Assembly: GCA_051313645.2 (NCBI GenBank)
Contig: JBNRSN020000029.1
Coordinates: 21,266,001-21,330,000, forward strand
Length of the DNA stretch: 64,000 nt
Source: Centroscyllium fabricii
Lineage: Eukaryota
Direction: 5' to 3'
The notes under the pieces were generated by a model. It was not told the DNA's origin. It did no database searches and saw nothing but the letters and a program-made list of their open reading frames with translations. This document shows, piece by piece, positions 1 through 64,000 of this stretch (the stretch's first letter is position 1; each line of letters starts with the position of its first letter). The position numbers were made by a program, and so were the translations under genes.

Positions 1-1472
1 GGCCCAAATGCAAGACACTGGGACAACGGTCTAGAGCTAAGATTCCTTTATTTCCCCACATAAAAATGCCAGAAATTCTATATACATACAGTCAAAATAT
101 AACAATACAAAAATCAACGACATACACAAAACGCTTCGGATCCCCAGGACACTCAGCGAAGAGCATCAAAGAGTTAGGAACTAGAACAAGCTTTCCTCTG
201 TGAGTAGAACCCTTTACAACGCCTACTTCAATCAGAGTGGAACAAGCTTTATTCTGAACTGGAACAAGTTTTCTTCTGAACTGGAACAAGCTTTCTTCTG
301 TGCGTAGAACCTTTTACAACGACTACTACCATCAGAGTGGAACAAGCTTTATTTTGAACTGGAGCAAGTTTTCTTCTGAACTGGAACAAGCTTTCTTCTG
401 TGCGTAGAACCTTTTACAACGACTACTACCATCAGAGTGGAACAAGCTTTATTCTGAACTGGAACAAGTTTTCTTCTGAACTGGAACAAGCTTTCCTCTG
501 TGCGTAGAACCTTTTACAACGACTACTACCATCAGAGTGGAACAAGCTTTATTCTGAACTGGAACAAGTTTTCTTCTGAACTGGAACAAGCTTTCTTCTG
601 TACGTAGAACCTTTTACAACGACTACTACCATCAGAGTGGAACAAGCTTTATTCTGAACTGGAACAAGTTTTCTTCTGAACTGGAACAAGCTTTCCTCTG
701 TGCGTAGAACCTTTTACAACGGCTACTACCATCAGAGTGGAACAAGCTTTATTCTGAACTGGAACAAGTTTTCTTCTGAACTGGAACAAGCTTTCTTCTG
801 TGCGTAGAACCTTTTTCAACGACTACTACCATCAGAGTGGAACAAGCTTTATTCTGAACTGGAACAAGTTTCCTTCTGAACTGGAACAAGCTTTCTTCTG
901 TGCGTAGAACCTTTTACAACGACTACTACCATCAGAGTGGAACAAGCTTTATTCTGAACTGGAACAAGTTTTCTTCTGAACTGGAATAAGTTTTCTTCTA
1001 AACTCCCAGGACACTCAGCCAAGAGCATCATTATAACAGAAGGGGCATCCTAGTTATAAGGATTACATGTCCAATCCTGAGTTCAGGTGATAGAGAGCAA
1101 TGTCCAGAATGTAGAAACAGGAATTCTCCAGAGTCCACTCCACCGCGGGGTCTCACTCCAACAGAGTTTTCAGAAGGAGAATCCATAATATCTACAAGCA
1201 GGTGAACTCCCCACTTACACTGCCTCCACGGAGCTAGGACAGCACATCTGTATCCTAGTGTAGGTAACGATCCGGCAATCTCCAGTTGCCAACCTAAAGC
1301 TTAAATACAGCTCAAGCTAATTGAGTAATTAGCTCAGTCCCCTTAATTGCACAAAACAATAAACGAGGTACAACTAGCTGTATTAACAGGAAAACAAGGT
1401 ACAATGAACAAAACAGAGAACAGACATAGAATTCAAAGATGGAATCTTTAAAGGAGAATTCCATCTATGACA
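1..1472 (-). mobile_element. Putative long LTR inserted into the satellite, running off the window start
   Basis: The unique sequence ends ...CTATGACA at 1472, i.e. a minus-strand TGTCA start, and satellite resumes immediately. The resumed sequence GTAACGGGCCGTGGGACGGGGTGC also occurs uninterrupted at ~3665. Minus-strand TATTTAAG at ~1300-1307 and AATAAA at 47-52. No second terminus is visible. Confidence 0.45.
182..1000. repeat. 100-bp tandem repeat, about 8 near-identical copies
   Basis: GACTACTACCATCAGAGTGG recurs at 321, 421, 521, 621, 721 (one substitution), 821 and 921. Each unit has the internal sub-repeat TTCTGAACTGGAACAAG and two AAGCTT sites. Confidence 0.97.
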
Positions 1473-4400
1473 GTAACGGGCCGTGGGACGGGGTGCTAAG
1501 GGCTGAGGGACCGGTTGCTAAGGGCCGATAAACTTGTTGGGAATGGTTAATAAGGTCCAAGGGACTTGTAGGTAAGGTCCAAGGGATTAGTTGGTACAGG
1601 TTGCAAAGGTCCAAGGGACTTGTTGGGACTGGGTGGTAAGCGCCTTGGGACCGGGTGCTAAGGGCCATGGGACCGGGTGCTAAGGGCCATGGGAACGGGT
1701 GTTAAGGGCCATGGGACCGGGTGCTAAGGGCCATGGGACCGGGTGTTAAGGGCCATGGGACTGGGTGTTAAGGGCCATGGGACCGGGTGCTAAGGGCCAT
1801 GTGACCAGGTGCTAAGGGCCATGGGACAGGGTGCTAAGAGCCATGGGACCGGGTGCTAAGGGCCATGGGACCGGGTGCTAAGGGCCATGGGACCGGGTGC
1901 TAAGGGCCCTGGGACCGGGTGCTAAGGGCCTTAGGCCCGAGTGCTAAGGGCCATGAGACCGGGTGCTGAGGGCCATGGGACCGGGTGCTAAGGGCCATGG
2001 GACCGGGTGCTAAGGGCCATGGGACCGGGTGCTAAGTGCCATGGGACCGGGTGCTAAGAGCCATGGGACCGGGTGCTAAGGGCCATGGGACCGGGTGCTA
2101 AGGGCCCTGGGACCGGGTGCTAAGAGCCATGGGACCGGGTGCTAAGGGCCATTGGACCGGGTGCTAAGGGCCATAGGACCAGGTGCTAAAAGCCATGGGA
2201 CCGGGTGCTAAGGGCCTTGGGCCCGAGTGCTAAGGGCCATGGGACCGGGTGCTGAGGGCCATGGGACCAGGTGCTAAGGGCCATAGGACCAGGTGCTAAA
2301 AGCCATGGGACCGGGTGCTAAGGGCCTTGGGCCCGAGTGCTAAGAGCCATGGGACCGGGTGCTGAGGGCCATGGGACCAGGTGCTAAGTGCCATGGGACC
2401 GGGTGCTAAGGGCCATGGGTCCTAGTGCTAAGGGCCATGGGACCGGGTGCTGAGGGCCATGGGACCAGGTGCTAAGGGCCATGGGACCGGGTGCTAAGGG
2501 CCATGGGACCGGGTGCTAAGAGCCATGGGACTGGGTGCTAAGAGCCATGGGACCGGGTGCTAAGAGCCATGGGACTGGGTGCTAAGAGCCATGGGACCGG
2601 GTGCTAAGGGCCATGGGACCAGTTGGTAATGGACATGGGACAAGTTGCAAAGGGCCGTGGGATCGGTTGCTACTGGCCGGGGCACCCTGTGCTAAGGGTC
2701 ATGAGACCGGTTGCTAAGGGCCAAGGAATTTGTTGTCACTGGTTGATAAGGTCCAAGGACTGGTTGCTAAGAGCAAAGGGGCATTTTGGGACTGGTTGCT
2801 AAGGTCCAAGAGACTTGTTCGGACTGGGTGCTCAGACCCTTGGGACTGGTGCTAAGGACCTTGGGACAAGTTGCTAAGGGCCCTGGGACAGGGTGCCAAG
2901 GGCCCTGGGACAGGGTGTCGAGGGCCATGGGACAGGGTGCCAAGGACCATGGGACAGGGTGCCAAGGGCCAGGGGACAGGGTGCTAAGGGACATGGTACT
3001 GTGTGCTAAGTGCCGTGGGACCAGGTGGTAAGAGCCTTGGGACCAGTTGCTGAGGGCCGTGGGACCAGGTGCTAAGGGCCGAGGGACTGTGAGCAAAGGG
3101 CCAAGGGACTGGTTACTAAGGGCCGTGGGACATGGTGTAAAGGGCCGTGGGACCAGTTGTTAAGGGCCGCGGGACCGGGTGCTAAGGGCCGAGGGACTGC
3201 GAGCAAAGGGCCGAGGGACTGGTTACTAAGTGTCGTGGAACCGGATGCTAAAGACCTAGGGACTGGATGCTAATGGCCGTGGGACATGGTGTAAAGGGCC
3301 GTGGGACCAGTTGTTAAGGGCCGCGGGACCGGGTGCTAAGGGCCGAGGGACTGCGAGCAAAGGGCCGAGGGACTGGTTACTAAGTGTCGTGGAACCGGAT
3401 GCTAAAGACCTAGGGACTGGATGCTAATGGCCGTGGGACTGAGTGCAAAGGGCACTGCAACCGGGTGATAATGGCCATGGGACCACGTGCAAAGGGCCTT
3501 AGGACCGGGTTTAAAGGGCCTTGGGACCGGATGCTAGGGGTCCTGGGACAGGGTTCTAAGGGCCGAGGGACCGGGTGCTAAGGGCCTTGGGATTGGGTGC
3601 TAAATGCCATGGGACCAGTAGCTAATGGACGTGGGACACAGTGCTAAGGGCCGTGGGATCGGTTGTAACGGGCCGTGGGACGGGGTGCTAAGGTTGAGGG
3701 ACCAGTTGCTAAGGGCTGATAAACTTGTTGGGACTGGTTGATAAGGTCCAAGGGACTTGTAGTTAAGGTCCAAGGGATTAGTTAGTACAGGTTGCTAAGG
3801 TCCAAAGGACTTGTAGGGACTTGGTGTTAAGCGCCTTGGGACCAGTGCTAAGTGTCTTGGGACCGGTGCTCAGGGCCATGGGACCGGGAGCTAAGGGTGT
3901 GGGACCGGTTGCTGAGGGCCGCGGGACCCGGTGTTCAGGGCCAGAGGACCGGGAACAAAGGGCCGAGAGACCGATTGCTAAGGGCCATGAGACCAGTTGC
4001 TATGGGCCATGGGACAGGCTGCTAAGGGCCACAGGACAGGGTGCTAAAAGCCATGCAACCTGCTGCTGAGGACCGTGGGACCGGTTGCTAAGGGTCATGG
4101 GATCAGGTGCTAAGGGTCATGGGATCAGGTGCTAAGGGCCAAGGCATCGGGTGTTAAGGGTTATGGGACCAGTTGCTAAGGGCCGAGGGACTGGTTGCTA
4201 AGGCCCAATGGGAATGGTTGCTAACGGCCATGGGATCGGTTGCTTAGGGCCAGGTGACAGGTTGCTAAAGGCCGGTTGCTAAGTCCCATGCGACTGTTTG
4301 CAAAGGGCCATGGAGCTGGTTGCCAAGGGCAAGGATACCTGTTGCTAAGAGCCAAGGAAACGGTTGCTAAAGGCCATGGAAATGGTTGCTAAGGGCCAAG

Positions 4401-7400
4401 GGACCGGCAGCTAATGGCCAGGGCTAGTTGCTAAGATCGAAGGAACTGGTTGCTAAGAGCCATATGGGCAGTTGCTAAGGGCCATGGGACCGGGTGCAAA
4501 GTGCCTTGGGACCGGGTGCCCAGGGCCATGGGACCGGATGCTAAGGGTCAAGGGATCAGGTGCTAAGGGCCCTGGGACCGGGTGCGAAGGGCAATGGGAC
4601 CGGCTGCTAAGTGCCATGGGACCGGGTGGTGAGTGCCATGGGACCGGGTGTTAAAGGGCAAGGGAGGCCAAGGGACAGGTTGCTAAGGGCCGAGGGACAG
4701 GGTGCTAAGGGCCTTGGACCGGTTACTACGGATTCTGGGACCGGGTGCTAAGGGCCGTGGGACCGGTGCAAAGGTACATGGGACCGGTTGCTAAGGACCC
4801 TGGGACTGGGTGTAAACGGCCGTGGGACCGGGTGCTAACGGCCGTGGGACCGGGTGCTAAGGGCCCTGGGACAGGGTGCTAAGGGGACATGGGACACGGT
4901 GCTAAGGGCCGTGGGATAAGTTGCTAAGGGCCATGAGACAGGGTGGGAATAGCCTTGGGACCACCCGCTAAGAGCCGTGGAACCAACTGCTAAGGGACGT
5001 GAGACATGGTGCTAAGGGTCATGGGAACAGTAGCTAAGTGCCCCTCTCCAGGTGCTAAGAGCCATTGGACCGGTAGCAAAGGGCCGAGGGACCGGTTGCT
5101 AAGTGCCGTTGTACCGGATGCTATGGGCCAAGGGACCGGCTGCTAAGTGCTATGAGACCAATTACTAAAGCTGAGAGAACGGTTCCTAAGGGCCATGGGA
5201 CAGGGTGCTAAGAGCCTTGGGACCGGGTGCTGAGAGCTGAGGGACCAGTTGCTAAGGGCCATGGGATCGGGCGCTAATGTCCAGAGCACCGGGTGCTAAG
5301 GAGCAAGGGACTGGTTGCTAAGTGCCATGGAACAAGTTGCTAAGGGCCAGGTAACTGGTTGCTAAGGGCCGGTTGCTAAGTCCCATGCGACCGGTTGCCA
5401 AGGGCAAGGTGACCGGTTGCGAAGTGCCAAGAAAACGGTTGCTAAGTGCCATGGAAACGGTTGCTAAGGGTCAAGGGACTGGTAGCTGCTAGCCAAGGCA
5501 CCGGTAGCTAAGAACCACAGTCAATTGCTAAGAGCGAAGGGACTGGTTGCTAAGAGTCATTGTGACAGTTGCCACGGGCGATGCGACCGGGTGCTAGGGG
5601 CTGTGGGACCGGCTGTTAAGGGCCAAGGGACCAGGTGCTAAGGGCCATGGGACAGGGTGCTAAGGGCTGAGGGACCGGTTGCTAAGGGCCATGGGATCGG
5701 GCGCTAAGGGCCGAGGCACTGGTTGGTAATGTCCAAGGGAGTTGTAGGTAAGGTCCAAGGGATTAGTTGGAACTGGTTGCCAAGAGCAAAGGTGTTTTTT
5801 GGGAGTGATTGCTAAGGTCCAAGAGACTTGTTGGAACTGGGTGCTAAGGGCCTTCGGACCGGTGCTAAAGACCATGGGCCCAGTTGCTAAGGGCCCTGGA
5901 ACAGGGTGCCAAGGGCCATGGGACAGGGTGCCAAGGGCCATAGGACAGGGTGCTAGGGGACGTGGTACCGTGTGTTAAGTGCCGTGGGACCGTGTGGTAA
6001 GAGCCATGGGACCAGTTGCTAAGGGCCGTGGGACACAGTGTTAAGGGCCATGGGACACGGTGTTAAGGGCCATGGGACACAGTGTTAAGGGCTGTGGGAC
6101 CAGTTGCTGAGGGCCGCGAGACCGGGTGCTAAGGGCCGAGGGACTGCGAGCAAAGGGCCGAGGGACTGGATGCTAAGGGCCGTGGGACAAGGTGCTAACG
6201 GTGTGGGACCAGTTGCTAAGGGCCGCGGGACCAGGTGTTAAGGGCTGAGGGACCGGTTGCTATGGGCCGATAAACTTGTTGGGACTGGTTGATAAGGTCC
6301 ATAGGACTTGTAGGTGAGGTCCAAGGGATTCGTTGCGATTGGTTGCTGTGGTCCAAGGGACTTGTTGTGACTGGGTGGTAAGTGTCTTGGGACCAGTGCT
6401 AATGGTCATGGGACCGGTTGTTAAGGACCCTGGGACCGGGTGCTATGGTAAGAGCCATGGGACCAGTTGCTATGGGTCATGGGACAAGATGCTAAGGGTG
6501 TGGGACCGGTTACTAAGGGCCGCGGGACCGGGTGTTAAGGGCCATGGGACTGGGAGCAAAGGGCCGAGGGATCGGTTGCTAAGGGCCATGTGAATGGTTG
6601 CTAAGGGCCATGGGATCGGTTGCTAAGGGCCATGTGACAGGTTGCTAAAGGCCGGATGCTAAGTCCCATCTGACTGGTTGCTAAGGGCCATGGAGCCGGT
6701 TGCCAAGGGCAAGGAGACCGGTTGCTAAGAGCCAAGGAATCGGTTGCTAAATGCCATGGAAATGGTTGCTAAGGGCCAAGGGACCGGCAACTAAGGGCCA
6801 CGGTCAGTTGCTCAGAGCGAAGGTACTGGTTGCTAAGAGCCATGGGTGCAGTTGCTAAGGGCCATGGGACCGGGTGCAAAGGGCCTTGGGACCGGGTGCC
6901 CAGGGCCATGGGACCGGATGTTAGGTGTCAAGGGATCAGGTGCTAAGGGCCCTGGGACCAGGTGAGAAGGACAGTGGGACCGGGTGCTAAGTGCCTTGGG
7001 ACCGGGTGCTAAGTGCCATGGGACCGGGTGCTAAAGGCCAAGGGACCAGTTGCTAAGGGTCAAGATATCAGTGGCTAAGGGCCGAGGGAGAGGGTGGTAA
7101 GGGGCTTGGACCGGTTACTACGGATCCTGGGACCGGATGCTAAGGGCCGTGGGACCGGTGCAAAGGTCCATGGGACCGGTTGCTACGGACCCTGGGACCG
7201 GGTGCTAACGGCTGTGGGACCGGGTGCTAACGGCCATGGGACTGGGTGCTAAGGGTCCTGGGACAGGGTGCTAATGGGACATGGGACACGGTGCTAAGGG
7301 CCGTGGGACCGGTTGCTAAGGGCGGTGGGACTTGGTGGTAAGAGCCATGGGACCACCTGCTAGGAGCCATGGATCCAACTGCCAAGGGCCATGAGACATG

Positions 7401-8243
7401 GTGCTAAGGGCCGTGGGACCAGCAGCTATGTGCCGCTCTCTGGGTGCTAAGGGCCATTGGATCGGGAGCAAAGGACCGAGGGACCGGTTGCTAAGTGCCG
7501 TGGGACCAGATGCTATGGGCCAAGGGACTGGTTGCTAAGTGCCATGAGACCAGTTACCAAGGACTGAGAGACCAGTTGCTAAGTGCCGAGAGACCGGTTG
7601 CTAATGGCCATGGGACAGGGTGCTCAGAGCCTTGGGAGTGGGTGCTGAGAACTGAGGGAGCAGTTGCTAAGGGCCATGGGATTGGCTGCTAAGAGCCATG
7701 GGAATGGGCGCTAACGGCCAGGGCACCGGGTGCTCAGGACCGAGGGACTGGTTGATAAGTGACATGGAAACAGTTGCTAAGGGCCAGGTGACCGGTTGCT
7801 AAGGGCCGTTTGCTAAGTTCCATGTGACCGGTTGCCAAGAGCCGTGGGTCCGGTTGCCAAGGGCAAGGAGACCGGTTGCTAAATGTCAAGAAAACGGTTG
7901 CTAAGGGCCATGGAAACGGTTGCGAAGGGCCAAGGGACCGGCAGCAAAGCGCCAAGGGACTGGCAGCTTCGGGCCAAGGGACCGGAAGCTAAGAGCCAAG
8001 GGACCGGTAGCTAAGGGCCATGACCAATTGCTAAGAACGAAGGGACTGGTTGCTAAGAGTCATGGGGACAGTTGCTACGGGCCATGGGACCGGGTGTATA
8101 GGGCCTTGCGACCGGGTGTTAGGGGCCATGGGACCAGCTGCTAAGAGCCAAGGGACCAGGTGCTAAGGGCCATGGGACAGGGGTTAAGGTCTGAGGGACC
8201 GGTTGCTAAGGGCCATGGGATCAGTTGCTAAGGGCCATGGGAT

Positions 8244-8644
8244 CATAGAAACATAACATGGAGCAGGAGTAGGCCATTCGGCCCTTCGAGCCTGCTCCGC
8301 CATTCAATGAGATCGTGGCTGATCATTCAAACCCAACACCCTGTCCCTGCCCCCTCCCCACATCCCTCGATCCCTATCGAGCCTGCACTGACACATATCC
8401 CACCCTATCCCCATAACCCCACACATTCAATCACCCTAACACTAATGGTCAATTTATCATGGCCAATCAACCTAACCCGCACATCTTTGGACTGTGGGAG
8501 GAAACCGGAGCACCCGGAGGAAACCCACGCAGACACGAGGAGAATGTGCAAACTCCACACAGATAGTACCCGAGGCTGGATTTGAACCCGGGTCTCTAGT
8601 GTTGTGAGGCAACAGTGCTAACCACTGTGCCACCGTGCTGCCCC
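8244..8644 (-). mobile_element. Full-length tRNA-derived V-SINE (HE1-like) with CR1-type tail, inserted in the satellite
   Basis: Minus-strand head GGGGCAGCACGGTGGCACAGTGGTTAGC (A box) and GGTTCAAATCC (B box). V-domain GTGGGTTTCCTCCGGGTGCTCCGGTTTCCTCCCACAGTCC. Tail GGCCTACTCCTGCTCC...TTTCTATG. Confidence 0.92.
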
Positions 8645-11600
8645 TTAGGCGCTAAGGGCGGAGGGACTGGTTGATAAGGTCCAAGGGACTTTTTGGCACT
8701 GGGTGGTAACGGCCTTGGGACCGGTTCTAATGGCAATGGGACCAGTTGCTAAGGTCCGTGGGACTGGGTGCTATGGTAAAAGCCATGGGACCAGTTGCTA
8801 AGGGCCGTGGGACAAGGTGCGAAAGGTGTGGGACCGGTTGCTGAGGGCCACGGGACCGGGTGTTAAGGGCCGAGTGACCGATTGCTAAGGGCCATGAGAC
8901 CGGTTGCTAAGTGCCATGAGACCAGTCACTAAGGGCTGAGAGACCAGTTACTAAGGGCTGAGAGACCGGTTGCTGAGTGCTGAGGGACCAGTTGCTAAGG
9001 GCCATGGGATTGGCTGCTAAGGGCCATGGGATCGGGCGCTAACGGCCAGGGCACTGGCTGCTCACGACCGAGGGACTGGTTGCTAAGTGACATGGAAACA
9101 GTTGCTAATGGCCAGATGACCGGTTGCTAAGGGCCGTTTGCTAAGTCCCATGCTACCGGTTGCCAAGTGCTGTGGGTCCATTTGCCAAGGGCAAGGAGAT
9201 CGGTTGCTAAGTGCCAAGAAAATGGTTGCTAAGGGCCATGGAAACGGTTGCTAAGGACAAAGGGACCGGCAGCTAAGGGCCAAGGGACCGATAGCTAAGG
9301 GCAATGGCTAATTGCTAAGAGTGAAGTGACTGGTTGCTAAGTGTCATGGGGACAGTTGCTGTGGGCCATGGGACTGGGTGCAAATGGCCTTGGGACCGGG
9401 TGTTAGAGGCCGTGGGACCAGGTGCTAAGGGCCAAGGGAGCAATTGCCATGGGACAGGGAGGTAAGGACTGAGGGACCGATTGCTAAGGGCCATGGGATC
9501 GGTTGCTAAGGGCCATGGGATCAGGCGCTAAGGGCCGAGGGACTGGTTGATAAGGTCTAAGGAACTTTTTGGGACTGGGTGGTAAGGACCTTGGGACCAC
9601 TGCTGAGTGCCTTGGGACCGGTTCTAAGGGTCATGGGACCAGCTGATAAGGACCATAGGATCGGGTGCTATGGTGAGAGCCATGGGACGACTTGCTAAGG
9701 GCCGTGGGACAAGATGCTAAGGGTGTGGGACTGGTTGCTAAGGGCCATGAGACCAATTGCTAAGGGACATGGGACAGGGTGCTAAGGACCAAGGGACCAG
9801 TTGCTAAGGGCCATGGGACAGGGTGCTAAGAGCCGTGCAACCTGGTGCTGAGGGCAGTGGGTCTGGTTGCTAATGGTCATGGAATTAGTTGCTAAGTGCC
9901 ATAGGATCAGGTGCTAAGCGCCAGGGCATCGGGTGTTAAGTGCCATGGGACCAGTTGCTAAGGGCCGAGGGACTGGTTGCTAAACGCCATGGAAATAGTT
10001 GCTAAGGGCCATGGGATCGGTTGCTAAGGGCCAGGTGACAGGTTGCTAAAGGCCGGTTGCTAAGTCCCATGCGACTGGTTGCTAAGGGCCATGGAGCCAG
10101 ACGCCAAGGGCAAGGAGACAGGTTGCTAAGAGCCAAGGAAACGGTTGCTAACGGCCATGGAAATGGATGCTAAAGGGCAAGGGACTGCCGGCAGCTGAGG
10201 GCCATGGCCAGTTGATATGAGCGAAGGGACTGGTTGCTAAGAGCCATGGGGGCAGTTGCTGAGGGCCATGGGACCGGGTGCAAAGGGCCTTGGGACCGGC
10301 TGCCCAGGGCCATGGGACCGGATGCTAAAGCTCAAGGGATCAGGTGCTAAGGGCCCTGGGACCGGGTGCGAACGGCAATGGGACCGGGTGCTAAGTGCCA
10401 TGGAACTGGGTACTAAAGGCGAAGGGACCAGTTGCTAAGGGCCGAGGGACAGGGTGCGAAGGGCCTTGTACCCAGTGTTAGGGGCCGTGGGACCGGCTGT
10501 TAAGGGCCAAGTGACCAGGTGCTAAGGGCCATGGGACAGGGAGGTAAGGACTGAGGGACCGATTGCTAATGGCCATGGGATCGGTTGCTAAGGGCCATGG
10601 GATCGGGCGCTAAGGGCCGTGGGACTGGTTGGTAAGGTCTAAGGGACTTTTTGGGACTGAGTAGTAAGGGCCTTGGGACCAGTGCTAAGTGCCTTGGGAC
10701 CGGTTCTAAGGGCCATGGGACCAGTTGCTAAGGACCGTGGGACCGGGTGCTATGGTAAGTGCCATGGGACGACTTGCTAAGGGCCATGGGACAAGATGCT
10801 AAGGGTGTAGGACCGGTTGCTAAGGGCCGCGGGACCAGGTGCTAAGGGCCATGGGACTGGGAGCAAAGGGCCGAGGGACCGGTTGCTGAGGGCCATGAGA
10901 CCAGTTGCTAAGGGACATGGGACAGGGTGCTAAGGGGCAAGGGACCAGTTGCTAAGGGCCATGGGACAGGGTGCTAAGAGCCGTGCAACCTGGTGCTGAG
11001 GGCAGTGGGACTGGTTGCTATTGGTCATGGAATCAGTTGCTAAGTGCCATGGGATCTGGTGCGAAGGGCCAGGGCATCGCGTGTTAACGGCCATGGGATC
11101 AGTTGCTAAGGGCCGAGGGACTGGTTGCTAAATGCCATGGAAATAGTTGCTAAGGGCCATGGGATCGGTTGCTAAGGGCCAGGTGACCGGTTGCTAAAGG
11201 CCGGTTGCTAAGTCCCATGCGACTGGTTGCTAAGGGCCATGGAGCCGGAGGCCAAGGGCAAGGAGATAGGTTGCTAAGAGCCAAGGAAACGGTTGCTAAC
11301 GACCATGGAAACGGATGCTGAAGGCCAAGGGACCGGCAGCTGAGGGCCACGGCCATTTGCTAAGAGTGAAGGGACCGGATGCTAAGGCTCAAGGGATCAT
11401 GTGCTAAGGGCCCTGGAACCGGGTGCGAAGGGCAATGGGACTGGGTGCTAACTGCCATGGAAATGGGTGCTAAAGGCGAAGGGGCCAGTTGCTAAGGGCC
11501 GAGGGACAGGGTGCGAAGGGCCTTGGACCGGTTATTACCGATCCTGGGACCAGGTGCTAAGGGCGTGGGACCGGTGCAAAGGTCCATGCGACCGGTTTCT

Positions 11601-14600
11601 ATGGACCCTGGGACTGGTTGTTAAGGACCCTGGGACCGGGTGCTAACGGCCGTGGGACCGGGTGCTAATGGCCGTGGGACCGATTGCTAAAGGCCCTGGG
11701 ACAGGGTGCTAAGGGGACATGGGACATGGTGCTAAGAGCCGTGGTACCGGTTGCAATGGGCCGTGGTACTGGGTGGTAAGAGCCATGGGACCACCTGCTA
11801 AGAGCAATGGAACCAAGTGCTAAGGGCCGTGAGACAGGGTGCTAAGGGCCGTGGGACTAGTAGGTAAGTGCCGCTTCCGGATGCTATGGGCCATTGAACT
11901 GGGAGCAAAGGGCAGAGGGACTGGTTGCTAAGTGCCGTGGGACCGGATGCTATGGGCCAAGGGACCAGTTGCTAAGTGCCATGTGACCAGTTACTAAGGG
12001 CTGAGAGACCAGTTGCTAAGTGCCATGGGACAGGGTGCTAAGAGCCTTGGGATCGGATGCTGAGAGCTGAGGGACCAGCTGCTAAGGGTCATGGGATTGG
12101 GCGCTAATGGCCAGGGCACCGGGTGCTAAGGGCCGAGGGACTGGTTGCTAAGGGCCGGTTGCGAAGTTGCACGTGACCGGTTGCCAAGGGCTGTGGGTCC
12201 AGTTGCCAAGGGCAAGGAGACCGGCTGCTAAGTGGCAATAAAACAATTGCCAAGGGCCATGGAAACGGTTGCTAAGGGCCAAGGGACCAGCAGCTAATTG
12301 CGAAGGGACCGGCAGCTTCGGGCCAAGGGACCGGCGGCTAAGTACCACGGCCAATTGCTAAGAGCGAAGGGACAGGTTGCTAATAGTCATGGGGACATTT
12401 GCCGCGGGCCATGGGACCAGGTGCAAAGGGCCTTGGGACCGAGTGCTAGGGGCTGTGGGACCGGCTCTTAAGGGCCAAGGAACCAGGTGCTCAGAGCCAT
12501 GGGACAGGGTGCTGTGGGCTGAAGGTCCAGTTCCTAAGGGCCATGGGATCGGTTGCTAAGGGCCATGGGATCGGGCGCTAAGGGCCGAGGGACTGGTTGC
12601 TAAGGGCCATGGAAACAGTTGCTAAGTGCTAGGTGACCGGTTGCTAAGGGCTGGTTGCTAAGACCCATGTTACCGGTTGCTAAGTCCGTGGGTCCTGTTG
12701 CTGAGAGCCATGGGGCCGGTTGCTAAGTGCCAAGGGACCGGCAGCTAAGGGCCATGGACAATTGCTAAGAGTGAAGGGACTGGTTGCTAAGAGCCAAGGG
12801 GGCAGTTGCTGATGACCATGGGTTCGGGTGCAAAGGGCCATTGGCCGGGTGCTAACAGCCTTGGGACAGGGTGCTAAGGGCCAAGGGACCAGTTGCTATC
12901 GGCCAAAGGACTGGTTGCTAAGCGCTGAGGGACTGGTTGCTCAGGGACTTGGAACTGGGTGCTAAGCGCCCTTAGACCGGGTACAAAGTGTCGTGTGACT
13001 GGTTGCTAAGGACCCTGGGACCAGGTGCTAACGGCCGTGGAACCGGGTGTGCAAGGCAATGGGACCAGTTGCTAAGGGATGTGGGACACAGTGCTAAGAG
13101 CTATTGGATCGGTTGCTAAGGGCTCTGGGACCGGGTGCTTAGGGCTGAGGGACCGGTTGCTAAGGGCCGAGGTACTGGTTGCTAAGGGCTGAGGGACTTG
13201 ATGGAACTGGTTGATAAGGTCCAAGGGACATGTAGATAAGGTCCAAGGAATGAGATGCAGCTGGTTGCTAAGAGCGAAGAGGCTTGTTGGGACTGGTTGC
13301 TAATGTCCAAGGGACTTGTTGGGACTGTGTGCTAAGATCCTTGGGACTGCTGCTAAGGTCCTTGGGACTGGTGCTAAGGTTCATGGTACCGGTGCTAAGG
13401 GCAATGGGACCGCAAGCTAAGGACCCTGGGATCGAGTGCTATGGGTCCTAGGACAGGGTGCTAAGGGCCATGGGACCGGGTGGTAAGGAGCATGGGATAC
13501 GGTTCTAAGGGCCATGGGACTGGTTGCTAAGGGCCGTGTTCGATGGTATTAACGGACATGGGATCGGTAGCTAAGGGCCGCGGGACCGGGTGCTAAGTAC
13601 CATGGGACTGGGGGCAACGAGCCGAGGGACCGGTTGCTAAGGGCCATGGGACAGGGTGCTAACGGCCTTGGGACTGTGTGCTGAGGGCCATGGGATCGGT
13701 TGCTAAGTGCCATTGGATCGGCTGTTCAGGGCCATAGAGCCGGTTGCCAAGGGCAAGGAGACCGGTTGCTAAGGGTCAAGCAAATGGTTGCTAAGGGCCA
13801 AGGGACCGGTAGCTAAGGGTCACGGCCAGTTGCTACGAGCGAAGGGACTAGTTGCTAAGAGCCATGGGGGCAGTTGCTAAGGAACATGGGACCGGGTGCA
13901 AAGGTCCTTGGGACCGGGTGTCCAGGGCCATGGGACCGGATGCTAAGTGTCACGGGATCTGGTGCTAAGGGCCAAGGGACCAGTTGTTAAGAGCTGAGGG
14001 ACAGGGTGCTAAGGGCCTTGGTCCGGTGCAAAGGCCCATGGTACCGGTTGCTAAGGACCCTGAGACCAGTTGCTAAGGACCCTGGGACCAGATGCTAACG
14101 GCCGTGGGGCCGAGTGCTAAGGGCCCTGGGAGAGGGTGCTAAGGGGACATGAGACACGGTGCTAAGGGCTGTGGGACCGGTTGTTAAGGGCCGTGGGACC
14201 CGGTGGAAAGAGACATGGGACTACCTGCTAAGAGCCATGGAACCACCTGCTAAGGGCCGTGAGACACGGTGCTAAGGGCCATGGGACCGCTAGCTAAGTG
14301 TCGCTGGCCCGGGTGCTAAGGGCCATTGGACCGGGAACAAAAGGTCGAGGGACCGGTTGCTAAATGCCATGAGACCAGTTACTAAGGGCCGAGAGACCAG
14401 TTGCCAAGGGCTGATTGACCGGTTGCTAAGGGCCATGGGACAGGGTGCTAATAGCCTCGGGACCGGGTGCTGAGAGCCGAGGGACCAGTTGCTAAGGGCC
14501 ATGGGATTGGCTGCTAAGGGCCACCGGATCGGGCACTAATGGCCAGGGCACCGGGTGCTAAGGACCAAGGGTCCGGTTGCTAAGAGCCATGGAAACAGTT

Positions 14601-17600
14601 GCTAAGGGCCAGGTGACCGGTTGCTAAGGGACAGTTGCTAAGACCCATGTGACCGGTTGCCAAGAGCCTTGGGTTTGGTTGCCAAGGGCAAGGAGACCGG
14701 TTGCTATGTGACAAGAAAACGGTTGCTAAGGGCCATGGAAACGGTTGCTAAGGGCCAAGGGACCAGCAGCTAAGGGCCAGGGGACTGGCAGCTAAGGGCC
14801 AAGGGACCAGCAGCTAAGGGCCACGGCCAATTGCTAAGAGTGAAGGGACTAGTTGCTAAGAGTCATGGGGCCAGTTGCCATGGGCTGTGGGACCGGCTGT
14901 TAAGGGCCAAGGGACCAGTTGCTGAGGGCCATGGAACAGGGCGCAAAGGGCTGAGGGGCCGGTTGCTAAAGGCCATGGGATCGGTTGCTATGGGCCATGG
15001 GATCGGGCGCTAAGGGCCATCTGATCGGGTGCTAAGGGCCGAGGGACGGTTGCTAATGGACATGGAAACAGTTGCTAAGGGCCAGGTGACCAGTTGCTGA
15101 GGGCCGGTTGCTAAATCCCATGCGACAGGTTGCTAAGGGCTGTGGGGCTGGTTGCTAAGGGCCATGAGGCCAGTTGCTAAGTGCCACGGCCAATTGCAAA
15201 GAATGAAGGTACTGCTTGCTAAGAGCCATGGGGGCAGTTGCTAAGGACCATGGGTTCGGGTGCAAAGGGCCATGAGTCCGCTACTAATGGCCTTGCGACC
15301 GGGAGCTAACGGCCAAGGGATCAGTTGCTGAGGGCCGAGGGACTGGTTGCTGAGGAATTTGGGACTGAGTGCTAAGCGCCTTGGGACCGGGTGCTAAGGG
15401 TCGTGTGACTGGTTGCTAAGGACCCTGGGACCGGGTGCTAATTGCCGTGGGACCGGATGCAAAGTGACCTGAGACAGGGTGCTAAGGCCAGTGGGACCGG
15501 GTGCTAAAGGCCATGGGTTCAGTTGCTAAGGGATGTGAGACACGGTGCTAAGGGCCATAGGATCGGTTGCCAAGGGCCGAGGGACTTGTTTGGACTGGTT
15601 AATAAGGTCCAAGAAACTTGTAGATAAGGTCCACGGGGTGAGATGGGACTGGTTGCTAAGAGTGAAGGGGCTTGTTGGGACTGGTTGCTCAGGTCCAAGG
15701 GACTTGTTGGGACTGGATGCTAAGGGGCTTCGGACTGGTTTTAAGGTCCTTGGGATCGTTGCTAAGGGCCATGGGACTGGTGCTAAGGGCAATGGGACCG
15801 GAAGCTAAGGACCCTGGGACCGGGTGCTCAGGGCCCTAGGACAGGGTGCTAAGGGCAATGGGACCGGGTGTTAAGGAGTGTGGGAGATGATTCTAAGGGT
15901 CATGGGCCATGGTGTTAATGGCTGTGGGACCAGTTGCTAAGTGCCATGGGACCGGATGCAAAGTGCCCTGACACAAGGTGCTAAGGGCAGTGGGACCGGG
16001 TGCGAAAGGCCATGGGACCAGTTGCTAAGAGATGTGGGACACAGTGCAAAGGGCCATGGGATCGGTTGCTAAGGGCCGTGGGACCAGGTGCTAAGGGCTG
16101 AGGGACTTGTTGGGACTGGTTGATAAGGTGCAAGCGACTTGTAGATAAGATCCAAGGGGTGAGATGGGGCTGGTTGCTAAGAGCAAAGGGGCTTGTTGCG
16201 ACTGATTGCTAAGGTCCAGGGGACCTGTTGGGACTGGGTGCTAATGGCCTTGGGACTGGTGCTAAGGTCCATCGGACCGGTTCTAAGGTCAATGGGAACG
16301 GAAGCTAAGCACCCTGGGACCAGGTGCTAACGGCCCTAGGACAGGGTACTAAGGGCCATGGGACCGGGTGATAAGGGGCTGGGACACGGTTCTAAGGGCC
16401 GTGGGACCGGTTGCTAAGTGCCGTGGGACCGAATGCTAAGGGCTGAGGGACCAGTTGCTAAGGGCCATGAGACAGGGTGTTAACGAGCCTTGGGACCGGG
16501 TGCTGAGGGACGTGGGGCCTGCTGCTAAGGGCCGTGGGACTGGTTGCTAAGGGCCATGGGGCCGGTTGCTAAGGGCCATGGGGCTGGTTGCTAAGGGCTG
16601 TGATGCCAGTTGCTAAGGGCTGGGGACTGGTTCCTAAGTGGCAAGGCACCAGTTACCAAGGGCAAACAGATCAGTTGCAAAGGGCCAAGAAAACTGTTGC
16701 TAACGGCCATGGAATTGGCTGCAAAGGGCCTTGGGACTGAGTGCTCGAGTCCATGGGACCGGGTGCTAAGGGCCTTGGGACTGGGTGCAAAGGGCCTTTG
16801 ACCGGGGGCTAGGGGCCATGGGATCGGGTGCTAGGGGCCCTGTGATCAGGTGCTATGGGACCGGGAGCTATGGGACATGGGACCGTGTGCTAAGTGCCAT
16901 GGGACCGGGTGCTAAGGGCCCTGGGACTGGGTGCTAAGGGCCATGGGACTGTTTGCTAAGGGCCACGGGACCGATGGCTAAGGGTCATGGGACAGGGTGA
17001 TAATGGCCTTGGACCGGTTGCTAAAGATCCTAGTACCGGGTGTTATGCCCCCTGGGACTGGTGCAAAGGCCCATGGGACCGGTTGCAAAGGACCCTGGGA
17101 CCGGTTGCTAAGGAGCCTGCGACCGGTTGCTAAGTGCCGTGGGACAGGATGCTAAGTGCCATGAGACCAGTTGTTAAGGGCCATGGGACACGATGCTAAA
17201 GGCATTGGGACCGGATGCTGAGAGCCGTGCGGCTGGTTACTAAGGACGATGGATACAGTTGCTTAGGGCCAGTTGACCGGTTGCTGAGGGCCGGTTACTA
17301 AGTCCCATGCGACCGGTTGCTAAGGGCTGTGGGGTCGGTTGCTAAGGGCCATGTGGCCGGTTGCAAAGGGCCGTGGGGCCGGTTGCTAATGGCCGTGGGG
17401 CTGGTTACTAAGGGCCGGGGGCTGGTTGCTAAGTGCCAAGTGACCGGCTGCCATGGGCAAAGAGACCGGTTGCTATGGGCCAAGAAAATGGTTGCTAAGG
17501 GCTTTGGAAACGGTTACTAAGGGTCAAGGGACCGGCGGCCAAGGGCCACCGTCCATTGCTAAGAGCGAAGGGACTTGTTGCGAAGAGTCATGGGTGCAGT

Positions 17601-20600
17601 TGCTAAGGTCCATGGGGTGCAAAGGGATTTGGGACCGGTTGCTAGGTACGATGGGACAGGCAGCTTAGGGCCAAGTGACCAGGTGCTAATGGCCATGGGA
17701 CCTGGCACTAAGGGCCATGGGACCAGGCGCTAAAGCCATGGGACCAGGCACTAAGGGCCATGGGACCAGTTGCTAAGGGGCGAGGGACTGGTTGCTAAGG
17801 GCCTTGGGACCTTGTGCTGTGGTCTGAGGGACCGGTTGCTAAGGGCCGTGGGACAGGGTGCTAAGGGCCTTGGAGTGGTGTATAGGGCCTTGGGACTGGT
17901 TGCTAAGGACCCTGGGACCGGGTGCTAATGGCTGTAAGACTGGGTAATAAGGGCCCTGGGTAGGGTGCTGAGGGGCGTGGGACCGGTGCTAAGGGCCTTG
18001 GGATCGGTTGCTAAGGGCAGTGGAACCGGGTGCTAAGGGCCGAGGGACCTGTTGCAAAGGACCAAGGGATTTGTTGGGACTGGTTGATAAGGTCCAAGGG
18101 ATTAGTTGGGACTAGTTGCTGAAAGCGAAGGGGCTTGTTGGGACTGATTGCACAGGTCAATGGGACTTTTTGGGACTGGTTGCTAAGGTCAAAGGGACTT
18201 GGTGGAACCGGTGCTAAGGGCCTTGGGACCAGTGTTAAGATCCATGGGACCGGTTGCTAAAGCCCCTCGGACTGGGTGCTGAAGGCCCTGGAACAGGGTG
18301 CTAAGGACCGTGGGACTGGGTGCTAAGGGCTGAGGGACCGGTTGCTAAGGGCCGAGGGACTGGGTGCTACGGGCCATGGGACCGGGTGCTATGGGCCATG
18401 GGACCAGTTGCTAAGGGCCGAGGGACAGGTTGCGAAGTGCCGTGGGACAGGTTGCTAAGTGCATTGGGACAGGGTGCTAAGGGCCATGGGACGGGGTGCT
18501 AAGGGCCGAGGGACTGGCTGCTAAGTGCCATGGGACTGGGTGCTAAGGGCATGGGACTGGGTGCTAAGGGCCATGGGACTGGGTGTTAAGGGCCATGGGA
18601 CTGGGTGTTAAGGGCCATGTGACTGGGTGCTAAGGGCCATGGGACTGGGTGCTAAGGGCCATGGGACTGGGTGCTAAGGGCCATGTGACTGGGTGCTAAG
18701 GGCCATGGGACTGGGTGCTAAGGGACATGGAACTGAGTGCTAAGGGACATGGGACTGGTTGCTAAGGGCCGAGGGACCGGGTGCTAAGGGCCCTGGAACA
18801 GGGTGCTATGGGCCGTGGGACTGGTTGCTGAGGGCCGAAGGACCGGTTGATAAGGGCTGAGGGATCGGTTTCCTAGGACCATGGGACAGGATGATAAGGC
18901 CTGAGGATCCTGGGACACTGTGCTAAAGGCCGTGGGACCGCTGCAAAGGGCCGTGGGACTGGATGCTGAGGGCCATGGGAGCAGTTGCTAAGGGCCGAGG
19001 GACTGGTTGCTAATGGCCAAGGGACCAGTTGCTAAGTGCTGTGGGCCAAGATGCTAAGGGCCTTGGGATCAGATGCTAAGGACCATGGGACTGGGTGCTA
19101 AGGGCCATGGTACTGGTTGCTAAGGGCCGAGGGACCGGTTGCTAAGGGCCATGGGACAGGGTGCGAAGGGCCTTGGACCGATTGCTGTAGATCATGGGAC
19201 AGGGTGCGAAGGGCCTTGGACCTGTTGCTAACGACCATGGGACCTGTTGCTAAGCACCCTGGGACCGGTTGCTAAGTGCCGTGGGACCGGATGCTAAAGG
19301 CCCTGAGTCTAGTTGTAAGAGCCCTGGGACAGGGAGCTAAAGACATTGGGACCGGGTGCTGAGAGGTGTTGGACCGGTTGCTAAGGGCGATAGGGCCAGG
19401 TGACCGGCCGGTTACTAAGTCCCATGCGACTGTTTGCTAAGGGTTGTGGGGCCGGTTGCTAAGAGCCATGGGGCTGGTTGCTAAGGGCCAAAGTGCCGAT
19501 TGCCATGGGCAAGGTGTCCTGTTGCTAAGGGCCAAGAAACATATGGAGTGGTGCAAAGGGCCATGGGACCAGTTGCTAAGGGCCTTGGGACCGTGTGCTA
19601 TGGGCCGAGGGACTGGCTGCTAAGGTCCGTGGGACCGGTGCTAAGGATCTTGGGACCGGTAAAAAGGGCATTGGGACCGGGTGCAAAGGTCCTTGGGACA
19701 CAGTATTTTAAAGACCATGGGACCAGTGCTAAGGGCCATGGGAATGGGTGGTAAGAGCCATGGGACCAGGTGGTAAGAGTCATGGGACCAATTGCTAAGG
19801 GCCATGGGACCGGGTGGTAAGAGCGTAGGACATGGTGGTAAGAGCCATAGGAACAGATGCTGAGGGCAATGGGACAAGGTGCTAAGGGCCGTGGGACTGG
19901 TTGTTAAGGGCTGCAGGAGCGGGTGCTATGGGAAGTGGGACTGGCCAAAAAGGGCCGAGGGACTGGTTGCTAAGTGTCGTGGGACTGGCTGCTAAGTGCC
20001 GAGGGACAGGTTCCTAAGGGCCATGAGACCAGTTGCTTCGGGCCATGGGGCAGGGTGCTAAAGCCATGGGACTGGTTGCTAAGGACCCTGGAACCGGGTG
20101 CTAAGAGCCATGGGACCGGTGCATAGGGCCATGGGACCGGTTGCTAAGGACCCTGAGGTCAGGTGCTAACGGCCGTGGGACCGGGTGCTAATGGCCATGG
20201 GACAGGGTGCTAAGGGCTGTGGGTGTGGGAGCTAAGGGCCATGGGTCCAGCTGCTAAAGGCCATGGGACCAGTCGCTAAGGGCCGGGGGACATGGTGCTA
20301 AGGGCTGTGGGATCAGTTGCTAAGGACCGTGGGACCAGTTGCTAAGGGCCAAGGAACTTGCAGATAAATTCCCAGGGCCGTGGGACAGGGTGCTCAGGGC
20401 TGTGGGACCGGGTGCTAAGGGCCGAGAGATCATTGCGAAGTGCCGTGGGACCGGGTGCTAAGGGCCGAGAGACCGGGAGCTAAGGGCTACGGGACCGGCT
20501 GCTAAGGGCTGAGGGAATGGCTGCTAAGGGCTGTGGGACTAAGGGCCAAGGGTCCTGTTGCTAAGGGCCAGGGGATCGGGTGCTAAGGGCCAGGGGACTG

Positions 20601-21049
20601 GGTGCGAACGGCCGAGAGACCGGGTGATAAGGAGCGAGGGACCGGTAGCTAAAGGCTGAGGGTCCGGTTGCTATGGGTCGGGGACTGGTTGCTAAGGGCC
20701 ATGGGACAGGGTGCTAAGTGCCGTTGGTCTGTTTGCTAAGAGCTAAGGTTCCTATTGCTAAGGGTTGGGGACCAGTTGCTAAGGGCCAGGGGGCCGGCTG
20801 CTAATGGCCGAGAGACCGGGAGCTAAGGAAAGAGGGACCGGTAACTAAGGGCTGAGGGTCCAGTTGCTCAGTGTCGGGGGACTGGGTGCTAAGGGCCATG
20901 GGACAGGGTGCTCAGGGCCGAGGGACCAGTTGCTGAGGGCATGAGGCAGGGTGCTAAGGGCCATGGGACCAGGTGCAGAGGGCCGTGGGACCGGGTGCTA
21001 AGTGCCGTGGGACCGGTTGCTGAGGTTCAAGCGACTGGTGGCTGAGATC

Positions 21050-21412
21050 CAACATATTAAAGACACCAGATAGGGTAGATAGAGAGAAAATATTCCCACT
21101 GGTGGTGGACTGTAGGACTAGGGGGACAGAATCTAAAAATTCGAGCCAGACCTTTCAGGAGTGAAATTAGGAAACACTTCTACACACAAAACGTGGTTGA
21201 AATTTGGACCCATCTTCTGCAAATGGCAATTGGTGATAGATCAATTGTTCATTTTAAATCTGAGATTGATACCTTTCTGTTAGCCAAAGATATTAAGAGA
21301 TATGGAGCAACGTTGGGCATATGGAGTTAGCTTGCAGACCAACCATGATCATTTGAATGGCAAAACAGGGTCATGGGGCTCAATGGCCTACTCCTATTCC
21401 CATGTTCAAAAG
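21050..21412 (+). mobile_element. CR1 LINE 3' fragment, copy 1
   Basis: ORF2 C-terminal-like LKIRARPFRSEIRKHFYTQNVVEIW followed by a CR1 3' UTR containing AATGGCCTACTCCT. Confidence 0.88.
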
Positions 21413-23440
21413 AGAGCAGCGGCTGAGGGCCGATGTATCGGTTGCTAAGGGCCAAGGGACTTGTAGATAAATTCCAAGGGATTGGTTGGGACTGGTTGCT
21501 ACGAGTGAAGGGGCTTGTTGGGACTGGTTTCTAAGGTCCAAGGGACTTGTTGGGACCGGTTGCTAAAGGCCAAGGGGGCCAGTTGCTAAAGCCCATGTTA
21601 ACTGTTGCTAAAGTCCAAGGAGCCGGTAGCTAAGGGCCACGGCCAATTGCAAAAAGCTATGAGACTGGTTGCGAAGATCAACGGGGCCAGTTGCTAGGAG
21701 CCATGGGACCGGGTACTAAGGGCTGAGGGACCGGTTGCTAAGGGCCGAGGGGCTGGTTGCTATGGGCCGAGCTACCAGGTGCTAAGGGCCAAATGGTAAA
21801 AATCCAGGGGACAAGATGCTAAGTGCCATGAAACCGGTTGATAAGGGCCGTGGTGCTGGTCGCTAATGGCCGGTGGACCGGTTGCTATGGGCTGGTTGCT
21901 AAGCGCCATGGGACCAGTTGCTAAGGGCCGTTCAGCCGGTTACTAAAGGCCAAGGGTCCTGTTGCTAAGGGTCAGGGAATGGTTGCTAAGGAGCCAGGGG
22001 ACCAGTTGCTAAGCGCCGGGGAATCGGTTGCTTATGGCCGGGGTGCCGTTTGCTAAGGGCCAGGGGATTGGTAGTTTAGGGCCGTGGGACTGGGTGCTAA
22101 GGACCAGGGGATCAGTTGCTAAGGGCCATGAAACCGGATGCTAAGGGCCGTGGTGCTGGTTGCTAATGGCCAGTGGACCGGTTGCTAAGGGCCTGTTGCT
22201 AAGCGCCATGGTACCAGTTGCTGAGGGCCATTGAGCCGGCTACTAAGGACCAAGGGTCCTGTTCCTAAGGGTCAGGGAATGGTTGCTAAGGAGCCAGGGG
22301 ACCAGTTGCTAAGGGCCGGGGAATCGGTTGCTTATGGCCAGGGTGCCGTTTGCTAAGGGCCAGGGGATCGGTAGTTTAGGGCCGTGGGCCCGGGTGCTCA
22401 GGACCAGGGGATCAGTTGCTAAGGGCCATGAAACCAGATGCTAAGGGCCGTGGTGCTGGTTGCTCAGGGCCAAGGGACCGGATGCTAAGGGCAAGGGGAC
22501 TGGTTGCTGAAGGCCAAGCAAATGGCGGTGAAGGCCAAGGAGCCAGTAGCTAACGGCCACAGCCAATTGCTAAGAGAAAAGGGACTGGTTGCTAAGAGCC
22601 ATGGGACCGGGTGCTAAGGGCCATGGGACCGGCTACTAAGTACCATGGGACCGGGTGCTAAGGGCCAAGGGACCGGTTGCTAATGGCCGAGGGACTGGTT
22701 GCTATGGGCTGGGGAATCGGTTGCTAAAGACCGGAGGATCGGTAGCTAAGGGCTGGGGGACCGGTTTCGAAGGGCCATGGAATCGTTTCTTAAGGGCCGA
22801 GAGACCGGGTACTAAGGGCCGAGTAATCGGTTGCTAAGGACATTGAAACAGGTTGCTAAGTGGCATGGAGCCATTTTCTAACAGCCAGGGGACCAATTGC
22901 TAAGGACCGGTTGCTAAGGGACATGGGACAGGTTGCTAAGGGCCAGTGGAGCAGTTTCTAAGGGCCAGGGGTACAGTTAATAAAGCCCAGTGGACCAGTT
23001 ACTAAGAGCCAGAGGAGCTGTTGCTAAGGGCCAGGGTACCAATAGCTAATGGACGGGAGACCGATTGCTAAGGACCGTGAGATTGGTTGGTAAGGATCGT
23101 GAGATCGGTTGCTAATAGTCGAGTGACCGGTTGCTAAGGGCCGGGGGACTGGTTGCTAAGTGCCATGGAACCGGTTGCTAAGGGCCATGCGGCCTGTTGC
23201 TAATGGCTAGGGGACTGGTTGCCTAGGACCGGGTGCTAAAGCCCCTGCAATAGGGTGCTAATGCCATGGGGCTGGTTGCTAAGAGTCATAGGACGAGTTG
23301 CTAAAGGCTGTCGGACACCTTCCTAAGGGCCATTGGACTGGTTGCTAAGGGCCGTAGGACCAGGGGCTGAGGTCCGTGGGGCTCGGTGTTAAGGGCCGTG
23401 GGACCGGATACAGAGGGTCAAGCGACTGGTGGCTGAGAGA

Positions 23441-23800
23441 CAACATATTAAAGACACCAGATGGGGTAGAGAGAAACTATTCCCACAGGTTATGGACTCT
23501 AGGACTAGGGGGGCAGAGTCTAAAAATTAGAGCCAGACCTTTTAGGAGTGAAATTAGGAAACAAGTCCACACACAAAACGTGGTCGAAATTTGGTACCAT
23601 CTTCCGCAAATGGCAATTGGTTACAGATTAATTGTTCATTTTAAATCTGAGATTGATACATTTCTGTTTACCAAAGATATTAACGGATATAGAGCAACGT
23701 CGGGTATATGGAGTTACGGCACAGATCAGCCAAGATCTTTTGAATGGCAAAACAGGTTCAAGTGGTTCAATGGCCTACTCTTGTTCCCATGTTCAGAAGT
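23441..23800 (+). mobile_element. CR1 LINE 3' fragment, copy 2 (duplicate of copy 1)
   Basis: ORF 23376-23813 contains LKIRARPFRSEIRK...VVEIWYHLPQ...FKSEIDTFL. Same 5' junction as the copy at 21050. Confidence 0.88.
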
Positions 23801-25844
23801 GACAAGTGGCTGAGGGCCGAGGGACCGGTTGCTAAGGCCCATAGGTCCGGTTGTTAATGGCCGATTGCTAAGGGCCGTGGGACCAGTTGCTAAGGGCCAA
23901 GGTAATTGTAGGTAAATTCCAAGGGATTGGTTGGGACTGGTTGCTACAAGCGAAGGGGCTTTTTATGACTGGTTTCTAAGGTCCAATGGATTTGTTGGGA
24001 CTGGCTGCTAAGGGCCAAGGGACCCATTGCTAAGGGTAAGGGGATTTGTTGCTAAAGGCCAAATTAACGGTTGCTAATGTCCAATTTGCCGGGAGCTAAG
24101 GGCCACGGCCAATTGCAAAGAGCTAAGGGACTGGTTGCGAAGTGCCAAGGGGCCAGTTGCGAGGAGTCATGGGATAGGGTGCTAAGGGCTGAAGGACCGG
24201 TTGCTGAGGGCCGAGGAACTGGTTGCTAAGGGCTGAGCTAGCGGGTGCTAAGCACCTATGAACTGGGTGCTAAGGGCCGAGGGACCAGATGCTAAGGATC
24301 CAGAGAACCAGTTGCTAAGTGCCATGAAACCGGTTGATAAGGGCCGTGGTGCTGGTTGCTAATGGCCAGTGGACCAGTTGCTAAGGGCCGGTTGCTAAGT
24401 GCCATGGGACCAGTTGCTAAGGGCCGTTGAGCTAGTTGCTAAGGGCCAAGGATCCTTTTCCTAAGGGTTGGGGAATGGTTGCTAAGGAGCCAGGGGACCA
24501 GTTGCTAAGAGCCGGGGGATCGGTTGCTTATGGCTGGGTTGCCGTTTGTTAAGGGCCAGGGGAGCGGTAGCTAAGGGCCGGGGGATCAGGTGCCAAGGAC
24601 CAGGAGACCAGTTGCTAAGGGCCATGAAACCGGTTGGTAAGGGCTATGGTGCTGGTTGCTAATGTCCAGTGGACCGGTTGCTAAGGGCCTGTTGCTAAGC
24701 GCCATGGAATCGATTGCTAAGGGCCATGGTTCCGGTTGCTAATGGCCAAGGAAACGGTTGCGAAGGGCCAAGGAGCCGGTAGCTAAGGGCCACAGCCAAT
24801 TGCTAAGAGAAAAGGGACTGGTTGCTAAGCGCCATGGGACCGGGTGCTAAGGGCCACTGGACCGGGAGCTAAGGGCAATGGGACCGGGTGCTAAGGGCCA
24901 TAGGACCGTGTGCTAAGGGCCGAGGGACTGGTTGCTGAGGGCAGAGGGACTGTTTGTTACGAGCCGAGGGGCCGGTTGCCAAGGGCCGAGCTACTGGGTG
25001 GTAAGTGCCTCGTGACCAGGTTCTAAGGATCGAGGGACTGGGTGCTAAGGGCCGAGGGACCGGGTCCCAAGACCAAGGGACTGGTTGCTAAGTATCAGGG
25101 GACCTGTTGCTAAGGTCCATGAAACTGGTTGCTATGGGCCATAGTGCGGGTTGCTAACAGCCAGTGGACCTGTTCCTACGGGCTGGTTGATAAGCGCCAT
25201 AGGTCCAGTTGCTAAGAGCCGTTGAGCCGGTTGCTAATTGTTGGAGAATGGTTGCTAAGGGCCAGGGGACCGGTTGCTAAATGCCAGGCGATCGGTTGCT
25301 AATGGCCAGGGGGCCAGTTGATAAGGTCCAGGGGATCAGTTGCTTAGGGCCGGTGAGCCGTTTGCTAAGGGCCAGGGGATCGGTAGCTAAGGGCCCGGCG
25401 GCCGGGTGCTAAGGGCCATTGGGCTGGTTGCTAAGGACAAAGAGTCCTGTTGCTAAAGGTCAGGGAACGGTTGTTAAGGGTCAGGGGACCGGTTGCAAAG
25501 GGCCAGCGGGCCGTTTGCTAAGGTCCGGGGGACCGAATGCTGAGGACCAGGTGACCAGTTTCTAAGTGCTGGTTGCTAAGCCCAATGGGTCCTGTTGCTA
25601 ATTGTCGGGGACCAGTTGCTCAGGACCAGGAGACCGGTTGCCCTGGCCAGGGGATCAGTTGACAAGGGCCGGTGGATCGGTTGCTAGGGCCGGGGGTTCG
25701 GTTGCTTAGGGTCTTGGGGCCGTTTGCTAAGAGCCAGGGGATCGGTTGCTTAGGGCCGGGGCACCAGTTGCTATCTGCCATGAAACCGGTTGCTAAGGGC
25801 CGTAGGACAGGTTGCTAATGGCCAGGGTAGCGGTTGCTAAAGGG

Positions 25845-26290
25845 CGAGTGTCTCCTCGCCGCGATGCACGTCCAATCGGCAGCCCGGGACATGGCGGTGC
25901 TTTTGGCGAACAACAGCCAATCCCACATCACCGGACCCAGGCGGGGCACTGGAAACAAAGCGGGAGCTGCACGCCGGCCGTGCACCAATCAAACAACGCC
26001 ACTGGAGACAGCGCGCGCCACATGCTGTGACGTTTGGAGCACGCTGTACGTTTTTATGTCAACGGCAGAGCCGCGAGAACAGGGGAGGGGGGGGCGGCGC
26101 CGCCACCAGCACCAAACGTCCGTCGGCGCTCATTACCTGCTGACCTCTCAGCTCATTGGGGGCCAATCAGGAGCCGCAGATAGCGCGGGAGTAAAGGCAA
26201 TGGAGGAAACCCCGCCCAGCACCAACATCAACTTGCATCGAGGCAGCGCCGTTACCGCAGCGAAACAGCCCAGAGTGTGCGGAATCAGAC
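25845..26290. promoter_or_regulatory. CpG-island-like patch with clustered CCAAT, GC-box and YY1-like motifs
   Basis: CCAATC at 25872, 25917, 25985 and 26163; ATTGG at 26155; GGCGGGGC at 25940; ACATGGCGG at 25889. CpG density is high relative to adjacent unique DNA. Confidence 0.55.
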
Positions 26291-26300
26291 ACAGCACTTC

Positions 26301-26388
26301 ATACATAGATACATAGACGATAGGAGCAGGATTAGGCCATACAGCCCCTCGAGCCTGCTTTGCCATTCGATGAGATCATGGCTGATTA
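26301..26388 (-). mobile_element. Short CR1/SINE 3' tail fragment
   Basis: ACATAGATACATAG tail plus GGAGCAGGATTAGGCCAT...GAGCCTGC...GATCATGGCTGAT, matching the other CR1 tails in the window. Confidence 0.8.
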
Positions 26389-26414
26389 TATCTACAAAGC
26401 AGTGTCCCTCTCTC

Positions 26415-26545
26415 TGTTCACCTTGATGAAGGAGCGACGCTCCGAAAGCTTGTGATTTAAAATAAAACGTTGGACTATAAACCTGGTGTTGTGTGACTTT
26501 TTGCATTTGTCCACCCCAGTCCAACACCGGCACCTCCACATTATG
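26415..26545 (+). mobile_element. Penelope-like element terminal repeat fragment with degenerate hammerhead motif
   Basis: TCAC-CTTGATGA-A-GGAGCgacGCTCC-GAAA-GCTT-GTGA followed by AATAAA and GTTGGACTATAAACCTGGTGTTGTG. Confidence 0.65.
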
Positions 26546-26643
26546 ACCTCTCCTACATTGATTGCAAAGCATTAACCGCAGCACTTTAAAAAATGTTGTG
26601 CGAATTGTCAAATTTCCACGCAGAAATCACATGTACGTGTAAT

Positions 26644-26973
26644 CACAGAAACAGATGATAGGAGAAGGAGTAGGCCATTCGGCCCTTCGAGCCTGCTCTG
26701 CCATTTTGATGAGATCATGGCTGATCATCTAAACCCAGCACCCACCCCCCCCCCCCCTTCCTACCCTCTCCCCATAGACACCCCCAACTCCAAGAACTAT
26801 ATCTCACACACATACTCATGGGCAATTTTTTTTAGTATCTCCAATTCACCTAACCTGCATGTCTTTGGGTGGTGGGAGGAAACCGGAGTACCCGGAGGAA
26901 ACCCACATGAACACGGGGAGAACATGCAAACTCCACACAGAGAGGTCCCGGGCTAAGCAGGATTCGAACCCAG
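26644..26973 (-). mobile_element. V-SINE, second subfamily, starting at the B box
   Basis: The minus strand starts CTGGGTTCGAATCCTGCTT, then V-domain and CR1-type tail (TTTCTGTG). No A box. Confidence 0.88.
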
Positions 26974-29185
26974 TCTACCAGGTTCTTGCCAGTCTTGCCC
27001 TTGAGGGGTTCGTACAGGGGCTGCATGAGTAGTGCCACCATCGCACAAAACGGTGGTAAAAATGTAACATGCCCAGGAACACCTGCAGGGCCTTCATGTT
27101 CTGCGGGCGTGGAAAGGCTGTCACCATCTCTACCTTCACAGGTAAAGGCACCGCTCCCTCCGATGTGATGCGATGCCCCAGGGAATCAATTTGCTGCAGG
27201 CTAAACTGACACTGATGATGAGGACGTGTAGACGGAGGCGTTAGAAAAGGGTGCGTAGGTGACCGACATGTTGTGCCTTAGTCGGACTGGCAATCAGGAT
27301 GTCATCTAGATAGATGAAGAGGAACTTGCGGTCTCGAAGCACGGAGTCCATCAGGCATTGGAAAGCCTGGGCGGCATTCTTTAAGCCGAATGGCATTCTT
27401 AAGAATTCGAAGAGGCCAACGGGGTGATGACTGCGGTTTACTGGACGTCCTGTGGATAAACTGGAACCTGGTGGTAGCCCCGGACGAGGTCGACCTTGTA
27501 GAAGATGGTGTTACCTGCCAAATAGGCAGAAAAATCTTGAATGTGGGGGATCCGGTACCGATCCGGTGTGGTTGGATCGTTAAGACGTCGATAGTCGTTG
27601 AAGGTCCGCCATCGGTCGCCAGGCTTTGGGACGATGTGGAGAGGTGAAGACCAGGGACTTTTCAACCGGTGAATAATCCCCAACTATTCCATGGTCACAG
27701 ACTCCGCCGTTGCGACTGCCATCTTGCATTTTCGAGACATTGGGCCCGCCGTAGACTGGGGGGGGGCCATTGGTGGTAATGTGATGTTCCATCCCATGTC
27801 TGGTGGATGTGGACGAAAAAGTGGGCCTCGTTAGACCAGGGAATTCCATGAGCAGCCGAGCAAACTGATCAGGCGTCAGGAAAGCGCAGGAGATGGGGCG
27901 TTTCATCGTGTTACTGTGGGAACAAGGGAGGGAATGAAAAGTTGTCGCATTGATCAGCTGCCGATTCCGGACGTCGACCAGGAGGTTGTTGGCGCACAGA
28001 AAATCTGGGCTGAGTAGGGGCTGGGAATCTTTGGCCATGAAAAAATCTCAATGGAAACATTGCCCCCCGAAGCACATTTTCACGCACCGCCTGCTGAAGG
28101 TCCCGATTGCCCCGCCATTGGCCACCTCAAGCTTGGGTCCGTGCTTCCCCGTCTGGACATCAAGGGTGGATGCGGGCAAAATGCTGCACTGCGCACTGGT
28201 GTCACACAGAAACCTATGACCATTGAGGGTATTGGTTATGAAGAGCAATTTTCCCGCACTGCCAACCGCCATTGCGGCTGCGGGATGCTTGTTTGACTTG
28301 GTCTTTGGTGGCCGCAGCGTCAATTGGTCTTTTACTTTGGTGCAAAAATGCAGGGAGGGCAGCAGCACCTCGCCAACGCGCCGAACTGCGCATGGTAGAA
28401 GCACAGCCCAGCAGTCTGACGAACTGGGGCGGTGTCCATTGGGGCTGGGAGCCTCGTGGTGGTGCAGTAGTATCGAGTGAACCTGAAAATGTTATCCGCC
28501 TCAGCAGCGAGGGTTGTGCAGTGTGTGATTTTGGAGCTAGCTAGGGGCACTTGTACGTGCTCAGGTAGCTGGGTGAGGAATAGCTCCCAAAATAGGAAGC
28601 ATTGCGGTTTGGAACTGAGGAGTGTGAGCATCTGGCTCATCAACTCCGAGGGCTTGGAGTCCCTGAGCCCGGGCAGCGAGAGTAGTCGGCGGGCATGATC
28701 CAATTTAGTGAGCCAGAAGACCGGCAGCAATCGCTCTTTGATGTGTGTCATACTTGCGCTCCGCAGGGGGCTTTTCCAGGAGGCTGACGATCCTGGAGGC
28801 TGTGGAGCTGTCGAGTGCAAGACCACATATAGAAATTTGGTCTGATCTGCCACGATGTCTCGCAGGGCGAATTGGGCCTCCACCTGAACGAACCACGTGG
28901 GCACCTGCTGCTCCCAGAACTGTGGCAGCTTCACTTCAACTGCTTTGGCTGCCATCCTGTGTAATAGTCTGTGAAATCGTTCAACAAGACTCGGGGTCAC
29001 CACTGTGGGAATTGACGATTTTCCATGCAGAAATGAGGTCCGCACGGGAGCACAATCAAAACAGGTCTTTATTTTATGAAACAGTAGTAGGTACTGCCAG
29101 GGCAGCCCCGTGGCCGACGTCTTGACATCATCACGCTCACCTGCGATTTCCCGCACTGTTAAAGGGGCCACGCCCCATATGTACA
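26974..29185 (-). mobile_element. Degenerate, 3'-truncated Gypsy LTR retrotransposon with tRNA-Trp PBS
   Basis: LTR 29004-29185 (TG...CA, AATAAA). PBS TGGTGACCCCGA at 28991-29002. Gag KLPQFW..WFVQVEAQF and CFYH..C..PC; protease FLCDTSAQ; RT SPWSSPLHIVPK, DYRRLN, KVDLVRGYHQVP and YLDD near 27300. Frameshifted. Confidence 0.93.
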
Positions 29186-29419
29186 AACATTATATGCACA
29201 GCACAGTGATGCTAAACACCATGGTCGAAGAGCAGGCTGGTTTTAGGATTTTGTTAAAGTGAATTATATACACTTATAGTCAGTGGCCCCGCCACAATGT
29301 TGCATTATTATCAATTTCAAAAAAATGTAATCTCTTTTCGATCTTTCAAAGGGAGCTAACTCTCCTTACTCCCTCTCCTTTCTCCCTCGCCCAACAGATA
29401 AATATCATTGACTTCTAAC

Positions 29420-31510
29420 TGTCCTCTGAAATGACCCAGCAATTAACTTAGTTGTATCAAACCACTTGGGAAAGAGTAATAAGAATAAAACTGGATGACC
29501 CACCCTGTATCGACCTTGGCTCCGGCTTCAGACACAACAATGCCACACACAGCTCCATCGACCCTGCAGAGTCCTCTTCAATAACATCTGGGGACCTGTG
29601 CCAAAATTGGGAGAGCAACAGCCTGATATAGTTTTACTCCCAGAATCATACCTTTCAGCCAATGTCTCAAACTACTCCATCACCATCCCTGAGAATGTGC
29701 TGTCCCAGCAGCAGGACAGAACCACCAGGGGTGGCAGCACAGCGGTATATAGTCAGGAAGCAGTGGCCCTGGGAGTCCTTAACATTGACTCCAGACCCCA
29801 TGAGTTCTCATGGGTTCAGGTCAAGCACGGGCAAGGAAATCTCCTGCTGAATATCACTTACCACCCACCGTCAGCTGATGAATCGGTACACCTCCTTGTT
29901 GAACACCATTGGAAGAAGCACTGAGAGTAGCAAGGGCATAGAATGTAATCTGGGTGAGGACTTCAATGTGCATCACCAAGAGTGGTTTAGTAGCTCAAGC
30001 TGGGCATGCGGCAAGTGTTGAGAGTTCAAATACAAGGGAAAAACCCACTTGACCTCATCCTCACCAATCTACCTATCACAGATGCATCTGTTCATGGTCA
30101 ATTTTTTGGTATTGGAAGCAGTGCCAACTGCACATTCCCGTCTTCACACCGAGGACACCATCATGTGGCACTACTACCGTGATTCAGAGCAGACCTAGCA
30201 GCTCAAAACGTGGCTTCTACATGGCACTTTGGACCATCAGGAGCAGCATAATTGTACTCCATTAGAATCTGCAACCTCACGGCCCGGCATATCCCTCACT
30301 GTGCCATTATTATCAAGCCAGGGGACCAACCTGGTTCAATGAGGATTGTAGAAGAGCATGCTAGGAGCAGCACTTGGCCTACCTAAAATTGCTGTGCCAA
30401 CGTGGTGAAGCTACAACACAGGACTACATAAATGAAAGTCTGCAGAAGCAGCATACTATAGATAGAGCTCAGTGATCTCACAAATACTGGCTCAGGTCAA
30501 AGATCTGCAGTCCTGCCACATATAGTAGTGAATGGTAGTGGACAATTAAACATCTATGGGGAAGAGGAGGCTCCATGAGCATCAGCACCCTCAATGATGA
30601 TGGAGTCCAGCATGTGAGTACAAAAGACAAGGCTGAAGCGTTTGCAACCATCTTCAGCCAGGCGTACCGAGTGGATGATCCATCTCGACCTCCTGCTGAG
30701 GTCCTACCATCACAGAAGCCAGTCTTCAGCCAATTTAATTCACTCCACGGGGTAGCAAGAAACAGCTGAGCGCATTGGATACAACAATGGTTTTGGACAC
30801 CAACCTAGCTGTTCCTGTACAGCTACAACATTGGCAACAACCCGACAAAGTGGAAGATGCCTAGGTCCAATCTGTCCACAAAAAGTGAAAATCCAATCCA
30901 GCCACGTACTGCCTCATCAGTCTACTCTCAATCATCAGCAAAGTGATGGAAGGTGTTGTTGACTGTGCTATTATGTGCCACTTACTCAACAATAACCAGC
31001 TCACCAATGCTCAGTTTGGGTACCGCCAGGACCACTCAGCTCAAGACCTCATTATAGCCTTGGTCCAAACATGGAAAAAAGAGCTAAATTCTAAAGGTGA
31101 GGTGAAAGTGACTGCCCTTGACATCAAGGCAGGATTTGATGGAGTTTGGCATCAAGGAGCCTTAGTAAACTTGAAGTCAGTGGGAATCAGGGGGAAAACA
31201 TCCCACTGGCTGGATTCATACCTAGCTCAAAGGAAGATGGTTGTGGTTGTTGGAGGTCAATCAGCACAGCCCCAGGACATCGCTTCAGGAGTTCCTCAGG
31301 GCAATGTCCAAGTCACGACCATCTTCAGCTGATTCATCAATGAACTTTCCTTCATCAAATGGTCAGAACTGGGGATGTTCGCTGATGACTTTAGGATGTT
31401 CAGTGCCATTCACAATTACTGAGATAATGCAGCAGTCTGTGCCCACCTGCAGCAAGACATGGACAACATTGAGGCTTGGGCTGATATGTGGTAAGTAACA
31501 TTTGCACCAA
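29420..31510 (+). mobile_element. Degenerate CR1/L2-group LINE (APE endonuclease plus RT)
   Basis: QQPDIVLLPESYL and YHPPS (endonuclease); QFGYRQDHS, ALDIKAGFDGVWH, GVPQG and FADD (RT). Multiple stops and frameshifts. Confidence 0.88.
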
Positions 31511-31519
31511 GGCAAAAAT

Positions 31520-33135
31520 ACATTCGATTGCAAAGCAAAAACTCGATGGGAAAAGTCATCGAACCGTGGCTATTTAAGATGTTAAGGAAAGTGTTAGATT
31601 TAAAGAAGGATATTATAATGTTGCAAAGAAGAAGCCTGAGGGTTGGGAGAGTTTCAGAAACCAGCAAAGGTTGAACAAAAATAGATAGAAAGGGAACAAA
31701 TAGAATAGGATTGAAAGCTAGCAAGAAATATGAAAGCAGATTGTAAGAGCTTCTGCAAGTATGTAAAAATGAAGAGACTTTCACAAGTACGTGTTGGTCC
31801 CTTAGAGGCTGAGCCAGGAGAAATTATTATGGGGGAAAAGGAAATGGCAGAAACGTTAAACAAATATGTTCTATCTGTCTTCACAGTAGAAGACACAAAG
31901 AGCCTGCCAAAAATGGTGGGGAACCAAGGGTCGAATGAGGGCAAGGAACTTAATGTAATTACTATAAGTAGAGAAAAGGTATTAGAGAAATTAATGTGAC
32001 TAAAATCCCTTGGAACTGACGGCCTACATCCTAGGGTTCTAAAAGAGGAGGCTGAAGAGATAATGGATGCATTGGTCTTGATCTTCCAAAATGCAGGAAT
32101 CCAAGATTCTGGAATGGCCCCAGCAGATTGGAAGGTCGCAAATGTAAAACCACTATTCAAGAAAGGAGGGAGAGAATAAACAGGGAACTACAGGCCAGTT
32201 AGTCTGAAATCAGTCGGCTGGAAAATGCTGGAATCCATTGTTAAGGAAATGGTATCAGGGCACTTATAAAATCATAACATGATTAGACAGAGTCAACATG
32301 GTTTTATGAAAGGGAAATCATTTTTGACAAATTTATTAGAGTTTATCGACGGAGTAAATGCAGGATAGATAAAGGGGAACCAGTGGATGTAGTATATTTG
32401 GATTTCCAAAAGGCATTGGATAAGGTGCCACAAAAAAGGTTCTTCCACAAGAGTAGGGCTCATGGGGTTGGGGGTAATATAATAGCATGGATAGAGGATT
32501 GGGTAATGGACAGAAAACAGAGACTGGGGATAAACGTATCTTTTTCAGTTTGGCAGGCTGTAACTAGTGGGGTGCTGCAAGGATCAGTGTTTGGTCCTCA
32601 GCTATTTACAATCTGTATTAATGAGCTAGATGAGGGGATCAAATGTAATGTATTCAAGTTTGCTGATGATACAAAGCGAGGTGGGACTATAAGCTCTGAG
32701 GAGAACAGAAAGAGTCTGAAAAGGGATATAGATAGACTGAGTGAGTGGGCAGTAAGGTGGCAGTAGGAGCACAATGTGGGGTATTGTGAGGTTATTCACT
32801 TTGGTCGGAAGAATAGAAAGACAATATTTTTTTAAATGGTGTGATACTTTCAAAAGTTGATGTTCATAGAGATGTGGGTGTCCTCGATGAGGAGGGATTT
32901 CTTTACTCAGAGTGTTGTGGATCTTTGGAATTCTCTGCCCCAGCGGACTGTGATTGCTGAGCCTTTGAGTATTGCGAAGGCAGAGGTAGGTAGTTATTTT
33001 GACTCTGTGGAATTCAAGGAAATGAAGATCGGGCAGGAAAGTGACGTTGAGTTTGATGATCAGCCATGATCTTATTGAATGCCGGAGCAAAATCAAAGAG
33101 CCATATGATATTCTCCAGCTCATTTTTCTAATGTT
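31520..33135 (+). mobile_element. CR1 LINE ORF2 fragment, internally deleted, with 3' UTR
   Basis: KSFCKYVK..VGPLE..EMAETLNKY; VVYLDFQKALDKVP, GVLQGSVFGPQLF, KFADDTK; RRDFFTQSVVDLWNSLP. Confidence 0.93.
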
Positions 33136-33189
33136 CTCTTTTGTTCTTATATTCTTATGTTCTTATCTCTCAGACTAACTATAAGTCTT

Positions 33190-34060
33190 CTCTTTTCTAA
33201 TTAAACAAGCCCCAAACTGTTTATTCTTACGATAGCTGCAATCGCTCCATGCTGGTAGCAGCCTTGTAAATCATTATTGCACTTTCTCCAGTGCTTCGCT
33301 GACCTTTTTATAGCCTGGAGCCCAAAACTGAGCAAAGTGCGGCCTGACCCCGAGCCTATACAAATTTAACATAACTTCATTAACATAGAAACATAGAAGA
33401 TAGGAGCAGGAATAGACCATTCGGCCCCTCGAGCCTGCTCCACCATTCAATGAGGTCATGGATGGTCATTCAAATTCAGTACCCTGTCCCTGCTTTCTAC
33501 CGATATCCCTTGATCCCTTTAGCCGTAAGAAATATATCCAACTCCTTCTTGAATATATTTAATGAACTGGTCTCTACTGCCTTCTGTGGTAGAGAATTCC
33601 ACAGGTTCACAACTCTCTGGGTGAAGAAATTACTCCTCATCTCTGTCCTAAATGGCTTACCCCTTATCCTTAGGCTGTGACCCCTGTCTGTTTCTGGACT
33701 CCCCCACCATCGGGAACATCCTTCCTGCATCTAGTCTGTCCAGTCCTGATAGAATTTTATAAGTTTCAATGAGATCCCCTCTCATTCTTCTAAACTCCAG
33801 CGACTACTAGCCCAATTGAGCCAATCTCTCTTCCTGTGTCATTGAATTACTTTTTGAATTCTGTACGCCTGTAAATACATCCCAGTACATTCTCAGCATT
33901 TTTAATTGGTTTGGTGACATGTGATGTTGCTTTTAATGACAGGTTTACCTGCATCCCTAGATTTTTTTAGGACTAGTGGTTGTTATATTTTTCCTACAGA
34001 ATTTCATTACCTCACAATTAGTTATGTTAAAGTTTATTTGCCAGTAACTGCCCAGTCTGT
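33190..34060 (-). mobile_element. Nested CR1 fragments: a younger 3' end at 33384-33840 inside an older copy
   Basis: RGHSLRIRGKPFRTEMRSNFFTQRVVNLWNSLPQ and an ACATAGAAACATAG tail. The older flank encodes LYR..VRPH..QFWAP.YKK..EALEKVQ. Confidence 0.85.
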
Positions 34061-34304
34061 AAGTTAGTTTAATATTTGTTGATTTGTTTATTGCCTTGTG
34101 CATATTGAATCATTTTTTTTCAAATTATGTTGAAATAAAATCAATGTAAAAACATATTTGAAGTTAATTTACCAGAAAGATAACTTTGACTTTGTTCTTT
34201 GTTTTATAATTAAATCTGTCTCAGATGAAATTCACTGTTTAAAGCACTTACTCACTGAGTTGTTTCTATTTGTTCAGTTTAGTATGTTTACCTGACGATT
34301 GTCG

Positions 34305-34550
34305 AAAGATGTACGGGTTAGCTTGATTGGCCAGGATAAATTGACCCTTAGTGTTAGGGGGATTTAATATGTGGGGTTACGGGGATAGGGTGGGATGTGT
34401 GTCGGTGCAGGCTCGATAGGGATCGAGGGATATGGGGAGAAGGCAGGGGACAGGGTGCTGGGTTTGGCTGATCAGCCATGACCTCATTGAATGGGGGAGC
34501 AGGCTCGAAGGGCCGAATGGCCTACTCCTGCTCCTATCTTCTATGTTTCT
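34305..34550 (+). mobile_element. 5'-truncated V-SINE with long CR1-type tail
   Basis: The body matches 35498-35608 and the copy at 8244. Tail GGCCTACTCCTGCTCCTATCTTCTATGTTTCT. Confidence 0.88.
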
Positions 34551-35340
34551 ATTGTATGTACAGTTCTATTCTTAAAGCAAACATTCGTTAACTTAACGTA
34601 ATTATTTTACCACTTCTGCAGTCCAATATTCACAAGCCATCAGGATAAAACATTGTCAACGTGTTGTTATTGGATCATTGACATAAAATCGTACGTTGAG
34701 CGGTTATGTATTTATTCAACTTCTGTCGGTTAAAGCAGTCAATTGTTGTTAAGGTCTGAAACCCTTACTTATTTTTCAAAGAACTGATAATAAATCGGTA
34801 AATTCAGTATCTGCAGAGAGATTTCTGACAAAGTTAATTTCACCTCCATGGCCGTCCACCAAAAAACCCTCCCAGTCCCACTAATAGTGTCAATGCACTT
34901 TGTACTGCTCCCTCGCCAGAAAACAGATTCCATTCATCATTTCTGCAAGACTCCGGTTCTACCTCTGCGGTACTGGCAAAGCACAGGATAATCCAGGGAT
35001 TATTTCTTCCCGTTCCCAGTTCGTCTTAAACCCAAGCACCTTCCTCTCAGTCTTTATTAATCTCAGAACTGCTACCGCAGCGCTGCAGAACCAGGAGCCT
35101 TCACTTTTTCCTGTCACACCTCAGTGCACCGACTGCAAAACTGCGGCATTTAATCTAGATCCATAATCTGATGTTTCTAAATCTAGAATCCGTGTCCCAG
35201 CATTAATAAATATTAGCTACTTGCCTCCCCATTGGGCAAAACCTAAGCTCACCCACTGCCCTGCAGGTGAGCCACAGGACTCCCAACCAGCGCTCTGATA
35301 TTCTAGAACACGACCATTGTTACCACAATCTATCCCACAG

Positions 35341-35649
35341 GGCGGTACGGTGGCATAGTGGTTAGCACTGTTGCCTCACAGCGCTAGGGGCCCGGGTTCA
35401 AATCCGGCCTCGGGTGACCGTCTGTGTGGAATTTGCACATTCTCCCCGTGTCTGCGTGGGTTTCCTCCGGGTGCTCCGGTTTCCTCCCACAGTCCAAAGA
35501 TGTGCGGGTTAGGTTGATTGGCCAGGATAAATTGACCCTTAGTGTTAGGGGGATTGAATATGTGGGGTTGCGGGGATAGGGTGGGATATGTGTCGGTGTA
35601 GTCTCGATGGGCCGAAATGGCCTCTTTCTGCACTGTTGGGATTCTATGA
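35341..35649 (+). mobile_element. Full-length HE1-like V-SINE with short tail
   Basis: A box TGGCATAGTGG, B box GGTTCAAATCC, V-domain, tail GCACTGTTGGGATTCTATG. Confidence 0.92.
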
Positions 35650-36412
35650 CTCGTACTTCAAGCGTAGTTCAAAGCTGACCCCACACTCCCAACAGTAACG
35701 TTAAGTGGCGGAGACAGTGCTTCATCTTGTTATCTATTCTCAATCACTTTATTGTGTGCTAGGTTGTAAACAGGTAAGTCATGAATTCAGATCGTAGTGC
35801 ACGATCTTTTACACAAGAAACAATACCACGGATTCCGTGTTGAACCAGGAATGAACAGAATCTGTGTATTATTGCCGAAATACAAATAAAAAACAAGCAC
35901 ATCATGTCATACATTTTCTTGCTCAGTAACCTTAAACCAGTAGCAGTGAGAATATGTAATGATTCTTATCGAGCTTATCCGGTCTGTAATGCTCAATTAC
36001 CACGGCCGGACCTTGCAATTTCTCCGCTCTCGAAGTAGCAAGCCCGGGCCCCTGTCTCCCGTTTTTTCAGTTTAATTGAAATTAAAATTAGGTTGGAGGG
36101 CGCAGAACCAGGAAACTCCGGCCTATAGGCTGTCACTGAGGTTGAGCAATTGGATGGAAAGTTACTCTCTGCACATTTGCTACTGAACGTTTTGCGTCCA
36201 TTTGCAGGGCTGTAATTGAAGTAATTTTAGTTTTGCACGATAGTGTCCAATTGATTCTATCACATTAGATGCCCATTATTCACTACTTCCTGTTTCTTTT
36301 GCATTTCAGACAATGCTGCTGGTGTGCGGTCAGATCAATATCGCCCCTTTTCGATTCATATCCACAGTTAAAATGATTCCTTTTCTGTTTTAATTCGGTG
36401 AAGACATTTAAC

Positions 36413-37317
36413 TTACTGAAATAAATACGTTATTGCTCCCAGGGGGCGCTTAAGGATGTTTATCAACTCATCTCTGAATTTACTCTGGGACACTGCATAA
36501 ATAAACGTGTTTGTGCAACAACTCAAAGTGGGAAGCATATATCCGGATAGTTCCATAATAGTGAAAGGGTTAGTATAATTTGTCTTTAAAAATTGACTAT
36601 CTGCAAATTGAACAACTATATAAGATGTGAATATTACCATCCATGACATTATAAAACTGGCAGATATGGCGAGCAGTAAAATTATGGATTTCCTTCGGTT
36701 CTCCATCTCTGGATCATTGTGATTCTCAGCATTGTTGTTTCCACGAAGTCGCCTTCTCGCTCTATTGGCCAGCACAATGTGCCTAATGGTCAGAGCATTG
36801 AGCAGTAAAATCAACAGAAATGGAGCAAGTGGGGTTAACAGTGTTTCCATCCACAAAAATGCTACCCATATGCGTAAGGTGTAGAAGCTTACTTTTACAG
36901 AGCAGGACCATGGCACGTTGTTAATTATTTCCCGAGGTTCATATACAAAGTAGATTGGAACATTTTCTAACACGCTCAGCCCACACACCACAGTTATAAC
37001 AACAGCTGCAGTCTCTTTGGTGCAATATCTTGTTCGCAATCTTTGGCAACAAATGGCCACAAATCGATCAAAGGTGAAAGCGACAGTTAACCAGACAGAG
37101 CAATCAAAGGAAGCAAAATTAAAGGCGAGATTGAGACTACAAATGGGAGTGTAGTTCAGAAATGAGTGTGGAAAATAAGCGTCACTAATCTGATACAGGA
37201 TTACAGCAAATATTAGGACCAGTAGATCAGCCGTTGCCATGGACACCAGATAACTGGTGATGCATTTGGAGAGTCCGACCCTTCCACGGGAGAGAACCAC
37301 AATTGTCGCTAAATTAG
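36413..37317 (-). CDS. Class A GPCR, GPR139-like paralog family, coding exon 2
   Basis: Uninterrupted frame with TM motifs YLVSMATADLL, SVWLTVAFTFDRFVAICC, PFLLILLLNALT and SCCTNTFIY. A polypyrimidine tract and acceptor TTTCTCCTCTTTGCAG end at 37318, so the ORF-track start at 37402 is intronic. Confidence 0.92.
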
Positions 37318-38184
37318 CTGCAAAGAGGAGAAAGATGAAATTACTGAATCTCCTTATATTGAGAGGATAGTCACTCGACAGTTTATTGGCGTGACACTGC
37401 ATGCATTTCTAACCTTGGCCTTCAAAAGTCTCTCTGGGGATGTTTCAACTGAACACACAGGGAGAAATCCCACGGGATAGTGGGCAATGCTTGATTTACT
37501 ACCCGCCCAATATTACTCCTCATTATCTTCAGTAGAGAGTCGAATCTGCACAGTGTTAAACCAGCATTGCTGCCGATCCTGTCAGTTTATCGAGCGGTGG
37601 GTTACTTTATCATTGCTCAACGGTGCGAGGTTGATTGGCTGGTGCGTTGAAAGGAAATTCTGGCCAAGTATCCACCTGTTAATACAAGCCGCCATATTAT
37701 CCATCCTGTGGTATTAATTTGCAGGGAAACCCATCAGCTTATGCAGAGGCAGTGGTTCCAGCCTCCAGATTGCTGTATCTGTCTAAATCCGGCTGCAAAG
37801 AATACAATCTTCCCCATAGCTGCCGGTGCCATCATTACAAACTCTGCCGCACCTTGATTTTGGGATTCAAGCAGCGTGTTGGCCATTACTGTGCTTGCTC
37901 ACACCATTAACCAGCATCAATTTAATGCAGCATCCAACATCGCTCAGTTTCACACTCGCAGCCTTCAGGGCTGCCCTTTGAGTGTAAACTTTCCGAGTAA
38001 CTGCCGCTTTTCCAGATCTCGCTTTTCACTGGTAACAGTGACATACAATCGCTGCTGCATTCCCAGAAATTTAGTGGGAAACACACCTTGATGGATAATT
38101 AAAACTTTCCAACAATATTAATCAACTGGAACCCAGGTGCGATGCTAGTATTTGGCTCAGATTGAAATTTACATATATAAATAT

Positions 38185-38360
38185 AAAATGCTGTAAATCT
38201 TCAGCAGGTCAGACAGAATATCTGGTGAGAGAAACATAGTTAAAGTTTTAGGTCGATGATATTTCATCAGACCTGGTCATCGACCTGAAACTTTAAATGT
38301 GTTTCTCTCCACATGTGTTACCTCGGCTGCTGAGGCTTCCATAATCCGCTGTATTTCGCT
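38185..38360. mobile_element. Palindromic MITE-like element made of two inverted Penelope terminal repeats, in the GPCR intron
   Basis: Arms 38229-38259 and 38277-38308 are reverse complements (28/31), extending more weakly outward. They resemble the Penelope tail at 43550-43620. Confidence 0.7.
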
Positions 38361-38636
38361 TCTGAAAGTTGCAACAATCTCTATAGAGGAGACATAATCC
38401 CACCTAAATAGTATCCTTTATTAGTTCAGAAGACATTGTGCTGCCCGTCAGGTTCTTACGTTTAGAAAATGTTGGAAACTTGGAGTTTTCTAATTTTTAT
38501 TTGTTTGATGGTCGTAATCAGTGTCTGCACATCAATCAGATCAAAATAAACAATTTTTATCGATGCACCGACAGCAGGAACAGTGACACAGTGAAACATT
38601 GTTAAAGTTAATATTAATTGATTAGCAGCGACTTAC

Positions 38637-38706
38637 CAGGAACACCAACTATTGCAAGAATAGGGTAGTAAATGTTTTCAATCTGTATGATCACCGGCTG
38701 TCCCAC
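38637..38706 (-). CDS. GPR139-like GPCR coding exon 1 (70 nt, GTG at the expected start); spliced product 324 aa
   Basis: Reads (V/M)GQPVIIQIENIYYPILAIVGVP, followed by donor G|GTAAGT at 38631-38636. The phase-1 join gives the TM1 sequence GVPANL in frame with exon 2. Confidence 0.85.
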
Positions 38707-38776
38707 TTCCGGAGTGAAGCGGCGTTGTCTGTTCGCGTTTTGGAGACACAGATCTTGTGCTTCCGAAATAAGGTCT

Positions 38777-38784
38777 TATTTATA
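38777..38784 (-). promoter_or_regulatory. TATA box of the GPCR gene
   Basis: TATAAATA about 70 nt upstream of exon 1. Minus-strand CCAAT at 38826-38830. Confidence 0.6.
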
Positions 38785-39472
38785 CCTGAGATAAACCTCG
38801 AGTGACACAGGAGCATTACACAATCATTGGCATTAGTTACAGTCATTTAACAAAAAGGTTCAGCTGAGCCCCATTTACTGCTGCTGATCAGAGAGTGGCA
38901 TATTGTGCAATAAGGTTTCATATAGGACATATTTTGTCAATTAAATCTTTTGAAAGCTTCACTCCTAAATTAATAGTACCGACTCCTGAAACAGAGGATA
39001 TTCGTTTATAGGAGCAGGGAAGACATTTGATTAAATTAATGCCCGCATTTGTGGTAGATTATCACCATTTAAATTGTAGATACATTACATTCATTCTTTT
39101 TAAATTTATACACTACATAATATAGATATAGGCCCGCTCCGTTGTGCACTTGTGATGGAAGAATGTTCAGAGATATACAGAAAGTCATGTAGTGGGTTGC
39201 ATACAGCTGAGCATCACCGCGGATTTGCTGAGATGTTGGATTTCAGCATCAACAGTCATTGGGTGGAGTGGAAGGAGACAGGGTCTGGTGTGATATATAG
39301 CAAGTGTGAGAAAGGTGAATGTGCATCAGAATCTCAATCGCCATTTGGAAAGGATGTGGGAGTTTATGGCCATCAATGTTAAGGAATTGGAAGGTGAAAA
39401 ACAGACCATGCCGTTGACGAACCGGATTTTGGGGCCATACCCACTTTATCTATGTTGATGTCAGTCTTAGCG

Positions 39473-39932
39473 TCAACTGTGGCTCAGTGGGTAGCACACT
39501 CGCCTCTGAGTCAGAAGGTTGTGGGTTCAAGTCCCACTCCAAGGAATGTGAGCACATAACGCTAGGCTGATACTCCAGGGGAGTGCTGCACTGTTGGAGG
39601 TACTTTCTTTCGAATAAGACATTAAATCGAGGCCCCGTCTGCCCTCTCACATGGATGTAAAAGATCCCATGGCACTATTTTGAACAACAGCAAGGGAGTT
39701 ATCCCTGGTGTCCTACCAATGTGTATCCCGCAATCAACATAACAGAAACAGATTATCTGATCATCATCATATTGCTTTTTATGGGAGCTTGCTGTGCGCA
39801 ATTTGGCTGCCGAGTTTCCCACATTACAGCAGTAGCTACACTCCAAAAAAGTACTTCATTGGCTGTAAAGCGCTTTGAAAGCTCTGGTGGTCGTGAAAGG
39901 AGCTATAGAAAAGCAATTCTTCTTTCTTTCTT
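39473..39932 (+). mobile_element. Deu-domain SINE (SacSINE1-like): tRNA head, Deu core, L2-type tail
   Basis: A box TGGCTCAGTGG and B box GGTTCAAGTCC. Core TAAAAGATCCCATGGCACTATTT and GGGAGCTTGCTGTGCGCAATTTGGCTGCC. Tail TGTAAAGCGCTTTG...AAGGAGCTATAGAAA followed by (TTTC)n. Confidence 0.88.
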
Positions 39933-39949
39933 GACATTTCAATTGATGC

Positions 39950-40190
39950 AAACTCAACAGATTTTTGAAGGAGAGAGCCCCCGATATCTTCCACCGTTTG
40001 TGTGAAGAATTGTTTCGAGAAATTACTCCTGAACGGCGGAGCTCTCATTTTAAGGTTATTCCCCACTAGAGGAAATCGTTTCTATCTATACACCCTTTCA
40101 AATACTTTATTTATCTTAAACTCCTCAGATAGAACACCCTTAATCCTCTATACTCAAGGAGATACAAGCTTAGTATGTGCAACCCGCCTG
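39950..40190 (-). mobile_element. Old CR1 3' fragment
   Basis: GNNLKMRAPPFRSNFSKQFFTQTVE resembles the CR1 ORF2 C-terminus. Confidence 0.7.
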
Positions 40191-40659
40191 ATGTTCCGTC
40201 TATTGAAATTAATTGGAAGGGCAATTTATGGGATTGTGCCAGTTGATCTTCTCTGCATACTGTCCACCGCGTGGTAAAGACTGCAATCTACACCGTAGCT
40301 GCCGGTGCAATCATTAGACACATTACAACACCCTGACTTTGGGGTTATAGCAGCATGTGTAACTTTGGTTTGTTGGCTCAAACAATTAAATTATGATTTG
40401 AACGATCTCGATTATTACTCATCCTCACCTGATCCCTCCCAAGTTTCCCGAATTACCACCGCTTGCCAAACTTACGCTATCTCCACTATCTGCCCAGAGT
40501 CCTGCTCTCTGGGACAGGGTGGACAGATGGAAGATTGGAAGCTAGGTTTGCAGCGATTATCTACACCCTCGCCAGCATCCTGGATTCGTAGAGGGAACAA
40601 TAGGCTGCCAGTGGCGCTCGCTAGCCAGAAGTGGCTGCTTGCCGATGTCAGAAACCTGC

Positions 40660-41765
40660 AGGTGGGGGGAAGTGTAGCTGTGGGAGTCACTGGGCTTGTA
40701 GTGGATGCTTGTCGAAAGCCAATCGCCAGAAATGGAGATGGAACACTCAAAGAAGGGAAGGGGAGTGTCGGCGGTGAACCATGTGAAGTGGAGGGAAGGG
40801 GGAAATTGGAAGTAAAGTGAATGAACTTATCTAGTTCAGGGCGAGAGCAGGTAACGGCACCAATGCAGTCATCAATGTACTGGAATAAGAGGTGAGGGTG
40901 GGGCCCTGAGTTGGACTGGAGCAAAGACTGTTCTACGTTTCCCATGAACAGGCAGGCTAGCTAGGGCCCATGCGGGTTCCCATCGCATCACCTTTACTTT
41001 GGAGGAAGTGAGTGGAGTCAAAGGAGAAGTTGTTCAATGTGAGAACACATTGAGCCAGGCGGAGGAGGGTGGTGGTGGATGGGGACTGGTTTGGCCTCTA
41101 TTCAAGGAAGAAGCGGAGCGCCATCAGGTCGTCCTGGTGGGGGATGGAGGTGTAGAGCGATTGGACTTACATAGTGAAAAGAAGACGGTTGGGTCCAGGA
41201 AACCGGAAACTGTTAAATTGACGGAGGGCGTCGGAATATTCACAAATGTATGTGGGGAGAGAGTGGACCAGGGCAGAAAAAATGGAGACCAGATAGTGAG
41301 AGATATATTCCGTGGGGCAACAACAGGATGAAACGATGGGTCTACCAGGGCAGTCCTGTTTTTAGACTCTTGGGAAGGAGGTAGAAGCGGGCTTTGCGTG
41401 TTTGGGGAACTATGAGGTTGGTGGCCACAGGGGGAAGATCTCCAGAGGAGGTGAGGTCAGTGACAGTCTTGGAAACAATGCCTTGATGTTTGCTAGTGGG
41501 GTCATGGTCCAGGCAGAGGTGTCAGAGAGTTACCGTTCAGCTTACGCACGGTAGAGTTTGGTTTGCCAAACAACAACACCACCCTTATCAGCAGGTTTAA
41601 TAATAATGTTAGGGTTGTGATTGGAGATAGTGGAGTGCTGCAAGTTCAGAAGGAGGTAGGTTGGAGTGAGAGAGGGGAGCAGAGAAATTGAGATGGCTGA
41701 TGTCACGTATGCAGTTAGCAATGAAATGATCTAGAGAGGGTAAGAGGCCAGAGGGATGGGTCCAA
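40660..41765 (-). mobile_element. Penelope-like element reverse transcriptase fragment (degenerate)
   Basis: LLFQYIDDCIGA, AMGTRMGPS, IIKPADKGG near 41590, and YKP.DSHSY. Frameshifts and stops. Confidence 0.88.
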
Positions 41766-41799
41766 GCGATTTATTTGTACTTCTTGCAATTTAATATAC

Positions 41800-43088
41800 T
41801 GTGGCGACACGCCCACCGGCAGCCACGAACCCGCGCTGGGAAGGCTGCAAAGCGGCCCCGCCCGTCGGAGGACGCACGGACTTCCCCGACGTGATGACGT
41901 CACCAGGTGGCCAGCCGGCAGTGACGTCCCCAGCCGCGGGACCTTTAAATATCTGAGAGCCAGGTGGCTCACTCTCTTTCTCCCTACCTGGCCCTAGCTG
42001 TAACAAGTAGTTAATAAAAACTCTGCATTCAACCTCTCTGTGTCCAGCGTGGTCCTTCAGCCTTGCAGGCCTCAACACTGGTGACCCCGATACCTGAGAC
42101 GTTTCTCAGGTGAACAATGAAGCAGCCACTGCAGGACTGAGGGACAAGCTGCCGCAGCCGAATCGCTACCACCATGCCAGCAGCAACCGACTCAGCACGC
42201 CAAGGCAGACGGGGCCAAGTTTACCTCCCGGTCCCAACCATACCACAATTCTGGGAGCTCCGTCCAGCGGCTTGGTTTCGCAACACCGAGAACACCTTCC
42301 GCATTCATGGCGTGCACGCAGACGACCGCTACAGCCTGCTCTTCGCAGCCCTCGCACAGTCCACCATCGACAGAATGTGGGACACCATCGAGGAAGACAC
42401 TTCTGCTGGCAGGTACGAATCGCTAAAGGCCGCGCTGCTCGCAAAATTTACCCCAACCATTTTCGAGCGCGATTGCCAGGTCATTAACCTCCCCGACCTG
42501 GGAGATGCAGACCCCACCGACTTGTGGGCCCAGTTCGAGGCGCTTAATCGCGACTCAGACACCCTTAAGCGCGCCCTCTACCTCCTTAAGCTGCCGCCCT
42601 CCATCAGACCGACACTGACGGTCTTGGAGCACCTCTCAAACAGGCAGCTAGCTCAGGAGGCAGACAAGCTCATTAAGGCCGAGCGCACCCGCGCCACCAT
42701 GCACCGCCACGCTGCCGCTCAACAAGAGCAGCACCAACCACAACCCCGGCCCCAGCTCAGAGCCGCGCGGACCCACAAAAAGCCACGCACCGCGGCAACC
42801 GGCTGGTGCTACTACCATACCAGGTTTGAGGCCAAAGCGCAGCGCTGCGTTCCGCCCTGCAACTTCAAACCCCAAACCTGCCCCAGCCCCACCATGTGCG
42901 TCGGCCGCTCCGGAGCGCTGCTCTTCGTTACAGACAGTGTCTCAGGCCTCCGTTTCCTCTGCGACACAGGCGCGCAGCACAGCATCGTGCCAGCCTCCCC
43001 CGCAGAATCCAAGCAGGGCACCCAAGGCCCACCACTCGAAGCCGCAAACGGCTCCGAGATACTCACGTTCGGTACCCGCCAGCTAATA
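41800..43088 (+). mobile_element. Young Gypsy 5' fragment: LTR, tRNA-Trp PBS, gag and protease
   Basis: LTR 41800-42077 (TG...CA, TTTAAATA, AATAAA). PBS TGGTGACCCCGA at 42079-42090. CpG-rich and truncated within the protease. Confidence 0.93.
42174..43088 (+). CDS. Gypsy Gag plus N-terminal part of aspartic protease (3'-truncated)
   Basis: Open frame with IPQFWELRPAAWF, WCYYHTRF..KAQRCVPPC and FLCDTGAQHS. The last codons of the tracked ORF run into Penelope sequence. Confidence 0.85.
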
Positions 43089-43630
43089 CTGTGTTCGCTG
43101 GTCATGATGCGGCCTCATCTACATTGGGGAGACCAAACACAGATTGGCTGACCGCTTTGCAGAACACCTCCGTTCAGTCCGTAAGGGTGACTCTGAGCTT
43201 CCGGTCGCCTGTCACATTAATTCTTCACTTCACTCCAAATCTGATCTCTGTGTCCTCGCCCTCTAACGCTGTTCCAGTGAAGCTAAACGTAAACTCGAGG
43301 AACAGCACCTCATTTTTCGAATAGTCACTTTACAGCATTCCGTGCTCAATATCGAGTTCAATGATTTCAGATAATAATCCCTGCCCCCATTTTTCATGCT
43401 GTATGATTTTGCTATTCCCATTTGCTACATTTTCACACCTGTTCTTTCAATCCTTCCTCCCCTCCAAAACGCCTCCGCTCAACTGTCTCTGCAACTGTCA
43501 GTAGCTGTTATGTTTCCAGTTTATTCCTATTCCGATGAAGGTTCCAGGACCCGAAACGTCAACTCAGTTTCTCTCTCCACGGATGCTGCCTGGCCTGCTG
43601 AGTCTTTCCAGAATTTTCTGTTGTTATTTA
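43089..43630 (+). mobile_element. Penelope-like 3' end: GIY-YIG endonuclease fragment plus terminal repeat
   Basis: CGLIYIGETKHRLADRFAEHLRSV..LPVACH, then CCGATGAAGG...CCCGAAACGTCAAC and TTTCTCTCTCCACGGATGCTGCCTGGCCTGCTGAGT. Confidence 0.88.
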
Positions 43631-43639
43631 CTACTTACA

Positions 43640-44460
43640 TATGTCTGAGGAGCAGTGTTTGCGAAGGCTGTGCTCCAGCAAGGAGGTGGTCACTGAGCTC
43701 TATCACCTGCTTCAGCCGGATCTGCAGCCTCAACTGAGGAGCAGAACGTCTCTGTCGGTGGCAGTTAAATAACAGTAGCTCTCTACTTCTATGCCACTGG
43801 CTCATTTCAATCAGCTACCGTGGACATCGCTAATATATCCCCATTCGTGGTGCATTGTGTATCCGTCAGGTGACAATGCCCTCTTTAAAAGTAGACTAGA
43901 GTACATCTCTTTCCCCAAGATCCTGGTCAAGCAGCCAGAGCGCACAATGGGCTTTGCCAGGATAGCGGGCTTCCCCAAGGTGCAGGGCGGCATTGACTGC
44001 AAGCAGGTGGCTTTGCGTGCTCCGCATGACAATGCCGTGGATTTCCACAACAGAAAGGGCTTCCATTCCCTAAACGTGCATTTGGTGTCTGACCACAGAC
44101 AGCTGATACTCACTGTCAGTGCCCACTATCCTGGCAACAGCTACGATGCCTCTTCCTGCGCCAGACTTCTGTGGCAGAACTTTTCCAGCCTCTGCATCAC
44201 CCAGGTGGTTGGCTTCTCCGGGACAACGGATATCCTCTGAGCACCTGGCTGATGACACCGCTCCATATGGGCAGCACCCCTGCTGAGCCGCGATACAGTG
44301 AGAGCTATCAAGCTATCAGGAACATCACTGAACACACAATCGGCGTGCTGAAGCAACGGTTCCGCTGTGTGGACCATTCTGGAGGAGCCTTGCAGTACTC
44401 ACCTGAGCGAGTGTCCCACTTTGTGGTTGTGTGCTGCATGCTGCAGAACCAATCCTCAGG
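43640..44460 (+). pseudogene. Harbinger DDE nuclease (HARBI1-like), frameshifted
   Basis: GFPKVQGGIDC, NRKGFHSLNV, GWLLRDNGYPL..WLMTP, EHTIGVLKQRFRC and LQYSPERV..VVVCCMLQN, spread over different frames. Confidence 0.9.
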
Positions 44461-44779
44461 ACCCTGCCACTGCCACCAGGCATTGCGGCATCACCAAAGG
44501 AGGAGGAGGAAGAGGAGAAGGAAGATCAGGAGTAGGAGGATAATCATCATCAGCTCCATGGCGGGAGGGATGTCGAAACTGAAAGGGCCATCTTCCAAAG
44601 GCTCATAACAAGCTTCTTCTCGGCCCCTTCTGAAGAAATTACTTCTGCCATTGAGAGCAACATGAATGAAAGCAACCCGCAACCCTTAAGCTGCTCAAGG
44701 TATCAATGATGGCAAAGACCAAACATGTTAATTTTGATTTAAAACATTATTTGTTTTACAACACACTGGCCTTCCCACG

Positions 44780-46140
44780 GGGCAGCACCACATCTTCCAG
44801 AGCAATCTGCTGGAGCAGAAATTGCTGGCCTGCTGCGGCGCGGTGAGAGCCCTGTGTAAATGTGTCCAAACCAGTGAGGATGGCAGCATTGAGTGCTCGG
44901 CCGGCCTTAACCTGCGTCTGCATGACAGCAGCCAGTGACTGCACTGCAGCACGAAGCATCTGTATGACGTCTGCCTGTGCTGCAATGACCTGCTCCACAC
45001 TCCTTGCCAGTGACGCCATGCATTTGGGCAACATTCACACTGCATCCAAGAGCTCAATGAGGCTTTGCCCTGCCTCGGCACTCATTTCAGCGAGGAGCTG
45101 CTCCTCCTCTGCATTAAGTGCAGCAGGTCTCGATGAAATACTCTCCCTCCGGGGAGAAAGCCCCCGAGTTTCCCAGCCCCATCGCTTTGCTGCAGGCCAC
45201 TGTGTCCTTGAGCTTTACCCTCATCAGACCAATCATCCCTGCTCACCTCCAATGAAAGCGTGTTCCTAGTGTGGGCCTGGGCTTCCTCGGGAAAGGGTGA
45301 CGGTGATGCTCTGGCATCCTCTTCCTCCTCGCCTTCAGCTTCCCTCCCATTGGCAGCTTGAGGACCCATCTCCTCACTTGGTGAATGGACATCTGAAAGC
45401 AGGGAGCTTTAGCGTCAGGAGAGGAAGGAGAGAGATCAAGAAGGTGATGACCTTACCATTGCTGTCCAGAATGGGGTCAGCATCTCCAGTGGCGACAGGA
45501 ACAATCACTTGCTTCCCACAATTCTCTGCATTTGCACCGCCAGATCACTGCGGGGTTGCAGCTGAGGACACTCTCCACCCGTCCGTTGCTGCTGTCTCCT
45601 ATTGTGCGAAGGTTTGGCCTGAAAGTAAAATGACAGCGGCTGAGTAAATATACAGCCATGGTCTTGCCTGATGTGCCCCCCATGGTTAAATAGTCCTTAC
45701 TGTATACAGCCGTCATCTTGCCTGATGTGCTTCCCATGATTGATTAGCCCTTACTGTATGCAAAGTGTGGAATGTGCATGTGTGTTTGATGAATGGGCCA
45801 TAGGTGTTGGCTGAGTGTTGGGCATTGGGGCTACTAAGATCCTCTGGCCATAGAGTGAGGTTGAGATGGAGGGATGTAGAGGTTTGGTAAAAAAGCCACT
45901 CACCTTGACGACCCGAGTAAGGTCGTTGACGTTTTTCCTGCAAAGAATATGTGTCCTGGGCACCATGCCACTGGAGGAAATGAGCTGAGCCACCTCACTC
46001 CATACTCTTCTGTACTCGCATAGCAAAGGCCTCCTGCTACTCTCTGGGTGCAGAATGGATCATCTGCGCTCCACTGTGCCAACCAAAGCTTCCAAAGCCC
46101 GCTCGGTGAAGCACTGTGCTCGCTCCCTGGCTCTCTCCAT
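44780..46140 (-). pseudogene. Harbinger Myb/SANT-like DNA-binding gene, probably three exons, disrupted
   Basis: ATG at 46140; RAQCFTERALEALV..VERR then a stop; WSEVAQLISS...RTHILCRKNVNDL. Donors GTGAG (~45903) and GTAAG (~45456); acceptors near 45619 and 45395. Confidence 0.78.
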
Positions 46141-46495
46141 GACTGTAATATTTTGGCACAGGTCTCTCCAGGCCGCGATTCAAGGCCCCAATGAGCAGGG
46201 TGTGGCTGGCTGGAGAGCAAGTTCGACCCTCCGATTAAGAACTGACTGGCGCCAGTGTGTCCGTTCAGTCGGTGACTGACAGCACCTACGCTGCGCCTGC
46301 GCTCTGAGGTAGAGCCTCGCTAATTGGCCTTAGCACCTTAAGACAGTTGTTCAGCGCCTGGTTTAGCGCTCCAATCAACTCCAGGAGCGATAAATGCCAA
46401 GATTGCAGTTGGGGGAGATAATTAGTGGCAGGTGCTAAATTTAGTGCACCGCCGAGTATGGCACCACAAATGGGGTGAGAGTAAATTATTCCCCC

Positions 46496-46780
46496 ATAGT
46501 CTCAGATTAAGGGGTAAGACATTTAAGACTGAGATTATGAGGAATGTTTTCACTGAGTGGATTGTGAATCTTTGGAATTTGCTACCTCAAACGGCTGTGG
46601 ATGCTGAAAATTCAGTAATATCAAGGCTGAGGTAGAGATATTGTTGGACACTAAGGGAATCAAGGGATATGCGGAATGGGCAGGAAAGTGGAGTTGAGGT
46701 AGAAGATCAGCCATGATCTTATTGAATGGCGGAGCAGGCTCGTGGGGCCATATTGTCTACTCATGCTTCTATTTCTTATG
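46496..46780 (+). mobile_element. CR1 3' end
   Basis: HSLRLRGKTFKTEIMRNVFTEWIVNLWNLLPQ plus 3' UTR. Confidence 0.88.
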
Positions 46781-46799
46781 TTGATATGTTTCTCTAATC

Positions 46800-47895
46800 T
46801 CACCATATAACTGAAGATCCTCATCCCTGATATCATCCATGTAAACTGCCTTCTCCAAGGCCTTGATATCGTTCAGAAATTGTGTTGCCCAGAATTGTAC
46901 ACAATATCTCAGCTGAGGCCAGAGCAGAGATTTGTAAATGTTTAGCATCACTTCGTTCTATTTGTATTCAATGTCTTTATTTATAAAGCCCAGTATTCCA
47001 TATGCTTTCCTAACTACCTTATCAACTTTCTCTGCCAACTTCAAAGATTTACAAAGAAACATAGAAGACAGGAGCAGGGGAAGGATCATCTGCCCCTCGC
47101 GCCTGCTCCGCCCTTCAATGAGATTGTGGCTGATCATCCAAACTCATTACCCTGTCCCTGCCTTTTCCCCATATCCCAGGATCCCTTTAGCCTTAAGAAA
47201 TATATCCGACTCCTTCTTGAATATATTTAATGAATTGGCCTCAACTGCCTTCTGTGATAGAGAATGCCACAGGTTCACCACTCTCTGGTGAAGAGTGTCC
47301 TCATCTCTGTTTTAAATGGCTTACCCCTTATCCTTAGACTTTGACCACTGGGTCTGGAATCCCCCGCCATTCAGAACATCCTTCCAGCATCTAGACTGTC
47401 TAGTCCTGTTAGAACTTTATAAGTTTCAATGAGATCCCCTCTCATTCATCTTACCTCCAGGGAGTATAGGCTGAATCGACCCAAACTCTCCTCATACGTC
47501 TTTCCTGCCATTCCAGGTATCAGTCCGGTGAATGTTCGCTGCACTCCCTCCATGGCAAGAACATCCTTCCTCAGATAAGGTGACCAAAACTGCACACAAT
47601 AATTAAGGTGTTGTCTCACCAAGGCCCTGCACAACTCAAGTTCAAGTTCAAGTTTACTTTATTTGTCACATACATGAAAAAAGTGCAGTGAAATGCTTAG
47701 TCACAAGCTCCATGTCTGAGCTCTCCGGATAACAATAAATACAAATAATTAATTAACAATAAATGAAGAAAAGGCATTCAATCGTCAGTATGCCGACCTT
47801 TGGCAGCATCTTCAAAGCGAGACATCCTTGTTCCTATAATCGAACCCTCTCCCTACGAAGGTCAACATACCATTTGCCTTCTTAAAATAATCTGC
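46800..47895 (-). mobile_element. Nested CR1 fragments: a younger 3' end at 47057-47635 continuing at 47812-47895
   Basis: ALVRQHLNYCVQFWSPYLRKDVLAMEGVQR and KKANGMLTF..RGFDYRNKDV. The older copy encodes YKSLLWPQLRYCVQFW. Confidence 0.85.
47636..47810 (-). mobile_element. 3' end of a non-LTR retroposon with (TTGAAC)n tail, splitting a CR1
   Basis: The minus strand ends AATAAAGTAAACTTGAACTTGAACTTGA. CR1 coding sequence is present on both sides. Confidence 0.6.
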
Positions 47896-47898
47896 CTT

Positions 47899-50800
47899 TG
47901 TAGGAGACTGTGATCTCCTAACAAATAAATCAGCCAACTCGGTGGAGTAACTGCGAAACTGGTCTTTTCTGTTGAAACTCCCAAAACATTCTGACAACAA
48001 AAGCCCGCAGAATGCACGACGACATCACTAACTGGTCTGTTTTCCCTCTCTCTTAAAGGGGAGGGGAAACCTGTAAATTAAAGGGGATTTTACATGCAAT
48101 TGTTAGGTACAGTACTTTATTGCCCGATGTAGTAATGCCACATGTGCCCTCCCAGAATCCTATTAACTGAAAAACTCAATCGTTCAGGTGACTTGATTAA
48201 ACGGCCGTAGCGGCTGCAGTACTTGGATGGTGGACAAGGAGGAGTGTCTGGGTGGCTGGCAGGTTGAAGAACAGGCGAGTCCGGTGACATCGGACTCGCA
48301 GGATGTTCTATGGGTGACGAGGATGACGAATAATAATAATAATAAGATGATGATTGGCAGGCGGGCAGACTAGCTGACGACAGATGTGTTGCAGAAGGTC
48401 TGCTGTGACATGGAGGAAGATCCGACAGGACCGGAGGACTGAGGTCTAGTTGAGCCGGCTTCAGACGAACCACTGAGATGTAGACCGGCTTTCCGCCGAC
48501 GTACAGAATGAAAGATTTGTCTCCCGCCTCTAAGATATGGAAGGGCCTCTTGTAAGGGGCTTGAATAGGATCTTTGTGTGCATCCTGATGCACGATAACG
48601 AATTCCACCTGGTATAGATCCTTTGCAATGTGGGATAGCTGAGGGCGATGCTGGGACGTGGGCACTGGCAGAAAGCACCTGGCCGTCTTTTTGTCCAGTG
48701 ATCGTTCTATTGAAGCGGACCACGGCTCTGTCATAAGGAGCTCCTGGGTTCGAATCCTGCTTGGCCCGGGTCCTCTCTGTGTGGAGTTTGTATGTTCTCC
48801 CCGTGTTCGTGTGGGTTTCCGCTGGGTACTCCGGTTTCCTCCCACCACCCAAAGACATGCAGGTCAGGTGAATTGGAGGTACTAATAATTGCCCATGAGT
48901 ATGTGTGTGAGATATAGTTCTTATAGTTGGGGGTGTCGGGGGATATGGCGAGAGGGTAGGAAGGGGGTGCTGGGTTTGGATGATCAGCAATGATCTCATC
49001 AAAATGGCAGAGCAGGCTCGAAGGGCCGAATGTCCTACTCCTGCTCCTAGTTTCTGTGTTTCTGTGAGGTAGACGAAAGGAAAAGGGTGGTCCTGAAGCA
49101 CCGAATGCAGAAGGCATTGCAAAGCTTGTGCAGTGTTCTTCAGCCTGAAAGGCATTCTTAGGAATTCAAAAAGGACAAAATGGGTGATGACCACGGTCTT
49201 CTGGATGTCAGCCTGTTGAACGGGAACTTGATGACAACCATGGACCAGATCCACTTTTGACAAGATGAATTTTCCTGCCAGGTGTGCCGATAAGTCCTGG
49301 ATGTGCAGTATGGGGTGATGATCAGGCATGGTAGCATAATTGAGCCTCCTATAATTGGCGCAGGGTCGCCAGCCATCGTCTGGCTTAGGGACAATGTGAA
49401 GAAACGAAGACCAGGGACTATTCGAGCGGCGAACGCCGACCAATGATTCTATTGTTGTGAACTCTGCCTTGGCCATGGCCATCTTGGCTGGATTCAGGTG
49501 CCGAGCATGAGCATATGTGTTCAATGCCATGTTTAGTCGATGTGGCCAAAAAAGTTGGCTGTGTGAGTCCAGGAAAATCTGCCAGAAGACGAGAGTCATC
49601 GTCCAGTGCAGGCGAGGTGCAGGACAAACGAGGGCCGGTCTGTTGGTGTGTTGGCACAACAAAGAATTAAATGTGGCTGCGTTGATGAGGCATCGATCGC
49701 CGATGTTAACCTGAAGGTCTTGGGCACACAGGAAGTCTGCACCAAGCAGGGGCTGTGATAAAGTCCCAGGTAAACTGCTGCCCATGGAAGAAGATTTCCG
49801 CTCAACGTTTTGCATAAGGGCAGATAACGGTGCCATTAGCTGCCACAAGGTGAGGTCCACTCCGGCCCGTCAGTTTATCATGGGTGGAAGCTTGGATAAT
49901 ACTGCACTGCACACCTGTGTCACAGAGGAATTACTGCCCAGAAAGTGAATAATTGATGTAGAGGTGTTTCCCTGCTTAATCGACAGCCATCGTGGTGGCA
50001 GGGGGTCGCTCAGACTAAATCGCCAGTGGCGAGGACTCGGTGAGTTGGGCAGGGTAACCTTTTGTTTTGTTGTGAATGTGCAGGGTGGGCGGCAGCGGTG
50101 AGCCTTCACACCAAAATTGGACAAGAACAGAGGCCTACAGCCTGATGAGGTGGGTTGCATTCCATGGGTTACTGAGAAGATTTTATCTGCCGTGGCTGCG
50201 AGTTTGATGCAGTCCATAATTGGAGAACTGGCGAGGGGAGCCTGGGCTTGCTGGGGGAGCTGGCTTTAAAACAATGCCCGAAAAAGAAAGCATTGTGGCT
50301 CAGACCCTAGAAGTGTTAGCATTCAGCTCATTAACTGGGTAGGGGTGGAGTCTCCAAGGTCCAGTAGTGTGAGAAGCCTGGGAGCTCTCTCTTCTTTGGA
50401 GAGGCTGAAAACCTGCAGGAGTCTGTTTTTAACTGCTTCATACTATCCAGTTTCTGGAGGATATTCCAGAAGATTGATGATTTCGAAAGCAGTGGAGCTT
50501 TCGAGGGCCGATAAGATGTTGAGAAATTTGGCTCAGCATGGACAAACCATGCAGGTGCTTGCTGCTACAAAAAGAAATGCAGTTTCAAGGCCGCAGCGCT
50601 GGTTGCCATGATGCTGCGTAGGTCGGCAAAAACGTTTACCGACTTTGGGCCACCAATGTCGGAGATTGTGATCTCCTAACAAATAATTGAGCCAACATGA
50701 AGGATTAACTCAAAAACAGGTCTTCACTGATCGAACTCCAAAACAGTCTAAACAAGAAAGCCCGCCAAACGCGTGATGACATCACCACGTTGAGTCATGT

Positions 50801-50911
50801 GAGGTCTGTTTTCCTTGTCTCTTAAAGGGGAGGGGAAACATACAATTTAACAGGGATTTTACATACAGTTTCTTTATACAGACATTTATCCCCCGATGTG
50901 GAACTGCCACA
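47899..50911 (-). mobile_element. Degenerate, internally deleted Gypsy with two diverged LTRs
   Basis: LTRs 47899-48142 and 50657-50911 both start TGT.GGAGA.TGTGATCTCCTAACAAATAA and end GCCACA. Degenerate PBS TGGTGGCCC near 50647-50655. RT SPWSSFLHIVPK, KVDLVHG and FLRMPF; integrase tail QAPY..PF and VRLKPA. Confidence 0.9.
48744..49065 (+). mobile_element. V-SINE, second subfamily, starting at the B box, inside the Gypsy
   Basis: Starts CTGGGTTCGAATCCTGCTT, then V-domain and tail TTTCTGTGTTTCTGTG. Closely matches 26644-26973. Confidence 0.9.
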
Positions 50912-50948
50912 GACTCATGTTATCTTCCGGCTCACATGTAATGTACGG

Positions 50949-51530
50949 CATAGAAACAGGCCATTCGGCCCAACTGCTCCGTGTTGTTGTTAATGCTCCA
51001 CAGGAGCCTCCTTCCACCTCTCTTCATCTAACCCATCAACATATCCTTCTATTCCTTTCTCCCTCATGTGTTTTCCAGCTTCCCCTTAAATCCATCTCTG
51101 CTATTTGCCCCAACCACTCCCTGTGGCATCAAGTTCTACATTTCCACCAGTCGCTGGGTAAATAAGTTTTTCCTGAATTTCCTACTGGATTTATTACTGA
51201 TCATTTTAAATTATTAGTTTCTTCATTACAACAGTGATTACACTGCAATTATAAAAACATTTATTGGTTGTAAAGAGCTTTGCGATGTCCTGAGGTTGTG
51301 AAAGGCGCTATCTAAATGCAAGTTCTTTCTTGCCTTATAATTGTGTCCCATAGTTTGGGACCATCCTCACCAGTGGAAACATCCTCTCTACGTCTACCCT
51401 ATTGAACCACTTCATAATCTTCAAGACCTCTATCAGGTCACCCCACAGCCTTCCCTTTTCTAGAGAAAAGAGCCCCAGACGGTTCAGTCTTCCCTACTGG
51501 ATATAACGTTGGAGTTCTGGTATCACCATT
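50949..51530 (-). mobile_element. CR1 3' fragment interrupted by a plus-strand Deu-SINE/L2 tail at ~51222-51332
   Basis: CATAGAAACAGGCCATTCGGCCC tail with CR1 ORF2 C-terminal sequence. The insert TTGTAAAGAGCTTTG...GAAAGGCGCTATCTAAATGCAAG matches the tail at 39860-39930. Confidence 0.8.
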
Positions 51531-51814
51531 GTGCATCATTGTCGTAAAAACTAACTGAGGTGCTTCAGGGAAGGGAACCTGGTGTCCCTTCCTGTTCTGG
51601 CTGCTGTTTGTGGTAGGATTTCTCGAGGATCGACAACACTGGTCAAGGACCGCCCACTGTCTGTCAGTTTTGTAGGTGTTGAAGTGGAGGAGGTCGATGC
51701 CTAGTCCCAGGATCTACAACAGTCTTTGATTCAGCTCCGAAGCAATACACAATTCACCCAATAGCCCCTCCCATCCCATCCATCCTGGGCAAGTGCATCA
51801 AGAATATTAATTAA

Positions 51815-54800
51815 GCACCTGGGGACTGCTGGCTGAGGGACAAGGGACCGGTGGCTGAGGGACAAGGAATTGGTGGCTGAGAGACAAAGGACAGGTGGCT
51901 GAGGGACAAGGGACTGGTGGCTGAGGGACAAGGGACTGGTGGCTGAGAGACAATAGACTGGTGGCTGAGGCCCAAGAGACAGTTGGCTGAGAGACAAGGG
52001 ACTGGAGGCTGAGGGACAAGGGACTGGTGGCTGAGAGACAAGGGACTGGTGACTGAGAGACAAGGGACTGTTGGCTGAGAGACAAGAGACTGGTGTCTGA
52101 GAGACAAGAGACTGGACGCTGAGGGCCAAGGAAATGGTAGCTAAGAGGCACGGCCAATTGCTAAGAGTGAAGGGACTTGTTGCTTTGAGTCAAGAGGCCA
52201 GTTGGTAAGAGCCATGGGACCGGGTGCTAAGAGCCATGGGACCAGATGCTAAGGGCTGTGGGACCGGGTGCTAAGGGCCAAGGAACTGGTTGAGATTGGT
52301 TGCTAAGGGCCATTTGATATTTTGGGACTGTTTATTGAGGGCCAAGGGACCATTGGGACTAGTTACTAAAGGCCAAGGGATCGGTTGCTGAGGGCCAAGG
52401 GACCGGTTGCTAAACTCATGGGACCGGTGACTAAGGGTGAATGGATCGGTTGCTAAGGGCCAACAGACCGGTTGCTAAAAGCCTTGGTACTGGTAGCAAA
52501 GGGCCTAGGACTTATTGGCACTGGTTGCTAAGGCCCAAGGGTCTTGCTGGGATTGGTTGCTAAGTGCTAAGGGACTTGTAAATGGATGCAAAGGGCCATG
52601 GGACTTGTTGAGACTGGTTAATGATGTCTAAGAGACTTGTTGGGACTGGTTGATAAGGTCCAAGGGAATTATTGATAAGATCCAAGGTTTAGTTGAGACT
52701 GCTTGCTAAGAGCGAAGGGTCTTGTTGTGACTGGTTGCTAAGACCAAGGGATTTGTTGGGACTGGGTGCTAAGAGCCTTGGGACTGGTGCTAAGGGCCAT
52801 GACAGATGGTGGTAAGGGCCATTGGACCAGTTGTTAAGTGCCCTGGGACCGGAAGCTAATGGCTGTGGGATCGGGTGCTAAGGGCCGTGGGATCGGTTGG
52901 TAAGAGCCAAGGGACCAGTTGCTAAGGGCCATGGGACACGGTGCTAAGGGACGTGGGACCAGTTCCTATGGGCCACAGAACCATGTGCTAAGGGCCATGG
53001 GACCAGGAGCAAAGGGCCAAGGGACCGGTTGCTAAGTGCCTTTGGACCGGATATTAAGAGCAAAGGGACCGGTTGCTGAGGGCCATGAGACCAGTTGCTA
53101 AGGACCATGTGACCGCGTGCTATGTGCTGAAGGAGTGATTGCTAAGTGCCGAAGGACTGGGTGCCAAGGACCCTGGGACCAGGTGCTATGAGTCATGGGA
53201 CCGGTTGCTAAGCACCCTGAATCTGGGTGCTAACGGCTGCGGGACTGGGTGCAAACACCCCTAGCTTCTTCTAAGACCCCATTGTATTCTGTTTTTAGTT
53301 AGTTTCTCTATGTCCCTTTGTTGATTTACATCTTTAGTCAACATTTAATCTGTTCCCACAGTTGAAGCTCACTCCTCGTATTCGTTTCCCATAGCCTTGG
53401 AGTTTTCAAACCGTCTAGAATATGCTGCAGTTGTATATTATTTAATTCTTTTTTTAAAGTCCTCAGTATTACCCTGTTAACCCTTTGGCGGCGTTTCTTC
53501 ACTGGAAGTGTATGCCTTTTAAATTTAAAGAGTCCATTAAAGCTTTTAGTCCAAGCATCCAAAATTTACTCCAACAGGTTGATAAGGTCCAAGGGACTTG
53601 TCGGTAAGGTCCAAGGGATTAGTTGAGATTGGTTGCAAAGATTGAAGGGGCTTTTTGGGACTGGCTGCTAAGGTCCAAGGGACTTCTTGGGACTGGGTGT
53701 TAAGGGCCTTGGGACTGGAGCTAATGGCCATGGGACCAGTTGCTAAGGACCCTGGGAGCGGGTGCTAAGGGCCCTGGGATAGGGTGCCAAGGGCCATGGG
53801 ACAGGGTGCCAAGGACCACGGGACAGGGTACAAAGGCCATGTATCAGGGTGCTACGGGACGTGGTACCATGTGTTAAGTGCCATGGGACCGTGGGTAACA
53901 GCCATGGGATCAGTTGCTAAGGGCTGCAGGACCAGGTGCAAACGGCCGAGGGAGCAGTTGCTAAACACATGCGATCGGTGACTAAGGGCAAATGGAACGG
54001 TATTCAAGGCCAAGGGATCGGTTGCTAAATGCAATGGGACTGGTGATTAATGGCAAAGGGGACGGCTGCTTAGGGCCAAGGGACCGGTGGCTAATAGCCA
54101 TGGGACTGGTTGCTAAGCTTCGCCAAGGACTTTTTGGGACTGGTTGCTAAGGTTCAAGGGACTTGTTGGAAATGGTTGCTAAGGTCCACGGGACTTGTTG
54201 AGACTGGTTGCTAAGGTCCAATAGACTTACATAAGAAAATAAGAACTGAAGAAACTGGAGTAGGAATAGGCCAATCGGCCCCTCGAGCCTGCTCCGCCAT
54301 TCAACAAGATCATGGCTGATCTGATCCAAACCTCAAATATACTTTCACTCTCCATCCCACCGGAACCCATTGGATCTCCCGGGAGAGGCGAAAAACCAGA
54401 TAAAAAACCCAGTGGCCAATTTGGGAGAAAAAATCTTGGAAATTCCTCTCCGACCCATCTAGGTGATCAAAACTCGTCCAGGAGAGCACATGGCCGATCT
54501 GAACCTAGGCTCACATCTACTTACCTGCCCGGTCACCTTAACCCCTAATTCCCTTTACTTTTAGGAAACTGTCTATCTCGGTTTTTAATTTATTCAATGT
54601 AGTAGCTTCCACAGCTCTCTGGGGAAGAAGATTCCACAGAGCTACCACCCTCTGATTGAAGAAGTTTCTCCTCATCTCAATTTTGATACGGCAGCCTCTT
54701 ATTTTAAGATCATGCCCCCTAGACCTAGTTTCACCCACCATTGTGAACATCCTGACCGCATTCATCCAATCAAGCCCCTTTACAATCTTATATGTTTCAA

Positions 54801-57800
54801 TAAGATTGTCTCTCATTCTTCTGAACTGCAATGCATAGAGGCCCAATCTACTCAACCTCTCCTCATATGTCAACCCCTTCATCCCCGGAATTAACCAGGT
54901 GAACCTTCTTTGTACTGCCTCGAGAGCAAGTATGTCTTTTCTTAAATATGGACACCAGAATTGTATGCAGTATTCCAGGTGTGGTCTCACTAATACCCTG
55001 TACAACTGCAGCAATACCTCCCTGTTTGTGTACTCCATCCCCTTAGCAATAAAAGCCAACTTTCCATTGGCCTTCCTGATCACCTGCTGCACCTGCATAC
55101 TAACGTTTTGTGTTTCCTGCACCAGGACCCCCAGATCCCTTTGCACTGATGTAGTTTCCAGTTTCTTTCCATTGAGATAATAACTCGCTCTGGTAGTATC
55201 CCTGCCAAAGTGCTTAACCTCACACTTTCCATTATTATATTCTATCTGCCAAATCTCTGCCAACTCACTTAGCCTATCTATGTCCTTTTGCAGGCTTTTA
55301 GTGTCCTCCTCACTCATCACACATCCTCCCATCTTTGTATCGTCTGCAAATTTTGTCATGTTGCACTTGGTCCCTTCCTCCAAATCATTAATATAGATTG
55401 TAAAGAGTTGGGGTCCCAGCACTGAACCCTGCGGATCACCACTAGTCACTGATTGCCAGTCTGAGAATGAACCATTTATCCCAAATCTCTGCTTTCTGTT
55501 AGAAAGCCAATCCTCCACCCATGCCAGAATATTACCCCTAATCCCGTGATTTTTTATCTTGAGCAATAATCTTTTGTGTGGCACCTTGTCTCATGCCTTT
55601 TTGAAGTCTAAATACACTACATCCACTGGTTCCCCTTTATCTACCCTATATGTTATGTCCTCAAAGAACTCGAGCAAATTTGTCAAACATGACTTCCCCT
55701 TCGTAAAGCCATGCTGACTTTGTCCTATTAAATTATGCTTATCTAAATGTCGTGCTACTGTTTCCTTAATAATGGACTCTAACATTTTGCCAACCACAGA
55801 TGTTAAGCTAACTGGTCTATAGTTTTCTGCCTTCTGTCTACAACACTTTTTAAATAAACATTAGCAGTTTTCCAATCTGCCAGGAGCTTTGCCGAGTCCA
55901 GAGAATTTTGAAAAATTATTCCCAATGCATCCACAATCCCTACCGTCACTTCCCTCAAGACCGTAGGATGTAAGCCATCAGGTCCAGGGGATGTATCCTC
56001 CTTAAGTCCCATTATTTTACCGAGCACCACTTCCTTCATGACTTTACTCATAATTAGCTCCCCCCCCCCAAGAGCCCCCTCTTTGTCCAGTGTTGGGATA
56101 TTCTTAGTGTTGTCTACTGTAAAGACTGATACAAAATATTTGTTCAGCGTTTTTGCCATCTCTATGTTTACTACCATTAATTTCATGGTCTCATGCTCTA
56201 AGGGACCAACATTTACTTTCACTACCCTTTTTCTTTTTATGTAACTATAGAAACTCTTACTATCTGTTTTTATATTTTTTGCTAATTTAATTTCACAATC
56301 TATCTTCCATTTCTTAATCAATCTTTTTGTTATTTTTTGTTGACTTTTAAAAGCTTCCCGATCTTCTATCTTCCCACTAGATTTGGCTACCTTATATAAC
56401 TTTGTTTTTAGTCTGATACTATCCTTTATTACTTTACTTAGCCATGGATGGCTATCTTTTCTTTTACACCCTTTTTTCCTCAGTGGAATATATTTTTCTT
56501 GAACATTGTAAAATAACTCCTTGAATGCACACCACTGATCATGTACCGTCTTACACTTTAATCTGTTTTCCCAGTCCACTCTAATCAATTCTGCTCTCAT
56601 ATATTCATAGTCTCCTTTATTTAAGCTCAGTATGCTTGTTTGAGATCCAACCCTCTCACCCTCTAAATTAATTAGGAATTCGACCATGTTATGGTCACTA
56701 ATTCCAAGGGTATCCTTTACTAGGACATTATTATTAATCCTGTCTCATTACACAGGACCAGATCTAAGATTGCTTGCCCCCTGGTCGGCTCAGTTACATA
56801 CTTTTCAAGAAACCCATCTCTAATACACTCAATGAACACTTCATCAAGGCTGCCCTGCCCAACTTGATTAGTCCAGTCAATATGAAAGTTAAAATCACCC
56901 ATAATTATAGCTGTTCCCTTATTACAAACCCCAACTATTTCCGGACTTATACTCTGACTAACCGAGTTACTACTGTTAGGAGGCCTATAGACTATGCCCA
57001 CTAGTATTTTTTCCCCTTATTAATTCTTATCTCCACCCAAACTGTTTCATTATCCTGATCATTTGACCAAATATCATTTCTCTGTATTGTAGTGATTCCT
57101 TGCCATATTAACATAGCCATGCCACCTCCCTTTCCTTCTTGGGCTTGTTAGGTCCAAGGGAATTCTTGATTATGTCCAAGGGATTAGTTGGGACTGGTTG
57201 CTAAAAGCAAAGTGTCTTGTTGGGACTGGTTGCTAAGGTCCAAGAGATTTGTTGGGGCTGTGTGCTAAGGGCCATGGGACCAGTTGTTAAGGGCCCTGGC
57301 ACTGGAAGATAACGGCTGTGGGACCGGGTGCTAAGTGCTGTAGGGCCATGTGTAAGAGCCATGGAACCAGTTGCTAAGGGCCATGGGACATGGTTGCTAA
57401 GTGCCATGGGACCGGATGCTAAGGGCCGATGGGCCGATTGCTAAGGGTCATGAGACCAGTTGTTGAGGACCATGGGACCAGTTGCTAATGGACGTGGGAC
57501 ATGGCGTGAAGTGCCATGAGATTGGTTGCAATGGGCCGGGGGACCGTGTGCTAAGGGCCAAGGGACCAGTTGCTAAGGGCCAAGGGACCAGTTGCTAAGG
57601 GCCGAGGGACAGGGTGCTAAGGGCCTTGGACCGGTTACTAAGGATCCTGGGGCCGGCTGCTAAGGATCGGGTGCCAAAGGTCTTGGGACCAGGTGCTAAG
57701 GGCCCTGGGACAGGGTGCTAAGGAAACATGGGATATGGTGCTAAGTGCCGTGGGGGCCGGGTGGTAAGAACCATGGGACCACCTGCTAAGAGCCATGGAA

Positions 57801-58890
57801 CAACCTGCTGCGGGCCGTGAGGCACGGTACTTAGGGCCGTGGGACCAGTAGTTAAGTGCTGCTGGCCTGAGTGCTAAGGGCTATTGGACCGGGAGCAAAG
57901 GGCCGAGGGACTGGTTGCTAAGTGCCGTGGGACCGGATGATATGGGCCAAGGGACTGGTTGCTAAGTGCCATGAGACTGGTTACTAAGGGCCGAGAGATC
58001 GGTTGCTAAGGGCTGAGAGACTGTTTCCTAAGGGCCATGGGACAGGGTGCTAAGGGCCTTGGGACCAGGCGCTGAGAGCTGAGGGACCACTTGCTAAGGG
58101 CCATGGGATTGGCTGCTAAGGGCAATGGGATCGGGCGCTAAGGGCTGGTTGCTGAGTCCCATTCGACCAGTTGCTGAGTGCCGTTTGTCTGGTTGCCAAA
58201 GGCAAGGAGACCAATTGCGAAGTGCCAAGAAAACGGGTGCTAAGGGCCATGGAAATGGTTGCTAAGTGCCAAGGGACTGGCAGTTAACGGCCAAGGGACC
58301 GGCAGCTAAGGGCCACGGCCAATTGCTAAGAGCGAAGGGACTGGTTGCCAAGAGTCATGGGGCCATATGGGGCCTGTTGCCACGTGCCATGGGACTGGAT
58401 GCACAGGGCCTTGGGAGCGGGTGCTAGGGGCCATGGGATTGGCAGTTAATGCCTGAGGGAACGGTTGCTAAGGGCCATGTAATCAGTTGCTAAGGGACAT
58501 GGGATCGGGCACTAAGAGCCATGGGATCGGGCGCTAAGGGCTGAGGGACCGGTAGCTAAGAGCCATGGAAACAGTTGCTAGGGGCCAGGTGACCGGTTGC
58601 TAAGGGCCAGTTGCTAAGTCCCATGCGACCGGTTGCTAAGGGCCGGTTGCTAAGTCCCATGTGACTGGTTGCTAAGGGCCGTAGGACCAGTTGCCAAGGG
58701 CCATGGTGCTGGTTGCTAAGTGCCAATGTACCGGCAGCTAAGGGCCACGGCCAATTGCTAAGAGCGAAGGGAATGGTTGCTAAGAGCCATGGGGGCAGTT
58801 GCTAAGGGCCATGGGTGTGGGTGCAAAGTGCCAATGGACCGGGTGCTAAGGCCATGGACCGGTTGTTAAGTTCCAAGGCACTTGATGCTC
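51815..58890. repeat. Second block of the 22-bp satellite, same orientation, interrupted at ~53256-53575 and 54229-57140
   Basis: Same monomer and same diagnostic variants as block 1. It begins with a homogeneous variant sub-array GGCTGAG(A/G)GACAAGGGACTGGT at 51815-52125. Confidence 0.97.
54229..57140 (-). mobile_element. 5'-truncated, relatively young CR1 LINE inserted in the satellite
   Basis: A long ORF2 in four pieces (56720-57001, 55803-56687, 55591-55797, 54538-55584) with VYRPP, MGDFN, ILDLVL, SPGPDG, QHGF, YLDFKKA, PQGSVLGP and KFADDTK. 3' tail ACATAAGAA. Confidence 0.96.
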
Positions 58891-59154
58891 ACAGAAACAC
58901 AGAAACACAGTGTGGTAAACCACTGTTGTAAATATTTGCCTGTGTGTATACATGCTCGGGCATGCCAGAAGCTGACTCCAACCCTAGACTACCTGATAAA
59001 GGTCCGAGCTCTGGGAGCCTGGCCCAGTACAAGGAGTTGCTGGTCAGACTAAGGATGTTTAGGGTTCTTAGTGAATAACAGCCTCAGTTGTATTCTCAAC
59101 CTCGCCTCGAGTATAATTGATCGCGCATCAATTTTATTCACTAAGAGTTTTGAG

Positions 59155-60429
59155 ATGGACGCCCTCCTAAAACTATCCACCCTGGAACTCGACCCAAGCA
59201 CACCAGAAGCGCAGAGCAGCTTCTCCCACTGGCTAACCTGCTTTGAGGTATTCCTGGCGACCTCCGCCAGCACTGTCCAGACGGATGCCCAGAAACTCTT
59301 GCTTCTGCAGTCACGGCTCCATCACCGAGTGTTCCAACTCATTAAGGGAACGACCTCCTACACATCGGCAATGGCACTCCTCAAGGAGCAGTATGAGCGG
59401 CCGACTAACACGGTTTACGTCAGGCACCTCCGGCTGACCCGCAAACAATGGCCCAGGGAGAGTTTTGCTGGCTTTGTGCGGGCCCTGACGGAGCTCAGCA
59501 GAGCCTGCAAATGCGAAACGGCCTCGGCAGATGAGCACAGGGAGCTGCTAGTCCGAGACGCCACCATCGCCGGCGGAATATCGGACTACACCCGGAAGAG
59601 ACTGCTGGAACTGGGGAAACTGTCCCTGAAGAAGGCCACAGTCATCGGACTCGCACTCGAAGGGGCTGATCGGAGTATGGAGTCGTACGCGCACATGGCC
59701 GCCCCATGGACCTCACAGGAGCCGCCAGTGTGGAACACGCCAGGCCCGACGCCTTATGCCGCACCACTGTCGCCTCACCCCGTGTACGGCCCAACCACTG
59801 CACCGGTACCCCGGAGCCAGAAGTGCTATTTCTGCGGCCAGGTGAAGCACTCCAGGCAGCGCTGTCTGGCAAAGGACGCTATGTGCACGCGCTACCAGAG
59901 GAAGGGACACAACGCGAGCATCTGCAAGTCGTCCCCCAGGCCCAGCAGCGCCGCGTGCGAACCGACCTTGCGGCCATCTTGGAAAACACCCCCCATGTGC
60001 GACTCATGGGAGAAGCCATCTTGGAAGCCTACAGCCACAGACCGACCCGGCTCCCTGACTGACTGCGATCAGCCACCAGCCACGGTACTGGCTTCCATTA
60101 CCTTGGACCAGTCTGGGCCCCACCACCTCACAAAGTCAATGATGGACATTAAGGTAAACGGCTGCGCCACAAACAGCCTGTTTGACTCGGGGAGCACGGC
60201 AAGCTTTATCCACCCTGATATGGTGCGCCGCCTCTCGCTCTCGACTCGGCCCGTGCACCAGCGCATCTCCCTCACTTCCAAATCCCAGACCGCGGATGTC
60301 GGCAGTTACTGCATGGTAACCCTGTTGGTGAGCGGCGCAGTGTACAAGGATTTCAAACTCCTGGTCCTACCCAACCTGTGCGTGGCCGTCCTCCTGGGTT
60401 ACACTTCGAAACCCACCTTAATAGCTTGA
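59155..60429 (+). CDS. Gypsy Gag-protease reading frame, broken by a frameshift near 60400
   Basis: ATG at 59155 (MDALLK...). Zinc knuckle CYFCGQVKHSRQRC plus a degenerate second knuckle. Protease LFDSGSTASFI. Confidence 0.85.
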   Translation: MDALLKLSTLELDPSTPEAQSSFSHWLTCFEVFLATSASTVQTDAQKLLLLQSRLHHRVFQLIKGTTSYTSAMALLKEQYERPTNTVYVRHLRLTRKQWPRESFAGFVRALTELSRACKCETASADEHRELLVRDATIAGGISDYTRKRLLELGKLSLKKATVIGLALEGADRSMESYAHMAAPWTSQEPPVWNTPGPTPYAAPLSPHPVYGPTTAPVPRSQKCYFCGQVKHSRQRCLAKDAMCTRYQRKGHNASICKSSPRPSSAACEPTLRPSWKTPPMCDSWEKPSWKPTATDRPGSLTDCDQPPATVLASITLDQSGPHHLTKSMMDIKVNGCATNSLFDSGSTASFIHPDMVRRLSLSTRPVHQRISLTSKSQTADVGSYCMVTLLVSGAVYKDFKLLVLPNLCVAVLLGYTSKPTLIA

Positions 60430-61739
60430 CGATGGCGTACGGGGTGCCCCTTCCCCCCCTCACTGTCCGCAACCAGAAGCCCTCAAACCGACCAGCGCGA
60501 CGTCTGCAGCCTCTCGACCCTCAAGGTCGCTCCTCCCCCACTGTTCGCTAACCTCACCCCAGACTGTAAACCCATAGCCACTAAGAGCAGGAGACACAGT
60601 GCTGGGGACAGGGCTTTCATCAACTCTGAGGTACAGCGGCTCCTGAAGGAGGGGGTGATTGAGGCTAGCACCAGCCCCTGGAGGGCCCAAGTAGTCGTTG
60701 TTAAGACCGGTGAAAAGAACCGATTAGTTATCGACTACAGCCAGACCATCAACCGCTTTACGCAGTTGGACCAGTCCCCCCTCCCCGCATATCTGACATG
60801 GTCAATCAGATTGCGCAGTACAAGATGTTCTCCACCATTGACCTGAAATCGGCTTATCACCAACTCCCCATCCTCCCCGCGGACCACCGCTATACTGCCT
60901 TCGAGGCTAACGGCAGCCTCTACCACTTCCTCAGGGTCCCCTTCGGGGTCACCAATGTCGTCTCGGTTTTCCAACGGGAGGTGGAACGTATGGTTGACCA
61001 GCACGTGCTACTGGCCACGTTCCCGTACCTAGACAACGTGACCATCAGTGGCCATGACCTGCACGACCATGATGCCAACCTGGAAAAATTCCTTCGCACG
61101 GCCCAACTCCTTAATCTCACCTATAACACGGAGAAATGCATGTTCCGCACAACACGCCTTGCCATTCTTGGCTGTGTCATGGAAAATGGGGTCATCGATC
61201 CCGACCCAGACCGCATGCACCCCCTCATGGAACTCCCCCCCCCATTGCCAACAGGCCCTGCGAAGATGCCTGGGCTTCTTCGCCTACTATGCCCAGTGGG
61301 TCCCTAACTTTGCGGACAAGGCCCGCCCGCTCCTAAAGTCCACCTCCTTTCCCCTGATGATGGAGGCCTGTATGGCCTTCGATCGCATCAAACGGGACAT
61401 CGCTAAGGCCACCATGCACGCGGTGGACGAAACTGCCCCATTTCAGGTGGAGAGCGATGCGTCCGACTTTGCCCTTAGCCAGGCGGGCAGACCCATGGCC
61501 TTCTTCTCCCAGAACTTCCAAAGCCTCGAGACTAGACACTCCTCTGTCGAGAAGGAGGCCCAGGCAATAGTGGAAGCTGTGCACCACTGGAGGCATTACT
61601 TGGCCGGTCAACGGTTTACCCTGCTCACTGACCAGCGCTCAGTTGCTTTTATGTTCCGCAACAAGCAGCGGGGTAAAATCAAAAATGACAAGATTTTGAG
61701 GTGGAGAATTGAACTCTCCACCTACAACTACGACATCTT

Positions 61740-62532
61740 ATAAGATAAGATAAGATTCAATTTATTGTCATTGTAAAGTGAACATACACAAAACAACGAA
61801 ATGCAAACATGCAATCTCCCAAATTATTAAATGTCCTTGGTCCCAGTCTGATCCATTCCAGGCCACGCAGGCCCGGGCGCTGCAGCCACGATGCAGCTCC
61901 CCTCAGCCCGACGGCCACAGCTCCCCGAGGCCCTGACTCTCCGAGGGCCCGACGGCCACGGCTCCACGAGGCCCCGACTCTCCGAGGGCCCGACGGCCAC
62001 AGCTCCCCGAGGCCCCGACTCTCCGAGGGCCCGACGGCCACAGCTCCCCGACTCTCCGAGGGCCCGACAGCCACAGCTCCCCGAGGCCCCGACTCTCCGA
62101 GGGCCCGACGGCCACAGCTCCCCGACTCTCCGAGGGCCCGACAGCCACAGCTCCCCGAGGCCCTGACTCTCCGAGGGCCCGACAGCCACAGTTCCCCGAG
62201 GCCCCGACTCTCCGAGGGCCCGACGGCCACAGCTCCCCGAGGCCCCGACTCTCCGAGGGCCCGACGGCCACAGCTCCCCGACTCTCCGAGGGCCCGACAG
62301 CCACAGCTCCCCGAGGCCCCGACTCTCCGAGGGCCCGACGGCCACAGCTCCCCGACTCTCCGAGGCCCGACGGCCACAGCTCCCGGCGGCTTGTTCAGCA
62401 CCGGTGCCCCGATTGAGGAGCACCGGTGCTCCACTCCACCGACCCCGCCGTCCTCTCCAGGAACAGTACGGGACCAGGGACACTAAACTCGGGAGACGCA
62501 AAGCAGCTGCTTCTAGCGCGCCGCCATCTTGG
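61740..62532 (-). mobile_element. Non-coding composite retroposon with internal GC-rich VNTR, inserted in Gypsy pol
   Basis: Pol reads YNYDIL on the left and resumes ..RGKLNEPPDDLSRG on the right. The minus strand begins CCAAGATGGCGGCGC and ends AATAAATTGA(ATCTT)n. Confidence 0.8.
61902..62384. repeat. Minisatellite of 41-bp and 33-bp units, about 13 copies
   Basis: GAGGGCCCGAC starts at 61943, 61984, 62025, 62058, 62099, 62132, 62173, 62214, 62255, 62288, 62329 and 62362 (last copy one G short). Confidence 0.96.
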
Positions 62533-63936
62533 TCCGGCGTGGTAAGCTCAATGAGCCCCCAGACGACCTCTCCCGGGGAACATGTGCCAGCGGGCAGGTG
62601 GATCGACTGCGGTCCCTCCACAATGACCTCTGCCAACCGGGCGTCACCCGGTTCTTCCATTTTGTCAAGGCCCGCAACCTGCCTTACTCCATTGAGGAGG
62701 TCAGGACATTGACTAGTGACTGCCAGGTCTGCGCTGAGTGCAAACCGCACTTTTACAGGCCAGACAGGGCACAACTGATCAAGGCCACCAGTCCCTTGAG
62801 CGCCTCAGCATTGATTTCAAGGGAGCCCTCCCCTCCCCCGACCGCAATGTGTACTTTCTCACCATTATTGATGAGTACTCACAGTTCTCCTTCGCCGTTT
62901 CCTGCCCTGACATGACCTCGGCCACGGTCATCAAGGCCCTGCACAATCGCTTCGCCCTGTTCGGGTTCCCCAGCTACATCCATAGCGACTGGGGTTCCTC
63001 ATTTATGAGCGACGAGCTGCGACAGTACCTGCTCGCTAGAGGAGTCGCCATGAGCAGGACTACCAGCTACAACCCCCGGGGGAACGGACAGGTGGAGAGG
63101 GAGAACGCTACAGTCTGGAAGACCACTCTGCTAGGCCTAAAGTCCAGGGGGCTTCTGGTCTCTCGCTGGCAAGACGCTCTCCCGGATGCCATAAACGCCA
63201 CCCCTCATGAAAAAATGTTTGTCTTCCGCTGGAAGTCCACATCGGGGACATCACTCCCATCTTGGCTGACATCCCCGGGGTCATCTTGCTCCGGAAACAC
63301 GTCAGGGGCCATAAGACGGACCCCCTCGTCAAAAGAGTCCAACTCCTCCACGGAAACCCCGAATACGCCTACATTGTGTATCCGGACGGGCGGGAGGACA
63401 CCATTTCTATTAGGGACCTCGCCCCCTCGGGTGCCCCCGATGCTGCCGAACCCCGCCACCCCCCCTTTTGCAACCCACCACCCCCCGGGAGGCACCTGCA
63501 TCTGATCTTTCTCCCCTAGCACCTGTACACTGCGCGCCGGATCCAAGGACCCAGCCGCCGACCACCGACTGCTCCCGTGCGGACGAAGACATGGAACCAG
63601 CACCACAGCTGTAGCCATGACAATCACAGAGGCATAATAGACCTCCTGTAAGACTCATGTACACTTCACTTTGTCTCACTCCACCCCACTGGACTCATTT
63701 TTAAAGAAGGGGTGAATCTGGGGAACCCCTGTTGTATATATATGCCTGTGTGTATACATGCCCGGGCATGCTTTAAGCTGACTCTGCCCCTAGCCTACCT
63801 GATAAAGGCCCGAGCTCTGGGAGCCTGGCCCAGTTCAAGGAGTTGCCGGTGAGTCTAAGGATGTCCAGGGTTCTTAGTGAATAAAAGCCTCAGTTGTATT
63901 CTCAACCTCACCGCGAGTATAATTGATCGTGCATCA

Positions 63937-64000
63937 CACAGAAGATAGGAGCAGCAGTAGGCCATTCGGCCCTTCGAGCCTGCTCTGCCATTTTGAAGAG
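63937..64000 (-). mobile_element. SINE/CR1 3' tail split by the Gypsy insertion (remainder at 58890-58910)
   Basis: (CACAGAAA)n lies left of the provirus and continues on the right as CACAGAAGATAGGAGCAG..GGCCATTCGGCCCTTCGAGCCTGCTCTGCCATTTTGA, the same tail as at 26644. Confidence 0.85.

Follow-up and report, generated by a model that had tools for sequence, protein, structure and literature searches.

A Gypsy retrotransposon clade of Centroscyllium fabricii with a primer binding site complementary to its own LTR: evidence for probable self-priming

The locus considered here raises the question of what primes reverse transcription in a Gypsy element whose primer binding site (PBS) does not begin with TGG and is complementary to its own long terminal repeat (LTR). 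To our knowledge, the experimental demonstration of self-priming is limited to fission-yeast elements, and the mechanism is usually tied to chromoviruses. Within the window (the whole stretch of Centroscyllium fabricii DNA analysed, 64,000 nt), a decayed Ty3/Gypsy copy spans positions 58911-63936 of the forward strand between 5-bp duplications of the target site (TSDs), CACAG, at 58906-58910 and 63937-63941. Its 220-bp LTRs, the 5' one at 58911-59130 (TG...CA) and the 3' one at 63717-63936 (beginning TC in this copy), are identical at 195 of 220 positions. A single base (59131) separates the 5' LTR from the PBS (59132-59146). The gag-protease frame (59155-60429, from its open reading frame and a domain match) starts with an ATG 8 nt past the PBS and includes a double Cys-His knuckle region near 59824-59925. 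The pol part is disrupted by frameshifts and by a foreign insertion with a tandem repeat at about 61743-62525, missing from the sister copies, which skip element positions 2833-3615. Domain matches mark a reverse transcriptase (RT) fragment (60714-61307), an RT thumb/RNase H fragment (61042-61743) and an integrase core fragment without a chromodomain (62738-63505); the polypurine tract (PPT) lies at 63703-63716. The Pfam order protease-RT-RNase H-integrase is that of Gypsy elements, and the best PDB match of the RT is Ty3 RT. Among named proteins, the closest are those of rays and sharks (68-81% identity), followed at 48-52% by proteins from a nematode, cnidarians, a tunicate and an insect.

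Elsewhere in the window, about 1500-26000 is occupied by an extensive array of 22-bp tandem repeats that shows a strong GC skew, and a looser, related-looking repeat fills about 51800-58900, directly to the left of the element. A 331-codon open frame at 36413-37408 (-) matches the rhodopsin-family seven-transmembrane receptors, and DDE_Tnp_4 transposase fragments, presumably of Harbinger type, are present at 43779-44608 (+). Three other Gypsy remnants were found at 28332-29189 (-), 42141-43151 (+) and 47899-50911 (-), two of them with DUF7041. The preliminary description assigned these a TGG-starting, putatively Trp-type PBS, and TGG-starting sites following a CA were indeed located at 29007(-), 42076(+) and 50658(-).

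The PBS of the element under study reads TTTTATTCACTAAGA. Its reverse complement corresponds to 63872-63886 of the 3' LTR at 15 of 15 positions and to 59066-59080 in the 5' R at 14 of 15, so that the match first described for this copy is confirmed. At the mismatch the 5' partner reads AATAAC in place of AATAAA, and the AATAAA of the 3' copy is likely the working poly(A) signal. Both the PBS 15-mer and its complement occur once in the window. When the LTR was base-shuffled 3000 times, no shuffle matched the 30 nt that follow the LTR over 15 nt, the largest match being 13 nt, seen once. Rfam models searched over the LTR and PBS gave no match above the gathering score (a weak mir-297 match fell far below its threshold). 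The own 5' leader of the window copy, bearing the A-to-C change, is predicted to fold differently from the partner-PBS helix.

In the 7.2-Gb host genome, a 21-mer joining the LTR end to the PBS had 2026 exact matches (control 0). Among 30 loci of this window family, a perfect run of at least 13 nt with the own LTR was present in 20, point changes were seen in 7 and part of the LTR was missing in 3. A sister family (2509 junction matches) has a C-G pair where the window family has U-A, and its 30 loci showed 15/15 pairing in 22 cases, 14/15 in 7 and no LTR in one. A looser junction pattern returned 79,688 further matches (control 67), bringing the sum of the three counts to 84,223 pattern matches, 90 of which were inspected. 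The compensatory changes that the preliminary description proposed to look for are found between families, complementarity is kept in sister families, and no TGG-starting PBS appears family-wide. In all families seen in the host genome the partner segment ends in AATAAAA. In 11 of 20 longer regions the LTR pairs are 92-99% identical, which suggests that the clade was active fairly recently.

Covariation was assessed on the first 30 loci of the looser pattern, which limits PBS position 8 to a purine and leaves positions 9-13 free. PBS positions 8-13 paired with the own LTR at 178 of 180 sites; with permuted partners 128.6 +- 5.1 sites were paired (maximum 148), and none of 10,000 permutations reached the observed value. 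These loci represent about ten families and are not independent copies. The self-pairing PBS is real, conserved and covarying. Since the PBS varies among families, a match to a host tRNA half is unlikely.

Changes confined to single copies behave otherwise and are mostly uncompensated: compensation was seen in 1 of 30 cases at PBS position 11 and in 7 of 29 at position 12, all seven belonging to one variant. Routine copying of PBS changes from the LTR of the same copy was rejected on these grounds. One copy (L348) has two uncompensated PBS changes, and another (L342, identical to L289 and L351) has a compensatory change common to the 5' LTR and PBS and absent from the 3' LTR. The uncompensated position 11 changes (L351-L410) comprise, as raw counts, 19 A, 8 G and 2 C, the reverse of a transition-led spectrum; this purine excess may come from non-templated addition where plus-strand strong-stop DNA terminates.

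More distant relatives were collected from metagenomes by a protein profile search, which gave 80 loci with 43-57% protein identity to the query, 24 of them with the gag start. A perfect PBS-LTR match of 12-17 nt was detected automatically in 13 of the 24 (0 of 200 shuffles each), and pairing of 11-14 nt was found in L165, L179 and L193 after the LTR ends were set separately. Eight of the 24 showed no clear match by either approach, four of these being without a candidate or incomplete. L229 has a 9-nt match, and L187/L190 are paired at 11 of 12 positions with one G-U when judged by eye; in L154, L158, L161, L200, L206 and L207 the PBS-LTR match search gave nothing clear or the sequence is incomplete. 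The paired letters vary among about ten families; between L164 and L166 the difference is a single compensatory pair. Constant features are the location of the PBS one base after the LTR, the A run at the partner 3' end, mostly followed by GCC or CC, and a distance of 37-77 nt to the LTR end. In several of these relatives the partner ends in GTTAAA, ATTAAA or GATGAA, and in L153 a separate AATAAA is located downstream of the partner.

In an RT tree of 76 rows, all self-pairing rows fall into one clade with a support of 98, separate from a TGG-type element of the window. It is a quick tree of rows collected by similarity, with no named references and with some host-genome rows possibly derived from nested elements. 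The preliminary description had noted no evident chromodomain; none was detected in the window open reading frames or in any of 8 full-length homologues at E 0.1. Two Cys-His arrays in Gag, which we take to be a trait of the Mag lineage, are present in 8 of the 9 proteins inspected. RT motif C, which reads YLDN at 61026-61037 of the window and aligns with the YLDD of Ty3, is YxDN, not YxDD, in 83 of the 104 homologues with a detected motif (120 examined) and in 39 of 49 loci (64 examined). The full-text literature searched contained no paper on a natural YxDN clade. A Gag search among longer proteins gave no match, and no relative was found among viral contigs; an atlas search with homologue Gag returned unnamed clusters, mostly from arthropods. 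For the LTR-gag stretch, a search of sequencing runs gave four unlabelled contig runs from a single study and no RNA data set.

The position of the pairing segment within the RNA was estimated from the leaders of related copies. A TATA-like motif stands 81-86 nt before the partner 3' end in 17 of 18 leaders, and an initiator-like motif stands at 50-55 nt from it in all 18. The corresponding sites of the window copy are a predicted TATA-like box at 58995-59002 and an initiator-like site at 59023-59030, placing the predicted RNA 5' end at about 59026. The partner-PBS helix has a mean predicted probability of 0.87-0.99 in 17 of the 18 leaders and 0.43 in L280. From this spacing, together with the ends of the extended copies described below, the RNA 5' end is inferred to lie 35-40 nt upstream of the pairing segment, in agreement with the earlier suggestion of a partner some 40 nt inside R.

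New here is a class of copies in which the PBS is extended as the reverse complement of R, with ends dropping past the initiator-like site. In 104 window-family and 137 sister-family copies, about 5% of the copies in these families, the extension reads on in reverse complement to the LTR stretch that lies upstream of the partner. Of these, 90 and 70, respectively, were examined, representing 81 and 54 events after duplicate removal. In the window family, where the initiator is at 55, 14 of 90 extensions end at 53-57. For the sister family a pile near 50 was predicted beforehand, and 13 of 70 ends occur at 48-53. After deduplication, the window family has 20 ends at positions 48-57 against 1 in the next ten (p 1e-5), and the sister family has 14 within the ten-position stretch that closes 2 nt beyond the initiator against 4 in the next ten (p 0.015). 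Expressed per nucleotide, ends fall past the initiator from 1.38 to 0.12 and from 1.31 to 0.07, respectively, with cut-offs derived from the data. Beyond an initiator-like site that lies 50-55 nt upstream of the partner 3' end, extension ends are about ten times scarcer. The pile shifts only modestly between the families (medians 53.5 versus 51; Fisher p 0.035, Mann-Whitney p 0.096), and many short extensions rejoin internal sequence by microhomology, which blurs their ends. A third group supplied only 17 extended copies, 8 with short ends at 30-62 and 9 extending over the whole LTR. The pile at the initiator points to an RNA 5' end, since a DNA template would give no reason to stop there. An extra C, as might derive from the cap, followed 9 of 19 initiator-ending extensions and 18 of 83 elsewhere, a difference that is not significant, G being excluded near the initiator by design.

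Other extensions run through the whole U3 (28 of 90 in the window family and 25 of 70 in the sister family), some of them beyond the PPT. They include loop inversions and one amplified event, for which reason the notion that all whole-LTR extensions are primer copies was rejected. Whole-U3 extensions need DNA snap-back or a second template, and they fit a 3'-end primer equally well.

Some of the extensions arose before integration. Matching TSDs were found, within the DNA examined, in 14 of 55 and 12 of 43 extended copies with a visible LTR start. Only integrase can have produced the palindromic ones, which have a direct TSD (L320; L091/L114/L134, one amplified event), and hence their extension preceded integration. 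Palindromic mini-elements composed of an LTR, one base and an inverted part of the LTR, with a direct 5-bp TSD, were seen at L320, at L091, L111-L114, L124, L133 and L134, and at L244, one such event being amplified at several loci with an identical flank. TSD-bounded mini-insertions made up of a single LTR together with an extended PBS and a short tip of U5 were present at L121, L130, L145, L148, L245, L249, L253, L257, L291 and L297. Two other abundant subfamilies gave only 7 and 10 extended-PBS matches and have a hairpin directly upstream of the pairing segment.

Self-priming in some form is very probable from family-wide conservation, from the compensatory changes between families and in distant relatives, and from the lack of a TGG PBS. 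The reading we favour, to which we assign a probability of about 0.7, is Tf1-like self-priming by a capped primer of about 50-55 nt cut in cis from the 5' terminus of the element's own RNA. Judging by motif spacing and the cDNA fossils, transcription would start at the initiator, which lies about 30 nt past the TATA box, with the pairing segment following 35-40 nt further on. Pairing with the PBS about 50 nt downstream would then involve the final 13-15 nt of this leader, as complementarity, covariation and the predicted RNA fold suggest. A cut just after the A run, made by the element RNase H if the process is as in Tf1, would free a 3'-OH; in the window copy the predicted primer is 59026-59080, about 55 nt, judging by the extended-PBS ends. 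Trimming would normally remove the 5' 35-40 nt that stay unpaired, RNase H being the probable agent after the 3' R has been copied into the minus strand, and plus-strand strong-stop DNA would for that reason usually end after the PBS. If trimming failed, the plus strand could copy the primer toward the cap and rejoin by microhomology, a possible origin of the extended-PBS copies observed.

In the host-genome families, the predicted helix would also bury the AAUAAA of the 5' LTR only. The earlier proposal that one duplex both supplies the primer and hides the poly(A) signal is well supported in its first part. The second part is plausible and unproven, because the AATAAA overlap holds in the host genome and not in all relatives; a putative damping of premature polyadenylation is conceivable, with the odds somewhat against it.

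The same fossils could arise from other modes of priming. The 3' R segment, trimmed to its A run, could itself act as primer, with the upstream 35-40 nt of R serving as homology for the first transfer. The pairing segment is present in both R copies, the upstream R is thereby given a task, and the extensions through U3 and past the PPT (L059, L140, L232, L236) are as expected when an untrimmed 3' primer is copied. However, the drop of ends at the initiator is not predicted by this route without a second step, and the 5' copy, at a distance of just 50 nt, is predicted to fill the PBS itself. Priming by the 3' end is held to be unlikely. A primer acting in trans would be a short LTR transcript running from the cap to the poly(A) site of a 5' or solo LTR, deadenylated and trimmed to the duplex edge, the genomic RNA staying uncut. 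It would be the same capped 50-55-nt primer and would leave the same fossil ends; LTR copies are abundant, and in the host genome the segment holds the poly(A) signal. Yet the cis pairing is predicted to be stable, matching specific to each of many coexisting families is simpler in cis, and pairing is kept in relatives without AATAAA in the segment. Priming in trans is accordingly held to be quite improbable.

It could also be supposed that the helix is an RNA structure or a mask of the poly(A) signal only, or a product of DNA-level inverted-repeat correction, and that a host RNA or protein serves as primer. The change common to the 5' LTR and PBS of L342, and absent from its 3' LTR, would fit this, snap-back alone can make extended copies, and HIV-1 is described in the accessible text of PMC12789967 as hiding AAUAAA in a hairpin. 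The helix, though, begins one base past the LTR, at the point from which the minus strand must be initiated; there is no constant PBS sequence that a host RNA could match, correction at the level of single copies is rare, and AATAAA is not always inside the helix. Such an origin seems to us hardly probable. A chance match or a one-off rearrangement in the window copy, which the A/T-rich segment might favour, has a negligible likelihood: the shuffles gave 0 of 3000, and thousands of junction matches and the covariation refute it. Tf1-like cis priming from the 5' end thus stays the preferred reading.

If this reading is true, tRNA-free priming arose again in a separate, very successful animal clade and sustains copy numbers in the tens of thousands in a vertebrate. 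Such a clade might be out of reach of tRNA-fragment defence. An internal primer poses a question absent in Tf1, namely, how the long 5' overhang is removed. The aberrant insertions of the genome allow the RNA 5' end and cDNA intermediates to be mapped from DNA alone, an approach usable for other candidate self-priming groups. The composite picture can be offered only tentatively and may well not hold in every part: an unnamed, widespread animal Gypsy clade would have evolved self-priming of its own, separately from Tf1 and in a new layout. Its primer, capped and 50-55 nt long, would pair through its 3' end only, be released by a cut at the poly(A) hexamer and be trimmed in the course of copying; a single helix would both supply the primer and silence the 5' poly(A) signal, and the clade, with a natural YxDN polymerase site, would have passed 80,000 copies in a single vertebrate genome. 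The YxDN site is of interest since the same change, engineered in Ty1 as D211N, is reported in the accessible part of PMC2148107 to make polymerisation 223-fold slower and to block transposition, with partial rescue in RNase H.

The full-text papers searched, largely outside the subscription journals, hold no description of self-priming in this clade; the PBS tables of PMC13524379 and PMC6317226 may bear on this point. The accessible parts of PMC3601003, PMC6238403, PMC13524379, PMC10886601 and PMC2774666 do not mention the priming of such a clade. According to the accessible portions of PMC3601003 and PMC3286476, the Mag lineage (A, B and C clades) has short LTRs, a clear AATAAA, a 5-bp TSD and a length of about 5 kb. 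The window element resembles it in all of these and in the double Cys-His knuckle; unlike the mosquito Mag elements, with a tRNA-Ser, -Leu or -Arg PBS (PMC3286476, same portions), its PBS is self-complementary. Placement in the Mag lineage, suggested by a Gag trait and by the general build, is tentative, the tree holding no named Mag sequence.

Similarity to the HIV-1 polyA hairpin lies in the AAUAAA of the 5' LTR being held in a helix (PMC12789967, accessible text). In contrast to HIV-1, the partner strand here is the PBS, outside the LTR, so that the helix would form only at the 5' end, and its function is putative. Other tRNA-less sites, the Skipper polypyrimidine and the GalEa hairpin, have no LTR partner in the accessible text of PMC5006619 and PMC5445492. 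Self-priming has been predicted for Tf1/sushi, for plant and fungal Tcn1 and for the Copia TAR lineage (PMC6317226, in the part accessible). The TAR lineage (Houba, Osr-1) of plant Ty1/copia is similar in that the prediction comes from PBS-LTR complementarity outside chromoviruses; it differs in belonging to another superfamily and kingdom and, in the same source, is a prediction only.

The closest parallels are Tf1/Tf2 of Schizosaccharomyces pombe, Tj1, the Tf1/sushi chromoviruses and Tcn1, which are likewise Ty3/Gypsy elements with no tRNA PBS and with a PBS complementary to their own R. As described in the accessible parts of the sources, the first 11 bases of Tf1 RNA pair with the PBS, and the RNase H cut falls between bases 11 and 12 (PMC7175516); copying of the primer yields a single-stranded PBS tail that is kept on about half of the cDNA (PMC11042837), and Tj1 of S. 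japonicus and Tf2 resemble Tf1 (PMC4600332, PMC5341516). Unlike Tf1/sushi, the window element and 8 of 8 homologues have no chromodomain, and the paired segment of the clade is internal, 35-40 nt from the predicted RNA 5' end. Unlike that of Tf1, the helix terminates in a run of A and in many cases spans the poly(A) signal, and RT motif C is mostly YxDN. With no chromodomain and an internal partner, the window element would thus work like Tf1 while standing outside that group.
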